Shown: in pieces, positions 1 through 64,000 of the stretch
Numbering within the stretch: position 1 is the stretch's first letter
Layout of the letters: the number at the start of each line of letters is the position of its first letter
NCBI RefSeq assembly: GCF_000027125.1
Contig: NC_017626.1
Length of the DNA stretch: 64,000 nt
DNA from: Escherichia coli 042
GTDB lineage: Bacteria; Pseudomonadota; Gammaproteobacteria; Enterobacterales; Enterobacteriaceae
Direction: 5' to 3' (one strand)
Translations under genes and position numbers: made by a program
The notes under the pieces: model-generated
What the model saw: only the letters and a program-made list of their open reading frames with translations
What the model was told of the DNA's origin: nothing
Database searches by the model: none

Positions 1-583
1 CAGCTTCGTCCTGAGTAATGCCTACCCACGGCGCTTTTATCAATATCAACACTTCTTTGCCTTCATCCAGCCCCAGACGCGCGCCGCTTTGTGCGGTAAT
101 TGCGACTTTCAGGCGTGTTTTTCCATCAGCCAGTAAGACATCAACATGCTGTTGAACGTCATCATGATCGCGGGCGGTGATGGTACCGAACCACTGGTTA
201 CGGGCGCTGGTTTGCAGTGAAAAACGTGAGATCGCGGCCAGCAGGCTGTTCAGCGGCAGGGCGTCATCGTCACTTAACACATCAAAGGCTTTTTGCTGGA
301 TTTGCGCCAGTAAGTCATAGAGCTGAATCAGTCGCTGACCATAGCGGGTCAGTACTGCGCCGCCGCCACCTTTACCGCCTGTTGCGCGCTCGACCAGAAT
401 ATGCTCACTTAACTGATTCATCTCGTTAATGGCATCCCAGGCGCTTTTATAGCTGATACCGGCATCTTTCGCTCCCTGGCTAATGGAACCGGAAAGCGCA
501 ATGTGTTTTAGTAGCGAAATGCGGCGCGGGTCGGCGAATAATTTTTGTTGGAGCTTAAGGGTGAGAAGGATTTCGGCCTGCAT
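1..583 (-). CDS. modE: Molybdate-responsive regulator ModE, N-terminal ~194 codons; gene continues past the window start
   Basis: Reverse-strand frame open to window edge; start codon complement at 581-583; translation begins MQAEILLTLKLQQKLFADPRR as recalled for ModE; divergent from modABC. Confidence 0.9.
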   Translation of the reverse strand, partial: MQAEILLTLKLQQKLFADPRRISLLKHIALSGSISQGAKDAGISYKSAWDAINEMNQLSEHILVERATGGKGGGGAVLTRYGQRLIQLYDLLAQIQQKAFDVLSDDDALPLNSLLAAISRFSLQTSARNQWFGTITARDHDDVQQHVDVLLADGKTRLKVAITAQSGARLGLDEGKEVLILIKAPWVGITQDEA

Positions 584-693
584 AACAATGTCCTGGCAAA
601 AGTCTTATTGTGACGGAAAACGAACGCCACGCAAAGCTGACCGCACAAAAGGGGAGTGCTTTTCTGTGCTTAGCGGTTAGAATAGTCTCATGA

Positions 694-861
<168 letters not shown>

Positions 862-869
862 TTCCCTGA

Positions 870-896
870 ATGCCCGCTTAGTCGGGCATTTCTTTT
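870..896 (+). terminator. Rho-independent terminator after acrZ
   Basis: Hairpin TGCCCG-cttagt-CGGGCA followed by TTTCTTTT. Confidence 0.5.
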
Positions 897-983
897 GCTC
901 AACTTCCTGCTTTTCCTGCCGATATTTTTTCTCATCTACCTCACAAAGGTTAGCAATAACTGCTGGGAAAATTCTGAGTTAGC

Positions 984-1016
984 CGTTATATTGACGCCTA
1001 CATAACGTTACATTAA
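984..1016 (+). promoter_or_regulatory. modA promoter/ModE operator region
   Basis: CGTTATATTG-N-CCTACATAACGTTACAT just upstream of modA start; resembles the recalled ModE operator at modABC. Confidence 0.45.
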
Positions 1017-1026
1017 GGGGTTACCA

Positions 1027-1800
1027 ATGGCTCGTAAATGGTTGAACTTGTTTGCCGGGGCGGCACTCTCTTTCGCTGTTGCTGGCAATGCACTGGCAGA
1101 TGAAGGGAAAATCACGGTGTTCGCCGCCGCATCACTGACTAACGCAATGCAGGACATTGCTACGCAGTATAAAAAAGAGAAAGGCGTGGATGTGGTTTCT
1201 TCTTTCGCTTCGTCATCTACTTTGGCCCGTCAGATTGAAGCGGGTGCGCCTGCGGATCTGTTTATTTCTGCCGATCAGAAATGGATGGATTATGCGGTTG
1301 ATAAAAAAGCGATCGATACAGCTACACGTCAGACACTGCTCGGCAATAGCCTGGTCGTTGTAGCACCGAAAGCCAGCGAGCAGAAAGATTTCACCATCGA
1401 CAGCAAAACCAATTGGACTTCACTGCTGAATGGCGGTCGCCTGGCGGTTGGCGATCCGGAACATGTTCCCGCTGGCATTTATGCAAAAGAAGCACTGCAA
1501 AAACTGGGCGCATGGGATACGCTCTCCCCGAAACTGGCTCCGGCGGAAGATGTTCGTGGCGCGCTGGCGTTGGTCGAACGCAATGAAGCGCCGTTGGGCA
1601 TTGTTTACGGTTCTGACGCAGTTGCCAGCAAAGGGGTAAAAGTGGTTGCCACCTTCCCGGAAGATTCACATAAAAAAGTGGAATATCCGGTTGCTGTTGT
1701 GGAAGGGCATAACAATGCGACAGTGAAAGCATTTTATGATTATTTGAAAGGGCCGCAGGCTGCGGAAATCTTTAAACGTTACGGATTTACAACCAAGTAA
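1027..1800 (+). CDS. modA: Molybdate ABC transporter periplasmic binding protein
   Basis: 257-aa ORF with signal peptide; position and sequence as recalled for modA. Confidence 0.95.
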   Translation: MARKWLNLFAGAALSFAVAGNALADEGKITVFAAASLTNAMQDIATQYKKEKGVDVVSSFASSSTLARQIEAGAPADLFISADQKWMDYAVDKKAIDTATRQTLLGNSLVVVAPKASEQKDFTIDSKTNWTSLLNGGRLAVGDPEHVPAGIYAKEALQKLGAWDTLSPKLAPAEDVRGALALVERNEAPLGIVYGSDAVASKGVKVVATFPEDSHKKVEYPVAVVEGHNNATVKAFYDYLKGPQAAEIFKRYGFTTK

Positions 1801-2489
1801 TGATACTGACCGATCCAGAATGGCAGGCAGTTTTATTAAGCCTGAAAGTTTCTTCCCTGGCTGTGCTGTTTAGCCTGCCGTTTGGGATCTTTTTTGCCTG
1901 GTTACTGGTGCGTTGCACGTTTCCGGGCAAAGCTCTGCTCGACAGCGTACTGCATCTACCGCTGGTGTTACCGCCCGTGGTCGTCGGTTACTTATTATTA
2001 GTTTCGATGGGACGGCGCGGATTTATCGGTGAACGTCTGTATGACTGGTTTGGTCTTTCTTTCGCGTTTAGCTGGCGCGGTGCGGTTCTCGCTGCCGCTG
2101 TCATGTCTTTTCCGCTGATGGTGCGGGCGATTCGTCTGGCGCTGGAAGGTGTTGATATCAAACTGGAGCAGGCCGCAAGAACACTGGGGGCCGGGCGCTG
2201 GCGAGTTTTCTTTACTATCACGTTACCGCTGACCTTACCGGGCATTATTGTTGGTACGGTACTGGCTTTTGCTCGTTCTCTCGGTGAGTTTGGTGCAACC
2301 ATCACCTTTGTGTCGAACATTCCTGGCGAAACGCGAACTATTCCCTCTGCCATGTATACCCTGATCCAGACCCCCGGCGGGGAAAGTGGCGCGGCGAGAC
2401 TGTGCATTATTTCTATTGCGCTGGCGATGATCTCCCTGTTGATTTCAGAATGGCTGGCCAGAATCAGCCGTGAACGGGCGGGGCGCTAA
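1800..2489 (+). CDS. modB: Molybdate ABC transporter permease
   Basis: 229-aa hydrophobic ORF overlapping modA stop; ABC permease signature. Confidence 0.95.
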
Positions 2490-2491
2490 TC

Positions 2492-3550
2492 ATGCTGGAA
2501 CTGAATTTTTCCCAGACGTTGGGCAACCATTGCCTGACCATTAATGAAACGCTGCCCGCCAATGGCATCACTGCTATCTTTGGCGTCTCCGGTGCCGGAA
2601 AAACTTCGCTGATTAACGCCATCAGTGGACTGACGCGCCCGCAAAAAGGGCGGATTGTCCTCAATGGGCGGGTACTAAATGATGCCGAAAAAGGTATCTG
2701 CCTGACGCCGGAAAAGCGTCGCGTTGGCTATGTTTTTCAGGATGCGCGGCTGTTCCCGCATTACAAAGTGCGTGGCAATCTGCGCTACGGCATGTCGAAA
2801 AGTATGGTCGATCAGTTCGATAAGCTGGTGGCGCTTTTAGGCATTGAACCGTTGCTTGACCGTTTACCAGGCAGCCTGTCCGGAGGCGAAAAACAGCGCG
2901 TGGCGATTGGTCGGGCTTTGCTGACAGCACCGGAATTGCTGTTGCTGGATGAACCGCTGGCGTCACTGGATATTCCGCGTAAACGCGAACTGTTGCCTTA
3001 TCTGCAACGGCTGACACGGGAAATCAACATTCCGATGTTGTATGTCAGCCATTCGCTGGATGAGATCCTCCATCTGGCAGACAGAGTGATGGTACTGGAA
3101 AACGGTCAGGTGAAAGCCTTTGGCGCGCTGGAGGAAGTGTGGGGCAGTAGCGTGATGAATCCGTGGCTGCCGAAAGAGCAACAAAGTAGCATTCTGAAAG
3201 TGACGGTGCTTGAGCATCATCCGCATTACGCGATGACCGCGCTGGCGCTGGGCGATCAGCATTTGTGGGTCAATAAGCTGGACGAACCGCTGCAAGCTGC
3301 GCTACGTATCCGCATTCAGGCTTCCGATGTTTCTCTGGTTTTACAACCGCCGCAGCAAACCAGCATTCGTAACGTATTGCGGGCAAAAGTTGTTAATAGT
3401 TATGACGACAACGGCCAGGTGGAAGTGGAGCTGGAAGTCGGCGGTAAAACGCTGTGGGCGCGTATCAGCCCGTGGGCCAGGGATGAACTGGCGATCAAAC
3501 CAGGCCTGTGGCTGTACGCGCAAATTAAAAGTGTGTCGATAACCGCCTGA
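2492..3550 (+). CDS. modC: Molybdate ABC transporter ATPase
   Basis: 352-aa ORF with Walker [10 protein letters not shown] and ABC signature LSGGEKQR. Confidence 0.95.
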
Positions 3551-4369
3551 TTAAATCAGGTGGCTATAAATGAACCGGGCAATGCTGTCGGTGGTGTTAT
3601 CACCAATCACAATGTTGGCGCGCGCTTTTACCGCGTCATCGGCGTTGCCCATCGCCACGCCTGTACCAGCGGCTTCCAGCATACTGATATCATTAAAGTT
3701 ATCGCCGAATGCCACGACGTTTTCCATCGACCAACCTTGTGCCTCAACCCATTTCGTCAAACGTTTACCTTTGCTGTTGCCGCCGCGTGCAATATCAACC
3801 TGATCGTGCCAGGACCATTCACACTCCAGTCCCAGTTCATGTTCGACATGCTTACCAAAATGCTGCAATTGCGGCAGGTCATCGTGCGTCAGGGCGAACT
3901 TCCATACGGCGTTAACTTGTTGCGCCGTTTCAGCCAGAGAAGCGACTTGTGTGAAAGTCGGACGCTGTTCCGGCGGCAGGGTTTGCGCCCAGTTAGACGT
4001 GCGAATGACATGCCCGGTCGGGTGCTCATAGACCATTGCATCATCGACATACATCAGACCGTGAATGTGGTGTTCATTCAGCATCTCAATGAGTTGCAGG
4101 GCTTTATTAACGGGCATTGGGTCCGCTTCCAGCACGGTTTTTGCATGATAATCATACAAATAGGTGCCATTACAGCAAATAGCAGGTGTATCCAGCGCCA
4201 GCGCCTGATAAAAAGGATGAATAGCGACGTGATGGCGACCTGTGACGATGATTAATTGATAGCCTGCTTCGCGAGCGCGGGCCAGGGCTTCTATCGATGA
4301 TGGAAGCAAGGTCTTTTTCGGGGTCAATAAGGTGCCGTCTAAGTCGAGAGCAATCACGCGTGTGGTCAT
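3551..4369 (-). CDS. ybhA: HAD-family (Cof-like) sugar/pyridoxal phosphate phosphatase YbhA
   Basis: Track ORF trimmed to internal Met (MTTRVIALDLDGTLL, HAD motif I); 272 aa. Confidence 0.9.
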   Translation of the reverse strand: MTTRVIALDLDGTLLTPKKTLLPSSIEALARAREAGYQLIIVTGRHHVAIHPFYQALALDTPAICCNGTYLYDYHAKTVLEADPMPVNKALQLIEMLNEHHIHGLMYVDDAMVYEHPTGHVIRTSNWAQTLPPEQRPTFTQVASLAETAQQVNAVWKFALTHDDLPQLQHFGKHVEHELGLECEWSWHDQVDIARGGNSKGKRLTKWVEAQGWSMENVVAFGDNFNDISMLEAAGTGVAMGNADDAVKARANIVIGDNTTDSIARFIYSHLI

Positions 4370-4487
4370 GGCGTATTCCAGATTAAGGTTAAGAATTTTC
4401 TTCTGCGCGAATGGTACACCGATACCACTATCGGACAAAATTCTGCGTTTTAATTCAGCATTCACCGCCAAAAGCGACTAATTTTAG

Positions 4488-5519
<1,032 letters not shown>

Positions 5520-5531
5520 CCGCTGATTTAC

Positions 5532-5555
5532 CCGGCGCAGTCTCTTCTGCGCCGG
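5532..5555. terminator. Hairpin between convergent pgl and ybhD, possible bidirectional terminator
   Basis: CCGGCGCAG-tctctt-CTGCGCCGG perfect 9-bp stem; flanks only weakly U-rich. Confidence 0.35.
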
Positions 5556-5559
5556 TGTA

Positions 5560-6513
5560 TTAACCTATCTCCTGTAACGCATGTCTCTGGCGTTCGACGA
5601 TATTGGTCCACAAATTGTCTTTATCGTCAGTCCACAAATTAATCAGCAAGGCAAAAAAGCGTTCAGCTGCCGGAGAAAGCACGGCATCTTTGCGGCGAAT
5701 AATCCCCAATGTCCGACGTATAACCGGTTCCACCAGCGGGATACCAATAATCGAAGAGTAGGGCGCATGAGGCATTGCCAGGCCTGGAAGCGCCGAAATC
5801 CCTAGTCCTGCCTCCACCAGTCCTAATGACGTCGAAAGATGACGCACTTCGTAAAACCAGTCCAGCTTCCAGGGCTTGTCGGCTAGCTGTTGTTCTATCA
5901 ACAGTCGGTTGCCGCTGGAGGAGCGTACGCCAATCATTTTGTAACCCACTAACTCCTGCCATTCTACAAGCTGCTTTTTGGCCAATGGATGGTCACGCCG
6001 ACAGGCCAGCACGAACGGCTCGTTGACCAGGGGGGTAAAATCAATGGATGAATTTGTGACGTTGTTCATGTTTATGCCAAAGTCTGATTCGTTACACAGC
6101 ACCGATTCCATGCAATTATTCGTGCCTTGTTCCAGAATCCGCACTTTAATATTGGGATACAGCTCATTAAATTTACCAATTGCCAGTGGTAAAAAATAAA
6201 ATACTGCGGTCGGAATACACGCTAACGTCACCATACCACGATGATAAGCATTCATATCACGAATATTAAAAAGCGTTTCATCGAATTTCTTTATTAATTC
6301 CCGCGCCTCCGGGAGCAACCTTTTTCCTGCTTTTGTTAACGTAACCTTGCGAGTTGTACGCTCAAATAGTTGAATATGTAAATCCTCCTCCATCTTTTTT
6401 ATTCTTCGCGTTAATGCAGGTTGCGTAATATTGAGTAATTTAGCGGCATTGTTAAATGAACTGGACTCTGCCAGTATGACAAATGCCTTCATACTTGATA
6501 ATTCATGCTTCAT
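5560..6513 (-). CDS. ybhD: LysR-family transcriptional regulator YbhD
   Basis: Track ORF trimmed to Met at MKHELSSMKAFVILAESSSFNNAAKLLNITQPALTRRIKKME (LysR HTH); divergent from ybhH. Confidence 0.85.
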   Translation of the reverse strand: MKHELSSMKAFVILAESSSFNNAAKLLNITQPALTRRIKKMEEDLHIQLFERTTRKVTLTKAGKRLLPEARELIKKFDETLFNIRDMNAYHRGMVTLACIPTAVFYFLPLAIGKFNELYPNIKVRILEQGTNNCMESVLCNESDFGINMNNVTNSSIDFTPLVNEPFVLACRRDHPLAKKQLVEWQELVGYKMIGVRSSSGNRLLIEQQLADKPWKLDWFYEVRHLSTSLGLVEAGLGISALPGLAMPHAPYSSIIGIPLVEPVIRRTLGIIRRKDAVLSPAAERFFALLINLWTDDKDNLWTNIVERQRHALQEIG

Positions 6514-6696
6514 TATTACTCCGGAAAATGGAAGCGTCGATTTTGGGTGGCTGGCCGTTAAAAATTTTAACTGCATTTAGCCAACTTAAATTAATGAAAA
6601 AATGTTATTAATCGTTGAGCTAAAGTCATTAGAGATGCTTTGCCCTTAATGTAACCATATCGCAATAAGTTATGTTTTTAAATTGAGGGCATTATT

Positions 6697-7749
6697 ATGA
6701 AAAAAATACCCTGCGTGATGATGCGAGGTGGAACCTCGAGGGGCGCGTTCCTGTTAGCGGAACATTTACCCGAAGATCAAACGCAGCGCGATAAAATATT
6801 GATGGCAATTATGGGTTCCGGTAACGATTTGGAAATTGACGGTATTGGCGGCGGTAATCCGCTGACCAGTAAAGTCGCCATTATTAGCCATTCCAGCGAT
6901 CCGCGTGCTGATGTCGATTATCTGTTTGCTCAAGTTATCGTCCATGAGCAACGTGTCGATACCACGCCTAACTGCGGCAATATGCTGTCTGGCGTTGGGG
7001 CATTCGCCATTGAAAATGGTTTGATTGCAGCGACTTCGCCAGTTACCCGCGTACGTATCCGCAACGTCAATACGGGTACGTTCATCGAAGCTGATGTGCA
7101 AACGCCAAATGGTGTTGTCGAGTACGAGGGTAGCGCCAGAATTGACGGCGTACCGGGTACTGCCGCACCGGTTGCGCTCACTTTCCTGAATGCCGCCGGA
7201 ACCAAAACCGGAAAAATCTTCCCGACTGATAATCAGATTGATTATTTTGACGATGTCCCGGTGACCTGTATCGATATGGCGATGCCAGTTGTCATTATTC
7301 CTGCTGAATATCTGGGAAAAACAGGCTATGAATTACCGGCGGAGCTGGATGCCGACAAAGCATTATTAGCCCGCATTGAATCTATCCGTCTACAAGCGGG
7401 TAAAGCAATGGGCTTAGGCGATGTCAGTAATATGGTTATCCCTAAACCTGTGCTTATTTCTCCAGCGCAGAAAGGCGGAGCAATTAATGTGCGTTATTTT
7501 ATGCCGCATTCTTGCCATCGCGCGCTGGCGATAACCGGTGCTATTGCCATTTCCAGTAGTTGTGCATTGGAAGGCACCGTCACCCGACAAATCGTCCCTT
7601 CTGTAGGATACGGCAATATCAATATTGAACACCCCAGTGGTGCGCTCGACGTTCATTTAAGTAATGAAGGTCAGGATGCCACGACGTTACGCGCATCTGT
7701 TATTCGGACAACCAGAAAAATATTTTCCGGTGAAGTTTTTCTTCCCTGA
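6697..7749 (+). CDS. ybhH: PrpF/AcnD-accessory family isomerase YbhH
   Basis: 350-aa ORF; recalled YbhH sequence and gene order. Confidence 0.85.
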   Translation: MKKIPCVMMRGGTSRGAFLLAEHLPEDQTQRDKILMAIMGSGNDLEIDGIGGGNPLTSKVAIISHSSDPRADVDYLFAQVIVHEQRVDTTPNCGNMLSGVGAFAIENGLIAATSPVTRVRIRNVNTGTFIEADVQTPNGVVEYEGSARIDGVPGTAAPVALTFLNAAGTKTGKIFPTDNQIDYFDDVPVTCIDMAMPVVIIPAEYLGKTGYELPAELDADKALLARIESIRLQAGKAMGLGDVSNMVIPKPVLISPAQKGGAINVRYFMPHSCHRALAITGAIAISSSCALEGTVTRQIVPSVGYGNINIEHPSGALDVHLSNEGQDATTLRASVIRTTRKIFSGEVFLP

Positions 7750-7824
7750 AAAAATTCGTTGTCAGGATAAGGACAATCAATAAAGGACTTCTGTATGAGT
7801 CATACAGAAAGAACAGGATTTTAA

Positions 7825-9258
7825 ATGAATAAAAAATCGTTATGGAAGCTAATTCTGATATTAGCGATCCCATGTATTATTGGCTTTATGCCAGCTCCGG
7901 CAGGATTAAGCGAACTGGCGTGGGTGCTTTTTGGTATTTACCTGGCGGCCATTGTGGGGCTGGTTATCAAGCCTTTCCCGGAACCTGTCGTACTGTTAAT
8001 TGCCGTTGCTGCCTCAATGGTGGTGGTCGGTAACTTATCCGACGGTGCGTTTAAGACCACCGCCGTATTAAGTGGTTACTCTTCAGGTACCACCTGGCTG
8101 GTGTTCTCGGCGTTTACCTTAAGCGCCGCATTTGTGACCACCGGCTTAGGTAAACGTATAGCCTATCTGCTGATTGGTAAAATCGGTAACACCACGCTGG
8201 GTCTGGGTTACGTTACGGTATTCCTCGATCTGGTACTGGCTCCGGCAACACCGTCTAACACCGCGCGTGCGGGCGGCATTGTGTTACCGATCATCAACAG
8301 CGTGGCGGTGGCTTTGGGGTCAGAACCGGAAAAAAGCCCGCGTCGTGTTGGACATTACCTGATGATGTCCATTTACATGGTCACCAAAACCACCAGCTAT
8401 ATGTTCTTTACCGCAATGGCGGGGAACATTCTGGCGCTGAAAATGATCAACGATATTCTGCACCTGCAAATTAGCTGGGGTGGATGGGCGCTGGCCGCCG
8501 GATTGCCGGGTATCATTATGCTGCTGGTCACCCCGCTGGTGATTTACACCATGTATCCGCCAGAAATTAAGAAGGTGGATAACAAAACCATCGCCAAAGC
8601 GGGCCTTGCCGAACTGGGACCGATGAAAATCCGCGAAAAAATGCTGCTCGGTGTCTTCGTGCTGGCGCTGCTGGGCTGGATTTTCAGTAAGTCACTGGGG
8701 GTTGATGAATCCACCGTGGCAATCGTTGTTATGGCGACTATGCTGCTGCTGGGTATCGTTACCTGGGAAGACGTGGTTAAAAATAAAGGCGGCTGGAATA
8801 CCTTAATCTGGTACGGCGGTATTATCGGCTTAAGCTCCTTATTATCGAAAGTTAAATTCTTCGAATGGTTAGCTGAAGTCTTTAAAAATAACCTGGCATT
8901 TGATGGTCACGGTAACGTTGCTTTCTTCGTTATTATTTTCCTCAGCATTATCGTGCGTTATTTCTTCGCTTCCGGTAGTGCCTATATCGTTGCCATGTTA
9001 CCGGTATTTGCCATGCTGGCGAACGTCTCCGGCGCACCGTTAATGTTAACCGCGCTGGCACTGTTGTTCTCCAACTCCTATGGCGGCATGGTTACTCACT
9101 ATGGCGGCGCGGCAGGTCCGGTCATCTTTGGCGTGGGTTATAACGATATTAAATCCTGGTGGTTGGTCGGTGCGGTACTGACGATATTAACCTTCCTGGT
9201 GCATATCACCCTTGGCGTGTGGTGGTGGAATATGCTGATCGGCTGGAACATGCTGTAA
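7825..9258 (+). CDS. ybhI: DASS-family anion transporter YbhI
   Basis: 477-aa polytopic membrane ORF; gene order ybhH-ybhI-ybhJ. Confidence 0.85.
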   Translation: MNKKSLWKLILILAIPCIIGFMPAPAGLSELAWVLFGIYLAAIVGLVIKPFPEPVVLLIAVAASMVVVGNLSDGAFKTTAVLSGYSSGTTWLVFSAFTLSAAFVTTGLGKRIAYLLIGKIGNTTLGLGYVTVFLDLVLAPATPSNTARAGGIVLPIINSVAVALGSEPEKSPRRVGHYLMMSIYMVTKTTSYMFFTAMAGNILALKMINDILHLQISWGGWALAAGLPGIIMLLVTPLVIYTMYPPEIKKVDNKTIAKAGLAELGPMKIREKMLLGVFVLALLGWIFSKSLGVDESTVAIVVMATMLLLGIVTWEDVVKNKGGWNTLIWYGGIIGLSSLLSKVKFFEWLAEVFKNNLAFDGHGNVAFFVIIFLSIIVRYFFASGSAYIVAMLPVFAMLANVSGAPLMLTALALLFSNSYGGMVTHYGGAAGPVIFGVGYNDIKSWWLVGAVLTILTFLVHITLGVWWWNMLIGWNML

Positions 9259-9387
9259 ATATACTCGTCATACTTCAAGTTGCATGTGCTGCGTCTGCGT
9301 TCGCTCACCCCAGTCACTTACTTATGTAAGCTCCTGGGGATTCACTCGATTGTCGCCTTCCTGCAACTCGAATTATTTAGAGTATAT
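9259..9387. repeat. ERIC (IRU) enterobacterial repetitive intergenic element
   Basis: ~129 bp with imperfect terminal inverted repeats and the recalled ERIC core GTAAGCTCCTGGGGATTCAC / AAGTGACTGGGGTGAGCG. Confidence 0.7.
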
Positions 9388-9440
9388 CCATTTATTATCT
9401 TTCTGCGCACTTCTCGGTGCGCAGATATCTGGAGCATTTG

Positions 9441-11702
9441 ATGATCAAGTTATCTGAAAAAGGCGTGTTTCTCGCCAGTAATAACGAAATAATTGCCGAA
9501 GAACATTTCACCGGCGAAATTAAAAAAGAAGAAGCAAAAAAAGGCACTATTGCCTGGTCTATTCTCTCTTCTCATAATACGTCCGGAAATATGGATAAAC
9601 TTAAAATTAAGTTTGATTCATTAGCCTCTCACGATATTACCTTTGTTGGTATTGTACAGACCGCTAAAGCGTCCGGTATGGAACGTTTCCCGCTGCCGTA
9701 TGTGCTGACCAACTGCCATAACTCACTTTGCGCCGTCGGCGGCACCATTAACGGTGATGACCATGTTTTTGGTTTATCGGCGGCTCAGCGTTATGGCGGT
9801 ATTTTTGTGCCTCCGCATATTGCGGTCATCCATCAATATATGCGTGAGATGATGGCAGGCGGCGGCAAAATGATCCTCGGGTCAGACAGCCACACCCGTT
9901 ACGGTGCATTAGGGACAATGGCAGTCGGTGAGGGCGGCGGCGAGTTGGTAAAACAGCTGCTTAATGACACCTGGGATATCGACTATCCGGGAGTTGTTGC
10001 GGTGCATCTGACCGGAAAACCAGCGCCGTATGTGGGGCCACAGGATGTGGCGCTGGCTATCATCGGTGCCGTGTTCAAAAACGGCTACGTCAAAAACAAA
10101 GTGATGGAATTCGTAGGTCCCGGTGTTGCTGCGCTCTCTACCGATTTCCGTAACAGCGTTGACGTTATGACCACGGAAACGACCTGTTTAAGTTCTGTCT
10201 GGCAAACCGATGAAGAAGTCCATAACTGGCTGGCGCTGCACGGTCGCGGCCAGGATTACTGCCAGCTTAACCCTCAACCGATGGCGTACTACGATGGCTG
10301 CATCAGCGTTGATTTAAGCGCCATCAAACCAATGATTGCGCTGCCGTTCCACCCGAGCAACGTGTATGAAATCGACATGCTGAACCAGAACCTGACCGAC
10401 ATTCTGCGTGAGATTGAAATTGAGTCCGAACGCGTGGCGCACGGTAAAGCCAAACTCTCGCTGCTGGATAAAGTGGAAAATGGTCGCCTGAAAGTGCAGC
10501 AGGGGATTATCGCGGGCTGTTCTGGCGGTAACTACGAAAACGTCATCGCGGCGGCGAATGCACTGCGCGGTCAATCCTGTGGCAATGACACCTTCTCGTT
10601 AGCGGTTTACCCGTCATCACAGCCGGTGTTTATGGATTTAGCCAAAAAAGGCGTGGTAGCAGATTTGATTGGCGCAGGCGCAATCATCAGAACCGCGTTC
10701 TGCGGCCCATGCTTTGGCGCGGGCGATACGCCAATCAACAACGGTTTGAGTATTCGCCACACCACGCGTAACTTCCCGAACCGCGAAGGCTCTAAGCCAG
10801 CCAATGGGCAGATGTCAGCGGTGGCGTTGATGGACGCTCGTTCTATCGCTGCGACTGCGGCAAACGGTGGCTATTTAACCTCTGCCAGCGAACTTGATTG
10901 CTGGGACAACGTACCGGAGTACGCCTTCGATGTAACTCCGTATAAAAACCGTGTTTATCAGGGCTTTGTGAAAGGGGCGACCCAGCAACCATTGATTTAC
11001 GGACCGAACATAAAAGACTGGCCAGAATTGGGGGCGCTAACTGACAATATCGTCCTCAAAGTGTGCTCGAAGATCCTCGACGAAGTGACCACCACCGACG
11101 AACTGATCCCTTCCGGTGAAACCTCTTCTTATCGTTCAAATCCGATTGGTCTGGCGGAGTTTACCCTGTCACGCCGCGATCCAGGTTATGTTGGCAGAAG
11201 TAAAGCGACTGCTGAGCTGGAAAATCAGCGTCTGGCGGGGAATGTCAGCGAGCTGACAGAGGTGTTTGCGCGCATTAAGCAGATTGCTGGTCAGGAGCAT
11301 ATTGATCCGCTGCAAACTGAAATTGGCAGCATGGTCTATGCGGTGAAACCAGGCGATGGTTCAGCGCGTGAGCAGGCGGCGAGCTGCCAGCGTGTGATTG
11401 GCGGTCTGGCGAATATTGCCGAGGAGTACGCGACTAAACGCTACCGTTCTAACGTCATCAACTGGGGGATGTTACCGCTGCAGATGGCGGAAGCACCAAC
11501 GTTTGAAGTGGGGGATTACATTTACATCCCTGGCATTAAAGCAGCGCTGGATAATCCGGGTACGACGTTTAAAGGTTATGTGATCCATGAAGATGCGCCG
11601 GTAACGGAAATTACGCTTTACATGGAAAGCCTGACGGCCGAAGAGCGCGAGATTATCAAGGCGGGTAGTTTGATTAACTTCAATAAAAACCGTCAGATGT
11701 AA
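9441..11702 (+). CDS. ybhJ: Aconitase-family protein YbhJ
   Basis: Track ORF trimmed to [11 protein letters not shown]; 753 aa, aconitase-like. Confidence 0.85.
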
Positions 11703-11727
11703 AAAAGGCGCTATGAAATATAGCGCC
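11701..11727 (-). terminator. Rho-independent terminator for ybhC
   Basis: On the minus strand, hairpin GGCGCTAT-atttc-ATAGCGCC followed by TTTTTT. Confidence 0.55.
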
Positions 11728-11739
11728 CTGTTTCATTAA

Positions 11740-11770
11740 CCCGATGGTTCAGACTATCGGGTTTTCTTTT
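11740..11770 (+). terminator. Rho-independent terminator for ybhJ
   Basis: CCCGAT-N10-ATCGGG hairpin followed by TTTTCTTTT. Confidence 0.6.
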
Positions 11771-13054
11771 TTACTTCTTCGCCTCTGCAACCACTTTACT
11801 ACCCACGCCGCGGTTATTGTATTCCCACATGCGGTTGTAGTTAGTGTCATTCAGATTGCGTTGTATTTCGTCGCTATCGTCAACGCTGCCGGTGTTACCT
11901 GCGAATGGACGATTGGAAATCACCGCATCGGCCCACGGTTTCGCCGTGTTAAAACCTTCGTTGATGGCGCTATCACGGATCACCACCTGACCGTTGGTAT
12001 TGGCATCAACATCCAGCGAACGACCCAGTTGCGCCACGCCATCACCGGAAGCATTGAAACGGCTGTTTACGGCGAGGAAACCGTAATAGATGTTAGACAG
12101 CGTAGCCGGTGCAAACACATACGCTTCTTGCTGAGTACGTGAGTTCACCACGCGGAATTCGGTGTTATCGAACACCACTGCGCCGCGACCAGAAACGATA
12201 TCCACATCCCCTTCAATGTAACTGTTGGTCACCAGAGTACGCGGCTGACGGTTGGTTTCCAGACGGTTTTGCACACCACTGTTGGTGACAAAGAAGGTAT
12301 TTTGACGACCGAGAATGTTGACGTTATTGATCTGCACTTTGTCGCCATCAGTACGCAGTGCCACCGCCGGATGGTTACCTGCATCTACGCTATCGCCCAG
12401 CGTGTTTTCGATGGTCAGGTTTTGCAGTTGCAGGCCATTGTTTTGTGACCAGAAGACCGCAGAGCAGAGAACGCCGATACTGTCGCTGCGTTTGCTCTGG
12501 CAGCTATCGTACATATACCACGCTGGTTTACCTGGCATATATTTGCCGCGCGGGTTGACGTCATGACGCCAGTCGGCAGGGCTCATGCCCCCATCAAGGG
12601 AAAGCCCAATCTTCACATCAATCGGTTTTTCACCTGTACCGTACAGAGTAATTCCACCCGGAGCGGCAGGGACATATACCGTTCCCTGATACTCACCAGG
12701 CATCACGGCAATATACTGGCGCTTGTTGGTGCGCTTGATAATTGCCGCATCTACCGCCGCCTGAATCGTGGTATGCGTTACACCTTGAGTACCCGCCGGG
12801 CCGACAACAAAGTCAGGTTGCGCAGGCAGGGTAATCGGGGAAGGATTCCACGCTGCCGCACCTGGTGTCAGGGATGCAAAATAGTGTTGAGCATCGAAAT
12901 TCTGCGCTTCTTTTGCCGACAGAATCGGGCGAGAAGAGGTACCAGGCGCGGTTTGATCAGAAGGACGTTGATCGGGCGGTGTTGAGCTACAGGCGGTCAG
13001 CGTCACGCCAAAAGCCAATGCCAGCGCCAGACGGGAAACTGAAAATGTGTTCAC
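11771..13054 (-). CDS. ybhC: Outer-membrane lipoprotein YbhC, pectinesterase-like
   Basis: 427-aa ORF with lipoprotein signal LTAC; last chromosomal gene before attB-lambda. Confidence 0.9.
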   Translation of the reverse strand: MNTFSVSRLALALAFGVTLTACSSTPPDQRPSDQTAPGTSSRPILSAKEAQNFDAQHYFASLTPGAAAWNPSPITLPAQPDFVVGPAGTQGVTHTTIQAAVDAAIIKRTNKRQYIAVMPGEYQGTVYVPAAPGGITLYGTGEKPIDVKIGLSLDGGMSPADWRHDVNPRGKYMPGKPAWYMYDSCQSKRSDSIGVLCSAVFWSQNNGLQLQNLTIENTLGDSVDAGNHPAVALRTDGDKVQINNVNILGRQNTFFVTNSGVQNRLETNRQPRTLVTNSYIEGDVDIVSGRGAVVFDNTEFRVVNSRTQQEAYVFAPATLSNIYYGFLAVNSRFNASGDGVAQLGRSLDVDANTNGQVVIRDSAINEGFNTAKPWADAVISNRPFAGNTGSVDDSDEIQRNLNDTNYNRMWEYNNRGVGSKVVAEAKK

Positions 13055-13100
13055 AGGTTGCTCCGGGCTATGAAATAGAAAAATGAATCCGTTGAAGCCT

Positions 13101-13115
13101 GCTTTTTTATACTAA
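13101..13115. other. attL core (B-O-P') of lambda-type integration; P' arm follows to ~13188
   Basis: GCTTTTTTATACTAA followed by GTTGGCATTATAAAAAAGCATTGCTTATCAATTTGTTGCAACGAACAGGTCACTATCAGTCAAAATAAAATCATTATTTGATTTC, the recalled lambda P' arm. Confidence 0.95.
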
Positions 13116-13188
13116 GTTGGCATTATAAAAAAGCATTGCTTATCAATTTGTTGCAACGAACAGGTCACTATCAGTCAAAATAAAATCA

Positions 13189-14259
13189 TTATTTGATTTC
13201 AATTTTGTCCCACTCCCTGCCTCTGTCATCACGATACTGTGATGCCATGGTGTCCGACTTATGCCCGAGAAGATGTTGAGCAAACTTATCGCTTATCTGC
13301 TTCTCATAGAGTCTTGCAGACAAACTGCGCAACTCGTGAAATGTAGGCGGATCCCCTTCGAAGGAAAGACCTGATGCTTTTCGTGCGCGCATAAAATACC
13401 TTGATACTGTGCCGGATGAAAGCGGTTCACGACGAGTAGATGCAATTATGGTTTCTCCGCCAAGAATCTCTTTGCATTTATCAAGTGTTTCCTTCATTGA
13501 TATCCCGAGAGCATCAACATGCAATGTTGTAGGGATGGCAATTTTTACACCTGTTTTGCTTTGCTCGACATAAAGATATCCATCTACGATATCAGACCAC
13601 TTCATTTCGCATAAATCACCAACTCGCTGCCCGGTAACAACAGCCAGTTCCATTGCAAGTCTGAGCCAACATGGTGATGATTCTGCTGCTTGATAAATTT
13701 TCAGGTATTCGTCAGCCGTAAGTCTTGATCTCCTTACCTCTGATTTTGCTGCGCGAGTGGCAGCGACCGGGTTTGTTGTTATATGGCCTTCAGCTATTGC
13801 CTCTCGGAATGCATCGCTTAGTGTTGATCTGATTAACTTGGCTGACGCCGCCTTGCCCTCGTCTATGTATCCATTGAGCATTGCCGCAATTTCTTTTGTG
13901 GTGATGTTTTCAAGTGGAGCATCAGGCAGACCCCTCCTTATTGCTTTAATTTTGCTCATGTAATTTATGAGTGTCTTCTGCTTGATTCCTCTGTTGGCGA
14001 GGATTTTTTCGTAGCGATCAAGCCATGAATGTAACGTAACAGAATTATCACTGTTGATTCTCGCTGTCAGAGGCTTGTGTTTGTGTCCTGAAAATAACTC
14101 AATGTTGGCCTGTATAGCTTCAGTGATTGCTATCCTCCTGTCTCGGCCTAATCCAAACTCTTTACCCGTCCTTGGGTCCCTGTAGCAGTAATATCCATTG
14201 TTTCTTATATAAAGGTTAGGGGGTAAATCCCGGCGCTCATGACTTCGCCTTCTTCCCAT
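13189..14259 (-). CDS. int: Lambda integrase (tyrosine recombinase)
   Basis: 356 aa, MGRRRSHERRDLPPNLYIRNNGYYCYRDPRTGKEF..., essentially identical to recalled lambda Int. Confidence 0.97.
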   Translation of the reverse strand: MGRRRSHERRDLPPNLYIRNNGYYCYRDPRTGKEFGLGRDRRIAITEAIQANIELFSGHKHKPLTARINSDNSVTLHSWLDRYEKILANRGIKQKTLINYMSKIKAIRRGLPDAPLENITTKEIAAMLNGYIDEGKAASAKLIRSTLSDAFREAIAEGHITTNPVAATRAAKSEVRRSRLTADEYLKIYQAAESSPCWLRLAMELAVVTGQRVGDLCEMKWSDIVDGYLYVEQSKTGVKIAIPTTLHVDALGISMKETLDKCKEILGGETIIASTRREPLSSGTVSRYFMRARKASGLSFEGDPPTFHELRSLSARLYEKQISDKFAQHLLGHKSDTMASQYRDDRGREWDKIEIK

Positions 14260-14455
14260 TTCTGATCCTCTTCAAAAGGCTACCTGTTACTGGTCGATTT
14301 AAGTCAACCTTTACCGCTGATTCGTGGAACAGATACTCTCTTCCATCCTTAACCGGAGGAGGGAATATCCTGCATTCGCGCACCCATCGACGAACTGTTT
14401 CAAGGCTTCTTGGGCGCCGCTGGCGTGCGTTCCACTCCTGAAGTGTCAAGTACAT
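14237..14455 (-). CDS. xis: Lambda excisionase
   Basis: 72 aa, MYLTLQEWNARQRRPRSLETVRRWVRECRIFPPPVKDGREYLFHESAVKVDLNRP, matches recalled lambda Xis. Confidence 0.95.
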   Translation of the reverse strand: MYLTLQEWNARQRRPRSLETVRRWVRECRIFPPPVKDGREYLFHESAVKVDLNRPVTGSLLKRIRNGKKAKS

Positions 14456-14560
14456 CGCAAAGTCTCCGCAATTACACGCAAGAAAAGCCGCATTGATGCG
14501 GCGATGGTAGGTCTGGATATCTTGAGAAATGAACTGGCCTCATCGAGTGTGAGGCTGTGG

Positions 14561-14905
14561 TTAGTCCTTGCGTAGCTCACTGATTCTTCTGTAAGTCTCT
14601 GGTGCTTTGTTTCCGTGTATCTTCATTTCAGACTTCAACAGAGCAACGAGGGAATCCCATTCGTTGAGGATGCCTTTGAATGCCGGAACGCGCTTTGCAA
14701 CCTTGTCGAATGAATCTCTGATTTCTGGGATCTGCTCAACAAGTGCAACGCATCGTCGGAAATCGGCTGCGTCATGTGGAGCACCGAAGTGATGACCATA
14801 GATATTCTTTTTCAGTCCACATGCGATTGAGGCAAGAGTTGCGCTACTGATGCCGACATCGCCAGTTGATTGCCATTTCAAAACCTTCATAGCCAAATCT
14901 GACAT
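14561..14905 (-). CDS. Hypothetical protein (~114 aa) in the integrase-proximal accessory slot
   Basis: Track ORF trimmed to MSDLAMKVLKWQ...; preceded by RBS GGAGAC. Confidence 0.5.
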   Translation of the reverse strand: MSDLAMKVLKWQSTGDVGISSATLASIACGLKKNIYGHHFGAPHDAADFRRCVALVEQIPEIRDSFDKVAKRVPAFKGILNEWDSLVALLKSEMKIHGNKAPETYRRISELRKD

Positions 14906-14916
14906 TTCTTGTCTCC

Positions 14917-14940
14917 AATAAAAAACCGCCATCAGGCGGC
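14917..14940 (-). terminator. Rho-independent terminator immediately upstream of the 14905 start
   Basis: Minus-strand hairpin GCCGCCTGATGGCGG followed by TTTTTATT. Confidence 0.5.
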
Positions 14941-15005
14941 TTGGTGTTCTTTCAGTTCTTCAATTCGAATATTGGTTACATTGTTTTCATATATGAATAA
15001 ATAAA

Positions 15006-15218
15006 TTAGCTTTTTTCGTTGCCTTCGCTTTCTTTATTAATTTTAACAAACTCGTTTTTACCACGCTCTCCAAATGCGTCTTTAGAGTCGTTGTATCCGC
15101 AATCGCAGCACACATAATCTCCAGACCATCCACGCATTGTTTTTTCTTTTGCAATATTTCCAGAACCGCATTTTGGACAAGACATATCACTACCTCCAAA
15201 GCATGAGTGAGATGACAA
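15006..15218 (-). CDS. Small zinc-ribbon protein
   Basis: CPKCG...CCDCG four-cysteine motif; probable start at internal MSCPKCG. Confidence 0.45.
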   Translation of the reverse strand: MSSHSCFGGSDMSCPKCGSGNIAKEKTMRGWSGDYVCCDCGYNDSKDAFGERGKNEFVKINKESEGNEKS

Positions 15219-15281
15219 CGTAACATTGATTGGAGATTAACAATAGATTGCTGATGTAAAAGATATGTATAAGCTTCGCTT

Positions 15282-15986
15282 TCAAAGTGGAGGCTCTGGT
15301 AGCGGCATCCAGTGTGACGGCTCACATACCCCCTCAACACCGTTCATGTAAAAGAATTGAAATAACCCTTTACCTTTGTGAAACCCTACCATCTGCTCTT
15401 TTGTGTCTGAACAATAAACCAAAACATCTTCTTCGTTTGGCATTCGCTCACTACAGCTTATCCAACTATCCGGAGTTCCCGGAGAGTTGCCATTTACATC
15501 GAAGTTTGGCTCTGCGTCCTGAACCAGGAGAATGTAACCATTCTTGGCTGTATCAAGTTCTAACGCCTCGGTGACGGTGCCGAAATAGCGATTACCTAAA
15601 TCAGCATCACAAGTGCTTACATCAATGGAAACTTCCATGCCTTCGATTAATTCTGGCAAGTTGTAAGTTTGGCTTACAGGTTGGCTACCCTGAAGCATGG
15701 CGGCGCGGTGACACCAGATAATCCAGCCAAGCGCCATATCCCATGCCATGTATTCTCTATCGCCATTTTTTGCCCTACGGCGATCTACAGATTCCCCGAA
15801 ACGCTTCTCCATAAATAATTCATAGGCTGCTCGTTCATCCGATACTGCTGCCAGTGATGCCAGTGCAATTTTTAATGCGGTAAGCATGTTGTTTTGATCT
15901 TCATCGAGTCCGAACGGTATTTCATCCCGTGCTGACTCAATGCTGGTAATCGTGTTCTGTAACCATTCTTTGGTAAGAGTATTCAT
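15282..15986 (-). CDS. Phage protein with C-terminal DUF551-like domain
   Basis: C-terminal WISCSERMPNEED...HWMPLPEPP pattern recalled for DUF551 phage proteins. Confidence 0.5.
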   Translation of the reverse strand: MNTLTKEWLQNTITSIESARDEIPFGLDEDQNNMLTALKIALASLAAVSDERAAYELFMEKRFGESVDRRRAKNGDREYMAWDMALGWIIWCHRAAMLQGSQPVSQTYNLPELIEGMEVSIDVSTCDADLGNRYFGTVTEALELDTAKNGYILLVQDAEPNFDVNGNSPGTPDSWISCSERMPNEEDVLVYCSDTKEQMVGFHKGKGLFQFFYMNGVEGVCEPSHWMPLPEPPL

Positions 15987-15988
15987 AA

Positions 15989-16180
15989 CTATTTCACTTT
16001 AATCTCAATATTTCGCAGCTTTAGCTCTACTGGCAGGTCTGACTTTCCTGTTAATGCTAATGCGAGATTTTCAGGAGTAATGAGAGCAGTTATTGTTTTT
16101 CCCCTCGCCAGACGAATAATCATTCGTATCTCGCAATCGTCACATGCTCCCGGTCGAACAATTGAGATTTGTCCGTTCAT
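15989..16180 (-). CDS. Hypothetical small phage protein
   Basis: 63-aa ORF packed between neighbours in the same operon. Confidence 0.35.
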   Translation of the reverse strand: MNGQISIVRPGACDDCEIRMIIRLARGKTITALITPENLALALTGKSDLPVELKLRNIEIKVK

Positions 16181-16181
16181 C

Positions 16182-16808
16182 TCACTTCCCCTTCACACCA
16201 ATGTTGGCGGCGGCGCGCTCGGCTTCACTTTGTTCCCAAAACCACTTGTGAAGCGCCATAAGCTTTTCGTCAATCGGTGCATATTTGCGATTAAAGTAGG
16301 CCTGAGCATCTTTCTCAGATTCGTCCGGTAATTCGCCTGGGCCAAACAGTGTGTTATAAATCCATGCCAGTCCGCTTTTAGCGTCGCCAGTCGATTGCCA
16401 TTCGATAATGGCAGCCTGCATGACCAGAATGTTTTTCCCGATTAACAGGTCCAGTTCTTTGTACCGGTTGCGGATGTATGCATTCTCGCTTTGTAATTTT
16501 GCGTTGCGCTTCTCTGCGGCTTCCAGATCAACTCTCAGCTTCCCTACCGTTAGCGCAATATCCTCGTTCTCCTGGTCGCGGCGTTTGATGTATTGCTGGT
16601 TTCTTTCCCGTTCATCCAGTAGTGCCAGCACGGTTTCTGGTCCGGTCAGAAATTTGAAGGCGTTGAGCGCATCAATATCCACACCGTAATCCTTAAGTTC
16701 CTGTTCACTTAACAAATCATCATCAACTGGCAACATTAACAGGCGTTCCATTGCCGGAATTGCACGTTCTGCCGCCAGTCGCAGAGCCTGATAGTTAATC
16801 TCGCTCAC
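16182..16808 (-). CDS. Ead/Ea22-like early protein
   Basis: 208 aa, coiled-coil rich, position after xis; resembles Ea22-family proteins of lambdoid phages (from memory). Confidence 0.45.
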
Positions 16809-16988
16809 TGGTTGCCTCCTTTGCGCAACATCGCATTCAGATATTTGTTTTGATTCACTGATGGAAAAGAATTTCTCTTAAGCAATTCCTCTCTCGATGG
16901 CATTGGCTTTACGCGTTGGCGAATAATCATTTCTGCCGGAAGAATGCCGGGATTGTATGCAAGTCCTCTCATGGTAAATTCCTCTTTG

Positions 16989-17303
16989 TTAATTTATTCG
17001 TATGCCTGCTCTTTCTTCATCGAGTTTTTTTAGCTTGTATCGCATAGCTCTTACTGAATAAATTGAGCGGCAGGTTGCAATTGCTATTTCTTCTGCGGAG
17101 AACTTACCGAAAAGTGATACTTCGGCTCTTGTCCATCGTCTTCCACGAAGTCGGCTAACAATGTCAGCGCCAATCCTTGTTGCTTTCGCCATTACTGCTT
17201 TTTCAGTCCTTTCCAGTTTTTCAGCGATAACTTCAACTGGCATTGTCGCCGCCACTTCGCGCAAGAAATCGACTTCCCATTTCTCCCATGGAGTCTTTTT
17301 CAT
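16989..17303 (-). CDS. Hypothetical phage protein
   Basis: 104-aa ORF in early-left operon. Confidence 0.4.
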
Positions 17304-17314
17304 AGGCGATACCG

Positions 17315-17803
17315 TTATTTGATAAGAAGTGAAGGTTTCCCAACTTTGAGTTGAGCGCCGGGGATATTTATTCCTGCTTTTAGTTGGTGTTTGATTGCTA
17401 GTTTGTCGGCTTTAATTGTCGTTTCAAACTCAACGTATTCTTGAGGAAGGGCGCTTGAGTCGATGATTTCTACAGTTTCTGACGGTTTGCGGATTGTTAC
17501 CTGGTGAATACCTGCTCGAATCTTTTTCTTGCCAACCATTTCAAGCGATGACGCTATATATGATTTGATGCTGTCAATCTTATTTTGAATTACTGCGGCT
17601 CGCTCATTTAGTGACTTTGCCTCTTCCTTGAGGCGTTCAGCATAACCAGATTCATTTTTAATAATGGCGAGAAGTTGCTCTATTTTATCGGTAAATTCTC
17701 CTTCCATGCCTTCTATTGTGTCAGCAATCATCTCTGGCTCTAAATCTGAATCCATCAATTTTGCGTATTCATTGGCTATTTCATATAGTTTGCTCACTGG
17801 CAA
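17315..17803 (-). CDS. Gp157-like protein (RecT-associated family)
   Basis: 162 aa immediately downstream of recT; acidic coiled-coil protein of the type often adjacent to RecT/Erf. Confidence 0.4.
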   Translation of the reverse strand: MPVSKLYEIANEYAKLMDSDLEPEMIADTIEGMEGEFTDKIEQLLAIIKNESGYAERLKEEAKSLNERAAVIQNKIDSIKSYIASSLEMVGKKKIRAGIHQVTIRKPSETVEIIDSSALPQEYVEFETTIKADKLAIKHQLKAGINIPGAQLKVGKPSLLIK

Positions 17804-18692
17804 CCTCCAGTTTCGCTTTGCATTCTATGTAAATGGCTTGTACGTTCTGCTGCAATTTCATTCCAGATGTCAGGCGATATGCTTCTGCAAAATATCGCTT
17901 CAAATCATCCATGTTTTCTGCCTGAGCCATTTCATCGCAAAGAAGTTGTACTTTATCCATTATTTCCTGCTGGCGTTTCCGTTCATCTTCGCGGATATCT
18001 TCCTCTGATTTGTGCGGCATAACTGGTTCAGTCCACACACCTTCTTCTTCGTTTAGTACGTGAATAGCACTATCAAGACGTGATGCCTTAGGCCAATACT
18101 TGCTTGCACGCTTTACGACCGTCTTTCGCGCCATCTCATTCCAGTGATTTACCCATGGTCCTTTATCGCTGAATGCTGCCTTGCTTGTTTTCCTTACAGC
18201 CTCAATTTCAGCCAGACTCATCTCTTCCGTTAGATAATCACCTGCTGGCGTCTTAACTGTGCAGTAAACGCCAACGATATCACCACGATCACCGAAGGCG
18301 TTGTATTTATGGGTTGGTGCTTTATCAAGCCCGTTTGACTCATAGGTATCGTTAGCATGAACAAGTTTTGCCTGACCCCATGAGATAACACCAGACTCCA
18401 TTGCAATATGGAGCAATCCCATATAACTGATATCAAGGCAAACCATGCCGTCGCGCGGAACTAGATAAGCAAGTTTGCTGGCCGGGTTTAAGGTGATGCC
18501 GATCGCCGCAACATTGATGATGGCGTTCTGTGCGCTGGTTGGATTTGCCAGTGCCGTTTTAGCCAGGTAATCATTTTTCTGGAAATACTGAATTGCAAAC
18601 TGGCTTTCCTTAGCCCATGTCACCGTCTGTTCAGTCAATGCTCCGCAGAATAACTGCTCCTGCTGTTTAACGAATTCAACGATATTGCTCAT
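17781..18692 (-). CDS. recT: RecT-family single-strand annealing recombinase
   Basis: 303 aa with the recalled RecT pattern GPWVNHWNEMARKTVVKRASKYWP. Confidence 0.8.
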   Translation of the reverse strand: MSNIVEFVKQQEQLFCGALTEQTVTWAKESQFAIQYFQKNDYLAKTALANPTSAQNAIINVAAIGITLNPASKLAYLVPRDGMVCLDISYMGLLHIAMESGVISWGQAKLVHANDTYESNGLDKAPTHKYNAFGDRGDIVGVYCTVKTPAGDYLTEEMSLAEIEAVRKTSKAAFSDKGPWVNHWNEMARKTVVKRASKYWPKASRLDSAIHVLNEEEGVWTEPVMPHKSEEDIREDERKRQQEIMDKVQLLCDEMAQAENMDDLKRYFAEAYRLTSGMKLQQNVQAIYIECKAKLEVASEQTI

Positions 18693-19000
18693 GCAGCTTC
18701 TCCATAAATATGTCTGCGTTTGAATATTGCGAAGGCATATTCAGCCTTAACTCTTTCGGTTATTGCATCCCAGAACCATTCAGCGGCTTTTTCCTGATAG
18801 TTACAGTCATCATCTTCCAGCCAGTCGATAGCGTCCTTAGTGTGTTCATCTGGTTTATATGAGCGAAGCATTTCGCTTATTGGGTCGCAACGTTTGCAGA
18901 GGCGATCAACTTCACTGTTGATTCGTTCGTAATCTTCATCAGTAAAACTTGCGATTATTTGCGATATTTCACGCTTATCATTCAGAGTCAGAATCATCAT
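18689..19000 (-). CDS. Hypothetical early protein
   Basis: 103-aa ORF overlapping recT start codon. Confidence 0.4.
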   Translation of the reverse strand: MMILTLNDKREISQIIASFTDEDYERINSEVDRLCKRCDPISEMLRSYKPDEHTKDAIDWLEDDDCNYQEKAAEWFWDAITERVKAEYAFAIFKRRHIYGEAA

Positions 19001-19547
19001 CTTTCTCCTGTTCTTTGTGCTGATTGAGCATTTCTTTCATCTGACGAATGAATTCTTCGTCTGACCAGTTATCTGTAAAACTCATTTCCTGCGATACCAC
19101 GGAAGGTTGATCGCTGATTTCATCGCTTTATTTGCTTCAAGCCACATTTTTGAATCACCAATAAATCTGGCTATTACTGCTTTGTTCTGTGCAGCACGAA
19201 GCATCTGGTGATTGATGGCTATTTCATTGCGCATAACGCCTCCAGTTGTTTCTTTGCTGCTCTGATTAATTGTTTAACTCGGCGTGATAATTCAGATTCG
19301 TGCGGGTAGAAAGCGGACATGACGCCGCTACCCGCGAGCTGAAAGTGCATCATGGGTAACTCCTTATATTTGATTGCATAACGAAAACGCCTCGAATGAA
19401 GCGTTATTGGTATGCATATAAAAAGGCCCTCACACTGGAGGGCAAAGAAGATTTCCAATAATCAGAACAAGTCGGCTCCTGTTTAGTTACGAGCGACATT
19501 GCTCCGTGTATTCACTCGTTGGAATGAATACACAGTGCTTATTCGTA

Positions 19548-20018
19548 CTAATAAAATACCCAATTTTCTGTTTCTTGGTTGTGTCCAAAGTTATATTCAA
19601 TATCTGGTGTTGATGTATCAATATTCTTCATCCCATCAACAAGAGTTGATACAACAGCCAAATCTTGTTCTATTCTCATTAAATGGTATTTCTTCCGGCG
19701 CAATAAACTTTCAATAGCAAGTTTCTTCGTTGGGAATGCAAAAGATCTTTCTGCATTTTTTGCTACTTTCTTAATTGCATATCTATTTCTCCTTTGTTTC
19801 CATTCCTGTAACCACTGATTTGGTGCTGGTTTAAAATTAACAATCCAATGCGCAGGAACCAACCATGCATAATGCTCTGTCTGATGAAAAGCTATATATT
19901 GAAGTGCGAATATTTTTATCCCATCTTCTTCAACTGTCGCCTGGAATCTCCAGAAAACAGGCATTCCATCATGTTCAGTTTCTGATTCAGGAAAAGGTAC
20001 GCTCCATGATTTTGTCAT
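19548..20018 (-). CDS. Hypothetical protein, low-GC accessory gene upstream of N
   Basis: 156-aa ORF in AT-rich DNA; no recognised family. Confidence 0.5.
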   Translation of the reverse strand: MTKSWSVPFPESETEHDGMPVFWRFQATVEEDGIKIFALQYIAFHQTEHYAWLVPAHWIVNFKPAPNQWLQEWKQRRNRYAIKKVAKNAERSFAFPTKKLAIESLLRRKKYHLMRIEQDLAVVSTLVDGMKNIDTSTPDIEYNFGHNQETENWVFY

Positions 20019-20026
20019 ATCTCACC

Positions 20027-20353
20027 TCAAATAAGTGGTTTGCTGCCTAATTTCATTTTCTGTCGACCAACACAAGTCACACCAATTTCACTGCGTGGCT
20101 TGCTGTACCATGTGCGCTGATTCTTGCGCTCAATACGTTGCAGGTTGCTTTCAATCTGTTCGTGGTATTCAGCCAGCACCGTAAGGTCTATCGGATTCAG
20201 TGCGCTTTCTACTCGTGATTTCGGTTTGCGATTCAGCGAGAGAATAGGGCGGTTAACTGGCTTTGCGCTTACCCCAACCAACAGGGGATTTGCTGCTTTC
20301 CATTGAGCCTGTTTCTCTGCGCGACGTTCGCGGCGGCGTGTTTGTGCATCCAT
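20027..20353 (-). CDS. N: Antitermination protein N
   Basis: Track ORF trimmed to MDAQTRRRERRAEKQAQWKAANPLLVGVSAKPVNRPILSL..., matches recalled lambda N; 108 aa. Confidence 0.92.
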   Translation of the reverse strand: MDAQTRRRERRAEKQAQWKAANPLLVGVSAKPVNRPILSLNRKPKSRVESALNPIDLTVLAEYHEQIESNLQRIERKNQRTWYSKPRSEIGVTCVGRQKMKLGSKPLI

Positions 20354-20463
20354 CTGGATTCTCCTGTCAGTTAGCTTTGAGTAACGCGCCGTGATGCTTA
20401 TCTCCACGGTTGCTGTCTTGCAGCTGCATTTCGCGCTACTCAAAGCTTTCTGCTTTGAATGCT

Positions 20464-20494
20464 GCCCTTCTTCAGGGCTTAATTTTTAAGAGCG
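20464..20494 (-). promoter_or_regulatory. nutL (boxA + boxB)
   Basis: Minus-strand CGCTCTTA (boxA) and GCCCTGAAGAAGGGC (boxB hairpin) between pL and N. Confidence 0.85.
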
Positions 20495-20538
20495 TCACCT
20501 TCATGGTGGTCAGTGCGTCCTGCTGATGGCTTAAAATT

Positions 20539-20606
20539 ACAAGGAAGATTGTATGTTGTAAACAAGAAATATTGTAAAAAAGAGCGTGAAAAACAAATTC
20601 CATTGT
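20539..20606 (-). promoter_or_regulatory. OL operators / pL region, phage 434 type
   Basis: Three 14-bp sites ACAAGGAAGATTGT (20539-20552), ACAAGAAATATTGT (20562-20575), ACAAATTCCATTGT (20593-20606). Confidence 0.75.
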
Positions 20607-20656
20607 TTTTAAACGGAAAATAGTTTGTTTTTTGGTTGTCGAAATCGAGGTGAGGA

Positions 20657-22009
<1,353 letters not shown>

Positions 22010-22017
22010 GACATTCC

Positions 22018-22049
22018 CGCTCTTACACATCCCAGCCCTGAAAAAGGGC
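22018..22049 (+). promoter_or_regulatory. nutR (boxA + boxB)
   Basis: CGCTCTTA then GCCCTGAAAAAGGGC hairpin downstream of cro. Confidence 0.85.
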
Positions 22050-22128
22050 ATCAAATTAAACCACACCTATGGTGTATGCATTTATTTGCATACATTCAAT
22101 CAATTGTTATCTAAGGAAATACTTACAT

Positions 22129-22407
22129 ATGCAACTTACAAGTACTCGCAAGAAAGCGAATGCAATTACAAGCAACATCCTAAATCGAATTGCTGTACGT
22201 GGTCAGCGAAAGGTGGCCGACGCGTTAGGGATTAATGAATCGCAAATTTCACGATGGAAAGACAGCTTCATCCCAAAAATGGGAATGCTTCTGGCTGTTC
22301 TTGAATGGGGTGTTGAAGACGAGGAGTTGGCGGAACTGGCTAAGAAAGTAGCCAGAATGCTGACAAAAGAAAAAGCCCCGAAGAACGGCGAATTCTTCGA
22401 GGCCTGA
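22129..22407 (+). CDS. cII: cII transcriptional activator
   Basis: Trimmed to internal Met; ...QISRWK...PKMGMLLAVLEWGVEDEELAELAKKVARMLT parallels recalled lambda cII. Confidence 0.85.
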   Translation: MQLTSTRKKANAITSNILNRIAVRGQRKVADALGINESQISRWKDSFIPKMGMLLAVLEWGVEDEELAELAKKVARMLTKEKAPKNGEFFEA

Positions 22408-22589
22408 TGTAGAAAGACTGGATCAATCCACAGGAGTAATTATGACAAAACGTCGTAAGAAATACCAGGAAAAAGAAGAGATTCGACACCCTGATTCACC
22501 TGAGGGATTAGTGGTAGCCGCAGCAAATAACAGGGCGTTCGCAGAGCGCCTTGTTGGTGTTTACAGACTAGCCAAAGCAGGAGTGAAAC

Positions 22590-32459: not shown

Positions 32460-34189
32460 GCCGGAAATCTTACCCCAACGTAAATGCTGCCAATCAGTAT
32501 GCCCGGGATGTCGTGCGCGGAAAGATTGTGGCCTGCCAGTTTGTGATTCAGGCCTGCCAGCGCCATCTTGATGACCTGATGGAGGAAAAAAGTAAGTCGT
32601 TTCGTTACCGCTTCGACAAGGACCTGGCTGAACGGGCCGCGAAATTTATTCAGCTGTTGCCGCACACCAAGGGTGAGTGGGCATTCAAACGGATGCCCAT
32701 CACGCTGGAGCCGTGGCAGCTATTTGTGATCTGCTGTGCGTTTGGCTGGGTCAATAAAGGCACCCGGTTGCGCCGCTTCCGGGAGGTGTATACCGAAATC
32801 CCCCGTAAGAACGGCAAATCAGCAATCTCTGCCGGTGTCGCCCTGTATTGTTTTGCCTGTGATAACGAGTTCGGCGCGGAAGTGTATTCCGGTGCCACGA
32901 CAGAGAAACAGGCATGGGAAGTCTTTCGTCCGGCAAGACTGATGTGTAAACGCACACCCATGCTGACGGAAGCGTTCGGGATTGAGGTTAACGCCTCAAA
33001 CATGAACCGTCCGGAGGATGGTGCGCGTTTTGAACCGCTGATCGGTAACCCCGGTGATGGTTCATCACCCCACTGTGCGGTGGTGGATGAATATCACGAG
33101 CACGCCACAGATGCGCTTTACACCACGATGCTTACCGGGATGGGGGCGCGACGTCAGCCACTGATGTGGGCTATCACTACCGCCGGGTACAACATTGAGG
33201 GGCCGTGCTACGACAAACGGCGGGAAGTCATCGAGATGCTCAACGGCTCGGTGCCTAACGATGAACTGTTCGGGATCATCTATACCGTTGATGAAGGTGA
33301 CGACTGGACCGACCCGCAGGTGCTGGAAAAAGCCAATCCAAATATTGGCGTGTCGGTTTATCGCGAATTTTTGTTAAGTCAGCAGCAGCGTGCGAAAAAT
33401 AACGCCCGTCTGGCAAACGTCTTTAAAACAAAACACCTCAATATCTGGGTGTCGGCGCGTTCGGCGTATTTCAACCTGGTGAGCTGGCAGAGCTGCGAGG
33501 ATAAATCACTGTCCCTTGAGCAGTTCGAGGGGCAGCCGTGCATTCTGGCCTTTGACCTGGCGCGTAAACTGGATATGAACAGCATGGCGCGACTTTATAC
33601 CCGCGAGATTGACGGTAAAACGCATTACTACAGTGTAGCCCCGCGTTTCTGGGTACCGTATGACACGGTGTACAGCGTCGAGAAAAATGAAGATCGACGG
33701 ACAGCCGAACGCTTTCAGAAATGGGTGGAAATGGGCGTTCTGACCGTTACCGATGGTGCGGAGGTGGATTATCGCTACATCCTCGAGGAGGCCAAAGCGG
33801 CGAACAAAATCAGCCCGGTCAGTGAGTCACCCATCGACCCCTTCGGGGCGACCGGGTTGTCACATGACCTTGCTGATGAAGACCTGAACCCCATCACTAT
33901 CATTCAGAACTACACCAACATGTCCGACCCGATGAAAGAGCTGGAAGCGGCAATTGAATCGGGGCGCTTTCATCATGACGGCAATCCCATCATGACCTGG
34001 TGTATCGGCAACGTGGTCGGCAAAACCATTCCGGGTAACGATGATGTGGTGAAACCCGTCAAAGAGCAGGCGGAAAACAAAATCGATGGTGCAGTTGCGC
34101 TGATTATGGCGGTTGGCAGAGCCATGCTGTACGAGAAAGAAGACACGCTGTCTGACCACATTGAGTCCTACGGGATCCGCTCGCTTTAA
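32456..34189 (+). CDS. Terminase large subunit
   Basis: 577 aa; ATPase and nuclease motifs; position before portal. Confidence 0.9.
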
Positions 34190-34200
34190 CTGAGGTAATT

Positions 34201-34383
34201 ATGATCATGCTGATTCTCGCGCCTCTGGTGGGCGTGCTGGGTGCGCTTTTGCTGGCATATGGTGCCTGGCTGATTTATCCCCCGGCGGGTTTTGTTGTTG
34301 CCGGGGCGCTGTGCCTGTTCTGGTCGTGGCTGGTGGCGCGATATCTCGATCGTACACAGCTGTCTGTCGGCGGAGGTAAATAG
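34201..34383 (+). CDS. Small hydrophobic protein
   Basis: 60-aa ORF between terminase and portal. Confidence 0.35.
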
Positions 34384-35624
34384 TGTTCTTTTCGGGATTA
34401 TTTCAACGAAAAAGTGACGCACCGGTGACCACGCCAGCAGAGCTGGCGGATGCCATCGGGTTGTCCTACGACACCTATACCGGAAAGCAGATCAGCAGCC
34501 AGCGGGCCATGCGACTGACGGCGGTTTTTTCCTGTGTCAGGGTGCTGGCGGAGTCGGTCGGGATGTTGCCCTGCAACCTGTATCACCTGAACGGCAGCCT
34601 GAAGCAGAGAGCCACCGACGAACGTCTGCATAAGCTGATCTCCACGCATCCCAATGGCTATATGACGCCGCAGGAGTTCTGGGAGCTGGTGGTCACCTGT
34701 CTGTGCCTGCGGGGAAACTTTTACGCCTACAAAGTGAAAGCATTTGGCGAAGTGGCTGAACTGCTGCCCGTCGATCCCGGCTGTGTGGTACCGAAGCTTA
34801 ACAGTAGCTGGGAGCCGGTCTATCAGGTCACATTCCCGGATGGCTCCACGGATGTACTGAGCCAGGAGGATATCTGGCATGTGCGCACGCTGACGCTGGA
34901 CGGTCTGGTGGGACTGAATCCCGTCGCCTATGCCCGTGAGGCAATATCGCTGGCAGCTGCGACCGAAGAGCACGGGGCCAGACTGTTCAGCAATGGCGCG
35001 GTGACGTCGGGTGTGTTGCGTACAGAACAGACGCTGTCGGATCAGGCTTATGAGCGCCTGAAGAAAGATTTTGAGGAGCGTCACACCGGGCTTGGTAATG
35101 CTCACCGCCCGATGATCCTTGAGATGGGGCTGGACTGGAAGTCGATGGCGCTGAACGCCGAGGACAGCCAGTTCCTGGAAACCCGCAAGTTTCAGCTTGA
35201 AGAAATCTGTCGTCTGTTCCGGGTGCCGTTGCACATGGTGCAGAACACCGATCGCGCCACCTTCAACAATATCGAAGAGCTGGGGCTGGGATTTATCAAC
35301 TATTCACTGGTGCCGTATCTGACCCGCATCGAACAGCGGATCAACACCGGACTGGTACGAAAAAGTAAGCAGGGCGTTTATTACGCCAAATTTAACGCCG
35401 GGGCGTTACTGCGCGGGGATATGAAGTCCCGTTTTGAAGCCTACGCCACCGGGATCAACTGGGGAATTTACTCTCCCAATGACTGCCGCGATCTGGAAGA
35501 TATGAATCCGCGTCCCGGTGGTGATGTCTATCTCACACCGATGAACATGACCACGAAACCCTCCGATGGCAGTAAAGCCGGTAAGCAGAAGGATAACGCC
35601 AATGCAGACGAAACAACGTCTTGA
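34383..35624 (+). CDS. Portal protein (HK97 family)
   Basis: 413 aa in terminase-portal-protease-capsid order. Confidence 0.85.
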   Translation: MFFSGLFQRKSDAPVTTPAELADAIGLSYDTYTGKQISSQRAMRLTAVFSCVRVLAESVGMLPCNLYHLNGSLKQRATDERLHKLISTHPNGYMTPQEFWELVVTCLCLRGNFYAYKVKAFGEVAELLPVDPGCVVPKLNSSWEPVYQVTFPDGSTDVLSQEDIWHVRTLTLDGLVGLNPVAYAREAISLAAATEEHGARLFSNGAVTSGVLRTEQTLSDQAYERLKKDFEERHTGLGNAHRPMILEMGLDWKSMALNAEDSQFLETRKFQLEEICRLFRVPLHMVQNTDRATFNNIEELGLGFINYSLVPYLTRIEQRINTGLVRKSKQGVYYAKFNAGALLRGDMKSRFEAYATGINWGIYSPNDCRDLEDMNPRPGGDVYLTPMNMTTKPSDGSKAGKQKDNANADETTS

Positions 35625-36252
35625 TGTACCGCTGAGTCTGAAGTCTGTCAGTGACTCCGGTGAGTTTGAAGGGTATGGCTCCGTCTTTGGTGTAAAGGAC
35701 AGCCACGATGATGTGGTGATGTCCGGGGCATTTGCCGCCTCCCTGCGGGCGTGGAGTGACAGAAAAGCGTTACCTGCGCTGCTCTGGCAGCACCGCATGG
35801 ATGAGCCCATCGGTGTTTACACCGAAATGAAGGAAGACGATGTCGGGCTTTACGTCAGGGGGCGGTTGCTCATTGATGATGATCCCCTGGCAAAACGCGC
35901 ACATGCACACATGAAGGCCGGTTCGTTAACCGGCCTTTCTATTGGGTACGTCCTGAAAGACTGGGAATACGACCGGACGAAAGAAGCCTTTCTGCTAAAA
36001 GAAATCGACCTCTGGGAAGTCAGTCTGGTGACGTTCCCGTCTAACGACGAGGCACGGATCAGCGACGTCAAGAACGCGCTGGCCCGCGGGGAAATCCCCG
36101 AACAGAAAAAAATCGAAAGAGTCCTGCGTGATGTCGGACTCTCCCGTACCCAGGCCAAAGCATTCATGGCCGGGGGCTATAGCGCACTGTCCCTGCGCGA
36201 CGCTGAGGATGTGAGCTCTGCACTGAATGCACTGAAAAATCTGAACTTCTAA
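35602..36252 (+). CDS. Prohead protease (HK97 family)
   Basis: Trimmed to Met after RBS AAGGATAA; between portal and capsid. Confidence 0.8.
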   Translation: MQTKQRLDVPLSLKSVSDSGEFEGYGSVFGVKDSHDDVVMSGAFAASLRAWSDRKALPALLWQHRMDEPIGVYTEMKEDDVGLYVRGRLLIDDDPLAKRAHAHMKAGSLTGLSIGYVLKDWEYDRTKEAFLLKEIDLWEVSLVTFPSNDEARISDVKNALARGEIPEQKKIERVLRDVGLSRTQAKAFMAGGYSALSLRDAEDVSSALNALKNLNF

Positions 36253-36266
36253 TCAGGAGAAATACG

Positions 36267-37472
36267 ATGGCGGTAGATATTAAAGATGTCGAACAGGTCG
36301 CGCAGGAGCTGCAGCAGAAGTTTGACGACTTCAAAGCAAAGAACGACAAGCGCGTGGAGGCGATTGAGCAGGAAAAAGGCAAACTTGCCGGGCAGGTGGA
36401 AACCCTGAACGGAAAACTCAGCGAGCTGGAAAATCTCAAAAGCGACCTTGAAAAAGAGCTGCTTGAGCTGAAACGTCCGGCAGGTGGTGCGCAAAATAAA
36501 CTGGCCACCGAGCATAAAGAGGCGTTTGTGGGTTTTCTGCGTAAAGGCCGTGAAGACGGTCTGCGCGATCTGGAGCGTAAGGCATTGCAGGTGGGCACCG
36601 ATGAAGACGGTGGCTACGCCGTGCCGGAAGAACTGGATCGCAACATTCTCAACCTGCTGAAAGATGAAGTGGTGATGCGTCAGGAAGCCACGGTGATCAC
36701 CGTTGGCGGTTCCGACTACAAAAAACTGGTGAATCTGGGCGGTACGGCTTCCGGATGGGTGGGGGAAACGGATACGCGATCCCAGACTGCCACCTCCAGA
36801 CTGGAGCTGATTGAACCTCTCATGGGGGAAATCTACGGTAACCCGCAGGCCACCCAGAAAATGCTGGACGATGCCTTTTTCAACGTGGAGGCCTGGATCA
36901 ACAGCGAGCTGGCAACCGAATTTGCCGAACAGGAAGAAATTGCCTTTACCTCCGGCGATGGCACCAAGAAGCCAAAAGGGTTCCTGGCGTATGAATCCAC
37001 CGATGAAACCGATAAGGTCCGGGCGTTCGGCAAACTTCAGCATATTGTATCCGGCGAAGCGACGGCGGTGACCGCAGACGCCATTATCAAACTGATTTAC
37101 ACGCTGCGTAAGGCACACCGCACTGGCGCGAAATTCATGATGAACAACAACAGCCTGTTTGCCATCCGTCTGCTGAAAGACAGCGAGGGTAACTATCTGT
37201 GGCGTCCGGGGCTGGAACTGGGGCAGCCGTCCTCTCTGGCGGGTTACGGTATCGCTGAAAACGAACAGATGCCGGATATCGCCGCTGATGCGAAAGCCAT
37301 TGCATTTGGTAACTTCAAACGGGGTTACACCATCGTTGACCGTATCGGCACCCGCATTCTGCGTGACCCGTACACCAATAAACCGTTTGTCGGTTTTTAT
37401 ACCACCAAGCGCACCGGCGGGATGCTGGTCGATTCGCAGGCCATCAAACTGCTGAAGATTGCAGCGGCGTAA
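36267..37472 (+). CDS. Major capsid protein (HK97 fold) with N-terminal delta domain
   Basis: 401 aa; N-terminal coiled coil then capsid domain. Confidence 0.88.
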   Translation: MAVDIKDVEQVAQELQQKFDDFKAKNDKRVEAIEQEKGKLAGQVETLNGKLSELENLKSDLEKELLELKRPAGGAQNKLATEHKEAFVGFLRKGREDGLRDLERKALQVGTDEDGGYAVPEELDRNILNLLKDEVVMRQEATVITVGGSDYKKLVNLGGTASGWVGETDTRSQTATSRLELIEPLMGEIYGNPQATQKMLDDAFFNVEAWINSELATEFAEQEEIAFTSGDGTKKPKGFLAYESTDETDKVRAFGKLQHIVSGEATAVTADAIIKLIYTLRKAHRTGAKFMMNNNSLFAIRLLKDSEGNYLWRPGLELGQPSSLAGYGIAENEQMPDIAADAKAIAFGNFKRGYTIVDRIGTRILRDPYTNKPFVGFYTTKRTGGMLVDSQAIKLLKIAAA

Positions 37473-37521
37473 TCACTCAGGGGCGCGGAACCGCGCCCCC
37501 TGTTCTGACGGGTGAAGAATC

Positions 37522-37722
37522 ATGATCCTGAAACAAGATCTGAAATGGTCACCGGACGGTATGCGTGTTGAGGTCATTCGGGCCGGTGAGTATGACGACG
37601 GGGCGCTTCCTGCCCGGGTGCAGGAGATTGCACTTCAGGCCGGGTTAGCAGAGCGCGGAACCAGTGCAAAAAGCAGTAAAGCGACAAAAGAGAAAAAAGC
37701 CACGACCAGTAAAGAGGGCTGA
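37522..37722 (+). CDS. Hypothetical small head-region protein
   Basis: 66-aa ORF with Lys/Ser-rich tail. Confidence 0.35.
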   Translation: MILKQDLKWSPDGMRVEVIRAGEYDDGALPARVQEIALQAGLAERGTSAKSSKATKEKKATTSKEG

Positions 37723-37724
37723 GT

Positions 37725-38048
37725 ATGCTTCTGACAATGGAAGAGATTAAAGCCCAACTCCGGCTGGATGAGGATTTTGATGCTGATGACCGCCATCTGC
37801 AACTGCTGGCCTGTGCGGCGCAAAAGCGGACGGAAACGTATCTGAACCGGAAGCTCTATGCACCGGATGAAACCATTCCGGACAGCGATCCGGACGGGCT
37901 GCACCTGCCGGATGATATTCGTCTGGGGATGCTGATGCTTATCAGCCATTTTTACGAAAACCGCTCGTCGGTTACGGAAGTGGAGAAACTCGACATGCCG
38001 CAGAGTTTTGGCTGGCTTGTCGGCCCGTACAGGTACTTTCCGCAATGA
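37725..38048 (+). CDS. Head-tail connector (gp6-like)
   Basis: 107 aa; position after capsid. Confidence 0.65.
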   Translation: MLLTMEEIKAQLRLDEDFDADDRHLQLLACAAQKRTETYLNRKLYAPDETIPDSDPDGLHLPDDIRLGMLMLISHFYENRSSVTEVEKLDMPQSFGWLVGPYRYFPQ

Positions 38049-38455
38049 AAATTCGTCAGGCGCAGACCAGCGCAACCTACATTCTGCCGGACCCCGGTGA
38101 ACTGAATAAACGCGTCCTGATCCGCCAGCGGGTGGATATGCCCGCGGATAACTTTGGCGTGGAGCATCAATACCCGGTTACGTTCCGGACATGGGCGAAG
38201 GTTATCCAGACCAGTGCCACCACCTGGCAGGAAACCGCGCAGACTGGAGACGCCATCACCCATTACATCACCATTCGCTACCGCCGGGGGATCACCGCTG
38301 ATTATGAGGTGGTCTGCGGTGACAGTGTGTACCGGGTGAAACGTCAGCGCGATCTGAACGGGGCGCGGCGCTTTCTGCTGCTGGAGTGTACGGAACTGGG
38401 CGAATTTACGCAGAGTCACGGAGGCAGCAATGGCGACTCCCTTTTTTCACGTTGA
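38045..38455 (+). CDS. Head closure / head-tail adaptor protein
   Basis: 136 aa, overlapping neighbours in head-tail joining block. Confidence 0.55.
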   Translation: MKIRQAQTSATYILPDPGELNKRVLIRQRVDMPADNFGVEHQYPVTFRTWAKVIQTSATTWQETAQTGDAITHYITIRYRRGITADYEVVCGDSVYRVKRQRDLNGARRFLLLECTELGEFTQSHGGSNGDSLFSR

Positions 38456-38936
38456 TGTTCAGCAGCCCGCGGAGATGCGCTTTAACCGCGCCCGTGTCCG
38501 GCGGGCGTTTGTCACGATTGGGCAGCGTCATATGCGTGATGCCCGTCGGCTGGTGATGCGCCGTGCGCGGTCGGCACCGGGTGAAAATCCCGGTTATCAG
38601 ACCGGACGTCTGGCTCGTTCGATTGGTTACATGGTGCCGAGAGCCAGTAAAAAGCGAGCCGGTTTTATGACACGCATTGCCCCTAACCAGCGCAACGGGA
38701 AGGGGAACCGGATGATCTCTGGTGACTTCTATCCGACGTTTCTGTTTTTTGGTGTCCGGGGAGGAGCAAAACGTCGTCGTAGCCATCATCGTGGTGCATC
38801 CGGTGGCAGCGGCTGGCGGCTGGCTCCACGTAATAACTTTATGGTGGAAACTCTTGAAAAGAACCGCAGCTGGACACGCTATTTTCTGGCGCGGGAATTG
38901 CGTAAATCACTGAAGTCGGAGCGACGACGCAGATGA
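38430..38936 (+). CDS. Head-tail joining protein
   Basis: 168-aa basic protein in neck gene block. Confidence 0.5.
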   Translation: MATPFFHVDVQQPAEMRFNRARVRRAFVTIGQRHMRDARRLVMRRARSAPGENPGYQTGRLARSIGYMVPRASKKRAGFMTRIAPNQRNGKGNRMISGDFYPTFLFFGVRGGAKRRRSHHRGASGGSGWRLAPRNNFMVETLEKNRSWTRYFLARELRKSLKSERRRR

Positions 38937-39493
38937 AACTGACGCCTGTTATTGCTGCGCTGCGTGCCCGCTGCCCGTATTTTGAAAACCGGGTGGCAGG
39001 CGCGGCACAGTTCAAAAATCTGCCGGAGGTCGGAAAGCTGAGACTCCCGGCGGCGTATGTGGTACCGGGTGATGACTCTCCGGGAGAAAACAAAAGCCAG
39101 ACCGACTACTGGCAGGAGCTGAAAGAGGGCTTCTCCGTGGTTGTCATACTGAGTAACGGGCGTGATGAGCGCGGTCAGTTTGCTTCGTATGATGTGGTGG
39201 ACGATGTCCGGCAGATGCTCTTTAAGGCCCTGCTGGGCTGGACCCCGGAAGCGTGCGGTAACCCGATTACCTATGACGGCGGCACGCTGCTGGATCTGAA
39301 TCGTCATGAGCTGATTTATCAGTTCGATTTTTCGGTCATCAGCGAGCTGACCGAAGACGATACCCGCCAGCAGGATGAGCTGAACAGTCTGGATGAACTG
39401 CGAACGCTGGCGATTGATGTTGATTATTTCGATCCCGGTAACGGGCCTGACGGCGATATCGAACATCACACCGAAATAACCCTTCCTTCCTGA
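38933..39493 (+). CDS. Tail completion / neck protein
   Basis: 186-aa ORF immediately upstream of sheath gene. Confidence 0.5.
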   Translation: MKLTPVIAALRARCPYFENRVAGAAQFKNLPEVGKLRLPAAYVVPGDDSPGENKSQTDYWQELKEGFSVVVILSNGRDERGQFASYDVVDDVRQMLFKALLGWTPEACGNPITYDGGTLLDLNRHELIYQFDFSVISELTEDDTRQQDELNSLDELRTLAIDVDYFDPGNGPDGDIEHHTEITLPS

Positions 39494-39501
39494 GAATCTT
39501 C

Positions 39502-39672
39502 ATGTTTGTGAAACCTGTTAAAGGGCGGTCAGTGCCTGACCCTGCCCGCGGTGACCTTTTGCCCACCGAAGGGCGAAATGTTGACGAGAACAACTACTGG
39601 CTGCGCCGTGAAGCAGCGGGTGATATCCGGCGCGTGAATAAAAAGGTGAACACCGATGACGACAAGCTTTAA
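39502..39672 (+). CDS. Small hypothetical protein overlapping sheath start
   Basis: 56 codons from ATG 39502 to TAA 39670-39672; below track cutoff. Confidence 0.3.
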   Translation: MFVKPVKGRSVPDPARGDLLPTEGRNVDENNYWLRREAAGDIRRVNKKVNTDDDKL

Positions 39673-41152
39673 CACCATTCCGTCGAATACGCTGGTTCCG
39701 CTGTTTTATGCGGAAATGGATAACCAGGCGGCGAATACTGCACAGGACAGCGGGGCATCGTTGCTGATTGGTCACGCCAATAACGGTGCAGAGATTGTTG
39801 CCAACAGTCTGGTGCTGATGCCGTCGGCAGACTATGCACGCCAGATTTGTGGTGCGGGAAGTCAGCTGGCGCGTATGGTTGAGGCTTATCGCCAGACCGA
39901 CCCGTTTGGTGAGCTGTATGTGATTGCCGTTCCTGAATCCACGGGCGCGGCGGCAACAGTTACGCTGACGGTGACCGGGGCGGCAACCGAAACCGGCACG
40001 GTGAATGTTTATGTGGGACGTACCCGCGTGCAGGCACCGGTGACCAACGGCGATAACGTCGCGACCATTGCCAGCAGTATCCAGGATGCCATCAATGCCG
40101 TTCCGACTCTGCCGTTTACAGCTTCATCTTCGGCTGGTGTGGTCACGCTGACCGCGCGTCATAAGGGGCTTTGCGGGAATGAAATTCCTGTCAGCCTCAA
40201 TTACTACGGCTTCGGTGGGGGCGAAGTGCTGCCAGCGGGCGTACAGATTGCCGTGGCGACGGGGACCGCCGGAACGGGCGCTCCGGTTCTCACCGGCGCG
40301 GTGGCTGCAATGGCGGATGAGCCGTTTGATTATATCGGCCTGCCGTTCAACGACACGGCCTCCGTTAACACGCTGGTGACCGAGATGAACGATACCAGCG
40401 GTCGCTGGAGCTATGCGCGTCAGCTGTATGGTCATGTGTATACGGCAAAGACCGGTACGCTGTCAGAACTGGTGACCGCAGGTGACCAGTTTAACCAGCA
40501 GCACATTACCCTGGCGGGGTACGAAAAAGAGACCCAGACGCCTGCCGACGAACTGGCGGCAAGCCGTACCGCCCGCGCAGCGGTGTTTATTCGCAACGAT
40601 CCGGCACGTCCCACGCAGACCGGTGAGCTGGTGGGTATGCTGCCTGCGCCGAAGGGGAAACGGTTCACGATGACCGAACAACAGACCCTGCTGTCTCATG
40701 GCGTGGCAACGGCGTATGTCGAAAGCGGGGTACTGCGCATTCAGCGTGATGTCACCACGTACAGGAAAAACGCTTACGGGGTTGCGGATAACAGCTACCT
40801 AGACAGCGAGACGCTGCATACCAGCGCGTATGTACTGCGCAAACTGAAATCCGTCATTACCAGTAAGTACGGGCGTCACAAGCTTGCCAGCGACGGTACC
40901 CGCTTTGGTCCCGGTCAGGCGATTGTCACACCGGCGGTGATCAAAGGGGAACTGCTGGCAACCTACCGTCAGCTTGAGCGTGCGGGGATCGTGGAAAACT
41001 ACGAACTGTTTAAGCAGTACCTGGTTGTGGAGCGTGATGCCAGCGATCCGAACCGCCTGAACACGCTGTTCCCGCCTGACTATGTTAACCAGTTGCGTGT
41101 CTTTGCCGTGGTTAACCAGTTCCGTCTTCAGTATTCAGAGGAGTCTGCATAA
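39656..41152 (+). CDS. Contractile tail sheath protein (Mu L-like)
   Basis: 498 aa followed by tube, chaperone, tape measure. Confidence 0.85.
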   Translation: MTTSFNTIPSNTLVPLFYAEMDNQAANTAQDSGASLLIGHANNGAEIVANSLVLMPSADYARQICGAGSQLARMVEAYRQTDPFGELYVIAVPESTGAAATVTLTVTGAATETGTVNVYVGRTRVQAPVTNGDNVATIASSIQDAINAVPTLPFTASSSAGVVTLTARHKGLCGNEIPVSLNYYGFGGGEVLPAGVQIAVATGTAGTGAPVLTGAVAAMADEPFDYIGLPFNDTASVNTLVTEMNDTSGRWSYARQLYGHVYTAKTGTLSELVTAGDQFNQQHITLAGYEKETQTPADELAASRTARAAVFIRNDPARPTQTGELVGMLPAPKGKRFTMTEQQTLLSHGVATAYVESGVLRIQRDVTTYRKNAYGVADNSYLDSETLHTSAYVLRKLKSVITSKYGRHKLASDGTRFGPGQAIVTPAVIKGELLATYRQLERAGIVENYELFKQYLVVERDASDPNRLNTLFPPDYVNQLRVFAVVNQFRLQYSEESA

Positions 41153-41508
41153 TGGCCCGTATCGGGGGAACCTGTTATTTCAAAATTGACGGTCAGCAGC
41201 TATCGCTGACCGGCGGCATTGAGGTGCCCATGAACAGGACGGTCAATGATGACATCATCGGCCTGGACGGTTCAGTGGACCGCAAGGAAACTCACCGTGC
41301 GCCTTATGTCAAAGGGACCTTCAAGGTGCCGAAGAATTTTCCGGTGAGCAAAATCACCTCGTCTGATGAGATGACCATCACTGCCGAGCTGGCGAACGGT
41401 CAGGTCTATGTATTGTCGTCAGCCTGGCTGCACGGCGAAGCGAACCATAATGCCGAAGAAGGCACAGTCGATCTTGAGTTCCACGGTGAAGAAGGGGATT
41501 ACCAGTAA
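41152..41508 (+). CDS. Tail tube protein (Mu M-like)
   Basis: 118 aa directly after sheath. Confidence 0.8.
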   Translation: MARIGGTCYFKIDGQQLSLTGGIEVPMNRTVNDDIIGLDGSVDRKETHRAPYVKGTFKVPKNFPVSKITSSDEMTITAELANGQVYVLSSAWLHGEANHNAEEGTVDLEFHGEEGDYQ

Positions 41509-41777
41509 TGAAAGAGCTTGAGTTAAAGAAACCGATTATTGCTCATGGCGAGACACTCTCCGTACTGGAGTTTGATGAACCCACCGGGAAGGATGTCCGC
41601 GAGCTGGGGTATCCCTACCAGATGAATCAGGATGAGTCCGTCAGACTTCTGGCGCATGTGGTGTCGAAATACATTGTGCGGCTGGCGAAAGTGCCGCAAA
41701 GCTCTGTCGACCAGATGTCTCCGGCAGACCTGAATGCAGCGGCGTGGCTTGTGGCTGGTTTTTTCCTCCAGGCCTGA
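41508..41777 (+). CDS. Tail assembly chaperone
   Basis: 89 aa before tape measure; slippery heptamer T_TTT_TTC at 41759-41765. Confidence 0.75.
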   Translation: MKELELKKPIIAHGETLSVLEFDEPTGKDVRELGYPYQMNQDESVRLLAHVVSKYIVRLAKVPQSSVDQMSPADLNAAAWLVAGFFLQA

Positions 41778-41926
41778 CGGCTGAATACCTCACTGATCGC
41801 TTCTTTGACTGCGCCAGCTACTGGCGCATTAATCCCTTCGAATTGCTGAATATGCCGATCAGTGAAATTCCCTTGCTGGTCAGTCAGGCAAACAGGATAG
41901 AGCAGGAGAAACGCACACATGGCTGA
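41744..41926 (+). CDS. Predicted -1 frameshift extension of the tail assembly chaperone
   Basis: -1 frame ORF overlapping the chaperone 3' end and running to 41926, just before tape measure start. Confidence 0.55.
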   Translation: MACGWFFPPGLTAEYLTDRFFDCASYWRINPFELLNMPISEIPLLVSQANRIEQEKRTHG

Positions 41927-43751
41927 ATTTGAGCTTAAGGCGTTGATCACCGGTGTCGACAGGCTTTCTCCCGCGCTGTCGAAAATGCAAAAGAAAATCC
42001 GGGGATTTAAACGCCAGGCGGAAGAAGCGTCACAGGGTGGGCTGGCGCTTGGTGGCGGACTGGCAGCGGGGCTGACGCTTTCCCTGAAATCTTATGCCGA
42101 TCAGGAAAACGCCGCTACCGGGCTGAAAGTCGCCATGATGGATGCGAACGGCGAGGTTGGAAAGCGCTTTCAGGACATCAATAAACTGGCTATTGGCCTG
42201 GGTAACCAGCTACCCGGTACAACGGCTGATTTCCAGAACATGATGCAGATGCTGGTGCGTCAGGGGATCCCGGCAGAAAACATCCTGGGTGGTGTGGGTA
42301 AAGCGACAGCTTATCTTGCGGTACAACTGAAAAAAACACCGGAAGCGGCTGCTGAGTTTGCTGCAAAGATGCAGGATGCTACCGGAACGGCTTCAGAAGA
42401 CATGATGGGGCTGTTCGACACTATCCAGAAGGCGTTTTATCTGGGCGTTGACGATACCAACATGTTGTCCTTCTTCACTAAAACCAGTTCTGTTCTGAAG
42501 ATGGTGAACAAGGACGGTCTTCAGGCTGCACAGAGCCTTGCCCCTATCAGCGTCATGATGGATCAGATGGGGATGAACGGGGAGTCGGCAGGTAATGCCC
42601 TGCGAAAAGTTATCCAGTCCGGATTAAGCGTTAAGAAAATCAGGGACGTCAATAAAGTCATGGCCCGCCAGAAACTCGGGGTACAGCTCGATTTTACTGA
42701 CGGCAAAGGGAGTTTTGGCGGTCTTGATAACATGTTTAAGCAACTGGCAAAGCTGCGAAAACTGACCGACGTTAAGCGAACAGGTGTACTTAAGGCAATA
42801 TTTGGTGATGATGCCGAAACCCTTCAGGTGGTCAATGCTCTGATCGATAAAGGAAAGGATGGTTACGATCAGATCCAGCAGAAGATGAATAAACAGGCCA
42901 GCCTGAATAAACGTGTTCAGGCACAGCTTGGTACGCTGTCCAACCTGTGGGAGGCAATGACGGGGACCGCAACTAACGGTCTTGCAGCTATTGGCGGCGC
43001 ATTTTCTGGTGACGCTAAAAATATCACGCAATGGTTGGGGGCGTTGGGGGAAAAATTCACGAAGTTTGCGGATGAAAATCCCCGGGTTATTCGCGGCGTC
43101 GTCGGGCTTGCTGCCGGTCTTGCGATTCTGAAACTGGGATTGATGGGCGTTGGCGGTGCCATCAGTATTGTCAGCAGGATCATGTCGATGACGCCGATTG
43201 GCATGATTGCGACGGCGATAGCCCTGGCTGCGGGATTAATTATCACTAACTGGGATGTTGTCGGACCTTATTTTAAGAAACTCTGGGAAACCATTGGTCC
43301 TTATTTTGAGGCTGGCTGGGAACTCCTAAAGAAAGTTTTTGCCTGGTCGCCGCTGGGGATGGTGATCAATAACTGGGGACCGGTTGTTAAGTGGTTTCAG
43401 GATATGTGGGACAAGCTGAAGCCAATTATTGAGTGGTTTACCGACAGTTCCGGTGACACGGTCGATGCCATTAACTCTGCGCAGTGGGGCGCGGGTGCTT
43501 ATGATGCTTATGGGACGGGAATACCGGCGCGGGGATACACACCTTATCCGGCGGTGGATCCGGCTCAGTCAAACAACGCCTCCGATGCCACAGGCCCGAA
43601 TCCCTTCATGATTAACAAAGCTTCTGCGCCAAAAGTTGATGGCGAGATCAAGGTTTCATTTATGAATATGCCACCAGGTATGCGGGTTACGGAAACACGT
43701 TCCAGTGGCATTGATATTAATCACGATGTTGGGTACACCAGATTTAGGTAA
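41919..43751 (+). CDS. Tail tape measure protein
   Basis: 610 aa, Ala/Gly-rich helical with TM-like segments. Confidence 0.88.
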   Translation: MAEFELKALITGVDRLSPALSKMQKKIRGFKRQAEEASQGGLALGGGLAAGLTLSLKSYADQENAATGLKVAMMDANGEVGKRFQDINKLAIGLGNQLPGTTADFQNMMQMLVRQGIPAENILGGVGKATAYLAVQLKKTPEAAAEFAAKMQDATGTASEDMMGLFDTIQKAFYLGVDDTNMLSFFTKTSSVLKMVNKDGLQAAQSLAPISVMMDQMGMNGESAGNALRKVIQSGLSVKKIRDVNKVMARQKLGVQLDFTDGKGSFGGLDNMFKQLAKLRKLTDVKRTGVLKAIFGDDAETLQVVNALIDKGKDGYDQIQQKMNKQASLNKRVQAQLGTLSNLWEAMTGTATNGLAAIGGAFSGDAKNITQWLGALGEKFTKFADENPRVIRGVVGLAAGLAILKLGLMGVGGAISIVSRIMSMTPIGMIATAIALAAGLIITNWDVVGPYFKKLWETIGPYFEAGWELLKKVFAWSPLGMVINNWGPVVKWFQDMWDKLKPIIEWFTDSSGDTVDAINSAQWGAGAYDAYGTGIPARGYTPYPAVDPAQSNNASDATGPNPFMINKASAPKVDGEIKVSFMNMPPGMRVTETRSSGIDINHDVGYTRFR

Positions 43752-43781
43752 AGACGAACAGGGAGGGCCGCCCTCCCTGAA

Positions 43782-44193
43782 CTTACTGTGCGAACACGCA
43801 ATTTCGGCCTGATGGGGAGCCGACAATTCTGGACATTTTTTCGCAAATAACAGTTACTTGTTCTCCTTTTTTAAGAGCAGCAGCTGTTGATTTTTCAGAG
43901 TCTTGCATCTCCATTCTTGCTGGCATGAATTCATTTTCAGTTCTGAATTTAATAATTATAGAGTCAGTAAAGTCCTTATCAATGGATTGTACGATACCTC
44001 TAACGGCGATTAATTTACCTTTTAACTGTTCATCGGTAGCGACTTCATTTTCTTCATACTCTTTAAACAGCTGTCGAGCAGTAGTGTTGTAGATTTCTTT
44101 TTGCGGTGCCGCAGCTTCCGTATCGGATGAGTATGAAGAATTAGAGCCTTTATCGTTACCAGTAAATATTACTACTGATAATAAATATGGGAC
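43782..44193 (-). pseudogene. Decayed OB-fold-like gene (no start codon, one frameshift) in an AT-rich island
   Basis: Minus-strand reading frame split between two frames around an A-run near 43980; no ATG/GTG/TTG in the upstream part. Confidence 0.4.
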
Positions 44194-44197
44194 TTAT

Positions 44198-45523
44198 ATG
44201 ACGTGGAAAGACAGACTTCAGGACGCGTCATTTCGCGGCGTGCCGTTTAAGGTTGAAGAAGAAAGTGCGGGAACCGGTCGCCGTGTGGAAACACATGAAT
44301 ACCCGAACCGCGACAAACCCTATACCGAAGACCTGGGGAAAATCACTTTTCGCCCGTCCATCACGGCTTATGTGGTGGGAGATGACTGCTTTGACCAGCG
44401 CGATCGCCTGATTGACGCGCTGAATAAACCCGGTCCCGGCACGCTTGTCCATCCGACATACGGTGAGCTGAAAGTCTGTGTTGACGGAGAAGTTCGGGTC
44501 AGCACATCGAAGAGTGAAGGGCGTATTGTCCGCTTTGACCTGAAGTTTGTCGAAGCGGGAGAACTCTCTTACCCCACTTCAGGTGCGGCGACGGCGCAGA
44601 CGCTGATGTCATCCTGTTCTGCACTGGATGACTGCATCAGTGACAGCTTCAGAGGTTTCAGTATCGATGGCGTGGCGGATTTCGTGCAGAACGACGTCGT
44701 CGGTAATGTCAGCACAATGCTTGGGTATGTTTCTGATGCGATGAAAGTGGTGGATTCTGCCGTATCGGATGCTGCCAGGCTGTTGCAGGGGGATATCTCG
44801 GTACTTCTGCCGCCACCATCGTCAGGCAAAAATCTCGTTGAGCAGGTGCAGAAAATGTGGCGTACCGGGAAACGCCTTTATGGTAACGCCAGCGACCTGG
44901 TCACCATGATCAAAACGCTTTCCGGTGTCAGCCTCGGCAGCGATCTGCAACCGCGCGGCGTCTGGAAAACGGACAGTAAAACCACCGCCACGGCTACGCA
45001 GCAGCGTAACGTGGTTGCCAGCACCCTTCGTACGACCGCAATCAGCGAAGCGGCGTATGCCGTCACCCGATTGCCTGCGCCAACAACTTCCGCGGTGATG
45101 CAGAATGCCGCAGTGGGGCAGGCAACAACACCTGCGCAGAGCACTGGCTGGCCTTCCGTCACGCATCCGGCACTGAACAATGCACCGACGGTGAAAAACA
45201 CAGTTGACCTGCCGACGTGGGAAGAACTGACTGACATTCGCGACACACTGAATACGGCAATTGATAAGGAGTTGTCCCGTACAACCAGTGATGCGCTGTT
45301 TCTGGCGCTGCGCCGGGTGAAAGCAGATCTGAATGCGGATATCAACACGCGCCTTGAACAGTCTGCACGGATCATTCAGCGCACGCCGGATGAGGTTTTA
45401 CCCGCGCTGGTGCTGGCGGCGACCTGGTTTGATAACGCGGCGCGTGACGCGGACATTATCCGGCGTAATGCCATTACGCATCCCGGATTTGTGCCGGTGA
45501 TCCCTCTGAAGGTGCCAGTGTAA
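44198..45523 (+). CDS. Mu N-like DNA circularisation/tail protein
   Basis: 441 aa; N-terminus WKDRLQDASFRGVPFKVEE...HEYPNRDKPY; position after tape measure. Confidence 0.75.
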   Translation: MTWKDRLQDASFRGVPFKVEEESAGTGRRVETHEYPNRDKPYTEDLGKITFRPSITAYVVGDDCFDQRDRLIDALNKPGPGTLVHPTYGELKVCVDGEVRVSTSKSEGRIVRFDLKFVEAGELSYPTSGAATAQTLMSSCSALDDCISDSFRGFSIDGVADFVQNDVVGNVSTMLGYVSDAMKVVDSAVSDAARLLQGDISVLLPPPSSGKNLVEQVQKMWRTGKRLYGNASDLVTMIKTLSGVSLGSDLQPRGVWKTDSKTTATATQQRNVVASTLRTTAISEAAYAVTRLPAPTTSAVMQNAAVGQATTPAQSTGWPSVTHPALNNAPTVKNTVDLPTWEELTDIRDTLNTAIDKELSRTTSDALFLALRRVKADLNADINTRLEQSARIIQRTPDEVLPALVLAATWFDNAARDADIIRRNAITHPGFVPVIPLKVPV

Positions 45524-46602
45524 TGAACGATAACGTCACGCTACGGGTAAATGGCCGGGAGTGGAATGGCTGGACATCGGTGCGCATCGGTGCCGGTGTT
45601 GAACGACTGGCGCGGGATTTCAGTGTGGAGATCACTCGCCAGTGGCCGGGAGATGAGGGTATCACCACGCTTCAGCCGCGCATTAAAAACGGTTCAAAAG
45701 TGGAAGTGCTGATTGGTGATGAGCTGGTGATCACCGGCTGGGTGGAGGCGACTCCCGTTCGTTACGATGCCCGTTCGGTCAGCACCGGTATTGCCGGACG
45801 TAGTCTGACGGCTGACCTGATTGACTGTGCAGCCGAACCGACACAGTTTAACGGACGCTCGCTGGTGCAGATTGCGCAGGCGCTTGCTGCGCCTTTCGGC
45901 ATTGAGGTGGTGAACAGCGGTGCGCCGTCGGGTGTTATTCCTGATGTTCAGCCTGATCACGGTGAAACGGTGATTGAGGTAATCAACAAAATACTCGGTC
46001 AGCAGCAGGCGCTGGCTTATGACGACCCGCACGGCAGGCTGGTGATTGGTGGTATTGGCTCAACGCGGGCACATACCGCGCTGGTACTCGGGGAAAACAT
46101 CCTTTCCTGCGATACGGAGAAGAGTATCCGGGAGCGGTTTTCTGTTTACCAGGTGGCGGGGCAGCGTGCCGGAAACGACGATGATTTCGGTGAGGCCACC
46201 ACCACCGCGCTGCGGGCCCGCACAGAGGACGCATTTATTGCCCGTTACCGTCCGATGTATATCAGGCAGACAGGACAGGCTACGGGGGCTGGCTGTATTG
46301 CCCGTGCGGACTTTGAAGCCCGACAACGGGCGGCGCGGACGGATGAAACCACCTATGTGGTGCAGGGCTGGCGACAGGGTAACGGTACGCTGTGGCAGCC
46401 CAACCAGCGGGTGATTGTCTTTGATCCGGTCTGTGGTTTCGACAACACCGAACTGCTTGTTTCGGAAGTCACGTTTACTCAGGACCAGAACGGCACCCTG
46501 ACGGAAATCCGTGTCGGCCCACCAGATGCTTATCTGCCTGAACCCGAAGCCCCCGGCGCGCGGAAAAAGAAAAAAGCCAGAGTACAGGAGGACCCGTTCT
46601 GA
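45523..46602 (+). CDS. Baseplate hub protein (Mu P-like)
   Basis: 359 aa in Mu-like baseplate gene order. Confidence 0.7.
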   Translation: MNDNVTLRVNGREWNGWTSVRIGAGVERLARDFSVEITRQWPGDEGITTLQPRIKNGSKVEVLIGDELVITGWVEATPVRYDARSVSTGIAGRSLTADLIDCAAEPTQFNGRSLVQIAQALAAPFGIEVVNSGAPSGVIPDVQPDHGETVIEVINKILGQQQALAYDDPHGRLVIGGIGSTRAHTALVLGENILSCDTEKSIRERFSVYQVAGQRAGNDDDFGEATTTALRARTEDAFIARYRPMYIRQTGQATGAGCIARADFEARQRAARTDETTYVVQGWRQGNGTLWQPNQRVIVFDPVCGFDNTELLVSEVTFTQDQNGTLTEIRVGPPDAYLPEPEAPGARKKKKARVQEDPF

Positions 46603-47150
46603 TGAGGACGATTGAAGCCATGCAGCGACAACTCCTCGGCCTGATTGGGCGGGCCGTGGTGAAAAGCATCAGTGCCGCCACGAAATGTCAGACCGTGGAT
46701 GTGTCCCTGATTGCCGGTGAACCCAAAGCCGGGGTTGAACATCTTGAACCCTACGGTTTTACTGCAAGGGCAAACATCGGTGCGGAAGCGGTGGTGTTGT
46801 TTCCGGATGGCGACCGTTCTCATGCGGTGGTTGTTACGGTGTCGGACCGTCGCTACCGCCTGAAAGGGCTGCAGACGGGGGAGGTGGCTGTCTATGACGA
46901 TCAGGGGCAGTCCGTGACGCTGACCCGGGAGGGGATTGTGGTGGACGGTGCAGGTAAAACGATCACGTTTCGCAATGCACCTGAAGCACGTTTTGAAATG
47001 GACCTGGAAGTGACAGGACAGGTGAAAGACCTGTGCGACTCCGGCGGCACCACCATGTCAGCGATGCGGCTTGCCTATAACGGGCATCGTCACAGAGAGA
47101 ACGGTCAGGGCAGTAACACCGACAAACCTGATAAATCGATGGAGGCATGA
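46602..47150 (+). CDS. Baseplate spike/assembly protein V-like
   Basis: 182 aa. Confidence 0.7.
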   Translation: MRTIEAMQRQLLGLIGRAVVKSISAATKCQTVDVSLIAGEPKAGVEHLEPYGFTARANIGAEAVVLFPDGDRSHAVVVTVSDRRYRLKGLQTGEVAVYDDQGQSVTLTREGIVVDGAGKTITFRNAPEARFEMDLEVTGQVKDLCDSGGTTMSAMRLAYNGHRHRENGQGSNTDKPDKSMEA

Positions 47151-47575
47151 TGGAACTGTGGCTGACGGTGAACGGTAAACGCACCTGCGCCAGCGCACCG
47201 CTGGATCCGCTGACCCGCGCCGTGGTGATTTCCCTGTTTACCTGGCGGCGGGCGGAGCCTGATGACAATGCCGACGTCCCGATGGGATGGTGGGGGGATA
47301 CCTGGCCTGAGGTACAGAATGACCGTTACGGCTCCCGACTGTGGCTGCTTCAGCGCAGCAAACTGACCAATCAACTGGTGCAGACGGTAAGGGGGTATAT
47401 CCGCGAATGCCTGCAATGGATGATTGATGACGGCGTGGTGTCCCGTATTGATCTGGATATCCGCCGCACCGGGATTAATGAACTGGGTAACAGTATCACT
47501 CTCTGGCGTCGTGACGGACCGGTAATGATTTCTTTTGATGATCTGTGGAGTGCGATAACGCATGGCGGACAGTGA
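47147..47575 (+). CDS. Baseplate protein (Mu gp46 / W-like)
   Basis: 142 aa. Confidence 0.65.
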   Translation: MMELWLTVNGKRTCASAPLDPLTRAVVISLFTWRRAEPDDNADVPMGWWGDTWPEVQNDRYGSRLWLLQRSKLTNQLVQTVRGYIRECLQWMIDDGVVSRIDLDIRRTGINELGNSITLWRRDGPVMISFDDLWSAITHGGQ

Positions 47576-48620
47576 ATTTCAGCGCCCGACGCTGGCAGAA
47601 AATATCAGTATGCTCCGTAACGATTTATTCGCCAGGCTGGACGTCAGCGACACGCTCCGGCGCATGGATGAAGACGTGCGGGCAAAGGTGTATGCGGCGG
47701 CGCTGCATACGGTTTACGGGTACATCGATTATCTGGCAATGAACATGCTGCCTGACCTGTGCGATGAGTCCTGGCTGGCGCGACATGCTGCGATGAAACG
47801 GTGTCCGCGCAAGGGGGCCACGGCTGCCAGCGGGTATATGCGCTGGGAAGGTGTCAGCGATGGCCTGAAGGTGACCGCCGGAAGTGTTATTCAGCGCGAT
47901 GACCTGGTTCAGTACACGGCAACTGCCGATGCAACCAGCACCGGTGGTGTCCTGCGCGTGCCGATCGCCTGCTCAAGTGCAGGCGCGGTCGGTAACGCTG
48001 ACGACGGTACGTCATTAATCCTGGTCACGCCGGTTAATGGTCTGCCGTCTTCCGGCGAGGCAGATACCCTGACAGGTGGATTTGATACTGAAGAGCTGGA
48101 AACGTGGCGCGCCCGCGTCATTGAGCGGTATTACTGGACGCCTCAGGGCGGGGCTGACGGGGACTATGTCGTCTGGGCTAAAGAAGTGCCCGGCATTACC
48201 CGCGCATGGACATACCGACACTGGATGGGAACGGGGACTGTCGGTGTGATGATTGCCAGCAGTGACCTGATTAACCCCATTCCGGAAGAATCAACGGAAA
48301 CGGCGGCAAGACAACATATCGAGCCACTGGCCCCGGTGGCAGGCTCTGATTTGTATGTATTCAGGCCGGTGGCGCACAAAGTGGATTTTCATATCCGCGT
48401 GACGCCGGACACACCGGAAATACGGGCTGCCATCACCGCGGAGTTGCGTTCATTCCTGCTGCGTGATGGTTATCCGCAGGGAGAGCTTAAGGTATCGCGT
48501 ATCAGTGAAGCGATTTCCGGTGCGAACGGGGAATACAGCCATCAGTTGCTTGCTCCGGCGGACAATATCTCCATTGCAAAAAATGAACTGGCGGTTCTGG
48601 GGACGATTTCATGGACGTGA
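47562..48620 (+). CDS. Baseplate J-like protein
   Basis: 352 aa. Confidence 0.75.
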
Positions 48621-49195
48621 CAAACGATGATTACATCCGTCTGTTGTCGGCACTGTTGCCCCCTGGTCCGGCGTGGTCAGCCAGCGATCCGGCGATTGCC
48701 GGTGCGGCACCGTCATTAACCCGTGCTCATCAGCGTGCGGATGCCCTGATGCGGGAGCTGGATCCGCGCACCACCACCGAACTGATAAACCGCTGGGAGC
48801 GTCTGTGCGGCCTGCCGGATGAATGTATTCCGGCAGGGACGCAGACCCTTCGCCAGCGTCAGCAACGGCTGGATGCGAAGGTTAACCTGGCGGGTGGCAT
48901 CAATGAGGATTTTTACCTTGCGCAGCTTGCTGCCCTGGGCAGACCAGATGCCACCATCACGCGATACGACAAAAGCACGTTCACCTGCTCATCGGCCTGT
49001 ACTGACGCGGTGAATGCGCCGGAATGGCGGTATTACTGGCAGGTCAATATGCCAGCTGCCACCAACACCACCTGGATGACATGTGGCGATCCCTGTGATT
49101 CCGCACTGCGTATCTGGGGGGACACCGTTGTCGAGTGCGTGCTTAACAAACTCTGCCCGTCGCATACCTACGTAATTTTTAAATATCCGGAGTAA
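48611..49195 (+). CDS. Tail protein (Mu gp48 / P2 I-like)
   Basis: 194 aa. Confidence 0.65.
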
Positions 49196-49198
49196 TTC

Positions 49199-50131
49199 AT
49201 GCATCGTATAGACACGAAAACCGCGCAGAAGGATAAGTTCGGCGCGGGTAAGAACGGTTTTACCCGTGGTAACCCCCAGACCGGCACGCCTGCCACCGAT
49301 CTGGATGATGACTACTTTGACATGTTGCAGGAGGAGCTTTGCAGCGTGGTGGAGGCATCCGGTGCCAGCCTGGAGAAGGGGCGGCATGACCAGTTGCTTA
49401 CAGCGCTTCGTGAGCTGCTGTTAAGCCGCAAGAATCCGTTTGGCGATATCAAATCGGATGGCACGGTGAAAACGGCTCTCGAAAACCTTGGTTTGGGAGA
49501 TGGCTCGGGGCGTTACAGCAAAACTGTCGTTTTTTCATCGTCGGGTTCATATACGTGGCCAGCTGACGTAAAACGAATTGACGTTATTCTGACTGCGGCG
49601 GGCGGCGGTGGCGGTGGATGTAACGCGGAGAACGCAAATCAGACATTTTCAGGGGCTGGCGGAGGAGCCGGAGGTACTGTTTTTGCCACTATTTATGCGA
49701 CAGACAACGATGCCGGGCCAGGAACCTATACAGTGACAATTGGCAGCGGTGGTAGTGGTGCCAATGGGGCAGGGTCTGGAAATAATGGCGGTAATAGTTC
49801 GTTCATGACATTAACTGCGCTCGGCGGCCAGGGTGGGCAATGGGGCGGCGCTACAAATACCGCTGGCGGGCGCGGTGGCTCAGGCTCTGGCGGTTATAAA
49901 ACTGAACAAGGCGGAGACGGTTCAGACGGACAGGCGGGCCAGGCGCTATTAGTAGGCAATGGGGCATCGAGCTATTGGGGTGGCGGCGGCCGCGCTGGGC
50001 AACTGAGCGGTAATCCTGGAGTTTGCTCTGGCTCCGGCGGCGGGGGTGCATACGATAATAGCTATTCACACACGTCAGGACGTGGCGGGCACGGAGCTAA
50101 TGGCGTGCTGGTAATTCGGGAGTACATGTAA
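49199..50131 (+). CDS. Tail fiber protein with glycine-rich C-terminal domain
   Basis: 310 aa; conserved N-terminal region then Gly-rich low-complexity C-terminus. Confidence 0.8.
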
Positions 50132-50536
50132 ATGAATGATGTTTATGCAGTTGTTGATAATAACGTTGTTATTAATGTCATTATCTGGGACGGAATTTCT
50201 GAATGGAAACCAGAGGCTGGTAATTTAGTTCCGTTAAACGGCGATGCTGGCATCGGTTGGTCATATTCAGACGGAGTATTTACCGCGCCACCTCCCCCAG
50301 AACGCTCTCACAACGCGTTAGTTGCGGAGGCTGAGCTGCAGAAATCAGCACTACTGACCGTAGCAAATAACGCAATAGCACCGCTGCAGGATGCCGTTGA
50401 TTTGGAAATGGCGACAGACGATGAACAGACGTTACTGCTGGCGTGGAAAAAATACAGGGTACTGCTGAACCGTGTTGATACCTCAGCGGCACCCGAAATA
50501 GAGTGGCCTACGCAACCGGGGGAGCGGGCCAGTTGA
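50132..50536 (+). CDS. Tail fiber assembly chaperone (Tfa)
   Basis: 134 aa with Tfa C-terminal motif [28 protein letters not shown]. Confidence 0.8.
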
Positions 50537-50657
50537 TATCAGGCGCAGGGGCAGCATCAACTGCTGTCACTGCGTCGATGTAGTCGAGTACCGCATTCAG
50601 CCGCCTTTTTTCATCATCAGTCAGTTTGCGGCCTACACCTCTCCGTTGACATCTTTG
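50511..50657 (-). pseudogene. Relic of a second, inverted tail-fiber-assembly gene (C-terminal 49 codons, no start)
   Basis: Minus-strand open frame ...[39 protein letters not shown] mirrors the Tfa C-terminal motif; overlaps tfa 3' end convergently. Confidence 0.45.
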
Positions 50658-50834
50658 TTATATGGTACAACTGCGCAGAGGCCTGTCTCTCCAACTGTGC
50701 CAGTTGAATACTACGATACAACGCTCGGCCTTCCTATTTGGTGGAACATAACCACATCCACATGGAAAAGAGCTGATGGTGCAGATGTATAATTCTGGTG
50801 CCGCGCATGCGGCACCAATAAAAAACATATTAAA

Positions 50835-52310
50835 CTAAAGTGAATCTATTCCATTTTTCCAAATAAGAACTTTTTTGTCTTGTATTTTATGAGTGCTATC
50901 AGGCTGCCCAAACTGTTTTATGGCCTTTTCCTCTTGCTCTACATCATCAGCAATTAAAAAATTAGCTCCTTTTTGGTACCATTCTTTTTTTGATAACCAA
51001 TTATATGGTGTGAATCTATCACCATACGACTCAAATGGAGCTACGTTGATATCACTAAATCCAGCAACAGATGATGCAAACCAAAATGATGCATAACCTC
51101 TTTGTAGTTTATTTTTTATTAAGAAATCTCTTAATTCTATTGTAATATCATTTTTATTAACAATGTTTTTTGTTGTTGCCATCGTTGGCAACGATAACGC
51201 AATAACGATTAATGATATTAGTAAATTTGTCTTCACTGGTAAGGAGAAAGAATTTCTAGCAATCACAATTGACATGAAAATAAATGTTGGGACTATGTAT
51301 CTAATTGAGAAAAGATTTGTTGGCCTGTCACTTGAAACATAGGCAATCAACATGACTAATGATGATACAATAAGAACCTGGTCAATAAAATCAATTTCTT
51401 TAAATTTAAGAATGTTTTTATAAGATAAAAATAAGAATACAAAAATGAAAAACACCTTTATCATGGTGAATAATGAGTTAAAGCTACCTATCTCCATTCC
51501 AAACGCGTACCCACCAAAAAATTTGAATACGCCCATGATAACAAGAGATATGTTGCTTGTTATTTGTTGAAACTCTACTATGTGAGGTTTGGTTATGCCT
51601 GGCAGGTTAAATCCACCAAGCTTAATGAATATAAATGATATGATCTCAGCAATAAATATAGATGATATAGTGAAAACCAACAATAACAAATCATTAGTAT
51701 TCAACGAATCTCTTTTCATTAGAGAAGCATACATTCTATATATGCAAACAAAAACTATAGGTATTATAAAGGCATATTTAGATATATCATCACTAAAAAC
51801 AAGCAACGATAACATAAATACATATGGAAAAAGTAATTTTAAATCATTTTTCTTTCTGTATCTATCTATTATTAGTATGATCGCCAGCATGTAAATGTAC
51901 GCACCAATATGTATACATGCTATAAGCATTATACTTGATGAGAAAACCGTTGGAATTCCAAATACAGAAAGAACAGGCCATAACGATGCCCTACTTTTAG
52001 TATGAGAGATATATAGCGATAGTGTTACTAATATAGACATGAAAACTCCAGGCACAATATAGTACAGATTTTCATTAAATCCTATTATTTTTATCGCTAT
52101 AGCATATGGTATTATTTCTGTGAAATAGAATGATACAGTTGATAAATCCCACCCACTGAGAAAAATATTTCCTTCAGTAATATCCCTTGCCTCTCTGAAT
52201 GAAGACATGACATCTGAGTTTGGAATTATGTTTTTAGCAATCATTGAGTAAATTATTGATAATACAATAAATGTTGCCAGCCAATATAAAAGCTCAAGCT
52301 TCTTGCTCAT
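50835..52310 (-). CDS. Serotype-specific O-antigen glucosyltransferase (GtrC-type)
   Basis: 491-aa polytopic membrane protein, strongly AT-rich, downstream of gtrA-gtrB in same operon. Confidence 0.75.
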
Positions 52311-53224
52311 TTTTTACCCTTAAGTACATACTTTGGACGCTGCTTAACTTCAATGTAAATTCTACCAATATACTCACCGAGCACTCCAATCCCAATTAAC
52401 TGGATGCCGCCAAGAAATAATATTGATACAAGAATTGAAGGGTATCCAGGTACATTATTACCAAAAATTAATTTATCAATTATCATCCATGAACCGTATG
52501 TAAATGATATACATGCAATAAATAACCCAATATAGGTCCACATGCGAAGCGGGAATGTTGAGAAGCTAGTGATCCCTTCCAGCGCCAAGTTCCATAGCTT
52601 CCATCCATTGAACTTTGTGCTTCCTGCAACGCGTTCTGCTCGCGCATATTCTACGACATCGGTTCGACCACCAACCCAGCTCAGCACACCCTTCATAAAC
52701 AGGTTTCGTTCTGGCATGAGCTTAATATTTTCTACTACTTCGCGAGACATGAGCCGGAAGTCGCCAACATTCTCTTCTATCTGAGGGTTGCTGATTTTGT
52801 TATGAAGTTTATAGAACCACTCAGCAGATTTACGCTTCAGCCTGCTGTCAGTGGAGCGGTCAGAGCGTTTAGCCAGAACCATATCTGCACCGGCCTGCCA
52901 TTTCTCTATCAAGTGAGGAATAACTTCGATAGGGTCTTGCAGATCAACGTCAATCGGGATAATTGCCTCCCCGGTAGCATGGTCCAGACCTGCGAACAGG
53001 GCGGGTTCTTTGCCGAAGTTACGTGTGAACGACAGCGAAACCACAAGCGGGTCGGCAACAGCGAGCTCGTTGATAATTGATTCTGTAGCGTCTTTGCTGC
53101 CATCGTTTATGAAGACTATCTCGACTTCATGCTGCTGAAGCCCTTCAAATTCGCGCACAGTTTTATAAAAAATAGGTATCGTGGCCTCTTCGTTAAAGAC
53201 CGGAACGACTAAAGAAATTTTCAT
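52307..53224 (-). CDS. gtrB: Bactoprenol glucosyltransferase GtrB
   Basis: 305 aa; GT2 N-terminal domain ([13 protein letters not shown]...DGSKD) plus C-terminal TM helices. Confidence 0.9.
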
Positions 53225-53583
53225 TTCGCATCCCTAAAGACAATGAACTTTGAATAGACGAAACCGCACACCAGGCTGATGGCGGAGAAGGTGACAAGAG
53301 TTATCATCGGGGGAAGTGCGCATCTATCAGCAGCCCATCCAACAGTAGCACTGAGTGTTCCCATGAACCCGACATATAACATGTAGCGCATCGTTGTAGT
53401 TGATGCTTTGAATGTGAATTTTGCATTCGCGAAGAAGCTAAAACTCACAGCCACAACGAAACCTGCGAAGTTTGCCAGAGCCTGATTGGTATGCGCGGCA
53501 TAGATACATACACCAAAAACCACCCAGTGTATAAGTGTGTTCAGCACACCAATCGAGGTGTACCTTGCAAATATATTTAACAT
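53221..53583 (-). CDS. gtrA: GtrA flippase-like small membrane protein
   Basis: 120 aa, four TM segments, first gene of gtr operon. Confidence 0.88.
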
Positions 53584-53926
53584 TTATTTAATCAATGAGT
53601 TCTGAAAGGTATGAAGTCTATCATCCAAGTCTCAATCGATCGATACTTGCGGTAGTTGATGAGGAAAACTCTGGTACACAAAGCTTTGCACTGGACTGCA
53701 AGGTGTTGTGCTTCTCTGGAGTGCGATATGTTTGATGACAAAAAATTAGCGCAAGAGGACAAAAAATCACCTTGCGCTAATGCTCTGTCTCAGGTCACTA
53801 ATACCATCTAAGTAGTTGATTCATAGTGACTGGATATGTTGTGTTTTGTAGTATCATGCAGTCTATTTTTTAGACTAAATTTATTTTAAAACATTGATAT
53901 TATTGGCTTTTGCTGTTTCGCGTTCA

Positions 53927-53941
53927 GCTTTTTTATACTAA
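53927..53941. other. attR core (P-O-B'); lambda P arm lies at ~53770-53926
   Basis: Second copy of GCTTTTTTATACTAA followed by bacterial CTTGAGCG; upstream CAGGTCACTAATACCATCTAAGTAGTTGATTCATAGTGACTGGATATGTTGTGTTTT matches recalled lambda P arm. Confidence 0.95.
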
Positions 53942-54031
53942 CTTGAGCGAAACGGGAAGGTAAAAAGACAAAAAGTTGTTTTTAATACCTTTAAGTGATA
54001 CCAGATGGCATAGCGCCATCTGGCAGAGTGA

Positions 54032-54508
54032 TTAACTAAACATCGCAGTAATCGAGGCGCTTGCCAGAGAATGGAAATGGACGTTAAACCCGACCATCGC
54101 GCCGCTGGCACCTTCATCGACATCAATACGTTCTACATCCAGCGCGTGAACGGTAAAAATGTAGCGATGGGTTTCGCCTTTCGGCGGCGCTGCACCATCG
54201 TACCCGGTTTTACCAAAGTCGGTACGCGTCTGCAAAACGCCGTCTGGCATTGCTACCAGACCAGAGCCAAACCCTTGCGGTAATACGCGGGTATCAGCGG
54301 GTAAATTAACAACTACCCAGTGCCACCAGCCGGAGCCGGTTGGCGCATCCGGGTCGTAGCAGGTGACAACAAAACTTTTCGTTCCCGCAGGAACATCATC
54401 CCACGCCAGATGCGGTGAAACATTATCGCCATCGTAACCCATGCCGTTAAAGACATGACGATGTGGCAACTTATCGCCATCGCGCAGATCATTACTGATG
54501 AGTTTCAT
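54032..54508 (-). CDS. ybhB: PEBP-family protein YbhB
   Basis: 158 aa; first chromosomal gene right of attB-lambda. Confidence 0.9.
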   Translation of the reverse strand: MKLISNDLRDGDKLPHRHVFNGMGYDGDNVSPHLAWDDVPAGTKSFVVTCYDPDAPTGSGWWHWVVVNLPADTRVLPQGFGSGLVAMPDGVLQTRTDFGKTGYDGAAPPKGETHRYIFTVHALDVERIDVDEGASGAMVGFNVHFHSLASASITAMFS

Positions 54509-54566
54509 GAACCCTCCTTTCTAGTTTGCAGAAAGTGTAGCCAGAAACCCTCACGCTGACTTCCCG

Positions 54567-55856
54567 TTATTGGCAAAAAAATGTTTCATCCTGCACCGCA
54601 CGATTAACCGCTGCGGTCAGACGCTGCAACTGTTGCGGGAGAATAATATAGGGCGGCATCAGGTAAATCAGTTTGCCAAAAGGCCGGATCCAGACACCCT
54701 GTTCGACAAAGAATTTTTGCAGCGCTGCCATATTCACCGGACGAGTGGTTTCGACCACGCCAATGGCCCCTAGCACGCGCACATCGGCAACCATTTTGGC
54801 ATCACGGGCTGGTGCCAGTTGCTCGCGCAGTTGTACTTCAATAGCCACCACCTGCTGCTGCCAGTCGCCAGATTCGAGAATCGCCAGGCTGGCGTTTGCT
54901 GCCGCGCAGGCTAGCGGATTGCCCATAAAAGTTGGCCCATGCATAAAGCAACCGGCTTCGCCGTTACTGATGGTTTCCGCAACCTCGCGCGTGGTGAGTG
55001 TGGCGGAAAGGGTCATTGTACCGCCGGTTAAGGCTTTACCGAGGCACAAAATGTCCGGCGCGATATCTGCATGTTCACAGGCAAACAGTTTGCCAGTACG
55101 ACCAAATCCGGTGGCGATCTCGTCGGCAATCAGCAAGATACCTTCGCGATCGCACATTTTGCGGATTCGTTTTAACCATTCCGGATGGTAGATGCGCATC
55201 CCGCCTGCGCCCTGGACAATCGGTTCAATGATCACCGCCGCGATTTCATGACGATGCGCCGCCATCAGGCGGGCAAAGCCCACCATATCGCGCTCATCCC
55301 ATTCACCATCCATGCGGCTTTGCGGGGCGGGAGCAAACAAGTTTTCTGGCAGATAGCCTTTCCACAGACTGTGCATTGAGTTATCCGGATCGCACACCGA
55401 CATCGCGCCAAAGGTATCGCCATGATAACCATTGCGGAAGGTCAGAAAACGCTGGCGCGCTTCGCCTTTGGCTTGCCAGTACTGCAACGCCATTTTCATC
55501 GCCACTTCCACCGCTACGGAACCGGAGTCCGCGAGAAAAACGCATTCCAGCGGTTGCGGCGTCATTGCCACCAGTTTGCGGCACAGCTCAATGGCTGGCG
55601 CATGGGTGATACCGCCAAACATCACATGCGACATGGCATCAATTTGCGACTTCATCGCCGCATTAAGCTGCGGGTGATTGTAACCGTGGATCGCCGCCCA
55701 CCAGGACGACATACCGTCAACCAGGCGTCTGCCGTCAGACAAAATTAGCTCGCAACCTTCGGCGCTCGCCACCGGATAAACCGGTAGCGGGGAGGTCATG
55801 GATGTGTATGGGTGCCAGATATGGCGTTGGTCAAAGGCAAGATCGTCCGTTGTCAT
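54567..55856 (-). CDS. bioA: Adenosylmethionine-8-amino-7-oxononanoate aminotransferase
   Basis: Track ORF trimmed to [20 protein letters not shown]; 429 aa; divergent from bioBFCD. Confidence 0.95.
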
Positions 55857-55864
55857 AATCGACT

Positions 55865-55898
55865 TGTAAACCAAATTGAAAAGATTTAGGTTTACGAG
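55865..55898. promoter_or_regulatory. bio operator (BirA binding site) with divergent bioA/bioB promoters
   Basis: Imperfect palindrome TTGTAAACC-N-GGTTTACGA between bioA and bioB starts. Confidence 0.75.
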
Positions 55899-55942
55899 TC
55901 TACACCGAATTAACAACAAAAAACACGTTTTGGAGAAGCCCC

Positions 55943-56983
55943 ATGGCTCACCGCCCACGCTGGACATTGTCGCAAGTCACAGAATTATTTGAAAAACCGT
56001 TGCTGGATCTGCTGTTTGAAGCGCAGCAGGTGCATCGTCAGCATTTCGATCCACGTCAGGTGCAGGTCAGCACTTTGCTGTCAATTAAGACCGGAGCTTG
56101 TCCGGAAGATTGCAAATACTGCCCGCAAAGCTCGCGCTACAAAACCGGGCTGGAAGCCGAGCGGTTGATGGAAGTTGAACAGGTGCTGGAGTCGGCGCGC
56201 AAAGCGAAAGCGGCAGGATCGACGCGCTTCTGCATGGGCGCGGCGTGGAAGAATCCCCACGAACGCGATATGCCCTACCTGGAACAAATGGTGCAGGGAG
56301 TAAAAGCGATGGGGCTGGAGGCGTGTATGACGCTGGGTACGTTGAGTGAATCTCAGGCGCAGCGCCTTGCGAATGCCGGGCTGGATTACTACAACCACAA
56401 CCTCGACACCTCGCCGGAGTTTTACGGCAATATCATCACCACACGCACTTATCAGGAACGCCTCGATACGCTGGAAAAAGTGCGCGATGCCGGGATCAAA
56501 GTCTGCTCAGGTGGCATTGTGGGTTTAGGCGAAACGGTAAAAGATCGCGCCGGATTATTACTGCAACTGGCAAACCTGCCGACGCCGCCGGAAAGCGTGC
56601 CAATCAACATGCTCGTGAAGGTGAAAGGTACTCCACTGGCAGATAACGATGATGTCGATGCCTTTGATTTTATTCGCACCATTGCCGTAGCGCGGATCAT
56701 GATGCCGACCTCTTACGTGCGCCTTTCTGCCGGACGCGAGCAGATGAACGAACAGACTCAGGCGATGTGCTTTATGGCCGGGGCTAACTCGATTTTCTAC
56801 GGTTGCAAACTGCTAACCACGCCGAATCCGGAAGAAGATAAAGACCTGCAACTGTTCCGCAAACTGGGGCTAAATCCACAGCAAACTGCCGTGCTGGCAG
56901 GGGATAACGAACAACAGCAGCGTCTGGAGCAGGCACTGATGACCCCGGACACTGACGAATATTACAACGCGGCAGCACTATGA
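55943..56983 (+). CDS. bioB: Biotin synthase
   Basis: 346 aa; radical-SAM CxxxCxxC (CPEDCKYC). Confidence 0.97.
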
Positions 56984-58134
56984 GCTGGCAGGAGAAAATC
57001 AACGCGGCGCTCGATGCGCGGCGTGCTGCCGATGCCCTGCGTCGCCGTTATCCGGTGGCGCAAGGGGCCGGACGCTGGCTGGTGGCGGATGATCGCCAGT
57101 ATCTGAACTTTTCCTGCAATGATTACCTCGGCTTAAGCCATCATCCGGACATCATTCGTGCATGGAAGCAGGGAGCGGAGCAATTTGGCGTCGGTAGCGG
57201 CGGTTCCGGTCACGTCAGCGGTTATAGCGTGGCGCATCAGGCGCTGGAAGAAGAACTGGCCGAGTGGCTGGGCTATTCGCGGGCACTGCTGTTTATCTCT
57301 GGTTTTGCCGCTAACCAGGCAGTTATTACCGCGATGACGGCGAAAGAGGACCGTATTGTTGCCGATCGGCTGAGTCACGCCTCATTGCTGGAAGCTGCCA
57401 GTTTAAGCCCGGCGCAGCTTCGCCGTTTTACCCATAACGATGTCGCTCATCTGGCGCGACTGCTTGCTTCCCCCTGTCCGGGGCAGCAACTGGTGGTGAC
57501 AGAAGGCGTGTTCAGCATGGACGGCGATAGTGCGCCACTGGCGGAAATCCAGCAGGTAACGCAACAGCACAATGGCTGGTTGATGGTCGATGATGCCCAC
57601 GGCACGGGCGTTATCGGGGAGCAGGGGCGCGGCAGCTGCTGGTTGCAAAAGGTAAATCCAGAATTGCTGGTGGTGACTTTTGGCAAAGGATTTGGCGTCA
57701 GCGGGGCAGCGGTGCTTTGCTCCGATGCGGTGGCGGATTATCTACTGCAATTTGCCCGCCATCTTATTTACAGCACCAGTATGCCGCCCGCTCAGGCGCA
57801 GGCATTACGTGCGTCGCTGGCGGTCATTCGCAGTGATGAGGGTGATGCACGGCGCGAAAAACTGGCGGCACTCATTACGCGTTTTCGTGCCGGAGTACAG
57901 GATTTGCCGTTTACGCTTGCTGATTCATGCAGCGCCATCCAGCCATTGATCGTCGGTGATAACAGCCGTGCGTTACAACTGGCAGAAAAACTGCGCCAGC
58001 AAGGCTGCTGGGTCACGGCGATTCGCCCACCAACCGTACCTGCTGGTACTGCGCGACTGCGCTTAACACTAACCGCCGCGCATGAAATGCAGGATATCGA
58101 CCGTCTGCTGGAGGTGCTGCATGGCAACGGTTAA
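56980..58134 (+). CDS. bioF: 8-amino-7-oxononanoate synthase
   Basis: 384 aa, PLP aminotransferase class II. Confidence 0.97.
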
Positions 58135-58876
58135 TAAACAAGCCATTGCAGCGGCATTTGGTCGGGCAGCCGCGCACTATGAGCAACATGCGGATCTACA
58201 GCGCCAGAGTGCTGACGTCTTACTGGCAATGCTTCCACAGCGTAAATACACCCACGTACTGGACGCGGGTTGTGGACCTGGCTGGATGAGCCGCCACTGG
58301 CGGGAACGTCACGCGCAGGTGACGGCGTTAGATCTCTCGCCGCCAATGCTTGTTCAGGCACGCCAGAAGGATGCCGCAGACCATTATCTGGCGGGAGATA
58401 TCGAATCCCTGCCGTTAGCGACTGCAACCTTCGATCTTGCATGGAGCAATCTCGCGGTGCAGTGGTGCGGTAATTTATCCACGGCACTCCGCGAGCTATA
58501 CAGGGTGGTGCGCCCCGGAGGCGTGGTCGCGTTTACCACGCTGGTGCAGGGATCGCTCCCTGAATTACATCAGGCGTGGCAGGTGGTGGACGAGCGCCCG
58601 CATGCTAATCGCTTTTTACCGCCAGATAAAATCGAACAGTCGCTGAACGGCCTGCATTATCAACATCATATTCAGCCCATCACGCTGTGGTTTGATGATG
58701 CGCTCAGTGCCATGCGTTCGCTGAAAGGCATCGGTGCCACGCATCTTCATGAAGGGCGCGACCCGCGAATATTAACGCGTTCGCAGTTGCAGCGATTACA
58801 ACTGGCCTGGCCGCAACAACAGGGGCGATATCCTCTGACGTATCATCTTTTTTTGGGAGTAATTGCTCGTGAGTAA
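58121..58876 (+). CDS. bioC: Malonyl-ACP O-methyltransferase
   Basis: Trimmed to [17 protein letters not shown]; SAM-binding motif LDAGCGPG. Confidence 0.95.
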
Positions 58877-59546
58877 ACGTTATTTTGTCACCGGAACAGA
58901 TACCGAAGTGGGGAAAACTGTCGCCAGTTGTGCACTTTTACAAGCCGCGAAGGCAGCAGGTTATCGGACGGCAGGTTATAAACCGGTCGCCTCTGGCAGC
59001 GAAAAGACCCCGGAAGGCTTACGTAATAGTGACGCGCTGGCGTTACAGCACAACAGCAGCCTGCAGCTGGATTACGCAACGGTAAATCCTTACACCTTCG
59101 CAGAACCCACTTCGCCGCACATCATCAGCGCACAAGAGGGCAGGCCGATAGAATCATTGGTAATGAGCGCCGGATTACGCGGGCTTGAACAACAGGCTGA
59201 CTGGGTGTTAGTGGAAGGTGCTGGCGGCTGGTTTACGCCGCTTTCTGACACTTTCACTTTTGCGGATTGGGTAACACAGGAACAACTGCCGGTGATACTG
59301 GTAGTTGGTGTGAAACTCGGCTGTATTAATCACGCGATGTTGACGGCACAGGCAATACAACACGCCGGGCTGACTCTGGCGGGTTGGGTGGCGAATGATG
59401 TCACGCCTCCGGGAAAACGTCACGCTGAATATATGACCACGCTCACCCGCATGATTCCCGCGCCGCTGCTGGGAGAGATCCCCTGGCTTGCAGAAAATCC
59501 AGAAAATGCGGCAACCGGAAAGTACATAAACCTTGCCTTGTTGTAG
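58869..59546 (+). CDS. bioD: Dethiobiotin synthetase
   Basis: Probable GTG start giving (M)[17 protein letters not shown]-loop; overlaps bioC stop. Confidence 0.93.
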
Positions 59547-59705
59547 CCATCCTGTATTTGGTTAAATTGCGAGCGAGATCGCGTCTTCGATTGACTGCAA
59601 TTTAACCAATTAAATTCTAAAATAATCACGAAAAAAATTTTACTTCCGCATCATGCGATGTATGTGGGAATTGCCCAGGCGGCGGGGGATAGGGGCTGCA
59701 GACAG

Positions 59706-59728
59706 TTATCCACTATTCCTGTGGATAA
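59706..59728. promoter_or_regulatory. Inverted pair of DnaA boxes in the bioD-uvrB intergenic region
   Basis: TTATCCACT (59706-59714) and TGTGGATAA (59720-59728), the latter a perfect TTATCCACA box. Confidence 0.6.
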
Positions 59729-60032
59729 CCATGTGTATTAGAGTTAGAAAACACGAGGCAAGCGAGAGAATACGCGGCTTGCACGCGAATTGGCGTTAAA
59801 GACGGCTCAAAGAAATATCTTTTATTTTTTAACTGGTTAGATAATTGCAATGGCAGTCACTGAAGAGGCATCTCTTGCCATAAAACTGTCATCACTCATC
59901 TTGACAAATGTTAAAAAAGCCGTTGCTTTGGGGATAACCCGGTAAGGCCGGAGTTTTATCTCGCCACAGAGTAAATTTTGCTCATGTTTGACAGCGGAGT
60001 TTACGCTGTAACAGAAATATTATGGTGAGAAA

Positions 60033-60055
60033 CTGTTTTTTTATCCAGTATAATT
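60033..60055 (+). promoter_or_regulatory. uvrB LexA box and -10 element
   Basis: CTGTTTTTTTATCCAG (CTGT-N8-ACAG-like) followed by TATAAT. Confidence 0.75.
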
Positions 60056-60124
60056 TGTTGGCATAATTAAGTACGACGAGTAAAATTACATACCTGCCCG
60101 CCCAACTCCTTCAGGTAGCGACTC

Positions 60125-62146
60125 ATGAGTAAACCGTTCAAACTGAATTCCGCTTTTAAACCTTCTGGCGATCAGCCAGAGGCGATTCGACGTCTCGAAG
60201 AGGGGCTGGAAGATGGCCTGGCGCACCAGACGTTACTTGGCGTGACTGGCTCCGGGAAAACCTTCACCATTGCCAATGTCATTGCTGATCTTCAGCGCCC
60301 TACCATGGTACTTGCGCCCAACAAAACGCTGGCGGCCCAGTTGTATGGCGAAATGAAAGAGTTCTTCCCGGAAAACGCGGTGGAATATTTCGTCTCCTAC
60401 TACGACTACTATCAGCCGGAAGCCTATGTACCGAGTTCCGACACCTTCATTGAGAAAGATGCCTCGGTTAACGAACATATTGAACAGATGCGTTTGTCCG
60501 CCACCAAAGCGATGCTGGAGCGGCGTGATGTGGTTGTGGTGGCGTCTGTTTCCGCGATTTATGGTCTGGGCGATCCTGATTTATATCTCAAGATGATGCT
60601 CCATCTCACGGTCGGCATGATTATCGATCAGCGCGCGATCCTGCGCCGACTGGCGGAGCTGCAATACGCTCGTAATGATCAGGCATTCCAGCGTGGTACT
60701 TTCCGCGTTCGTGGTGAGGTGATTGATATCTTCCCAGCAGAATCGGATGACATTGCACTTCGCGTGGAGCTGTTTGACGAGGAAGTGGAACGATTGTCGT
60801 TATTTGACCCGCTCACCGGGCAGATTGTTTCCACTATTCCACGTTTTACCATCTACCCGAAAACGCACTACGTCACGCCGCGCGAGCGCATCGTACAGGC
60901 GATGGAAGAGATCAAAGAAGAACTGGCCGCCAGACGCAAAGTGCTGTTGGAGAATAACAAACTGCTGGAAGAGCAGCGGCTGACCCAGCGTACCCAGTTT
61001 GATCTGGAGATGATGAACGAGCTGGGCTACTGTTCCGGGATTGAGAACTACTCGCGCTTCCTCTCCGGTCGTGGACCGGGTGAGCCACCGCCGACGCTGT
61101 TTGATTACCTGCCTGCCGATGGGCTGCTGGTGGTCGATGAATCACACGTCACCATTCCGCAAATTGGCGGCATGTATCGCGGTGACCGGGCGCGTAAAGA
61201 GACGCTGGTGGAGTACGGCTTCCGCCTGCCATCAGCGCTGGATAACCGTCCGCTGAAATTTGAAGAGTTCGAAGCATTAGCGCCGCAAACCATCTATGTT
61301 TCGGCGACGCCGGGTAATTACGAGCTGGAAAAATCGGGCGGCGATGTGGTGGATCAGGTGGTGCGTCCAACCGGATTGCTGGATCCGATTATCGAAGTGC
61401 GGCCAGTGGCGACACAGGTCGATGATCTTCTATCGGAGATTCGTCAGCGAGCGGCAATTAACGAACGCGTACTGGTTACAACTCTGACCAAGCGAATGGC
61501 GGAAGATCTCACGGAATATCTCGAAGAACACGGCGAGCGCGTGCGTTATCTTCACTCCGATATCGACACCGTCGAGCGTATGGAGATTATCCGCGACTTG
61601 CGTCTGGGCGAGTTCGACGTGCTGGTGGGGATCAACTTACTGCGCGAAGGTCTGGATATGCCGGAGGTTTCGCTGGTGGCGATCCTCGACGCCGACAAAG
61701 AAGGCTTCCTGCGTTCTGAACGTTCGTTAATCCAGACTATTGGTCGTGCGGCGCGTAACGTTAACGGTAAAGCGATTCTCTACGGCGATAAGATCACCCC
61801 GTCAATGGCGAAAGCGATTGGCGAAACCGAACGTCGTCGCGAGAAACAGCAGAAGTACAACGAGGAACACGGTATTACGCCGCAGGGCTTGAACAAGAAA
61901 GTGGTCGATATCCTGGCGCTGGGGCAGAACATTGCTAAAACCAAAGCGAAGGGCAGAGGAAAATCGCGACCGATTGTTGAGCCGGATAATGTGCCGATGG
62001 ATATGTCGCCTAAAGCGTTGCAGCAGAAGATCCATGAACTGGAAGGGTTGATGATGCAACACGCGCAGAATCTGGAGTTCGAAGAAGCGGCGCAAATTCG
62101 TGACCAGTTGCATCAGCTGCGTGAATTGTTCATTGCCGCGTCGTGA
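60125..62146 (+). CDS. uvrB: Excinuclease ABC subunit B
   Basis: 673 aa; helicase motifs [12 protein letters not shown]. Confidence 0.97.
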
Positions 62147-62152
62147 CAAGAT

Positions 62153-62183
62153 GAAAAAGCCGGAATGTTCTTCCGGTTCAGAT
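62153..62183 (-). terminator. Terminator hairpin between uvrB and ybhK, likely bidirectional
   Basis: GCCGGAA-tgttc-TTCCGGT stem; on minus strand followed by CTTTTTCATC. Confidence 0.45.
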
Positions 62184-62292
62184 TAACGATCAAGTCAAAA
62201 AAGTGCTCGAACGGTCCCCTCGTCCCTCCGGGGAGAGGGTGAGGGGAACAGGTCGCATTGCACCAGAAGCCTGGTCAGCAATCTCGGCCACA

Positions 62293-63261
<969 letters not shown>

Positions 63262-63454
63262 TTAACCTGCCAATATTGAGGATACAAACTATTTTCTTCT
63301 ACCTCTAAAGGATGAAGCACGCTATGCCTCTCTGATGATGTATATCAAAGTAAAACCGCCATTTTCCCTTATTCTGTAGCGAAATAGCACGATCATGACG
63401 CTATATACATGATTACATAGCGAAAGTGTGGATGGTAAAAATCTCATTTACACG

Positions 63455-63597
63455 CTAGTATCGGCTTAACCACTAAACACTCTAGCCTCTGCACCTGGGT
63501 CAACTGATACGGTGCTTTGGCCGTGACAATGCTCGTAAAGATTGCCACCAGGGCGAAGAAAGAAATGACTTCGCCTCCCGTATCTGGAAAGGTGTAC
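63455..63597 (+). ncRNA. Candidate Moco riboswitch in the moaA leader
   Basis: 5' UTR ending ...CGCCTCCCGTATCTGGAAAGGTGTAC ATG with potential RBS-sequestering pairing; moaA is known to carry a Moco RNA element. Confidence 0.45.
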
Positions 63598-64000
63598 ATG
63601 GCTTCACAACTGACTGATGCATTTGCGCGTAAGTTTTACTACTTGCGCCTGTCGATTACTGATGTGTGTAACTTTCGTTGCACCTACTGCCTGCCGGATG
63701 GCTACAAACCGAGCGGCGTCACCAATAAAGGCTTTCTTACCGTCGATGAAATTCGCCGGGTTACGCGCGCCTTTGCCAGTCTGGGCACCGAAAAAGTGCG
63801 CCTGACAGGCGGTGAGCCGTCTTTACGCCGCGACTTTACCGATATCATCGCCGCTGTGCGGGAAAACGACGCTATCCGCCAGATTGCGGTCACCACCAAT
63901 GGTTACCGTCTGGAACGCGATGTGGCGAACTGGCGCGATGCGGGACTTACTGGCATCAACGTCAGCGTTGATAGCCTTGACGCTCGCCAGTTTCATGCCA
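63598..64000 (+). CDS. moaA: GTP 3',8-cyclase MoaA, N-terminal part (runs off window end)
   Basis: [35 protein letters not shown] radical-SAM motif; no stop before window end. Confidence 0.95.

What the first reader, a model, noticed from the sequence alone, without database searches (positions are those of the whole stretch)
41744..41926. Probable programmed -1 frameshift in the tail assembly chaperone
The chaperone ORF (41508-41777) contains the slippery heptamer T_TTT_TTC at 41759-41765 near its 3' end. The -1 frame continues open to 41926, ending just as the tape measure gene begins. This is the conserved G/GT-type arrangement.
Basis: partly seen in the sequence, partly recalled or inferred. 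Interest (0 to 1): 0.4.

Follow-up and report, generated by a model that had tools for sequence, protein, structure and literature searches.

The report
Frameshifted tail chaperone in SfV-like prophage
A small tail-assembly gene of an E. coli prophage very probably makes a second, longer protein when the ribosome slips back one base at a run of T's. This is the well-known trick of phages lambda and P2, so it is ordinary biology, but none of the public annotations I looked at record it for this phage group.

Summary
The 89-codon ORF 41508-41777 is a Pfam Phage_TAC_7 tail assembly chaperone lying between the tube and tape-measure genes of an SfV-like prophage. It carries T_TTT_TTC at 41759-41765 in X_XXY_YYZ register. 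The -1 frame runs 53 more codons to TGA 41924-41926, overlapping the tape-measure ATG (41919) by 8 nt, the same geometry as P2 E+E'/T.

In 34 related loci, down to about 30% identity, an in-register slippery heptamer sits at the same aligned position: TTTTTTC, TTTTTTT, TTTTTTG, GGGTTTT or AAATTTT. In each, the -1 frame continues 50-61 codons. The extension shows a clear coding signature in the -1 frame only, and most homologs have no start codon in that frame.

The extension is a distant relative of P2 E'. The fusion models confidently and resembles phage tail assembly chaperones.

It is shared by most close relatives but absent from the SfIV/ST64B branch and from P2.

Verdict: a real but textbook G/GT-type -1 programmed frameshift, unannotated in every record examined for this group. 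No experiment exists for this group. Low interest.

The parts
39656..41152 (+). tail sheath gene (498 aa), upstream context
   Evidence: Pfam Phage_sheath_1/1C/domII. Annotated as sheath in SfV and in E. coli DG341-1.
41152..41508 (+). tail tube gene (118 aa)
   Evidence: Pfam PF10618 Tail_tube, E=2.4e-33.
41508..41777 (+). tail assembly chaperone, 0-frame product (89 aa; the 'G'/'E' analogue)
   Evidence: Pfam PF10109 Phage_TAC_7, E=6.8e-15. PGAP names it 'phage tail assembly protein'. Synonymous fraction of differing codons is 0.67 in this frame against 0.04-0.08 in the others.
41759..41765 (+). slippery heptamer T_TTT_TTC (P-site UUU, A-site UUC, both read by tRNA-Phe)
   Evidence: Sequence. 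An in-register heptamer sits at the aligned position in 34/34 loci. GGT TTT TTC is a single codon choice in all 9 close genera, against 3.8% of amino-acid-invariant degenerate codon columns in the tube, chaperone body and tape-measure start.
41765..41926 (+). -1 frame extension (53 codons plus TGA; the 'T'/E' analogue). Conceptual fusion = join(41508..41765, 41765..41926), 139 aa.
   Evidence: Translation. Variable columns by codon position 26/16/40; synonymous fraction 0.49 in this frame against 0.09-0.10 in the others. phrog_32181, E=4e-40. A profile of the extension hits P2 E' at 18.9 bits. AF2 pLDDT is 92-95 over the extension.
41772..41889 (+). candidate stimulatory RNA structure: an extended stem-loop that begins 6 nt after the heptamer. 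Closing helix 41772-78/41883-89, middle helix 41790-99/41856-65, apical hairpin 41810-28.
   Evidence: MFE -45 kcal/mol, z=-4.56, 0/200 shuffles. z=-4.67 against a minimum of -3.28 in 200 local control windows. The same architecture appears in 6 further genera. 83.5% of cells are paired against 22-37% for slid controls, and the covariation score is reached by 4/500 shuffles. Its role is inferred, not shown.
41810..41828 (+). apical 8-bp hairpin UGCGCCAG-CUA-CUGGCGCA
   Evidence: dG -12.9 kcal/mol. The four degenerate stem codons are invariant in 9 genera while the loop codon varies AGC/AGT/AGA. The background rate of invariant codons is 9/237.
41904..41908 (+). AGGAG, probable Shine-Dalgarno of the tape-measure gene, inside the extension
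   Evidence: Sequence, 10 nt before ATG 41919. Inference only.
41919..43751 (+). tail tape measure gene (610 aa)
   Evidence: Pfam PF10145, E=5.7e-27. Annotated as tape measure in SfV and E. coli records.

Best explanation
Proposed mechanism. Most ribosomes translating the chaperone gene read GGU UUU UUC and stop at UGA 41775-41777, giving the 89-aa chaperone. A minority slip back one base on U_UUU_UUC. The two tRNA-Phe move from UUU/UUC to UUU/UUU, and decoding continues from C41765 in the -1 frame for 53 codons. This gives a 139-aa fusion (...WLVAGFF-PPGLTAEYL...RTHG) that ends 8 nt inside the tape-measure gene.

By analogy with lambda gpG/gpGT and P2 E/E+E', the shared N-domain should coat the tape-measure protein. 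The extra C-domain should recruit tube subunits, and the slip frequency would set the ratio of the two proteins.

In this branch of the family the slip is probably boosted by a large stem-loop (41772-41889) that starts 6 nt after the heptamer.

Shown here: the sequence geometry, its conservation, the coding signature of the extension, family membership, and the unusual stability and partial conservation of the RNA structure.

Inferred: that the slip occurs, that it is ribosomal, its frequency, the role of the structure, and the division of labour between the two proteins.
For: - Heptamer in register, -1 frame open to the tape-measure start.
- Pfam Phage_TAC_7 above its cutoff, and tube-chaperone-tape-measure gene order.
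- 34/34 homologous loci keep an in-register heptamer of five different sequences at the aligned GF(F/L) position. They also keep a 50-61 codon -1 extension, and in most the -1 stop overlaps the tape-measure start by 8 nt. Fusion length is 131-153 aa, mostly 137-141.
- The codon before the Phe codons always ends in T although it encodes G, R, N, S or P.
- Coding signature in the -1 frame only. This includes extension codons 5-27, which lie before any in-frame start codon.
- No -1-frame start codon upstream of the slip in 22/28 loci.
- P2 E+E' aligns colinearly, with the same slip position and the same 8-nt overlap with gene T.
- The extension profile matches P2 E' (18.9 bits) and the Mu +1-frame extension (10 bits).
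- AF2 model of the fusion: pLDDT 94, pTM 0.84. The top BFVD hits are tape-measure and tail assembly chaperones.
- U_UUU_UUC is a proven -1 shift site in E. coli: 0.12% alone and 7.6% with the IS3 pseudoknot (Sharma et al. 2014, PMC4066793, supplement).
- RNA structure: z=-4.56/-4.67, a local outlier, shared architecture, synonymous-site suppression, weak covariation.
Against: - No experimental evidence for this phage group was found.
- None of 11 phage records or 2 PGAP E. coli records annotates slippage.
- The bare heptamer shifts at only about 0.1% in reporter contexts.
- The stem-loop is absent or different in EPP-1, AH07, CwR94, Kosakonia, the Hamiltonella-like locus, the whole SfIV/ST64B branch and P2, so it is not essential to the family.
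- Covariation support is modest, and the structure tested was derived from the window itself.
- No Rfam family matches.
Confidence: 0.85

Rival explanations
1. The same two proteins arise by transcriptional slippage. RNA polymerase would add one extra U on the T6 run, so a subset of mRNAs encodes the fusion in a single frame.
For: - 32 of 34 loci have a T6 or T7 run at the site.
- The protein made would be identical, so sequence data alone cannot fully separate the two mechanisms.
Against: - The run is short. Efficient slippage by E. coli RNA polymerase usually needs about 8-9 identical bases or more (general knowledge).
- Two homologs keep the arrangement with only T4 runs, inside valid tandem-slippage heptamers G_GGT_TTT and A_AAT_TTT.
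- A stem-loop 6 nt downstream fits a ribosomal stimulator.
- RefSeq annotates the homologous P2 site as a translational frameshift.
Confidence: 0.06
2. The -1 ORF is an independent small gene (60 aa from GTG 41744). It is called this way in phage vB_EcoM-689R6, by some gene callers, and as phrog_32181.
For: - A GTG lies at 41744.
- It is annotated as a separate hypothetical protein in one phage record and in some assemblies.
Against: - 22/28 homologs have no ATG, GTG or TTG in the -1 frame between the upstream stop and the slip site.
- No Shine-Dalgarno-like sequence lies before 41744 (the preceding bases, CTGAATGCAGC, are listed).
- The coding signature starts right at the slip.
- The heptamer and its register are conserved at synonymous sites.
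- The fusion models as one compact protein.
Confidence: 0.03
3. The frameshift occurs on the heptamer alone, as reported for P2. The 41772-41889 stem-loop would then serve another purpose, such as protecting the ribosome-poor 141-nt stretch from Rho or RNases, or it reflects constraints unrelated to recoding.
For: - The SfIV/ST64B branch and P2 have no comparable structure (z about 0 to -1.9).
- P2-like phages are reported to lack one (PMC3091744).
- Some type-1 members have lost it.
Against: - The first base pair is 6 nt after the heptamer, the canonical spacing.
- The branch with the structure uses UUUUUUC, the less shifty heptamer without a stimulator. The structure-less branch uses UUUUUUU (0.12% against 0.33%).
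Confidence: 0.35
4. Chance open frame in a non-coding spacer, with no second product.
For: Public annotation leaves 41778-41918 empty.
Against: - Strong -1-frame coding signature.
- tblastn finds the extension in phages at about 40% identity.
- No promoter-like or terminator-like sites lie in the gap.
- It is the only large gap in a tightly packed operon.
Confidence: 0.01

Closest known systems
Phage P2 E / E+E' (-1 frameshift at T_TTT_TTG in the FETUD tail operon; Christie et al. 2002, Xu et al. 2004, as cited in PMC3091744)
   Same: - Same Pfam family for the N-domain (PF10109).
- Same position between the tube and tape-measure genes.
- The slip occurs at the aligned GGT-TTT-TTN / 'GF(F/L)' position.
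- Products are 89 and 139 aa here, 91 and 142 aa in P2.
- The -1 stop overlaps the tape-measure ATG by 8 nt in both.
- The extension is distantly homologous to E'.
   Different: - The heptamer ends in C, not G.
- The extension does not reach the Pfam PF06528 model.
- Pairwise protein similarity is not significant.
- A large stem-loop follows the site here, while P2 has none (z=-1.9; PMC3091744).
- The surrounding tail genes are Mu/SfV-like rather than P2-like.
Phage lambda gpG / gpGT (G_GGA_AAG, about 30:1 ratio; Levin et al. 1993; Xu et al. 2004, 2013, 2014, reviewed in PMC5009743)
   Same: Same gene position and the same logic: a nested pair of chaperones sharing an N-terminus, with the extension reached by a -1 slip near the 3' end.
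   Different: - No detectable sequence similarity.
- Siphovirus rather than myovirus tail.
- Different heptamer and different tRNAs.
Phage Mu gp41 and its frameshift extension (-2 frameshift; Xu et al. 2004, as cited in PMC2628397 and PMC5009743)
   Same: - The neighbouring tail genes (sheath L, tube M, DNA circulation N, baseplate P) are Mu-like.
- The extension profile gives a weak match (10 bits) to the Mu +1-frame extension.
   Different: - Mu reaches the extension in the +1/-2 frame. Here that frame closes after a few codons and only -1 is open.
- Mu gp41 is 144 aa and does not align significantly.
Bacterial -1 PRF cassettes with a 3' stimulator (dnaX, IS911, IS3)
   Same: An X_XXY_YYZ heptamer followed after 6 nt by a stable RNA structure.
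   Different: - The structure here is a 118-nt irregular three-helix stem-loop, not a compact hairpin or pseudoknot.
- No conserved upstream Shine-Dalgarno-like stimulator was seen (reading).
- No Rfam model matches.

Membership tests
G/GT-type tail assembly chaperone frameshift (Xu, Hendrix & Duda 2004) | The gene pair lies between the major tail/tube gene and the tape-measure gene | tested here: met
   Tube 41152-41508, chaperone 41508-41777, tape measure 41919-43751.
G/GT-type tail assembly chaperone frameshift (Xu, Hendrix & Duda 2004) | The downstream ORF overlaps the 3' end of the upstream ORF in another frame and lacks its own conserved start | tested here: met
   The -1 frame is open through the slip to 41926. 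22/28 homologs have no start codon in that frame.
G/GT-type tail assembly chaperone frameshift (Xu, Hendrix & Duda 2004) | [quoted passage not shown] | tested here: met
   T_TTT_TTC at 41759-41765. 34/34 loci carry an in-register heptamer at the aligned position.
G/GT-type tail assembly chaperone frameshift (Xu, Hendrix & Duda 2004) | The extension is a real protein-coding region | tested here: met
   Codon-position variability 26/16/40. Synonymous fraction 0.49-0.60 in the -1 frame against 0.05-0.15 in the others. tblastn finds it at about 40% identity.
G/GT-type tail assembly chaperone frameshift (Xu, Hendrix & Duda 2004) | Two proteins with a common N-terminus are made at a fixed ratio, and both are needed for tail assembly | not testable with these tools
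   Needs proteomics, reporter assays and genetics. No paper on this phage group was found.
Pfam PF10109 Phage_TAC_7 (chaperones E, gp41, gp14) | HMM score above the gathering threshold | tested here: met
   55.3 bits against a cutoff of 25, residues 4-86. P2 E scores 47.8 bits on the same model.
Pfam PF06528 Phage_P2_GpE (the E' extension domain) | HMM match of the extension | tested here: not met
   No hit at E<=10. A profile built here from 20 extensions does match P2 E' residues 102-135 at 18.9 bits. The extension is therefore related, but outside the curated model.
Mu-type -2 frameshift | The extension is encoded in the +1/-2 frame | tested here: not met
   The +1 frame closes at 41784. 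Only -1 is open.
Canonical -1 PRF cassette (heptamer + 5-9 nt spacer + stable 3' structure) | A stable, conserved structure at the right spacing | tested here: inconclusive
   6-nt spacer and z=-4.6, a local outlier shared by 7 of 12 close relatives, with weak covariation. It is absent in the other branch and in P2, and its function is untested.
Transcriptional slippage site | A homopolymer run long enough for RNA polymerase slippage (about 8-9 or more) | tested here: not met
   The run is T6 here. Two homologs have only T4.

The most novel reading that the evidence does not exclude
The type-1 branch (the one the window belongs to) may have evolved a 118-nt three-helix stem-loop (41772-41889) lying entirely inside the -1 extension. 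This structure would tune the chaperone to fusion ratio, compensating for the weaker UUUUUUC heptamer. If so, this would be a phage tail-chaperone frameshift with a large, lineage-specific RNA stimulator, whereas its relatives (the SfIV/ST64B branch and P2) show no comparable structure.

A more speculative extension also exists. The U-run/CCUCC at the slip site is complementary to the tape-measure Shine-Dalgarno region (41904-41911). That pairing could couple tape-measure initiation to chaperone translation.
Probability: 0.3. Interest if true: 0.4.

Novelty: new member of a known kind. Interest (0 to 1): 0.2.

Why it matters
Practically, it fixes an annotation gap. This region is present at 80% or more of its length in 894 of 5,426 complete E. 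coli genomes, and in SfV, SfI, SfII, SfIV, ST64B, phiP27 and other phages. Every record examined lists only the 89-aa protein, or splits off the extension as an orphan 'hypothetical' (phrog_32181), leaving a 141-nt hole.

Conceptually, it adds nothing new to the established rule that long-tailed phages make G and GT-like chaperones by recoding.

The modest added value is twofold:
- A clean comparative data set shows one homologous slip position served by five different heptamers.
- There is a candidate structured stimulator that is present in one branch and absent in its sister branch. This is a natural system for asking how the chaperone ratio is tuned.

Tried and rejected
- NCBIfam gave no hit for the fusion or the extension.
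- Pfam gave nothing meaningful for the extension alone.
- Rfam, with permissive thresholds, gave only noise.
- Sequence and fold searches against solved structures found nothing.
- Pairwise BLASTP to P2 E+E' and Mu gp41 was not significant. hhalign to a single P2 sequence was colinear but weak (E=0.022).
- Literature searches for an explicit statement about SfV, SfII, SfIV or ST64B found none. Xu et al. 2004, Christie et al. 2002 and Allison et al. 2002 are not held, so I cannot say whether SfV was already listed there.
- My first consensus folds were cut at +112 nt. They therefore missed the 3' arms and suggested only an isolated hairpin 44 nt downstream. Folding the whole extension corrected this.
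- I considered ribosome collision at the distal hairpin and dropped it. 0-frame ribosomes terminate before they reach it, and the hairpin is simply the tip of the larger structure.
- I looked for an upstream Shine-Dalgarno-like stimulator by eye in the alignments and found nothing conserved.
- The IMG/VR scan returned 80 near-identical loci, of little comparative use.
- The 8-bp hairpin sequence is not repeated elsewhere in the window, so it is not an operator-like repeat.

Full report
**What is there.**
The window around the finding is 100% identical over at least 8.6 kb to the chromosome of E. coli DG341-1. It is 99% identical to Shigella phage SfV and 98-99% to SfII and SfI.

The genes are a Mu-like contractile-tail module:
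- sheath 39656-41152
- tube 41152-41508
- an 89-codon ORF 41508-41777
- tape measure 41919-43751
- DNA circulation protein 44198-45523.

The 89-aa product matches Pfam PF10109, 'Phage tail assembly chaperone proteins, E, or 41 or 14', at 55 bits against a cutoff of 25. All neighbouring genes abut or overlap. The 141 nt between this ORF and the tape-measure gene is the only large gap.

**Check of the observation.**
The 0-frame codons are GCT GGT TTT TTC CTC CAG GCC TGA, so T_TTT_TTC at 41759-41765 is in exact X_XXY_YYZ register. The -1 frame runs on to TGA 41924-41926, which is 53 codons after the slip. It overlaps the tape-measure ATG 41919 by 8 nt. The +1 frame closes at 41784.

The stop frequency in -1 frames of genes in this window gives P about 0.03 for 53 open codons. 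None of 40 other in-frame heptamers in 73 putative genes has a -1 frame extending 100 nt past its stop.

**Comparative evidence.**
tblastn with the conceptual 139-aa fusion finds both halves, in two frames, in SfV, SfII, SfI, SfIV, ST64B, phiP27, F1055, EPP-1, AH07 and BgVeeders33, at about 39-44% identity for the more distant ones.

I collected three sets of related loci:
- 7 phage loci
- 20 loci from different species in the GTDB genome set
- 6 more from protein look-ups.

In all 34 loci (the window plus these 33) an in-register slippery heptamer lies at the same aligned position, the 'GF(F/L)' motif:
- TTTTTTC in the window's branch ('type 1')
- TTTTTTT in the SfIV/ST64B/phiP27 branch ('type 2')
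- TTTTTTG in an Accumulibacter genome (the P2 heptamer)
- GGGTTTT in an Acetobacteraceae genome
- AAATTTT in Chromobacterium.

The -1 extension is 50-61 codons, and in most loci it ends 8 nt into the tape-measure gene. The 0-frame stop, in contrast, wanders from 1 to 21 codons after the slip. Conceptual fusions are 131-153 aa, mostly 137-141.

The codon before the Phe codons encodes Gly, Arg, Asn, Ser or Pro in different lineages, but always ends in T. In nine genera with alignable type-1 sequences, GGT TTT TTC is a single codon choice. Only 9 of 237 (3.8%) amino-acid-invariant degenerate codons in the tube, chaperone body and tape-measure start are equally invariant.

**The extension is coding and has no start of its own.**
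Variable columns by -1-frame codon position are 26/16/40 (type 1) and 23/17/43 (type 2). Among differing codons, 49-50% are synonymous in the -1 frame, against 6-15% in the other two frames.

The signal is just as strong (60%) in extension codons 5-27. These lie after the 0-frame stop and before the first in-frame TTG or ATG.

Of the 28 loci tabulated, 22 have no ATG, GTG or TTG in the -1 frame between the upstream stop and the slip. The window's GTG 41744 is not conserved. The gap contains no promoter-like or terminator-like site. Ribosomes, or the reading frame of the mRNA, must therefore enter this region from the chaperone frame.

**Relation to known systems.**
P2 E/E+E' carries an annotated -1 frameshift in RefSeq. 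Its geometry is nearly identical: GGT TTT TTG in the context VVGFL, products of 91 and 142 aa, and the E+E' stop overlapping gene T by 8 nt. In a 21-sequence alignment P2 is colinear and the slip-site Phe is invariant.

A profile built from 20 extensions, with P2 excluded, matches P2 E' residues 102-135 at 18.9 bits. That is the region covered by Pfam PF06528. The profile matches the Mu +1-frame extension at 10 bits. The curated PF06528 model itself does not reach the extension here.

Mu, whose other tail genes are the closest named relatives, is reported to use a -2 shift (PMC2628397, PMC5009743). Here only -1 is possible.

AlphaFold2 models the fusion confidently as one protein (pLDDT 94, pTM 0.84). 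Its best matches among predicted viral structures are 'tape measure chaperone' and 'tail assembly chaperone' proteins. No solved structure is similar.

**A candidate stimulator.**
My early folds were cut too short and showed only an 8-bp hairpin 44 nt downstream.

Folding the whole extension shows that 41766-41895 forms an extended stem-loop of -45 kcal/mol, with z=-4.56 and 0 of 200 shuffles as stable. My own control gave z=-4.67, against a minimum of -3.28 in 200 equally long windows across 38000-47000.

The first base pair is at 41772, 6 nt after the heptamer. The structure has three parts:
- closing helix GCCUGAC/GUCAGGC (41772-78 with 41883-89)
- middle helix 41790-99 with 41856-65
- apical hairpin 41810-28.

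The same architecture is the MFE fold in Buttiauxella, Citrobacter, Enterobacter, Leclercia, Cronobacter and Salmonella relatives (z from -2.4 to -4.3). EPP-1, AH07 and CwR94 fold differently. Kosakonia and a Hamiltonella-like locus show nothing unusual.

On nine ungapped sequences, 83.5% of cells pair, against 22-37% for slid partners. Eight pairs change on both sides (reached by 26/500 shuffles). The covariation score is 0.125 against 0.093 (reached by 4/500). This is suggestive only, because the structure tested came from one of the sequences.

The four degenerate codons in the apical stem are invariant in all nine genera, while the loop codon varies.

The type-2 branch has z about 0 in SfIV, ST64B, phiP27 and Lonsdalea, though one type-2 relative (Erwinia S63) scores -3.9 with a different fold; P2 is at z=-1.9. 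The P2 result agrees with reports that P2-like sites have no hairpin (PMC3091744).

In E. coli reporters, UUUUUUC shifts at 0.12% alone and 7.6% with a strong stimulator. UUUUUUU shifts at 0.33% and 10.2% (Sharma et al. 2014, supplement). The branch with the weaker heptamer is thus the one with the structure. I rate a stimulatory role at about even odds.

**Mechanism and rivals.**
The best explanation (0.85) is tandem -1 slippage of two tRNA-Phe on U_UUU_UUC. It would yield an 89-aa chaperone and a minor 139-aa fusion, with roles as in lambda G/GT and P2 E/E+E' (PMC5009743).

- Transcriptional slippage on the T6 run would give the same protein and cannot be excluded from sequence alone. However, the run is short, and two homologs keep the arrangement with T4 runs inside valid tandem-slip heptamers (0.06).
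- Independent initiation at GTG 41744 is contradicted by the missing starts in most homologs (0.03).
- A chance ORF is excluded by the coding signature.

**Novelty.**
The phenomenon is textbook, and membership in PF10109 already predicts it. None of the 11 phage records or 2 PGAP E. coli records I opened annotates it.

In a 5.8-billion-protein collection the family is represented almost only by 89-aa 'phage tail assembly protein' entries. There are three singleton full-length fusions from raw assemblies.

I could not read Xu et al. 2004 to see whether SfV was listed there. I file the finding as a new, unannotated member of a known kind, with low interest. The lineage-specific stem-loop is the only mildly new element.

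Noticed in passing
L012:1450-1462 and L013:1450-1462 (IMG/VR prophage contigs); proteins P0001-P0003: Two of 80 near-identical IMG/VR copies have an extra G before the T run (GCT GGG TTT TTT CCT). The 139-aa fusion is then encoded in one frame and the short form is lost. Three singleton full-length 'fused' proteins also exist in raw assemblies. These may be real mutants or homopolymer sequencing errors.
   Followed up: partly
window 43783-44169 (- strand), with a hairpin at about 43750-43781: An AT-rich minus-strand ORF sits between the tape-measure and DNA-circulation genes. PGAP annotates it as 'OB-fold protein', and it matches Pfam tRNA_anti-like (PF12869, E=2.6e-16, profile positions 34-131 of 146). 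It has no canonical start codon before 43926; the annotated start is ATA. A GC-rich hairpin follows it. SfV has only 45 nt at this position, so it looks like an inserted, possibly 5'-truncated, moron.
   Followed up: partly
window 41760-41767 with 41904-41911: The consensus fold pairs the slip-site U-run plus CCU (UUUUUCCU) with the purine-rich Shine-Dalgarno region of the tape-measure gene (AGGAGAAA). The pairing is kept in 9/9 relatives, with one-sided changes only. It may be a trivial U-run/purine complementarity, or a link between chaperone translation and tape-measure initiation.
   Followed up: no
L007, L008, L009, L010 and L097-L108 (SfIV, F1055, ST64B, phiP27 and relatives): In the sister branch the heptamer is T_TTT_TTT. 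The 0-frame continues 20-21 codons past the slip as a Ser/Thr/Glu-rich tail, so 0 and -1 frames overlap for about 63 nt. Four of the five folded show no unusually stable downstream structure (z about 0); Erwinia S63 reaches z=-3.9 with a different fold.
   Followed up: partly
window 13189-14259 (-), 50835-52310 (-), 52307-53224 (-): Prophage context. A lambda-type integrase lies at one end. At the other end is a family-2 glycosyltransferase (GtrB-like) followed by a 491-aa protein with no Pfam match. This is consistent with an O-antigen-modifying (serotype-converting) cassette, as in SfV.
   Followed up: partly
window 27431-27437 and 58849-58855 (+): Two other in-frame T_TTT_TTG heptamers lie 5-6 codons before the stops of their ORFs. 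Their -1 frames close within 3-5 codons, so they are not recoding candidates.
   Followed up: yes
L011:956-1010 (Burkholderia phage BgVeeders33): This distant relative has its own GC-rich hairpin starting 7 nt after its T_TTT_TTC (z=-2.7). That hints at independent acquisition of stimulators in different lineages.
   Followed up: no

Follow-up and report, generated by a model that had tools for sequence, protein, structure and literature searches.

The AT-rich DNA between the tape-measure and Mu N-like genes of a prophage in Escherichia coli 042 is, with a probability that we put at about 0.9, the 5′-truncated remnant of a prophage moron. We found it in a 64,000-nucleotide stretch of contig NC_017626.1 (RefSeq assembly GCF_000027125.1), here called the window. 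In the history that we propose, the ancestral cassette would have been an AT-rich insert of 581 bp, lying opposite to the tail genes in an SfV-like prophage with a Mu-type tail beside ybhB-bioA. A single 142-bp deletion between TTA microhomologies has taken away ~69 nt of upstream sequence, the ribosome-binding site, the ATG and the first 24 codons, and with them all of the membrane anchor. The remaining 124 codons still form an open frame, left with no canonical start, Shine–Dalgarno site or export signal, and judged from its sequence the gene is most likely dead.

The gap between the tail genes and its reading frame

The gap extends over 446 bp, from the stop of the tape-measure gene at 43751 to the start of the N-like gene at 44198. 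Both neighbours lie on the plus strand and are identified from the ORF list and from RefSeq annotation, in the case of the first that of identical DNA: on the left the gene for a tail tape-measure protein of 610 aa (41919–43751), and on the right that for a Mu N-like DNA circularization (tail) protein of 441 aa (44198–45523). The GC content of the gap is 0.355–0.37, against 0.52–0.58 in the flanks, and the ORF list holds no frame in the gap that has a canonical start and exceeds 56 codons, much as the original prediction had it in describing an AT-rich gap of ~450 bp without an intact ORF. A search for known RNAs in the gap returned MALAT1 as its sole match, at 31.5 bits against a gathering score of 70; being sub-threshold, it was rejected as chance. 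On the far side of the tape-measure gene, an 89-aa tail assembly ORF (41508–41777) is overlapped in another frame by a 60-aa ORF (41744–41926) that ends at the tape-measure start, the layout usual for a programmed-frameshift pair of tail chaperones.

Six-frame translation gives, on the minus strand, a single continuous frame of 136 sense codons that runs from 44193 to a TAA at 43785–43783. Its full translation is VPYLLSVVIFTGNDKGSNSSYSSDTEAAAPQKEIYNTTARQLFKEYEENEVATDEQLKGKLIAVRGIVQSIDKDFTDSIIIKFRTENEFMPARMEMQDSEKSTAAALKKGEQVTVICEKMSRIVGSPSGRNCVFAQ, and the stretch LKGKLIAVRGIVQSIDKDFTDSIIIKF within it reads in one frame with no break. No ATG, GTG or TTG occurs in this frame upstream of the ATG at 43926 (codon 90), which is the first canonical in-frame start, so that the earlier description of the gene as startless holds. 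The ATG at 43926 opens an ORF of 47 codons and has no Shine–Dalgarno motif ahead of it. One σ70-like site was found in the promoter scan, where 1.2 were expected from shuffled sequences. It has the form TTGATA-16-TATAAT (11/12), lies inside the relic on the minus strand at 43955–43982, and in DNA so rich in AT is probably due to chance.

Loss of the 5′ end relative to the intact allele

The intact cassette of E. coli strain STEC388 encodes a 148-aa protein that begins MKKLLKWILYIFIGLVIIGYFAGNNDKGS and has the sequence MKKLLKWILYIFIGLVIIGYFAGNNDKGSNSS...CVFAK. Pairwise alignment of the window with STEC388 shows one clean 142-bp gap in the window and a single substitution over the 521 aligned window bases. 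Missing from the window are the ATG and the first 24 codons, which include the transmembrane anchor, together with the ribosome-binding site AAGGTGA and a further ~69 nt upstream. Alignment and extraction of the deleted segment place the junction, at which 142 bp are missing with respect to the intact alleles, at 44156–44158; the two end-points share TTA, and the loss looks like a microhomology-mediated deletion. Apart from this gap the relic is collinear with the intact allele and carries no frameshift. Compared with the intact orthologues it has lost the start codon and the N-terminal codons, and is most probably a pseudogene by 5′ truncation.

Because the upstream DNA, the ATG and codons 1–24 are deleted, the true coding sequence is limited to 44157–43783 on the minus strand, that is, codons 25–148 of the ancestral 148-codon OB-fold gene followed by the TAA. 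The assignment is based on the alignment to the STEC388 allele and the single open frame, together with the domain match and predicted fold given below. The 12 codons that lead the open frame (44193–44158, minus strand; VPYLLSVVIFTG) are former non-coding DNA, open in frame by chance; in the intact allele they lie at least 69 nt upstream of the ATG. With the ribosome-binding site, start codon and anchor gone, the product of the relic should not be made, or should at best be a mislocalised fragment. The view that the gene is non-functional for lack of a start is thus supported, and its cause can be named as the 142-bp deletion at the 5′ end.

Upstream of the OB gene, the intact allele contains a perfect inverted repeat of 8 nt (TGGTAATG/CATTACCA; locus L002, 2369–2376 and 2397–2404) whose arms are 20 nt apart, and the right end-point of the deletion falls within its second arm. 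The repeat could be an operator, a hairpin that favoured deletion, or chance.

Protein family, fold and layout

The relic matches the Pfam family PF12869 (tRNA_anti-like) with an i-Evalue of 8.2e-17 over model positions 23–131 of 146, and the domain is present in all of the homologues listed but one (P0090). Structure prediction with AF2, using 16 aligned sequences, gave a β-barrel with helices at a mean pLDDT of 83.9, with values above 93 over residues 30–136. The best solved structure found by Foldseek was 3f1z, which comes from structural genomics, followed by the OB domains of class IIb (Asp-, Asn- and Lys-) tRNA synthetases. The resemblance to an OB-fold protein that had been noticed from the sequence is thus confirmed by profile, model and structure search alike. 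The intact protein also matches PHROG 8545, “superinfection exclusion Sie-like”, with E = 1.5e-49, its residues 1–146 aligning with positions 14–176 of the 177 in the profile. This label is an annotation, and a literature search on “Sie-like” found nothing relevant. The PADLOC defence-system models gave no match and NCBIfam no significant one.

The intact protein consists of a positive N-terminus (MKKLLK), a hydrophobic helix (WILYIFIGLVIIGYFAG), a Ser/Thr-rich linker and a C-terminal OB domain. Its homologues are laid out in the same order, with MKKxLKW, a hydrophobic helix, a variable Ser/Thr-rich linker and a conserved domain that contains two invariant cysteines. The intact allele and 15 aligned homologues all have an N-terminal anchor before the OB domain; in the window this anchor is deleted. 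Neither a lipobox cysteine nor an obvious signal-peptidase site is found in the intact protein. Its positive N-terminus and single helix predict an N-in signal anchor that would hold the OB domain on the periplasmic face of the inner membrane. A location there would agree with the invariant cysteine pair, between which a disulfide may form.

Anchored OB-fold proteins of PF12869, such as the “putative nucleic acid-binding lipoprotein” 3f1z of Klebsiella pneumoniae, have the same fold and the same anchor–linker–OB layout as the intact allele, whereas the window copy is without anchor and start. Unlike 3f1z, the intact E. coli protein is not a lipoprotein: its anchor is a transmembrane helix, and a lipobox cysteine is absent. 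The comparison with PHROG 8545 is similar, in that the intact allele matches nearly end to end and the window copy is truncated. A search for functional literature on PF12869 or tRNA_anti-like proteins in phages found none, yielding a mention in Klebsiella comparative genomics and a paper on TcdC. TcdC of Clostridium difficile is membrane-anchored, and profile comparison relates its C-terminal domain to PF12869 (PMC3575817). It is a remote relative only, a regulator of toxin expression and not a phage moron.

The cassette as a moron and its insertion site

In its deleted form the AT-rich cassette occupies 439 bp (43755–44193), compared with 581 bp when intact. Its limits are set by the break in homology to phages SfII and SKA5 and by the contrast in GC; the homology ends at ~43750–43754 (at 43754 for SfII) and resumes at 44194. 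The tape-measure and N-like genes of SfI, SfII and SfV are near-identical (96.6–97.3%), and the spacer there is only ~60 bp and contains a hairpin. At this junction SKA5 carries instead an unrelated AT-rich ORF of 170 aa on the forward strand (L005, 1153–1836). In an intact IMG/VR locus (L016) the gene has a GC content of 0.37, against 0.54 in the flanks. The cassette is thus a moron in the sense of Juhala and Hendrix, being extra DNA between adjacent genes, with deviant base composition and a terminator of its own. Of the earlier phrase “decaying moron”, the noun stands, given the empty junction in SfI, SfII and SfV; the adjective does not, as the only lesion is the 142-bp loss at the 5′ end and the difference is otherwise 1 nt.

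The terminator was found by a terminator scan on the minus strand at 43759–43779, where a hairpin with a 9-bp GC-rich stem (CAGGGAGGG/CCCTCCCTG) is followed by the T-run TTCGTCTTTA; it would terminate the moron transcript. On the plus strand the scan found no T-run after the hairpin, so that late tail transcription could read through it in that direction. Upstream of the intact ATG there is no σ70 promoter scoring 9/12 or more, the best reaching 8/12, and in the window part of this upstream DNA is deleted. Independent transcription of the intact moron gene is therefore no more than plausible.

A diverged version of the cassette occurs at the same position. In one IMG/VR locus (L035) the tail genes are 97% identical and the OB cassette 73% identical in DNA, and three others (L032–L034) have a similarly diverged OB allele. 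The OB-fold cassette is therefore known in two alleles, with ~72% protein identity, within tail modules that are 97% identical. The junction of the tape-measure and N-like genes in SfV-like tails (43752–44197 in the window; occupied by a hairpin only in SfI, SfII and SfV) is a cassette hot spot.

Distribution and age of the two alleles

A query of 1.2 kb around the gap was compared with the complete E. coli genome records. Matches through the flanking tail genes were found in 1,100 records, and 68 spanned the whole query. Fifteen of the latter align collinearly with the window at 99.9–100% identity, and the remainder have 142–143 extra bases. The intact cassette is present at full length in about 54 complete E. 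coli genomes, and the original prediction was right to suppose that a start-bearing, correctly framed version might exist in relatives. Two further E. coli records, NZ_CP086338.1 and NZ_CP086336.1, match the 5′ two-thirds of the cassette only and are annotated “OB-fold putative lipoprotein”; they may represent a recombinant allele that differs in its C-terminus or in its surroundings.

Eight of the 15 records with the deleted junction are from the DG34x chicken isolates (four strains, each deposited twice), and the other seven are F374, SCU-482, SCU-105, GN05505, PCP06238, SW070912 and MZ1211. The isolates come from chicken, human, seawater and wastewater, and were sequenced by different groups. 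The deleted allele is found in at least three prophage mosaics, namely the window, the DG341-1/F374 type and the SCU-482 type, which have the structural module in common, differ in their early and lysis regions, and are all integrated beside ybhB-bioA. Across the 446-bp gap the window is 1 nt from the intact STEC388 allele and SCU-482 is 2 nt from it. As only 1 nt separates the remnant from the intact allele, the alignments date the loss as recent: on this measure the deletion is evolutionarily young and has been followed by no further decay.

Alternative explanations and the RefSeq annotation

The polarity of the change follows from comparison with other genera. Homologues of about 135–167 aa and 43–73% identity are found in Buttiauxella, Scandinavium, Pantoea, Serratia, Erwinia and other genera, and because they share the N-terminus of MKKxLKW plus helix, the long (148-aa) form is by this comparison the ancestral one. 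If instead the short form were ancestral, the 142 bp would be an insertion that elsewhere created a start by chance. The formal symmetry of an indel allows this and nothing more speaks for it; the 142 bp hold 24 codons for an N-terminus that is conserved in the homologues of 43–73% identity from those genera, and the PHROG 8545 profile spans the N-terminus of the intact protein as well. Insertion in place of deletion is ruled out by this conservation, and we give it practically no weight. No more credible is that the 142 bp are missing through a sequencing or assembly artefact of one genome; the original prediction had raised assembly error with respect to the A-run. The region is AT-rich with short repeats, and in the intact allele the right end-point lies within the 8-nt inverted repeat, but an identical junction is shared by 15 complete-genome records, which come from various laboratories and sources, and by two IMG/VR contigs (L030 and L031), and this excludes an assembly error. 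The original prediction had also taken the gene for a frameshifted pseudogene, split between two frames at an A-run near 43980. There is no A-run at that place, the frame passes 43980 uninterrupted, the sequence around it is identical to that of the intact allele, and the “(D)” that had been inserted to rejoin the two frames is an ordinary in-frame GAT codon. No point in support of a frameshift came from any of the analyses, and it can be set aside with near certainty.

The remaining alternative is that the relic is a working shortened gene, as the databases would have it. RefSeq (PGAP) annotates the identical DNA as a CDS and not as a pseudogene, with a 128-aa “OB-fold protein” (WP_071821387.1) that starts at an ATA at 44169–44167 on the minus strand. 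A second RefSeq record, WP_071593209.1, likewise presents the relic as an intact 128-aa OB-fold protein. A protein started at this ATA, or at another rare start, would be a cytoplasmic OB-fold protein, and besides the PGAP call one may cite for it the frame still open over 136 codons and the persistence of the allele in several strains and prophage mosaics. An open frame is, however, to be expected when only 1 nt has changed since the deletion. In the intact allele the DNA that holds this ATA is non-coding and lies upstream of the gene, no Shine–Dalgarno motif is present in the 20 nt before it, the N-terminal anchor conserved in all full-length homologues is lost, and the two invariant cysteines suggest a periplasmic fold. 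We therefore regard a working short gene as improbable. Since its start lies in former upstream non-coding DNA with no Shine–Dalgarno motif, the 128-aa PGAP model is probably a mis-annotation of a pseudogene, propagated over the records that carry the deleted allele.

Genomic context and putative function of the intact protein

A relative of the intact protein is encoded at 73 IMG/VR loci, 20 of them of the E. coli type, between N-like and tape-measure genes. A CI-like repressor is found within 2.5 kb in 28 of the other 53; for 26 of the 28 it precedes the OB gene and has the same orientation. The spacing in the Pantoea-like group is close: nine of its ten loci have 14–31 nt between the end of the repressor and the OB gene, and one has 170 nt. 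The repressors of the repressor-linked OB loci (within L036–L086) belong to at least four or five types, and the linkage is therefore not that of one lineage. This arrangement suggests that the OB-fold homologue is co-transcribed with the immunity repressor. In Burkholderia phage Carl1 (L012, 2544–4312) the order is repressor, ORF, OB gene and terminator, converging on the tail genes, and in a Klebsiella phage a zinc-ribbon-plus-OB version forms a reverse-strand insert among the baseplate genes. The rexAB genes after cI are exclusion/conversion genes behind a prophage repressor. Because both the repressor-linked positions and those of inserts in tail modules are typical of exclusion/conversion genes, the intact protein is likely to be an envelope protein expressed in the lysogen. 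Some of the Pantoea homologues have chromosomal neighbourhoods that are not obviously prophage, and a role of the OB-fold protein in host physiology is possible.

Superinfection exclusion is the leading candidate for a specific function of the intact protein. It is proposed by analogy with HK97 gp15 and with Ltp, and we hold it tentatively, at somewhat short of even odds. The protein would be made in the lysogen, act at the cell envelope and block the entry of incoming phage DNA or tail. The HK97 gp15 moron is reportedly treated in the work of Cumby et al. in 2012. The gp15 protein is membrane-inserted and expressed from the prophage, it blocks genome entry of superinfecting phages, and its gene is a moron next to the tape-measure gene (PMC3594210). 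Like the E. coli cassette, its gene is an insert of deviant GC content in the tail operon beside the tape-measure gene and specifies a small membrane protein; the gp15 moron has transcription signals of its own. The likeness is functional and positional and does not extend to sequence, as gp15 is a YebO-family protein without an OB fold. The positions too differ in detail, gp15 lying between the chaperone and tape-measure genes, whereas the E. coli cassette lies between the tape-measure and N-like genes and on the opposite strand.

Ltp of Streptococcus thermophilus phage TP-J34 is a surface lipoprotein for superinfection exclusion (PMC3952083). It, too, is an envelope-tethered prophage protein; it differs in having another domain fold and in being a lipoprotein of a Gram-positive. 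The link to the OB-fold proteins consists of one Foldseek hit and its name, a metagenomic phage protein called an Ltp-type “host cell surface-exposed lipoprotein” that contains the OB-fold match. A wider proposition, which we think rather doubtful at present, is that membrane-tethered PF12869 OB-fold proteins are widespread lysogen-expressed exclusion factors, encoded behind the repressor or on the reverse strand in tail modules, and that the E. coli cassette is one of them. If this were true, the window would add only a natural knockout allele of the class.

The wider prophage and significance

The prophage as a whole is, by its pattern of matches, a new mosaic of known modules. No complete E. 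coli genome in the collection has the same early and lysis region (~20000–31480), the best coverage over 25 kb being 77%. The matches are confined to the structural module (31482–50742) and the right flank, at 99.7% identity for DG341-1/F374 and 98.6% for SCU-482. At the right prophage end is a gtrC-gtrB-gtrA-like O-antigen glucosylation operon (491, 305 and 120 aa; 50835–53583 on the minus strand, and 54032–54508), which adjoins ybhB-bioA, the lambda attachment region. The gtrC allele is closer to that of SCU-482 than to that of DG341-1/F374.

The relic itself is an ordinary inactivated prophage accessory gene, and both its family (PF12869, PHROG 8545) and its locus are already in public databases. 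The RefSeq start at an ATA in former non-coding DNA is a probable annotation error that is repeated across the records carrying the allele. The intact and deleted alleles constitute a natural isogenic pair in near-identical tail modules, which could be used to probe the putative role in exclusion.

Follow-up and report, generated by a model that had tools for sequence, protein, structure and literature searches.

The window, which here means the whole 64,000-nucleotide stretch of Escherichia coli 042 DNA that was analysed, carries at positions 49199..50131 (+) an uninterrupted open reading frame of 310 codons. The frame starts with ATG, agrees exactly with these coordinates in both the ORF listing and the sequence, and has a GGAG motif 8-11 nt 5′ of its start. 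It lies at the end of the late operon of a prophage and is preceded on the same strand by two baseplate genes. The first (47562..48620) encodes a Baseplate J / Mu gp47-type protein (PF04865, E 4.3e-52), and the second (48611..49195), immediately 5′ of the fibre, a Mu gp48-type baseplate wedge protein of the YmfQ family (PF10076, E 1.6e-26; phrog_203, baseplate wedge). On the 3′ side follows the gene of a 134-aa tail-fibre assembly chaperone, Tfa (50132..50536, +), the ATG of which abuts the fibre stop codon. The preliminary description of the gene as a tail fibre is borne out by its position after the Mu gp47/gp48-type genes and before tfa, by homology (PHROG tail-fibre families, and the match of its first 100 aa to SfV ORF21) and by the predicted fold. 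Proteins 97-100% identical to the fibre were found on hundreds of E. coli contigs by a word-indexed homologue search. NCBIfam returned zero matches for the fibre, Tfa and the gp48-like protein, and a scan for promoters and terminators around the fibre gene gave nothing over the shuffled expectation.

Downstream, and outside the fibre itself, the gtr O-antigen glucosylation cassette occupies 50835..53583 (−). It consists of a type-specific gtr gene of 491 aa (50835-52310, −), assigned by its position and having no Pfam match, followed by the GT2 gene gtrB (52307-53224, −; PF00535) and the flippase-like gene gtrA (53221-53583, −; PF04138). The gene order is that of gtrV-gtrB-gtrA in phage SfV, and the cassette is likewise flanked by the tail-fibre genes on one side and the attachment site on the other. 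The window copies the SfV layout from end to end, with the baseplate, the ORF21 fibre, the ORF22 Tfa, gtrV-gtrB-gtrA and att in this order. SfV ORF21 and StfP of E. coli e14 are like the window fibre gene in lying between a Mu gp48-like gene and tfa, with the gtr cassette downstream. Past the cassette, the chromosomal genes ybhB and bioA are reached. A near-identical prophage is present in E. coli GN06156 between ybhC and ybhB, with the integrase at its far end, and the window has the same flanks. The prophage of the window extends from about 13100 to 53700 between these two genes, and a lambda-type integrase with an arm-DNA-binding domain is encoded at 13189-14259. The ybhC-ybhB / bioA region is where the phage lambda attachment site lies.

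Existing annotation presents the gene differently, as a decayed remnant made of a truncated stfP pseudogene and a separate 212-aa protein, or as a 'carbohydrate kinase'. In NZ_CP095529.1, PGAP indeed places a partial stfP pseudogene beside a 'glycine-rich domain-containing protein' CDS beginning at an internal TTG (codon 99), and many older NCBI records give the 310-aa protein the kinase name. However, the two PGAP features share one reading frame and overlap (locus positions 9001-9307 and 9295-9933, 294 nt or 98 codons apart), so the split is an artefact of one intact ORF (locus 9001-9933). The frame in the window is unbroken, many genomes have the 310-aa form annotated as a single protein, and homologues of 276-344 aa have the same two-module layout. 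The reading as a remnant is rejected as highly improbable. As for the kinase name, no kinase family was matched in Pfam, where Gly_rich_2 is the only hit, or in NCBIfam. The annotation is corrected by this result: the RefSeq pseudogene with its 'glycine-rich domain-containing protein', and the older 'carbohydrate kinase', are one intact tail fibre.

The glycine-rich domain and its predicted fold

The N-terminal part of the fibre (aa 1-100) has an ordinary composition with 11% Gly, and residues 134-310 (177 aa) contain 34% Gly, 11% Ala, 10% Ser and 7% Asn. This glycine-rich C-terminus, to which attention had been drawn earlier, is real. All strings quoted for it are found in the intact ORF: GGGGGGCN at aa 135-142, a string of 20 aa at aa 182-201 and GGQGGQWGG at aa 209-217. 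The label 'low-complexity' is wrong, as this C-terminus is a folded domain of a known kind. The label corresponds to an explanation in which the region lacks a defined structure, either as an intrinsically disordered spacer or through an accident of composition. Such a composition, rich in glycine with Ser, Ala and Asn, would fit a spacer, and in a tblastn search of 50,697 phage records the BLAST low-complexity filter stripped all matches of the domain. The empty result reflects the filter and not an absence of relatives, because PHROG families 863, 6202, 454 and 12796 span the domain. At the DNA level, Tandem Repeats Finder reported zero repeats within 49100-50250 and all four glycine codons are used in the fibre gene (GGC 30, GGT 20, GGG 12, GGA 12); the glycine bias is therefore not due to a DNA repeat.

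The arguments against disorder also include family membership, conservation and structure. The domain belongs to the curated Pfam family Gly_rich_2 (PF21722), which is matched at aa 114-307 (49538-50119, +) over profile positions 2-224 of 226, with 68.2 bits against a gathering cut-off of 24.3. An exhaustive search of 1.84 billion representatives returned 1753 clusters at E<=1e-3. Of these, 150 representatives were listed, proteins of 223-1405 aa, and nearly all of them carry the domain at the C-terminus or a few residues from it. In a 68-sequence alignment including 67 homologues of 30-69% identity, 27 Gly columns are at least 90% conserved, so that the glycine positions are conserved rather than random. 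The AlphaFold2 monomer prediction reaches a pLDDT of 96-99 over aa 105-310, and the N-terminal 30 residues are poorly predicted (46-58). In a Foldseek search of the PDB, the fibre model strongly matches a solved structure, chain 7ypx_A of the Pam3 fibre gp24 (E 1.7e-12). A disordered spacer or compositional accident is consequently rejected with near certainty. The glycine-rich end, predicted to be tightly folded, belongs to a known and structurally solved family of receptor-binding domains, and it does not represent a new kind of system.

The domain had also been called a hypervariable receptor-binding region, and this is half right. Across the family, the conservation map shows that the segments between the glycine motifs are variable and hold indels and insertion hot spots, as the claim would have it; the motifs themselves are conserved. 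In the window fibre, the variable segments are aa 141-151, 186-196, 199-208, 211-222, 226-237, 246-252, 268-277 and 287-295. A pattern search located 10 glycine-rich motifs inside the domain and a further one where the two modules meet (aa 100-105). In the E. coli lineage, 39 sites vary among the 210 aa of the C-terminal domain versus 18 among the 100 aa of the N-terminus, and the glycine-rich domain is no more variable there than the N-terminus. Diversity comes instead from the exchange of the entire module.

The closest structural relative is the fibre of the cyanophage Pam3 (PDB 7YPX, 7YFW; PMC9608196, PMC9942802). Pam3 gp24 has an N-terminal helical docking domain and then a TNF-like sandwich, the strands of which run into a four-layer lattice of twelve glycine-rich motifs. 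This gives a conserved stem and a variable distal tip, which is proposed to bind the receptor (PMC9608196). The conserved glycine motifs of the present family, with variable segments between them, agree with this division. Homology to gp24 is detectable with the single fibre sequence at E 0.025, and with the 68-sequence profile at E 8.6e-23 over gp24 residues 43-284. The C-terminal part of the window fibre (aa 101-310; 49499..50128, +), a putative receptor-binding domain, is predicted to combine the same TNF-like beta-sandwich with a glycine-rich lattice. The N-terminal part is also predicted to be a helical baseplate-docking domain like that of gp24, and the gp24 profile alignment begins at residue 43. 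Unlike the cyanophage, the present prophage is temperate and SfV-like, has an enterobacterial host and uses a docking module of the SfV ORF21/Mu S type. The window fibre is thus real but ordinary: its glycine-rich receptor-binding family is already structurally solved, and its chaperone matches as well. Through this relationship, a frequent E. coli prophage gene is tied to the solved gp24/gp25 complex, which offers a structural template from which the loops that set host range could be predicted.

Several other systems share parts of this description. Klebsiella phage fibres acquire host-adaptive mutations in the glycine-rich domain (TFP_Y of SCNJ1-Y) or in long inter-strand loops (MMNM_27) (PMC12671077, PMC11633184). 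These fibres, which are likened to the window fibre by description, belong to lytic 'minimalist' myoviruses and not to gtr-carrying prophages. In S16 and T-even gp38 (PDB 6F45), glycine-rich motifs are packed as a lattice with variable distal loops for host recognition (PMC9608196). For the window fibre, the combination of a sequence or fold match to S16/T-even gp38 with a separate tip protein was not found. The fibre model also has a predicted fold similarity to the TG domain of ALK/LTK (PDB 7LIR, 7LRZ, 7NX1), with no sequence relation detected between the two. Unlike a phage fibre, ALK and LTK are metazoan cell-surface receptor tyrosine kinases binding protein cytokines, and the likeness to them has already been reported for Pam3 (PMC9608196).

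In the literature, searches for PF21722, Gly_rich_2 and 'glycine-rich domain-containing protein' gave plant papers only, and in the RBPseg fibre atlas polyglycine appears just in the reference list. The fibre-family profile additionally hits RemZ near its N-terminus, in three PDB entries (8gl8_D, residues 3-198; E 8.7e-5). Sequence comparison suggests that the Gly_rich_2 domain occurs in non-phage bacterial proteins, too.

A mosaic junction and a matching chaperone

The N-terminal module (aa 1-100; 49199..49498, +) is predicted to be a helical baseplate-docking domain and ends at ENLGLG. Over this module, 97 of the 100 residues are identical to SfV ORF21; past ENLGLG the similarity ends, and the last 116 aa of ORF21 bear no relation to the glycine-rich domain. 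Homology to ORF21 and StfP is consequently confined to aa 1-100 of the fibre. The nucleotide identity to SfV, SfI, SfII and SfIV stops at window position 49500. AlphaFold2 places helices at aa 37-53, 65-75, 82-86 and 90-96. The N-terminus matches residues 37-113 of Mu protein S (E 0.07 with the single sequence, 0.0011 with the profile), and Foldseek pairs it with a chain of the Mu baseplate (9ki1_j, prob 0.99). Since it resembles the Mu S N-terminus seen in 9KI1, the module is probably the end which docks on the baseplate.

This docking module also bears on the possibility that the glycine-rich domain is an accessory 'brush' which binds the cell wall or has enzymatic activity, the role suggested for Bxb1 gp33, a non-essential component of the tail wing. 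The Bxb1 'tail wing brush' gp33 and the spike gp29 (PDB 9D93) are accessory proteins of a siphovirus, held via gp30/gp31, and not baseplate fibres; a relative of Bxb1 has no homologues of gp33 and gp29, which suggests that they are dispensable. In the window, the N-terminus is a fibre docking module of the SfV/Mu type, and no second fibre or tailspike gene was found between the baseplate genes and the gtr cassette. Moreover, the closest structural relative, gp24, is the only fibre of Pam3 (PMC9608196). An accessory function is thus very improbable, and the protein is best regarded as a tail fibre with its putative receptor-binding domain at the C-terminus.

The junction between the modules recurs in the family. 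In many homologues, the motif (N)LGLGD or LGLSD forms a hinge ahead of the glycine-rich domain. Among 5426 complete E. coli genomes, 1863 have some match to the fibre gene, mostly partial, and the whole gene is present in only 65. At the same chromosomal site, a tip 98% identical to that of the window is carried by a longer fibre with Phage_fiber_2 repeats (locus L003). A third kind of shaft was observed in a phage with P1-type genes (Phage_P1_Gp16, tail fibre R, DarA, LydB), where a 1405-aa fibre ends in Gly_rich_2 with 54% identity (locus L009, 3918-8545). Downstream of that fibre comes a Tfa that shares its N-terminal domain with the Tfa of the window.

The Tfa of the window belongs to the Caudo_TAP family (PF02413, E 1e-32; 113.5 bits against a cut-off of 22.1) and is divided into two parts. 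The N-terminal beta domain (aa 1-57; 50132..50302, +) is predicted, from its five strands and its conservation, to bind the TNF-like/glycine-rich domain. The C-terminal helical domain (aa 58-134; 50303..50533, +) is a predicted trimerisation module; this half matches Mu U (5yvq_B, E 4.8e-13) and SfV ORF22. The N-terminal half has no match to SfV ORF22. In the AlphaFold2 model, which was built on six sequences and reaches its pLDDT of 88 in one of five models only, five beta strands (aa 3-51) are followed by helices at aa 60-90 and 96-114. The sole significant Foldseek match of this model in the PDB is Pam3 gp25 (7ypx_a, E 1.8e-4, prob 1.0).

In Pam3, gp25 acts as a chaperone forming a 3:3 complex with the gp24 homotrimer and is absent from virions. 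Its variable N-terminal beta-sandwich grips the TNF-like/glycine-rich domains, and its conserved helical domain is responsible for trimerisation (PMC9608196). With the fold matches to gp24 and gp25, the fibre and Tfa of the window match two chains of one solved complex (7YPX). The prophage therefore appears to have, like Pam3, a dedicated chaperone downstream of the fibre, with a predicted beta N-domain and a helical C-domain. The two chaperones differ in length (134 aa for Tfa versus 162 aa for gp25), and the C-domain of Tfa is clearly Mu U-like.

The linkage between the tip and the chaperone was followed in six loci (the window, L003, L004, L006/L007, L008 and L009), which contain five non-redundant Tfas. 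A Caudo_TAP gene of 130-138 aa lies directly 3′ of the Gly_rich_2 fibre in all six. The N-terminal ~57 aa of Tfa are common to the five non-redundant proteins and are missing from SfV ORF22. The C-termini fall into two classes, one of which is Mu U-like, and three of the Gly-rich-linked Tfas have the other. Because the N-terminal ~57 aa accompany every glycine-rich fibre inspected, the fibre tip and the chaperone N-domain appear, from these comparisons, to be exchanged together as a cassette. For fibre engineering, this provides a simple rule: the tip and the chaperone N-domain travel together, and both should be swapped.

The 3′ end of the intact tfa is overlapped by 44 codons left from the C-terminal end of a second tfa in convergent orientation (50508..50642, −), recognised by their likeness to the second class of Tfa C-termini. 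In the PGAP annotation, the corresponding stretch is a partial tail fibre assembly protein. This remnant may have been left behind by an invertible segment with alternative fibres, comparable to Mu G or e14 P; no invertase gene was found in the 300 bp before the gtr cassette.

Proposed architecture and the receptor

Taken together, sequence and models describe the protein as the fibre of an SfV-like prophage, built of two modules with a glycine-rich tip of the Pam3 type, folded with the assistance of Tfa and having LPS as the most likely receptor. The probability of this reading is estimated at about 85%. The fibre would be the single short tail fibre of a temperate SfV-like myovirus with a Mu-type baseplate, integrated between ybhC and ybhB, and its two exchangeable modules would be joined at ENLGLG/D. 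The first module (aa 1-100) would form a helical stalk docking on the baseplate beside the wedge proteins of the gp47/gp48 type. The second (aa ~105-310) would adopt the Pam3 gp24 fold, in which the strands of the TNF-like beta-sandwich continue as extended glycine-rich segments that form a lattice. Three chains would associate, as they do in Pam3, into a compact, torch-shaped fibre. In such an assembly, the conserved glycines would pack the lattice, and the variable, indel-prone segments between the motifs would constitute the distal surface that touches the receptor.

Folding and trimerisation would require the downstream Tfa. Its N-terminal beta domain would grip the side of the TNF-like/glycine-rich domain, and its C-terminal helices would trimerise. 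The cassette of tip and Tfa N-domain would have been grafted onto short fibres of the Mu type, onto longer fibres with Phage_fiber_2 repeats and onto the 1405-aa fibre of the P1 type.

The preliminary description had proposed, from the proximity of the gtr cassette, that the receptor is a cell-surface polysaccharide. Judged by analogy, a polysaccharide receptor is plausible, and the balance tips slightly towards LPS, either O-antigen or core. In two Klebsiella phages with Pam3-like fibres, LPS triggers the DNA release of SCNJ1-Y and is needed as the receptor by MMNM (PMC12671077, PMC11633184). The host ranges of SfI, SfII, SfIV and SfV are set by O-antigen serotype (PMC3851460). The gtr cassette itself is a weak argument, because the same fibre adjoins a different type-specific gtr gene in GN06156 and the domain occurs in stretches without a called gtr gene. 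Between the window and GN06156, the fibre is 98.3% and gtrA/B 99.5% identical, and the type-specific gtr genes have no nucleotide similarity. The glycine-rich domain is also found in the P1-like phage and beside IS elements, where the called genes include no gtr. At least two different type-specific gtr genes thus accompany the fibre, and the link between fibre and gtr is loose.

Adhesins of the gp38 type bind OmpC, OmpF, FadL or Tsx, and the structurally related S16 gp38 adhesin is not known as an LPS binder but as a binder of outer-membrane proteins. This leads to the main alternative, in which the fibre and its fold are as proposed and the receptor is an outer-membrane protein, as for the glycine-rich adhesins of T-even phages. 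Such a receptor would be consistent with the reported similarity of Pam3 gp24 to S16 gp38, which recognises the host through its polyglycine domain (PMC9608196), with the freedom of the fibre from any one gtr type and with the presence of the domain where no gtr is called nearby. The alternative is nevertheless considered unlikely, at odds of around one to three, and LPS remains the favoured receptor.

A broader extension of the two-module reading is tentative, being possible rather than probable. According to it, the glycine-rich tip and the chaperone N-domain would be a self-contained mobile receptor-binding cassette, spliced at the (N)LGLGD hinge onto unrelated shafts (Mu/SfV-type, Phage_fiber_2-repeat and P1 S-type). 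In the present prophage, the cassette would read the unmodified O-antigen, which the adjacent gtr genes would later mask. If true, this E. coli prophage would provide a system amenable to genetics in which to study how the TNF-like/glycine-rich fold, employed by human ALK and LTK as well, recognises its ligands.

The region around the cassette shows further differences of its own. The type-specific gtr gene has a GC content of ~30%, compared with ~55% in its neighbours, and is present, under the name 'hypothetical protein', in only 11 of the 5426 complete E. coli genomes. In GN06156, an unrelated 495-aa Glucos_trans_II gene occupies the same position. Between the tfa remnant and the gtr cassette lies a 48-aa ORF, MTSLLYGTTAQRPVSPTVPVEYYDTTLGLPIWWNITTSTWKRADGADV (50646-50792, +), which has no Pfam match and, among 5.8 billion sequences, just three near-identical relatives, all E. 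coli hypothetical proteins. The similarity between the window and GN06156 stops at window position 50742, inside this ORF. Over its early region (14.5-31.4 kb), the window prophage shows hardly any similarity to the prophage of GN06156, which is near-identical elsewhere and carries a TIR-domain gene and an IS3 insertion.

Follow-up and report, generated by a model that had tools for sequence, protein, structure and literature searches.

Remains of a convergent tail-fibre assembly gene and of a tailspike gene at a mosaic joint in an Escherichia coli 042 prophage, the first a probable relic of an e14-type inversion switch

The DNA analysed (the window) comprised 64,000 nucleotides of the Escherichia coli 042 chromosome (NC_017626.1) and contained a prophage with Mu-type baseplate genes (45523-49195) and a contractile tail of the SfV/e14 type. 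RefSeq genomes with near-identical loci carried the same gene annotations, followed downstream by ybhB-bioA. The features of the tail-fibre region and its surroundings are given below with the evidence used for each.

49199..50131, plus strand: tail-fibre gene, 310 aa (ORF; identity to e14 stfP; PGAP labels in sister genomes)
49477..49500, no strand assigned: orphan Pin/Gin-type crossover site TCTCGAAAACCTTGGTTTGGGAGA (sole consensus match; identity to the e14 left site; matrix score)
50132..50536, plus strand: tfa, intact tail-fibre assembly gene, 134 aa (ORF; PHROG 188; Mu U alignment)
50508..50633, minus strand: tfa' relic, the last 41 codons and stop of a 200-aa TfaE-type gene (alignments, PHROG, Pfam, PGAP)
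50634..50651, no strand assigned: joint of two 5'-truncated genes (homology limits of tfa' and tailspike)
50652..50792, plus strand: tailspike 3' stub, the C-terminal ~44 residues and stop (match to PDB 6NW9/5W6F; CBA120 orf212 C-terminal end)
50797..50816, no strand assigned: 8-bp GC-rich hairpin GGTGCCGC-GCAT-GCGGCACC, between stub and gtrC (inverted-repeat search)
50835..53583, minus strand: O-antigen modification cargo, consisting of a gtrC-type gene (491 aa), gtrB (305 aa) and gtrA (120 aa) (ORFs; PGAP names)

The fibre gene was composed of a constant StfP-type N-terminal part (to ~49476) and a glycine-rich variable part (from ~49501). Its first ~300 nt were present in 1865 of 5426 complete E. 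coli genomes, and the full stretch 49199-50840 in 66 of the 5426. The variable part (49501-50131) was a glycine-rich domain of the GGxGG type that occurred, among complete E. coli genomes, only in the locked cassette (66 genomes). In sister genomes the intact 310-aa ORF (L001 6001-6933) had been cut by PGAP into two annotations: the upstream one is a pseudogene labelled "stfP, partial", and the downstream one, in the same frame, is a "glycine-rich domain-containing protein" that begins at a TTG (window 49493) within the crossover site. This split appears to be an artefact of annotating across the mosaic joint, and the joint at the crossover site accounts for it. The adjoining tfa was intact (PHROG 188, E 4e-35) and aligned with Mu U at E 1e-14. 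Within tfa, the Rfam search returned a sub-threshold match to IS009 (RF02111; 50299-50487, plus strand; 48.8 bits, gathering score 117, E 1.4e-9) and nothing else; the match probably reflects tfa-gene homology of the family seed, not an RNA. In the NCBIfam profile search no match was obtained for the tfa' relic, the tailspike stub, tfa, the fibre gene or gtrC. Megablast of 50100-50840 against the phage collection gave no matches, and a distant DNA search of that collection gave matches at the level of tfa only.

On the minus strand, the open frame 50511-50657 spans 49 codons between an in-frame stop upstream (50658-60) and its own stop (50508-10), and contains no ATG, GTG or TTG yielding at least 30 aa. 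In the original prediction, made from the sequence alone, this frame was read as a start-less relic of an inverted tfa gene, 49 codons long and carrying the C-terminal motif of Tfa. The motif and the missing start were borne out, homology setting in at TfaE residue 160; the extent of the frame was correct, but Tfa ancestry is confined to the final 41 codons (50511-50633), the 8 before them being open by chance. The relic was 68% identical to residues 160-200 of e14 TfaE (tblastn, E 2e-12), 69% identical to the Tfa of a P2-like prophage, 64% to K-12 TfaS and 43% to the neighbouring tfa of the window. Alignment with Mu U/U' and other Tfa proteins, suggested as a check, gave Smith-Waterman z values of 26 (TfaE), 10.5 (Tfa of the window itself) and 5-6 (Mu U/U'), and the observed score was matched by 0 of 1000 shuffles; the similarity to Tfa C-termini, on whose statistics the prediction had been staked, is far above chance. 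Profile searches matched the relic to Pfam Caudo_TAP (PF02413; E 5.2e-10, model positions 95-130 of 131) and to the PHROG tfa families 188, 105, 136 and 3792 (E 2e-13 to 3e-6), in each case at the C-terminal end of the profile. The conserved C-terminal domain of Caudo_TAP and the PHROG tfa families is thus present, and the start codon and the N-terminal ~160 residues of a complete gene of the TfaE type are missing. The relic is a pseudogene fragment and not a member gene of the tail-fibre assembly family. By DNA alignment the tfa' homology ended at ~50634-50636, and at its other end the relic overlapped the 3' end of tfa (50132-50536) by 29 nt. The relic is already known, as public RefSeq annotation marks a partial tfa pseudogene: at its position in sister genomes L001, L002, L009 and L010, PGAP places a piece worded "tail fiber assembly protein, incomplete, missing N-terminus". 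Its counterpart in K-12 is tfaS.

A consensus search for Pin/Gin-type crossover sites returned a single match in 64 kb, with 0 expected by chance. The site lies within the fibre gene and encodes ENLGLG; the e14 P segment has the identical 24-mer as its left site, likewise 278 nt into stfP. With a matrix built from six known sites, 49477-49500 scored 33.4 (real sites, 27-33) and the next best position in the window 9.2. Ungapped nucleotide identity between window and e14 was 96.8% before the site, 100% in the site and 33% after it; for SfIV the corresponding values were 97.5%, 100% and 24%. Because identity breaks exactly at the site, the crossover site was assigned as the constant/variable joint of the fibre gene. 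No second crossover site was found in 64 kb at up to 3 mismatches, and in 50400-51000 neither a second site or half-site (by matrix) nor a matching inverted repeat was detected. PinE, Gin and the I3 invertase were without a tblastn match in the 64-kb window at E<=1, in line with the predicted lack of a serine invertase gene. It had also been proposed to look for flanking inverted repeats and for an invertase in related prophages; the second site is absent from the window, and e14 and E. coli I3 each hold two sites and an invertase. An invertible segment is represented by a crossover site at the constant/variable joint of the fibre gene, with the second inverted site and the adjacent serine invertase both absent; in place of two opposed sets of variable part and tfa, there are 41 codons of a second tfa and no alternative fibre end.

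One orientation was seen in each of the 66 cassette-bearing genomes, with constant and variable parts contiguous and the relic also present. The fibre is apparently locked in one form. Complete E. coli genomes contained no intact switch with the glycine-rich variable part, so that the immediate ancestor is one that we infer and not one observed. Descent of the fibre locus from a lost inversion switch, as an ordinary decayed member of the Pin/Gin cassette family, is supported. The same descent had been proposed from the relic in the original prediction, and it now draws on the identity of the orphan site with the e14 left site and on the erosion series described below.

In the Hin, Gin and Pin systems the 5' part of the invertase gene holds a Fis-bound enhancer, which is needed in cis. 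With the invertase gene missing this enhancer should be missing here as well. Its loss bears on the very unlikely alternative that the orphan site is still live and that PinE, PinQ and PinR of co-resident prophages recombine it with sites in other prophages, which would yield chimeric fibres or large chromosomal inversions and make the locus one arm of a distributed switch. The site does match the functional e14 left site perfectly, and roughly one in three complete E. coli genomes carries the constant fibre part. The e14 inverted repeats bound a 1797-bp P segment that is inverted by PinE and also, in trans, by PinQ of prophage Qin (PMC12529663). Against a live site, both partner site and invertase gene have been lost, presumably together with the enhancer, none of the 66 complete genomes with the cassette had a rearrangement at the site, and inversions were reported in e14 only and not in CPS-53 (PMC12529663), a prophage with the orphan-site layout of the window. 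The wider form of this idea is that an orphan site in every examined SfV/SfI/SfII/SfIV/CPS-53-type element could be paired by the Pin proteins of other prophages with sites elsewhere in the chromosome, as a genome-wide fibre-shuffling or anti-phage system, likened to the one just described for PinQ and e14 (PMC12529663); to this we likewise give little credence.

The prophages compared retained the following parts of a switch (tfa' residues numbered on TfaE).

e14: tfa' residues 1-200 kept; 2 crossover sites; PinE
E. coli I3 (P2-like): tfa' full; 2 crossover sites; invertase present
SfIV: tfa' 30-200 kept, cut beside an IS; 1 crossover site; no invertase
CPS-53 (tfaS): tfa' 105-199 kept; 1 crossover site; no invertase
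Window and L002: tfa' ~160-200 kept; 1 crossover site; no invertase
SfI and SfII: no tfa' kept; 1 crossover site; no invertase

The second crossover site of e14 lies in stfE, adjoining pinE, and every decayed locus compared carried O-antigen modification cargo where e14 has stfE-pinE. Exactly one Pin-type site was found in every serotype-converting SfV-type element examined, and loss of the switch accounts for the single locked fibre form in this widespread prophage family. The 29-nt tail-to-tail overlap of tfa and tfa' was common to e14 and I3 (intact), SfIV and CPS-53 (decayed) and the window. Its exact coordinates are 50508-50536 in the window, L003 5518-5546, L004 5169-5197, L005 6078-6106 and L011 4967-4995; it encodes a W-P motif on each strand by way of a quasi-palindrome (TGGCC...GGCCA), the loci being otherwise diverged.

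The overlap speaks against the reading that the convergent tfa fragment is debris of an unrelated recombination, reversed by chance, with no switch involved. Phage tail-fibre regions are highly mosaic and the relic is just 43% identical to the neighbouring tfa, as such debris might be; yet the same overlap recurs in four other loci, two of which are intact switches, and the crossover site sits at the expected joint in the fibre gene. Shared overlap and site position would be an unlikely coincidence, and unrelated debris is thus considered extremely improbable.

With the lost switch as the preferred reading, the erosion series also bears on Shigella phage SfIV, in which ORF-22 (L004 5169-5693) corresponds to TfaE residues 30-200, cut beside an IS element. 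The SfIV paper reads ORF-22 as an extra assembly protein that is unique to SfIV and might affect host range (PMC3851460). Its place in the series, the one crossover site and the lack of an invertase suggest that ORF-22 is more likely to be a relic than to influence host range, which would correct the view that such a convergent fragment is a further working gene for fibre assembly. The practical weight of the finding is small.

The original prediction had pointed to a further start-less frame on the plus strand, ending LGLPIWWNITTSTWKRADGADV before a stop at 50790-92, as a possible second relic. The frame is a real relic, but of a tailspike: it is not part of the switch and came with the gtr cargo. 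Its product, LYGTTAQRPVSPTVPVEYYDTTLGLPIWWNITTSTWKRADGADV, aligned with residues 584-627 of Kuttervirus CBA120 TSP3 (PDB 6NW9/5W6F) at E 7e-14, both ending in GADV, and it also matched the C-terminal end of CBA120 orf212; tailspike homology begins at 50652-50664. Of a beta-helix tailspike, the C-terminal module GTTAQRP...YYDTTLG.PIWW is present in the stub, and the beta-helix body and N-terminal particle-binding domain are absent, the sequence upstream being the antisense of the tfa' relic. The module was found in 284 representative proteins at E<=1e-3, mostly at the C-terminus, sometimes in tandem and sometimes as a small stand-alone protein. These ~40 residues end the tailspikes of very different phages, occur in up to 8 tandem copies, and make up stand-alone proteins of 55-110 aa (including L007 2824-3141 and L013 540-764). 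No Pfam or NCBIfam model covers the module. A word-indexed protein search with the stub returned copies of the stub itself only, and its full-length parents were found only by exhaustive search of representative proteins. Assignment of the stub to an inverted piece of the alternative fibre end was rejected: the 5' part of tfa' would be expected after the stub, and the distance from stub to gtrC, 42 nt, is too short for it.

The two stubs meet head-to-head across ~18 nt (50634-51), both without their 5' parts. The joint sequence resembles neither parent and is common to all variants examined, so it was probably made once. Beyond the stub, the hairpin at 50797..50816 received no canonical terminator call. 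At the start of hairpin and cargo the GC content fell from ~50-59% to ~32%. The 491-aa gtrC-type membrane protein (50835-52310, minus strand) is encoded in this low-GC DNA (~32%); a tblastn search of 50,697 phage records found no match to it, and the sole relative found, at 71% DNA identity, was on metagenome contig L016.

Full-length beta-helix tailspikes with the end seen in the stub were located on two metagenomic contigs, typed only loosely, that represent the donor arrangement. L016 carries a 659-aa tailspike with the stub-type end, followed by convergent genes of 492, 305 (Glycos_transf_2) and 120 aa (GtrA); its gtrC and gtrB were 71% identical to window 50848-53280 over 2448 nt. L017 carries a 679-aa tailspike with the stub-type end, followed by a convergent 438-aa gtrC-type gene; the last 84 nt of this tailspike, the hairpin and gtrC were 86% identical to sister prophage L009 over 1753 nt. 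L009 itself was mosaic, window-like (93-100%) to ~50722 and then L017-like (90-97%) through stop, hairpin and cargo, with the switch point inside the conserved YYDTTLGLPIW core. L010 had another 3' variant of the stub, ending ...WQRADGTNT as in the L016 tailspike, and L002 kept the stub with an acyltransferase and intS as cargo. The tailspike stub belongs to the import of the gtr cargo and not to the switch. The conserved C-terminal module of tailspikes acts as a homology handle for the exchange of O-antigen modification cassettes between phages with tailspikes and those with contractile tails.

Despite divergence, the stub frame was kept in L001, L002 and L010; in L009 it was broken by a 4-nt deletion, so that the stub is without consistent selection at the protein level, and the kept frame in L010 is explained by recent import from an intact tailspike gene. 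In K-12, ryeG/yodE of CPS-53 (L005 5498-5644), which encodes a toxic 48-aa protein, is syntenic to window 50646-50792. Homology of the plus-strand ORF to YodE/RyeG was rejected, the sequences being unrelated. By analogy, one or both stubs could still be working small genes, the 48-codon plus-strand ORF (TTG 50646) giving a module-only or toxic peptide of the RyeG/YodE kind, since YodE is of equal length (48 aa), has the same relative orientation, is flanked by a gtrC-type gene and a tfa' relic, and has a similar 8-bp GC hairpin after it, and since stand-alone 55-110 aa proteins with the tailspike module exist and three sister genomes keep the frame. The chance of this was judged slim: there is no sequence similarity to YodE, no Shine-Dalgarno motif was seen before the TTG, the promoter and terminator search gave no site above background favouring expression of either stub, the frame is broken in L009, and its retention in L010 is explained by import. 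Neither stub is likely to make a protein.

Taken together, the locus is very probably a double fossil at a mosaic joint, in which the remnant of an e14-type switch abuts an imported tailspike stub with its gtr cargo; the region is one of ordinary phage mosaic decay. The ancestor would have had, in order, a constant fibre part, a crossover site and a variable part with tfa, followed in convergent orientation by tfa' and its alternative variable part, and then by the other crossover site and an invertase gene. One illegitimate recombination would then have fused tfa' at codon ~160 to the terminal ~45 codons of a tailspike gene, the donor presumably being another serotype-converting phage. In that event the locus would have lost 80% of tfa' together with the invertase, its second site and the alternative fibre end, and gained the tailspike stub, the hairpin and the gtr cargo; the left crossover site would have survived only by virtue of lying in fibre coding sequence. 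The stub would later have served as homology for cargo swaps (different gtrC types, the acyltransferase) with phages carrying full-length tailspikes. The homologies, the single site, the absence of the invertase, the joint common to the variants and the mosaic switch were observed directly; how many events there were, and in what order, we infer. Two abutting 5'-truncated genes are most simply explained by one illegitimate event, and stepwise deletions may have acted instead. Counting against this history, the nearest intact tfa' is just 68-69% identical.

Among known systems, CBA120 TSP3 (6NW9/5W6F; PHROG 20787, 7173) shares with the stub its last 44 residues and the same GADV end; the stub is this module only and differs in having neither the beta-helix body nor the N-terminal anchor. 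CPS-53 with tfaS and SfIV with ORF-22 resemble the window in a single-site fibre gene, tfa, a convergent 5'-truncated tfa', O-antigen cargo and the lack of an invertase. They differ in retaining more of tfa' (95 and 171 residues, respectively, against 41 in the window), and their truncation points and neighbours also differ, with an IS element in SfIV and ryeG/yodE in CPS-53. The Mu G/Gin, Cin and Hin systems have the same architecture and logic, the crossover site being placed inside the fibre gene where constant and variable parts meet; NLGL is encoded by the site in both Mu and the window, and Mu gixL gives QNLGLQ at the equivalent place. The Mu-G-like model of the original prediction is upheld in this architecture and not in its choice of relative, as protein similarity to Mu is weak (relic against U/U', z 5-6), Mu U and U' do not overlap, and Mu is intact. 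Among intact systems the nearest model is the e14 P segment with PinE; in this cryptic prophage of K-12 the order is stfP-tfaP, convergent tfaE-stfE, then pinE. Relative to e14, the window is without tfa' residues 1-159, stfE, the right site and pinE, its variable part is a different, glycine-rich module, and its gtr cargo stands in place of e14 pinE and mcrA. The two agree in the constant fibre DNA (97%), the identical left site, the 29-nt tfa/tfa' overlap and the TfaE C-terminus (68%).

Follow-up and report, generated by a model that had tools for sequence, protein, structure and literature searches.

A prophage gtr cassette of Escherichia coli 042 encodes a predicted GT-C-fold glycosyltransferase, the probable determinant of the O44 side branch

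Results

The DNA analysed here (called the window) is a 64,000 nucleotide stretch of Escherichia coli 042. On its minus strand lie gtrA, gtrB and a third gene, Ec042-0853, which together form a cassette of 2,749 bp (Table 1). An earlier reading made from the sequence alone (the sequence-only reading) had proposed a three-gene minus-strand operon, and all three open reading frames were found at exactly the coordinates given in Table 1. Successive genes share a 4 nt ATGA overlap, at 53221–53224 (gtrA/gtrB) and 52307–52310 (gtrB/third gene), and neighbouring genes are therefore expected to be translationally coupled. The GC content is 45.5 % for gtrA, 44.2 % for gtrB and 30.6 % for the third gene, which agrees with its description as very AT-rich; the prophage as a whole has 49.4 % and the adjoining tail genes 55–60 %.

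Table 1. Features of the cassette and of the surrounding prophage, in window coordinates.
Feature	Coordinates	Strand	Description	Basis or context
attL core	13101..13115	+	lambda att core, exact; left end of 042p1/ROD15	
Integrase ORF	13189–14259	−	356 aa	homology to annotated int of HK97, Gally and Huey
Mobile three-gene module	50650..53623		common to Salmonella P22-like prophages	blastn
Exchanged specificity segment	50780..52306		third gene plus 55 bp downstream	comparison with KK05-19
Hairpin	50795..50818	−	probable end of the operon transcript, 10-bp GC hairpin	RNA fold
gtr(type) = Ec042-0853 = CBG33681.1	50835..52310	−	491-aa membrane glycosyltransferase of predicted GT-C fold, specificity component	
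gtrB	52307..53224	−	305-aa GT2 polyprenyl-phosphate glucosyltransferase, UDP-Glc to Und-P-Glc	phrog_841, 5EKP
gtrA	53221..53583	−	120-aa GtrA-family small membrane protein; proposed Und-P-Glc flippase	ORF and phrog_2224
Intrinsic terminator	53738..53788	−	strong, between attR core and gtrA	RNA fold
attR core	53927..53941	+	lambda att core, exact	ybhB and bioA adjoin on the right

The lambda att core GCTTTTTTATACTAA occurs exactly at both sites, with 0.09 expected by chance, and ybhB, bioA and bioB lie immediately to the right of the attR core. Taken with the integrase gene, these features place the cassette 343 bp inside attR of a prophage integrated at att-lambda, the end to which it had been assigned from the sequence. 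The integrase is encoded at the opposite end of the prophage, so circularization brings the cassette and int side by side. Over its late half, the prophage is approximately 96 % identical at the DNA level to SfII, SfI, SfIV and SfV. The early half, with int and att, is HK97/lambda-like.

The element has been described before. Chaudhuri et al. (2010; PMC2808357) reported ROD15 in strain 042 at 877116..917926, with a length of 40,811 bp and a 15-bp direct repeat, and listed as its cargo “gtrAB and Ec042-0853” for O-antigen modification at 914835..917583. In their description, one half of the prophage, 042p1, resembles lambda/P22 and the other half SfV, and its GtrA and GtrB share 87 % identity with the SfV proteins. 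No other gtr locus is listed for the strain, and its phenotype is given as O44 (O44:H18) and not O77 (PMC2808357). In the window, the distance between the att cores (40,811 bp), the length of the cassette (2,749 bp) and its two offsets (37,719 and 343 bp) all equal the published ROD15 values, and adding 864,000 to a window coordinate gives the published strain 042 coordinate. These four equalities, together with the accession CBG33681.1, show that this cassette of EAEC 042 had already been published. It is identical to the ROD15/042p1 cargo, with no sequence difference and the same insertion site between ybhB and ybhC. According to a paper citing Wang et al. (2007), the O44 branch is made by GtrB, GtrA and “WbbG”, whose genes lie on a prophage inserted between ybhB and ybhC, and Ec042-0853 is probably this WbbG. 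We found no biochemical or genetic test of Ec042-0853 in the searchable literature. Neither a fold nor a family is given for the third protein in the ROD15 publications, and it is still annotated as hypothetical in RefSeq.

The first two products are readily recognized. GtrA matches phrog_2224 (“GtrA-like O-antigen conversion”) over its full length, residues 1–120, with E=2.7e−69. It is 86–87 % identical to GtrA of SfI, SfII, SfIV and SfV and 95 % identical to that of HF4s, and PF04138 is recorded for a product of the same length in the 95.7 % identical Salmonella cassette described below (L023–L025). GtrB matches phrog_841 (E=6.6e−166) and the structure of Synechocystis GtrB (PDB ID: 5EKP; E=4e−89, residues 2–301), and the DxD-type motif IPIDxDLQDP is retained. 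The second-best match in the structural database is ArnC, and the NCBIfam matches score under the equivalog cut-offs. GtrB is 86–87 % identical to the Sf-phage proteins. The matches are far above chance and bear out the GtrA-like and GtrB identities first read from the sequence.

Two RNA structures bracket the cassette. The downstream hairpin begins 17 nt past the stop codon of the third gene (ΔG −20.6 kcal mol−1, z −4.5; none of 200 shuffles was as stable). It is probably the end of the operon transcript, albeit non-canonical with a weak U-tract. It falls within the module common to the Salmonella prophages, and SfV and SfII have an annotated terminator at the equivalent position. The upstream terminator (ΔG −23.8 kcal mol−1, z −5.2) is followed by UAAUUUUUUGU; annotated terminators occupy the equivalent position in SfII and epsilon34. 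We propose that it shields the cassette from read-through, arising from int in the circular phage or from the host flank in the prophage. The pair suggests that the cassette is an insulated “moron” unit. An Rfam search of 50400–54100 returned no RNA family.

The frames could be intact and yet silent in the lysogen (silenced, phase-OFF or promoterless), leaving no phenotype under normal conditions. A consensus promoter scan upstream of gtrA gave no passing sigma-70-like site, and none was detected between the terminator and the gene; the 30.6 % GC content of the third gene could favour H-NS silencing. Family VI gtr operons of Salmonella modify LPS only under a constitutive promoter (Salmonella gtr study). 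A P22-type Dam/OxyR phase switch was considered and rejected: in such phase-variable operons gtrA is preceded by four GATC sites that fall inside paired OxyR half-sites (Salmonella gtr study), but the 358 bp upstream of gtrA hold only one here (53638). The absence of this switch argues against a phase-OFF cassette. The conservation of the DNA argues against silent cargo as well: all three frames are intact and 99.3–99.8 % conserved over the 11 carrier records, and the module remains 95.7 % identical between genera and between phage types. Approximately 120 bp upstream of gtrA are conserved with the Sf phages, whose gtr operons are expressed. The O44 rather than O77 phenotype of strain 042 (PMC2808357) also speaks for a working cassette. 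We regard silent cargo as distinctly improbable, and the cassette is presumably expressed in the lysogen.

The third protein has no Pfam family, even at E≤10, and no NCBIfam match. Its PHROG matches are to families of unknown function only and cover the C-terminal part. PGAP labels it “hypothetical protein” in every carrier genome; the automated UniRef name for CBG33681.1 is [quoted passage not shown]. Profile-based searching of the PDB sequences turned up no relative, and fold comparison alone provided some. The AlphaFold model, for which the alignment held 17 homologues, has a pLDDT of 86.1 and a pTM of 0.87. It consists of approximately 13 transmembrane helices followed by a C-terminal α/β domain (residues 389–488), that is, the multi-helix membrane domain and periplasmic domain of the GT-C architecture. 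In two fold searches the top matches were GT-C glycosyltransferases only, and transporters appeared only at Foldseek E>0.3 with TM-scores of at most 0.16. The modelled fold is GT-C, and we predict Ec042-0853 to be a lipid-sugar-dependent glycosyltransferase of this class.

Among the characterised Gtr transferases, with which the sequence-only reading had suggested comparing the third gene, GtrI of SfI alone is detectably related. The family profile aligns with GtrI at 51 bits over 440 positions (profile 45–484, GtrI 46–504) with the motifs in register, at an identity of only approximately 17 % for the third protein itself; a local BLASTP alignment gives 22.5 % over 191 residues. The relation is homology at the superfamily level, not orthology, as judged from these alignments. 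GtrII, GtrIV, GtrV, the GtrC proteins of epsilon34 and HF4s, and the alternative E. coli third gene described below showed no BLASTP or profile match to the third protein. A GtrII-like protein (Pfam Glucos_trans_II, PF14264) was rejected on the lack of any Pfam family at E≤10 and of any such match to GtrII. A tblastn search of 50,697 phage records with the third protein gave no match, so no isolated phage of that collection has a close relative; GtrI went undetected in the same search.

The missing Pfam and NCBIfam assignments and the PGAP label would also suit a polytopic envelope protein of another kind, such as a Wzy-like polymerase, a WaaL-like ligase, an acyltransferase-type GtrC or a transporter. 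There is a precedent in the family II GtrC of Salmonella (prophage BTP1), which is reportedly an acetyltransferase. BTP1 GtrC is reported to determine O-antigen composition and length. The acyltransferase type was rejected here, as no Acyl_transf_3 or other Pfam match is present and the fold is GT-C. More generally, the confident model with GT-C glycosyltransferases alone at the top of both searches, the homology to the glucosyltransferase GtrI and an invariant aspartate after TM1, as in ArnT, PglB and PMT, make a protein other than a glycosyltransferase very improbable. The proposal that the third gene encodes a transferase and not some other membrane protein is upheld by the model.

A word-indexed search found 19 relatives of the third protein in E. 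coli, Salmonella, Citrobacter and Serratia, none of which has a name or a Pfam domain. An exhaustive profile search gave 4,445 clusters (50 % identity) at E≤1e−3, with 765 at E≤1e−30; the best-scoring matches listed are mostly full-length and approximately 500 aa long. None of 30 sampled family members has a Pfam match at E≤0.001, and one has a sub-threshold match to PMT_2. The linkage of the family to gtrAB is shown for Enterobacteriaceae. Across 31 diverse members, GtrI included, residues D33, G47, P184, R337, G405 and G468 are invariant and S32, N48, W54, H134 and D174 nearly so; D43 is invariant among close relatives. D33 sits 8 residues after TM1 (helix 3–25), where the first periplasmic helix (32–45) begins, so the first extracytoplasmic loop contains a conserved acidic residue. 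The loop that follows TM1 is also the location of the acidic catalytic residue of ArnT, PglB and the PMTs. D33, D174 and R337 may have catalytic roles. Because the third protein is co-transcribed with the Und-P-Glc synthase GtrB, it presumably uses a polyprenyl-phosphate-linked donor.

The third gene is exchanged as a unit. KK05-19 (L010) carries the same prophage at the same site, and the two are 97.6–98.2 % identical at 50000–50779 and 52307–54100 with no homology between. The exchange is limited to the third gene and 55 bp downstream, and its right junction is the gtrB stop codon. Homology also breaks at 52307 against a Salmonella (L002) and a Serratia (L004) sequence, whose third proteins are 31–33 % identical to Ec042-0853 and likewise directly follow gtrA-gtrB. 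The predicted helices, the position directly after gtrB and the swap at the gtrB stop codon agree with the earlier view of a polytopic protein in the slot of the serotype-specific transferase. The module also occurs as a whole elsewhere: it forms a single 2,974-bp blastn block, 95.6–95.8 % identical to two Salmonella sequences (L023 and L024), and homology stops on both sides. In L023–L025 the cassette adjoins a P22-type tailspike gene and gp16/gp20/gp7, in podovirus prophages at other chromosomal sites. GCA_025102945.1 and GCA_006910325.1 are among the Salmonella genomes with the 95.7 % identical cassette. As part of the explanation we favour, it is very likely that specificity is determined by the third gene alone and that exchange of this gene as a cassette takes place at the stop codon of gtrB.

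The third gene is present in 11 of 5,426 complete E. coli genome records (10 distinct genomes), always at least 99.3 % identical, and gtrAB-like DNA in 2,474 of them. The galF–gnd locus of the carrier GN05505 contains wzy and wzx of the “O17/O44/O73/O77/O106 family”, manC, manB and two glycosyltransferase genes. This wzy is found in 93 of the 5,426 genomes and in 9 of the 11 carrier records, a count that left out the carriers ET650 and 300081 (both genomes rearranged). The hypergeometric P for at least 8 carriers with this wzy is 9e−13, a value inflated because several carriers are probably clonal (one ST69; many identical protein accessions). The 11 carrier genomes type only as O77g and are without a serological O type. 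An alternative third gene was found in 35 genomes. The O17/O44/O73/O77/O106 cluster is present in at least 32 of these, and there is zero overlap with the 11 carriers. At least 47 O77g genomes possess neither of the two third genes. K12a, the serologically defined O17:H18 reference strain, is among them, and the alternative gene is presumably specific for O17 rather than O44.

According to Liu et al. (PMC7685785), these five serogroups have one gene cluster and one Man-Man-Man-GlcNAc backbone; the differences between them lie solely in Glc branches, which are ascribed to gtr genes of prophages. For O44 this was “confirmed … by finding an appropriate prophage” (PMC7685785), which is a genomic inference. 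O44 has the O77 backbone with Glc added. The O73 transferases had not yet been identified according to a paper from 2023. Serovar Carrau (O:6,14) of Salmonella encodes a homologue 31 % identical to Ec042-0853. O:6,14 is the Salmonella member of the shared-backbone group. The homologue fits the shared-backbone idea expressed in the title of Wang et al. (2007).

A functional cassette might also serve another acceptor. The third enzyme would then modify a target other than O-antigen (enterobacterial common antigen, capsule, core or protein) or add a branch other than that of O44, with the O44 glucose supplied by another enzyme. Enzyme specificity is not readable from sequence, and the sole characterised relative, GtrI, is very distant. 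Some gtr operons of Salmonella (families II and IV) cause no detectable change in the O-antigen (Salmonella gtr study), and PMC7685785 assigns O44 to the third gene by genome inspection alone. Against this, the third gene is almost confined to one O-antigen cluster of approximately 180, the other gene found in this slot shows a like restriction and occurs in the O17 reference strain, and the genome paper of strain 042 lists no second gtr locus (PMC2808357). We consider another acceptor or another branch distinctly improbable.

Discussion

The cassette is in all likelihood a complete three-gene phage system that adds a glucose side branch to the O-antigen, and its interpretation as an O-antigen glucosylation operon is supported. 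GtrB would transfer glucose from UDP-glucose to undecaprenyl phosphate at the cytoplasmic face, and GtrA would bring Und-P-Glc to the periplasmic leaflet. Ec042-0853 would then transfer glucose from Und-P-Glc to a defined mannose of the growing O-unit. The acceptor would be the O77 backbone →6)Man(α1-2)Man(α1-2)Man(β1-3)GlcNAc(α1→, giving serogroup O44. It is highly probable that this pathway, from GtrB through GtrA to Ec042-0853, turns the O77 backbone into O44. The donor sugar, acceptor and linkage of Ec042-0853 are inferred, and the cassette may in addition exclude phages, as first proposed from the sequence.

This is textbook lysogenic conversion, already reported for strain 042, and the remaining value lies in annotation and typing. 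The cassette itself was known. Our additions are modest: the fold assignment and family context of the third protein, the exact recombination junction, the mobility of the module across genera and phage types, and two mutually exclusive third genes that split part of the untypable “O77g” group. The specificity gene is still a RefSeq “hypothetical protein” with no Pfam or NCBIfam model, despite belonging to a large GT-C family.

Beyond this, we think it somewhat better than an even bet that Ec042-0853 is the O44-determining enzyme and, with GtrI, one of the few named members of a large GT-C family outside Pfam and NCBIfam; that the third genes split O77g; and that the Salmonella cassette and the Carrau homologue mark the same mannan acceptor across genera. 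O17, O44, O73, O77 and O106 are inseparable by current in-silico serotyping, and 14 of 15 strains typed only as “O77g” in a 2026 announcement. If the reading is true, Ec042-0853 and the alternative third gene would allow in-silico splitting of O77g, including the lineage of the 2025 French HUS outbreak. The third-gene alleles at the prophage slot look usable as markers for ST69 ExPEC and the O77g:H18 STEC lineage.

The cassettes of SfI, SfII, SfIV, SfV and SfX agree with this one in the order and orientation of their three genes and in their position beside attP and int. The local order in the Sf phages is also the same, with a tail-fibre assembly gene, convergent gtr(type)-gtrB-gtrA, attP and int, and their third genes are low in GC too (31–33 % for gtrI, gtrII, gtrIV and gtrV, compared with 30.6 % here). 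The integration module differs, being of the lambda/HK97 type at att-lambda here, whereas the Sf phages have a different attP, whose target is a tRNA gene. A mannan backbone is the presumed acceptor here, as against Rha-Rha-Rha-GlcNAc for the Sf phages. The third protein is without sequence-level kinship to GtrII, GtrIV and GtrV. Among the characterised Gtr transferases, homology to it is detectable for GtrI alone, and the O-antigen substrate of GtrI is different.

ArnT, the Und-P-L-Ara4N:lipid A transferase (PDB ID: 5F15, 5EZM), has the GT-C fold at 6–9 % sequence identity to the third protein. The two differ in donor sugar and acceptor, and the third protein lacks a Pfam PMT_2 match and has a smaller C-terminal periplasmic domain. 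The alternative third gene of KK05-19 and K12a is annotated as “glucosyltransferase domain-containing protein”. It lies in the same prophage, at the same att-lambda site and behind 97–100 % identical GtrA and GtrB, and its product is unrelated to Ec042-0853.

Results and Discussion

The module made of gtrA, gtrB and the gene for the 491-aa third protein is also found in Salmonella enterica, where two loci (L023 and L024) carry it with 95.7% DNA identity to the cassette in the window. Both copies adjoin the tailspike of P22-like podovirus prophages. These prophages occupy two other chromosomal sites, one beside a fimbrial operon and one beside hut. Coordinates of the features discussed here are collected in the table.

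Features of the window and of related loci
Feature	Location	Strand	Remarks
Tail-fibre ORF, 310 aa	window 49199-50131	plus	intact in the window
Tail-fibre-assembly gene	window 50132-50536		intact
Truncated tail-fibre-assembly pseudogene, 126 nt	window ~50508-50633	minus	PGAP, near-identical genomes
Terminator hairpin	window 53738-53788	minus	dG -23.8 kcal/mol, z -5.2, U-run
bioA mechanical ORF, 466 aa	window 54567-55967	minus	
gtrA-gtrB-491-aa module	L023 and L024, locus coordinates 6688-9661		Salmonella enterica GCA_025102945.1, GCA_006910325.1
Alternative third gene	NZ_CM144236.1 1558640-1560113		O17:H18 reference strain K12a

Among the E. coli genomes that hold the third gtr gene, ET650 (NZ_CP100936.1) and 300081 (NZ_CM128587.1) have small chromosomes (4.58 and 4.71 Mb) that are IS1-rich and rearranged, with two gtrAB places in each. 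The O-antigen loci of these two strains were looked for in both rearranged chromosomes and were not located. In the carrier SCU-482 (NZ_CP053247.1, 4187814-4193809), the O-antigen cluster genes manC, manB, wzy and wzx are annotated as frameshifted, and so is the third gtr gene. The frameshifts could come from an assembly of low accuracy, or the strain could be changing to the rough form.

A different gene takes the third position in K12a. Its distance from wzy is only about 365 kb, against roughly 1.4–1.5 Mb for the att-lambda prophages of other strains; the K12a gene may be carried by a prophage inserted elsewhere, or this chromosome may have undergone rearrangement.

To the left of the cassette, the truncated pseudogene lacks its N-terminal part. 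It lies on the strand opposite to the intact tail-fibre-assembly gene, whose end it overlaps. This pseudogene may be left over from an invertible segment of tail-fibre (host-range) DNA. Near-identical RefSeq genomes split the neighbouring tail-fibre ORF into a truncated StfP pseudogene and a separate ‘glycine-rich domain-containing protein’, which looks like inconsistent annotation of a mosaic tail-fibre gene.

The mechanical bioA ORF exceeds the annotated BioA (429 aa) by 37 codons. This extension was rejected as a feature, the upstream in-frame ATG being an ORF-calling artefact.

Between gtrA and the attR core there is a very stable hairpin followed by a U-run. In the circular phage it would stop int transcripts, and in the prophage state it would block read-through from ybhB. 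The likeness to lambda is one of position: there, sib/tI occupies the matching place, across attP from int.

Follow-up and report, generated by a model that had tools for sequence, protein, structure and literature searches.

The window analysed here is a stretch of 64,000 nucleotides of Escherichia coli 042 DNA, which includes the gene order bioF-bioC-bioD-uvrB-yvcK. The last gene of bioBFCD, bioD (dethiobiotin synthase; 58869-59546, + strand), and uvrB (excinuclease ABC subunit B; 60125-62146, + strand) are separated by 578 bp (59547-60124), with the bioD stop codon ending at 59546 and the uvrB ATG at 60125, which agrees with the size of about 580 bp given in an earlier note on this DNA. The intergenic region is 100% identical to that of strain 118UI and was found in 5424 of 5426 complete E. 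coli genomes. It should be noted that two of the approximately 5,427 matches sit on plasmid-labelled records and that at least one genome has two copies; these cases may reflect mis-assigned replicons or duplications.

The region contains small open reading frames of 48 aa (+ strand), 45 aa (− strand), and 31 aa (+ strand), and the start of the 48-aa frame lies within the unconserved 5′ flank of the core of DnaA boxes described below. A scan of positions 59400-60250 against Rfam returned no family, the two matches obtained (E ~0.7) being at chance level and far under the gathering score.

Inverted Repeat Downstream of bioD

Just after bioD, the perfect 13-bp arms TTGGTTAAATTGC (59558-59570) and GCAATTTAACCAA (59597-59609) enclose a 26-nt loop containing GATC and can form a stem-loop on the + strand (59558-59609). 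The earlier note was right that an inverted repeat lies here, but gave its length as 11 bp instead of 13 perfect base pairs and proposed no reading of it. None of the 300 simulated intergenic regions contained a repeat longer than 10 bp. The calculated folding energy of the + strand is −20.9 kcal/mol (z = −4.1), and the − strand folds equally well in E. coli, where the hairpin is single-copy.

The hairpin is confined to Escherichia, and three substitutions were found in its arms within the genus (two of them in E. albertii, the third in the NU14/NCTC9022 allele). Each of them pairs as G·U on the + strand, which is the sense strand of bioD, and would disrupt the pairing on the − strand; with three substitutions, the chance probability of this pattern is ~0.125, so the argument from strand-specific wobble is suggestive only. 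In E. albertii, the folding energy is −20.6 kcal/mol for the + strand vs. −12.4 kcal/mol for the − strand, and the arms vary less than the loop. We tentatively take the repeat for an RNA stem-loop that is specific to the lineage and located at the 3′ end of bioBFCD mRNA, which it may well be.

We also consider it possible, if rather doubtful, that the 13-bp repeat is not an RNA element but a palindrome bound by a protein at the DNA level, or a neutral lineage-specific relic. The AT-rich stem, the long loop of 26 nt, and the lack of a U-tract are consistent with this explanation, as are the equal folding of both strands in E. coli and the situation in Citrobacter, where the arms are not conserved, yet part of the loop is kept (only GCGAGCrrGATCkCG, with its GATC, is recognisable). 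The three substitutions that keep G·U pairing on the + strand only, the difference between the two strands in E. albertii, and the lower variability of the arms speak against it.

As an RNA element, the stem-loop would act as a terminator or a stabiliser of the bioBFCD transcript. Its AT-rich stem, its 26-nt loop, and its tail AAUUAAAUUCUAAAA, which is devoid of a U-tract, differ from those of a rho-independent terminator, and our terminator scan did not call it; it may still stabilise the 3′ end as a hairpin, or mark an end point set by Rho or by processing. In published long-read data, bioBFCD and uvrB belong to one maximal transcription-unit cluster, so that termination at the hairpin, if any, is leaky. 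No 3′ end of bioD is listed in the published Term-seq supplements consulted, which is uninformative, since the files may be incomplete and rich medium keeps the bio operon repressed; a literature search turned up no specific description of a terminator for the operon. We also weighed a likeness of the arms to the BirA operator bioO and discarded it, as the half-sites have the opposite polarity and match poorly.

DnaA Boxes Upstream of uvrB

Three DnaA boxes lie in the intergenic region. Box I, TTATCCACT (59706-59714, + strand), was found by pattern matching with one mismatch at position 9 and corresponds to DnaA-box7 in the numbering of the uvrB promoter. Box II, the perfect TTATCCACA (59720-59728, − strand), found in the same way, corresponds to DnaA-box6 and overlaps the weak LexA-box4. 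The two boxes are opposed across the 5-bp spacer ATTCC (59715-59719), which is nearly invariant across Enterobacterales, and they are enclosed by the 9-bp perfect inverted repeat GTTATCCAC / GTGGATAAC. Box III, TGTGTATTA (= TAATACACA; 59732-59740, − strand), or DnaA-box5, is separated from box II by 3 bp, shares its orientation, and has one mismatch (position 2) to TTWTNCACA.

Box II is the only zero-mismatch DnaA box within the 64 kb. A head-to-head pair with a 5-bp gap and no more than one mismatch per box occurred in 1 of 300 dinucleotide-matched simulated 64-kb sequences. The inverted pair at 59706-59728 with one perfect box, as described in the earlier note, is borne out by pattern matching; its view of the pair as functional-looking DnaA boxes upstream of a LexA-regulated uvrB promoter also stands, whereas box III had been overlooked.

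Comparison with DARS1

DARS1 (DnaA-reactivating sequence 1) of E. coli K-12, published as a 101-bp element, was reportedly described by Fujimitsu, Senriuchi and Katayama in 2009. It is located upstream of uvrB and comprises three DnaA boxes, of which boxes I and II are opposed with 5 bp between them; the consensus is complete in box II and broken by a single mismatch in each of the other two (PMC6868365, PMC11724364). In the promoter numbering, DnaA-box7, DnaA-box6, and DnaA-box5 make up DARS1, which lies inside the promoter uvrBp3 (PMC6015884).

The site in the window has each of these properties. Boxes I and II are opposed and 5 bp apart, as in the definition of the DARS core (PMC6868365); box III adjoins box II and is co-oriented with it, in agreement with the published double box of DARS1; and box II has the full consensus TT[A/T]TNCACA, from which boxes I and III deviate by a single mismatch each (PMC11724364). 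The site is also in the uvrB upstream region, overlaps uvrBp3, and is orthologous to the K-12 site. The window matches MG1655 with 100% identity between about 59700 and 59860, and the core corresponds to NC_000913.3 813,107-813,141. Because of the three-box geometry and the identity with this MG1655 segment, we conclude with high confidence that the head-to-head pair represents boxes I and II of DARS1, with box III as its co-oriented neighbour, and that the site is also the DnaA operator of uvrBp3; nothing observed contradicts the assignment to DARS1. In locus, core and 3′ flank sequence, box orientations, spacings, and mismatch pattern, nothing of substance distinguishes it from DARS1 of K-12.

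Differences from MG1655 are limited to a few positions in 59650-59700 and scattered sites nearer uvrB. Variation, both with respect to MG1655 and among E. coli lineages, is concentrated in the ~50 bp directly 5′ of the core, and a sharp conservation boundary is seen at ~59700, beyond which the core and the 3′ flank are invariant.

The element is thus already known, both as DARS1 and as the DnaA operator of uvrBp3; characterisation of the two roles dates from 1985 and 2009. The earlier note had correctly recognised DnaA sites but had missed the DARS1 identity and, with it, the main known role, which is nucleotide exchange on DnaA and not only the regulation of uvrB, and had treated the element as untested, proposing DnaA ChIP or footprinting and reporter assays with box mutations, with absence of DnaA binding as the refuting outcome. 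All of these experiments have been published with positive results. In DnaA ChIP-seq, DARS1 is listed by name among the bound regions, with the double box cTAATACACAtggTTATCCACAg and a 16-fold coverage over the control (PMC11317965), and cTAATACACAtggTTATCCACAg is the reverse complement of positions 59719-59741 of the window, i.e., this exact sequence. DNase I footprinting revealed strong protection of DARS1 by ATP-DnaA, and a TG-to-CA mutation in box II increased the expression of uvrBp3-lacZ 5.9-fold, that is, de-repressed it (PMC6015884). The ChIP-seq data and the footprint rule out the absence of DnaA binding.

It should be noted that the table of PMC11317965 gives 813,331 as the peak coordinate of DARS1, which is ~200 bp off the core, though the double box listed is the core sequence. 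This coordinate falls exactly on a one-mismatch box, TGGGGATAA (59929-59937 in the window, MG1655 813,330-813,338). Either it was mistyped for ~813,131, or the peak summit is truly over the downstream boxes.

Conservation in Other Species

A pattern scan with GTTATCCAC-N7-GTGGATAAC, using one genome per species, returned at least 120 loci in at least 120 species, compared with fewer than 10 expected by chance according to our estimate. Among the matches listed, 117 loci from other species were usable for counting a third box, defined by at least 6 of 8 matching positions. At 82 of these 117 loci, a third box is located at a gap of exactly 3 bp, on one side only and never on both, while any other offset occurs at 0-5 loci. 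In an alignment of 17 Enterobacterales, the core AGTTATCCAC(T/C)ATTCCTGTGGATAACC(T/A)TGTG(T/C)ATTAG..TAGAAAA is almost invariant, and its 5′ side is unconserved.

The polarity relative to uvrB is also kept: box III is uvrB-proximal in 22/22 loci with uvrB nearby among the matches listed. The distance from the cluster to the uvrB start is 336-432 bp in Enterobacterales and Vibrio bivalvicida and ~1.7-1.8 kb in Alteromonadales. These comparative results bear out what has been published and bring nothing of a new kind, since a review has already noted the conservation of sequences like DARS1 and DARS2 in many proteobacteria (PMC10380432).

Several observations were made outside the uvrB context. 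A three-box cluster, GTTATCCACA-N5-TGTGGATAACCTTGTGAACAGAG, is highly conserved in Pseudomonas (loci L008, L009, L011, L028, L029, L034, L042, L053, L060, L079, and others). At L009, L053, and L079, it lies beside a gene for an FKBP-like lipoprotein and/or an ORF of ~150 aa, and no uvrB match was found near the cluster in these three loci. Two matches each to the head-to-head pair occur in Legionella, Stutzerimonas, Serratia, a Methylococcaceae MAG, and a Contendobacter MAG; such paired matches could be a DARS1/DARS2-like pair of elements. At locus L062 (Methylococcaceae MAG), a three-box cluster at 7549-7573 is located ~100 bp from where a 733-aa ORF starts; the N-terminus of this ORF, judged by eye, resembles the primosome protein PriA.

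uvrB Promoters

The LexA box (SOS box) of uvrBp2, CTGTTTTTTTATCCAG, of the form CTG-N10-CAG (60033-60048, + strand), is situated ~305 bp from the DnaA boxes, close to the distance of about 300 bp stated earlier; in the literature, it is quoted as AACTGTTTTTTTATCCAGTA (PMC6015884). The published weak DnaA-box1, TTATCCAGT (60041-60049), overlaps it. A consensus scan placed uvrBp2 and uvrBp1 within 60025-60086 (+ strand) with 10/12 matches each, consistent with PMC6015884; the −10 element of uvrBp2 is TATAAT (60049-60054), and uvrBp1 has the −35 element TTGGCA (60058-60063) and the −10 element TAAAAT (60081-60086). The same type of scan found no sigma-70-like site at uvrBp3.

Between uvrBp3 and uvrBp2 lies a further DnaA-like box with one mismatch, TTATCCCCA (+ strand TGGGGATAA; 59929-59937, − strand), which is conserved in Citrobacter. 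DnaA boxes 2-4 have been described between p2 and p3 (PMC6015884), and this box is probably one of them. In the same interval, the consensus scan alone indicates a terminator-like hairpin, CCGGTAAGGCCGG followed by AGTTTTATCT (59939-59961, + strand), which directly adjoins the TGGGGATAACC box. In Citrobacter, its T-run is kept and the stem sequence is different. This hairpin could attenuate transcripts from p3 ahead of uvrB.

DnaA and LexA are both repressors of the promoter uvrBp3, and a weak LexA site overlaps boxes II and III (PMC6015884). DnaA bound to the boxes and LexA bound to the weak overlapping site repress this minor promoter, and the site in this way couples the DnaA status to a fraction of uvrB expression.

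It is nevertheless very improbable that the boxes are only a transcriptional operator, through which DnaA and LexA act on uvrBp3, with no meaningful role in the DnaA nucleotide cycle. The DnaA footprint, the 5.9-fold de-repression of uvrBp3-lacZ, and the increased uvrB transcription in dnaA(A345S) cells (PMC6015884) would all be accounted for by an operator alone, and the fixed distance and polarity to uvrB at all 22 loci fit a promoter-linked role. However, a 70-bp DARS1 fragment releases ADP in vitro (PMC6868365), and changes in the copy number of DARS1 affect the initiation mass and the ATP-DnaA level: its deletion raises the initiation mass by ~20%, extra copies lower it (PMC5835720), and Delta-DARS1 cells show an increased size and a lower number of origins (PMC12371093). 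Moreover, the three-box geometry also occurs away from uvrB, in Pseudomonas, Legionella, and others. The operator and DARS roles are compatible, and both are documented.

A last explanation, that the 9-bp repeat GTTATCCAC/GTGGATAAC is an RNA hairpin or intrinsic terminator for bio read-through with an incidental likeness to DnaA boxes, is almost certainly wrong: a simple terminator scan does flag 59705-59729, with a 9-pair stem and a T-rich tail, but both arms fit the DnaA consensus, one of them perfectly, DnaA binding has been published in vivo and in vitro, box III itself makes up the tail CATGTGTATT, and the fixed 3-bp gap at 82 of 117 loci would be left unexplained. Since box III is conserved in position and outside the stem, we regard the flag as an artefact of two opposed protein-binding sites.

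The 3′ Flank of the Core

The DARS1 core is followed by a conserved flank of ~120 bp (59741-59860), delimited in the 17-species alignment and 100% identical to MG1655. It comprises the blocks TTAG..TAGAAAA, AAGCGAGAG..ACGCGGC, ATTG, and GTTAnATAA..CAA. The region holding this flank has been assigned to uvrBp3 (PMC6015884), and the degenerate box III′ that has been described for DARS1 (PMC6868365) should lie within it.

RNAalifold found no consensus RNA structure in the flank among the 17 species, and we dropped the idea of a structured leader of the p3 transcript on this result. By eye, a perfect IHF-type core, WATCAANNNNTTR, is present at the distal block in ~6/17 species, E. coli not being one of them; in an AT-rich flank, this may be a chance match. 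The motif GC(G/A)AGCGAGA is common to the loop of the post-bioD hairpin (GCGAGCGAGATCGCG, 59569-59578) and a block of the 3′ flank (GCAAGCGAGAGAATACGCGG, 59758-59767).

It appears unlikely that the conserved 3′ flank or the post-bioD hairpin contributes to DARS1 regulation. If they did, the blocks at 59741-59860 could be a module that sets the timing or strength of DARS1, e.g., by offering a binding site to a protein or by way of transcription from uvrBp3 that crosses the site, and the stem-loop could protect DARS1 against transcription reading through from the biotin operon.

Discussion

For the K-12 sequence, which is identical, release of ADP from ADP-DnaA with a resulting increase in ATP-DnaA and initiation has been published, and the same activity would be expected of the site in the window. 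According to the published mechanism, ADP-DnaA first occupies the perfect box II and then brings protomers to the two other boxes. On boxes I and II, the bound protomers make a head-to-head AAA+ contact that requires Gln208 and releases the ADP of both, and the protomer on box III, in a head-to-tail contact involving Leu290, supports the complex and releases no ADP. The apo-DnaA dissociates and rebinds ATP, which yields initiation-competent ATP-DnaA for the next round at oriC (PMC6868365, PMC11724364).

The second chromosomal element, DARS2, in the mutH upstream region, shares with DARS1 the core geometry of boxes I-III and the head-to-head mechanism of ADP release. Its core boxes are weaker, and it requires IHF and Fis sites and negative supercoiling (PMC11724364), whereas DARS1 is independent of IHF, Fis, and supercoiling and is moderately stimulated by DiaA (PMC6868365, PMC11724364). 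DARS2 is the dominant, cell-cycle-timed element, in contrast to DARS1, which is cofactor-free (PMC11724364) and has no documented IHF or Fis module.

Further relatives are less close to the site described here. A DARS of the ColE1 plasmid was reportedly described by Fujimitsu and Katayama in 2004. To judge from its description, it is a similar element of 70 bp with three DnaA boxes, two of which need the correct orientation for ADP release (PMC5835720); unlike DARS1, it belongs to a plasmid origin and is unlinked to uvrB. The DnaA-repressed promoters of dnaA, nrdA, mioC, and polA carry double boxes, and boxes II and III in the window likewise form a double DnaA box with a 3-bp spacing, an arrangement that predicts DnaA occupancy in vivo (PMC11317965). 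Those promoter sites, however, are not known to have the opposed box I that drives head-to-head ADP release in DARS1. We know of no cell-cycle control of DARS1.

The value of the identification lies in the correct filing of the element, which spares a repetition of the published ChIP, footprinting, and reporter experiments. DARS1 is one of two chromosomal sites that regenerate ATP-DnaA, and it helps to set the cell mass at which replication starts. Its overlap with a uvrB promoter ties the control of replication to the SOS response and excision repair, a connection that is already established.

Follow-up and report, generated by a model that had tools for sequence, protein, structure and literature searches.

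The Moco RNA motif was described in 2007-2008. In Escherichia coli K-12 the moaA leader carries this motif, and a moaA translational lacZ fusion driven from a constitutive promoter is repressed more than 3-fold upon induction of the moa operon; mutation M1 in P3 abolishes the repression and compensatory mutation M2 restores it (PMC2408646). Knockouts of modC, mogA and moeA abolish repression, whereas a mobA knockout still represses (PMC2408646), which argues that the signal is Moco rather than molybdate or bis-MGD. Moco is unstable, so that direct binding was beyond the reach of Regulski 2008 (PMC2408646); we found no biochemical demonstration of direct Moco binding to motif RNA in the literature up to 2024, and according to a 2024 paper the exact Moco-associated metabolite is still unidentified (PMC10845959). 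Two further layers of control have been reported for the K-12 leader. CsrA binds it and activates moaA translation, at two sites that both lie within the aptamer according to one review, by the laboratory behind the CsrA work (PMC7652899), and at just one site in the aptamer region according to another (PMC4347634), and it changes moaA expression without a change in mRNA level (PMC7652899, PMC4347634). Rho is implicated as well: moaA has an associated Rho-dependent 3' end, and the rho R66S mutation raises expression of a moaA fusion more than 2-fold (PMC7815308). Here we compare with these systems the moaA leader found near the right end of a 64,000-nucleotide stretch of the E. coli 042 chromosome (hereafter the window).

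The interval 62500-64000 was screened by cmscan against the 4227 families of Rfam 15 at a permissive threshold, and the Rfam consensus structure was mapped onto the window in order to obtain helix coordinates. Relatives were collected by a DNA-pattern scan for the 3' core GCCTCCC-N6-GGAAAGG in one genome per species, which gave at least 120 loci. A covariance model of our own, R1, was built with the mapped structure from four enteric copies only, namely those of the window, K-12, E. albertii and a Citrobacter. All coordinates refer to the (+) strand unless indicated otherwise.

RF01055 (Molybdenum/Tungsten riboswitch aptamer, Moco RNA motif) matches 63466-63610 (+) with 102.9 bits, against a gathering score of 36, at an E-value of 4e-26 in the screened interval and of 1.7e-24 for the whole window. 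The match is full length, model positions 1 to 135 of 135, and defines an element of 145 nt, to which R1 gives 176.9 bits. Two further Rfam matches in 62500-64000 (E-values of 4.6 and 8) are noise, and RF01055 is the sole match above any Rfam gathering score within the 64 kb. The preliminary description had proposed a candidate Moco riboswitch in the moaA leader, had named an Rfam covariance-model scan as the check and had taken a lack of any significant match as the outcome that would speak against it; the scan returned the significant, full-length RF01055 match, by which the candidate is borne out. The coordinates given there, 63455-63597, cover 132 of the 145 nt, starting 11 nt and ending 13 nt too early: 63455-63465 is promoter DNA outside the structured element and includes a -10-like TAGTAT, while 63598-63610, which had been left out, contains the start codon and contributes to the pairs 63601/63471, 63603/63469 and 63604/63468 in the outer part of P1.

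The element lies in the moaA 5' UTR and overlaps the moaA start. Translation from 63598 gives the N-terminus of the radical-SAM enzyme MoaA (GTP 3',8-cyclase), of which the first 134 codons (63598-64000) are present before the window ends; moaB and moaC follow downstream in the RefSeq annotation of a 100%-identical strain. The RefSeq order in strain BEC1-S17-ESBL-09 is uvrB, yvcK (ybhK in K-12), riboswitch, moaA, moaB and moaC. A "molybdenum cofactor riboswitch" is annotated by NCBI PGAP in a 100%-identical E. coli genome at exactly the coordinates of the Rfam match, and the same annotation is found in six of six further carrier genomes inspected. Judged from sequence and mapped structure, the element is the E. 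coli moaA Moco riboswitch, a P3-containing member of RF01055. Since PGAP places it at the same coordinates, the finding is already known: this is an ordinary and publicly annotated riboswitch.

All five helices, P1 to P5, of the multistem-junction architecture map onto the window, and 34 of the 41 consensus pairs are canonical. The seven non-canonical pairs are found in the P2 internal loop UCU/UUU, as an A.C in P3, as an A.A in P1 and at two P4-tip positions. P1 is formed by a 5' strand at 63468-63482, which contains the anti-RBS strand ACAC-C at 63477-63482, and a 3' strand at 63591-63604, which runs through the start codon into moaA codons 2-3. P2 pairs 63485-63501 with 63506-63521 and includes, next to its internal loop, a variant tetraloop-receptor region. 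P3 (63523-63527 with 63544-63548) has a 16-nt loop and its one A.C mismatch at 63526/63545, P4 (63551-63561 with 63566-63576) carries a GAAA tetraloop at 63562-63565 closed by A-U, and P5 is a mini-hairpin of CC 63577-63578 with GG 63586-63587 that is part of the invariant 3' core. This conserved core, GCCUCCC-N6-GGAAAGG, is exact at 63573-63592. The 5' junction CUCUAGCC is the enteric variant, one change away from the consensus CUCCGAGCC and common to K-12 and E. albertii, with J1/2 reading CUAGC in the window against CGAGC in the family consensus. The canonical 11-nt tetraloop receptor is CCUAAG ... UAUGG; the P2 bulge of the window reads CCUGGG ... UACGG, an enteric, non-canonical variant that is identical to K-12 and as such a putative receptor.

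The purine-rich RBS GGAAAGGUG (63586-63594) ends 3 nt before the moaA ATG and is split between the P5 and P1 3' strands. Its bases GGUG at 63591-63594 pair with 63478-63482 in P1, the sequestering pairing being that of 63476-63482 with 63591-63596. In the K-12 leader the RBS has likewise been placed within P1, from which an OFF switch was predicted (Regulski 2008, PMC2408646). An RBS-sequestering helix had already been suggested in the preliminary description on the basis of the string CGCCTCCCGTATCTGGAAAGG. The string indeed stands just before the start codon, with a single occurrence at 63572-63592 followed by TGTAC and the moaA ATG at 63598-63600, and the idea of sequestration agrees with both the published model and the mapped pairing (PMC2408646). 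The helix concerned is P1 and not the string itself, which is composed of the P4 3' end, the P5 mini-hairpin, an AAA linker and, of the P1 3' strand, no more than the two leading bases. Downstream of the aptamer the window has no intrinsic terminator; the sole terminator-like site (63186-63199) lies well upstream of the leader, in the first yvcK codons.

According to the explanation that we favor, the leader would be transcribed from a ModE-activated start S1 or an FNR-dependent start S2, and its RNA would fold into the five-helix aptamer P1-P5 with a multistem junction and the GAAA tetraloop on P4. Accumulating Moco, or a closely related molybdopterin species from past the MoeA and MogA steps, would stabilise the aptamer including P1. 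Because the P1 3' strand holds both the moaA RBS and the start codon, translation initiation would then be blocked and Moco synthesis feedback-repressed. Untranslated leader and early coding RNA would in turn be prone to Rho-dependent termination, and CsrA binding to the leader would counteract repression and activate translation. We assign a probability of about 0.93 to this explanation as a whole, i.e. a P3-type RF01055 riboswitch in the moaABCDE leader that acts as an OFF switch by P1 occluding the RBS. That the RNA itself would bind the cofactor, and which chemical species it would bind, are parts of the model that we infer.

Covariation among the relatives supports the helices. At an E-value of at most 0.001, R1 identified 53 instances in 100 sources among the matches listed, 52 of them beyond the window, and these span Gammaproteobacteria, Deltaproteobacteria, Firmicutes, Chloroflexi, Actinobacteria and others. 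In the alignment of these 53 members, again among the matches listed, 89.8% of the cells are paired; sliding the 3' partners by 1-3 columns reduces this share to 36-44%. The covariation score is 0.514 versus about 0.07, 33 of the 41 pairs show compensatory changes, and the observed values were never attained in 500 shuffles. These figures are those of an alignment that had been fitted to the model, and the collecting pattern in part imposes the invariance of P5 and of the P4 base. Per helix, among the same 53 listed members, the pairs of P1 (helices 1-3) covary, as do all five pairs of P3, and compensatory changes are found in 10 of the 11 proximal P2 pairs and in 7 of the 11 P4 pairs; P5 is invariant in 53 of 53, its bases having belonged to the collecting pattern. 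The P4 tip is G-GAAA-C in 37 of the 53 listed members and A-GAAA-U in eight, the window included.

These data bear on a rival in which the RNA is a conserved regulatory element but the signal is sensed by a protein, which would bind Moco or molybdopterin first and the leader afterwards. The literature reports no direct ligand-binding assay (PMC2408646, PMC10845959), at least one protein, CsrA, does bind the leader, and in-line probing of the ligand-free K-12 RNA, which fits P3, P5 and the junctions, disagrees with much of P2, so that P2 is not fully formed as predicted (PMC2408646). However, a motif that is kept with compensatory changes across many phyla among the matches listed would need an equally widespread protein partner, and no such partner has been found for the leader region (PMC2408646). 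The near-invariant junction, the tetraloop with its receptor and the use of alternative platforms including terminators are typical of metabolite-binding aptamers (PMC2408646), and P3 tracks molybdenum rather than tungsten metabolism, which points to discrimination within the RNA. We consider a protein sensor very unlikely and retain the metabolite-binding aptamer. Riboswitch classes whose ligand-RNA complex is still to be demonstrated are few, and the Moco class is among them; a stable analogue or a structure would close this long-standing gap.

RF01055 covers both molybdenum and tungsten types, which raises the question of a variant that senses the tungsten cofactor (Tuco/Wco). Motif RNAs that lack P3, the proposed Tuco/Wco sensors, share with the window the core P1, P2, P4, P5 and the junction nucleotides, but they often use terminator platforms, whereas the window combines P3 with a translational platform and has no terminator after the aptamer. 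P3 was found in 30 of the 53 R1 members, including the window, and its region is shorter than 12 nt in the other 23, among the matches listed. In the survey of Regulski and collaborators the only genes with which representatives carrying P3 were associated were Moco-related, and tungstate was without effect on the K-12 leader (PMC2408646). With P3 present at 63523-63548, tungsten-cofactor sensing is highly improbable here, and the element is assigned by this helix to the putative Moco-sensing rather than the Tuco-sensing subclass.

Compared with its gammaproteobacterial relatives (loci L035, L063, L082, L087, L096, L104, L093, L016 and L026), the window shares P3 and an identical 3' core GCCUCCC-N6-GGAAAGG with the Moco riboswitches of Vibrio, Aliivibrio, Aeromonas, Shewanella and Psychromonas. 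In the Vibrio, Aeromonas and Shewanella copies the start codon follows GGAAAGGUG by a few bases, as it does in the window, which argues for a shared translational platform with the RBS in P1. Differences concern J1/2, with consensus CUCCGAGC in these relatives as opposed to CUCUAGC in the enteric copies, and the P4 tip, which is G-GAAA-U in several (e.g. Vibrio), A-GAAA-U in Aeromonas and the enterics and mostly G-GAAA-C in the wider family. The P2 and P3 sequences of these relatives differ from those of the window, with compensatory changes.

Single-sequence folding gives another structure. The minimum free energy (MFE) is -40.1 kcal/mol, against -24.6 for the consensus structure (-31.2 when extended), with a z-score of -1.73 versus shuffles. 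The MFE fold keeps P3 and P4 and departs from the aptamer elsewhere: a 7-bp perfect complementarity, GAUACGG 63506-63512 with CCGUAUC 63578-63584, joins distal P2 to the 3' core, and a second anti-SD, CACCU 63492-63496, pairs with the SD at 63590-63594. As a ligand-free state conserved in the family this fold was rejected, since in the alignment of the 53 members among the matches listed it pairs 62.5% of the cells versus 61.5% in shuffles and has a covariation score of 0.097 versus 0.087. It may be a ligand-free conformer specific to E. coli or the Enterobacteriaceae, or else an artefact of prediction. It might also be related to the P2 misfit in in-line probing and to the two conformations that a 2025 study found for the moaA leader in vitro (PMC13271884).

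Within the species the locus is nearly universal. For the 801 bases around the element a match was found in 5424 of 5426 complete E. coli genomes, with full identity in four and an identity of 99% or more in 373; the 145-nt element itself is found in 5424 of the 5426, with at least 99% identity in 5015. Among the sampled E. coli haplotypes only two positions vary within the non-coding stretch 63332-63634, whereas in the coding DNA of yvcK and moaA on either side K-12 and the window differ by about 4%, mostly at a spacing of multiples of three bases. This contrast indicates strong purifying selection on the entire control region, which comprises an FNR-like site, a ModE operator, the promoters and the riboswitch. 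The conservation also answers the suspicion that the element resembles the motif by chance or is a degenerate relic without function, a reading in line with a fold not significantly more stable than its shuffles. An E-value of 4e-26 against a curated model, presence in 5424 of 5426 genomes and a conservation far above that of the neighbouring coding DNA refute it, and the sequence is two bases away from the working K-12 leader; we give this reading practically no credence.

The upstream region fits the dual control known from K-12, where the S1 start is ModE-activated and lies 131 nt before the ATG, and the FNR-dependent S2 start lies 87 nt further upstream (PMC2408646). By these distances S1 would start at about 63467 and S2 at about 63380. 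Upstream of the proximal promoter S1 we found the ModE operator-like palindrome CGCTATATACATGATTACATAGCG (63399-63422), identical to K-12. Exactly two sites in the 64 kb match the ModE half-site pattern TATAT-N7-TAYAT, versus 0.05 expected: one is 63402-63418, and the other, TATATTGACGCCTACAT at 987-1003 just upstream of modA, served as an internal positive control. The FNR consensus is TTGAT-N4-ATCAA, and the FNR-like site ATGATgtatATCAA (63335-63348), upstream of the distal promoter S2 and identical to K-12, has one mismatch to it. At one mismatch the pattern occurs six times in the window versus 2.95 expected, which is non-significant alone; the site was kept as consistent with the literature. 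Direct reading of the sequence gives a weak -10-like hexamer for S1, TAGTAT at 63456-63461, and a consensus sigma-70 scan of 63150-63700 returned no strong site, so that both starts were placed by the literature distances together with this weak hexamer. The lack of a strong site in the scan is as expected, since the promoters are activator-dependent. Coordinate mapping suggests that the same 64 kb also include acrZ, modABC and, truncated by the left end, modE, such that the regulator ModE and the transporter ModABC, which feed the riboswitch signal, apparently share the window with the moaA leader.

Compared with the K-12 leader, the element occupies the same locus (the yvcK/ybhK-moaA intergenic region), has the same length and helices and is identical at 143 of 145 bases; the upstream ModE and FNR sites, the RBS and the start codon are identical as well. 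Two substitutions set it apart: around the S1 start, in the unpaired 5' end, T replaces A at 63466, and in the P4 tip A replaces G at 63559. The latter turns a non-canonical G.A (63559/63568) into A.A, beside the A.G at 63560/63567, and lowers the predicted stability of P4 by about 2 kcal/mol (-10.6 kcal/mol versus -12.6 in K-12). Membership of RF01055 is unaffected, as the K-12 allele scores 103.6 bits and the window 102.9, practically unchanged. Allele-specific 31-nt probes identified A at 63559 in 185 and G in 5231 of the 5426 E. coli genomes, and since the equivalent base is G in E. albertii and Citrobacter, A63559 is the derived state. Six of six sampled carriers of A63559 also have T63466, and their flanks are 98.8-100% identical to the window versus 96.1% for K-12. 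The shared T63466 and the related flanking haplotype in these six carriers point to a single minority lineage, marked by the two substitutions as a linked derived pair, and recurrent mutation at 63559 was rejected on the same grounds. The minority allele A63559 is the only private feature of the element in the window, and the window allele (A63559 with T63466) is presumed to behave like that of K-12.

Typical CsrA targets have GGA motifs in a hairpin tip and at the RBS. A63559 removes the GGA at 63558-63560, such that the aptamer of the window contains one GGA (63586-63588) versus two in K-12; a third, at 63430, is present in S2 transcripts only. Since one review places two CsrA sites within the aptamer and the K-12 aptamer has exactly two GGA, the P4-tip GGA that was lost is probably one of the reported sites, and we regard it as a candidate. 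The resemblance to CsrA-regulated leaders such as those of ymdA and glgC lies in the K-12 leader being bound by CsrA at two sites with translation activated (PMC7652899). Unlike in the ymdA and glgC leaders, the CsrA target here overlaps a metabolite-responsive aptamer, and the allele of the window has one aptamer GGA rather than two. In the A63559 lineage moaA translation might be partly uncoupled from CsrA, or tetraloop docking or Moco sensitivity altered, a possibility that we put forward tentatively and would sooner doubt than accept. If true, this would be a natural allele by which the two inputs of the leader, protein and metabolite, could be told apart. The minority allele is a ready-made natural variant that bears on the role of the P4-tip GGA in CsrA control of Moco synthesis.

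CsrA also bears on what the main output of the leader is. The primary event could be that Rho ends transcription prematurely, within the leader or early in the coding sequence, and RBS occlusion would then be secondary; the Rho-dependent 3' end, the more than 2-fold rise of the moaA fusion in rho R66S (PMC7815308) and the lack of an intrinsic terminator downstream of the aptamer in the window would allow this. However, the repression seen in K-12 is that of a translational fusion expressed from a constitutive promoter (PMC2408646), CsrA alters expression at a constant mRNA level (PMC7652899, PMC4347634), and RBS and start codon both lie inside P1. Rho-dependent termination is an expected consequence of blocked translation and as such an added layer, not a replacement. 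A primary role for Rho thus appears unlikely, and occlusion of the RBS by P1 is retained as the main output.

Some observations concern the remainder of the 64 kb. In the uvrB-yvcK intergenic region of the E. albertii locus L060 (2300-2341) the ES036 (CssrF) sRNA is matched with 43.1 bits versus a gathering score of 37.6; at the equivalent place of the window (about 62160-62200) no Rfam match to ES036 reaches threshold. ARAGORN identified no tRNA genes in the 64 kb; the lysT/valT tRNA cluster of the reference strain lies further upstream, and the lack of tRNA genes together with the single Rfam match indicated that the window is not collinear with that strain. A lambdoid prophage of about 40.8 kb (13101-53941) is inserted between ybhC and ybhB, the classical location of lambda attB. 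The lambda core GCTTTTTTATACTAA has exactly two copies, which form direct repeats at 13101-13115 and 53927-53941, and on either side the DNA (1-13119 and 53927-64000) shows 99.9-100% identity to that of a strain without an insertion at this site. An integrase-sized ORF is found at 13189-14259 (-) in the prophage, whose early region shows 94-98% identity to phages of the HK97, HK446, Huey and Gally type over 35-46% of the query; as phage identity is confined to that part of the query, the prophage is a mosaic.
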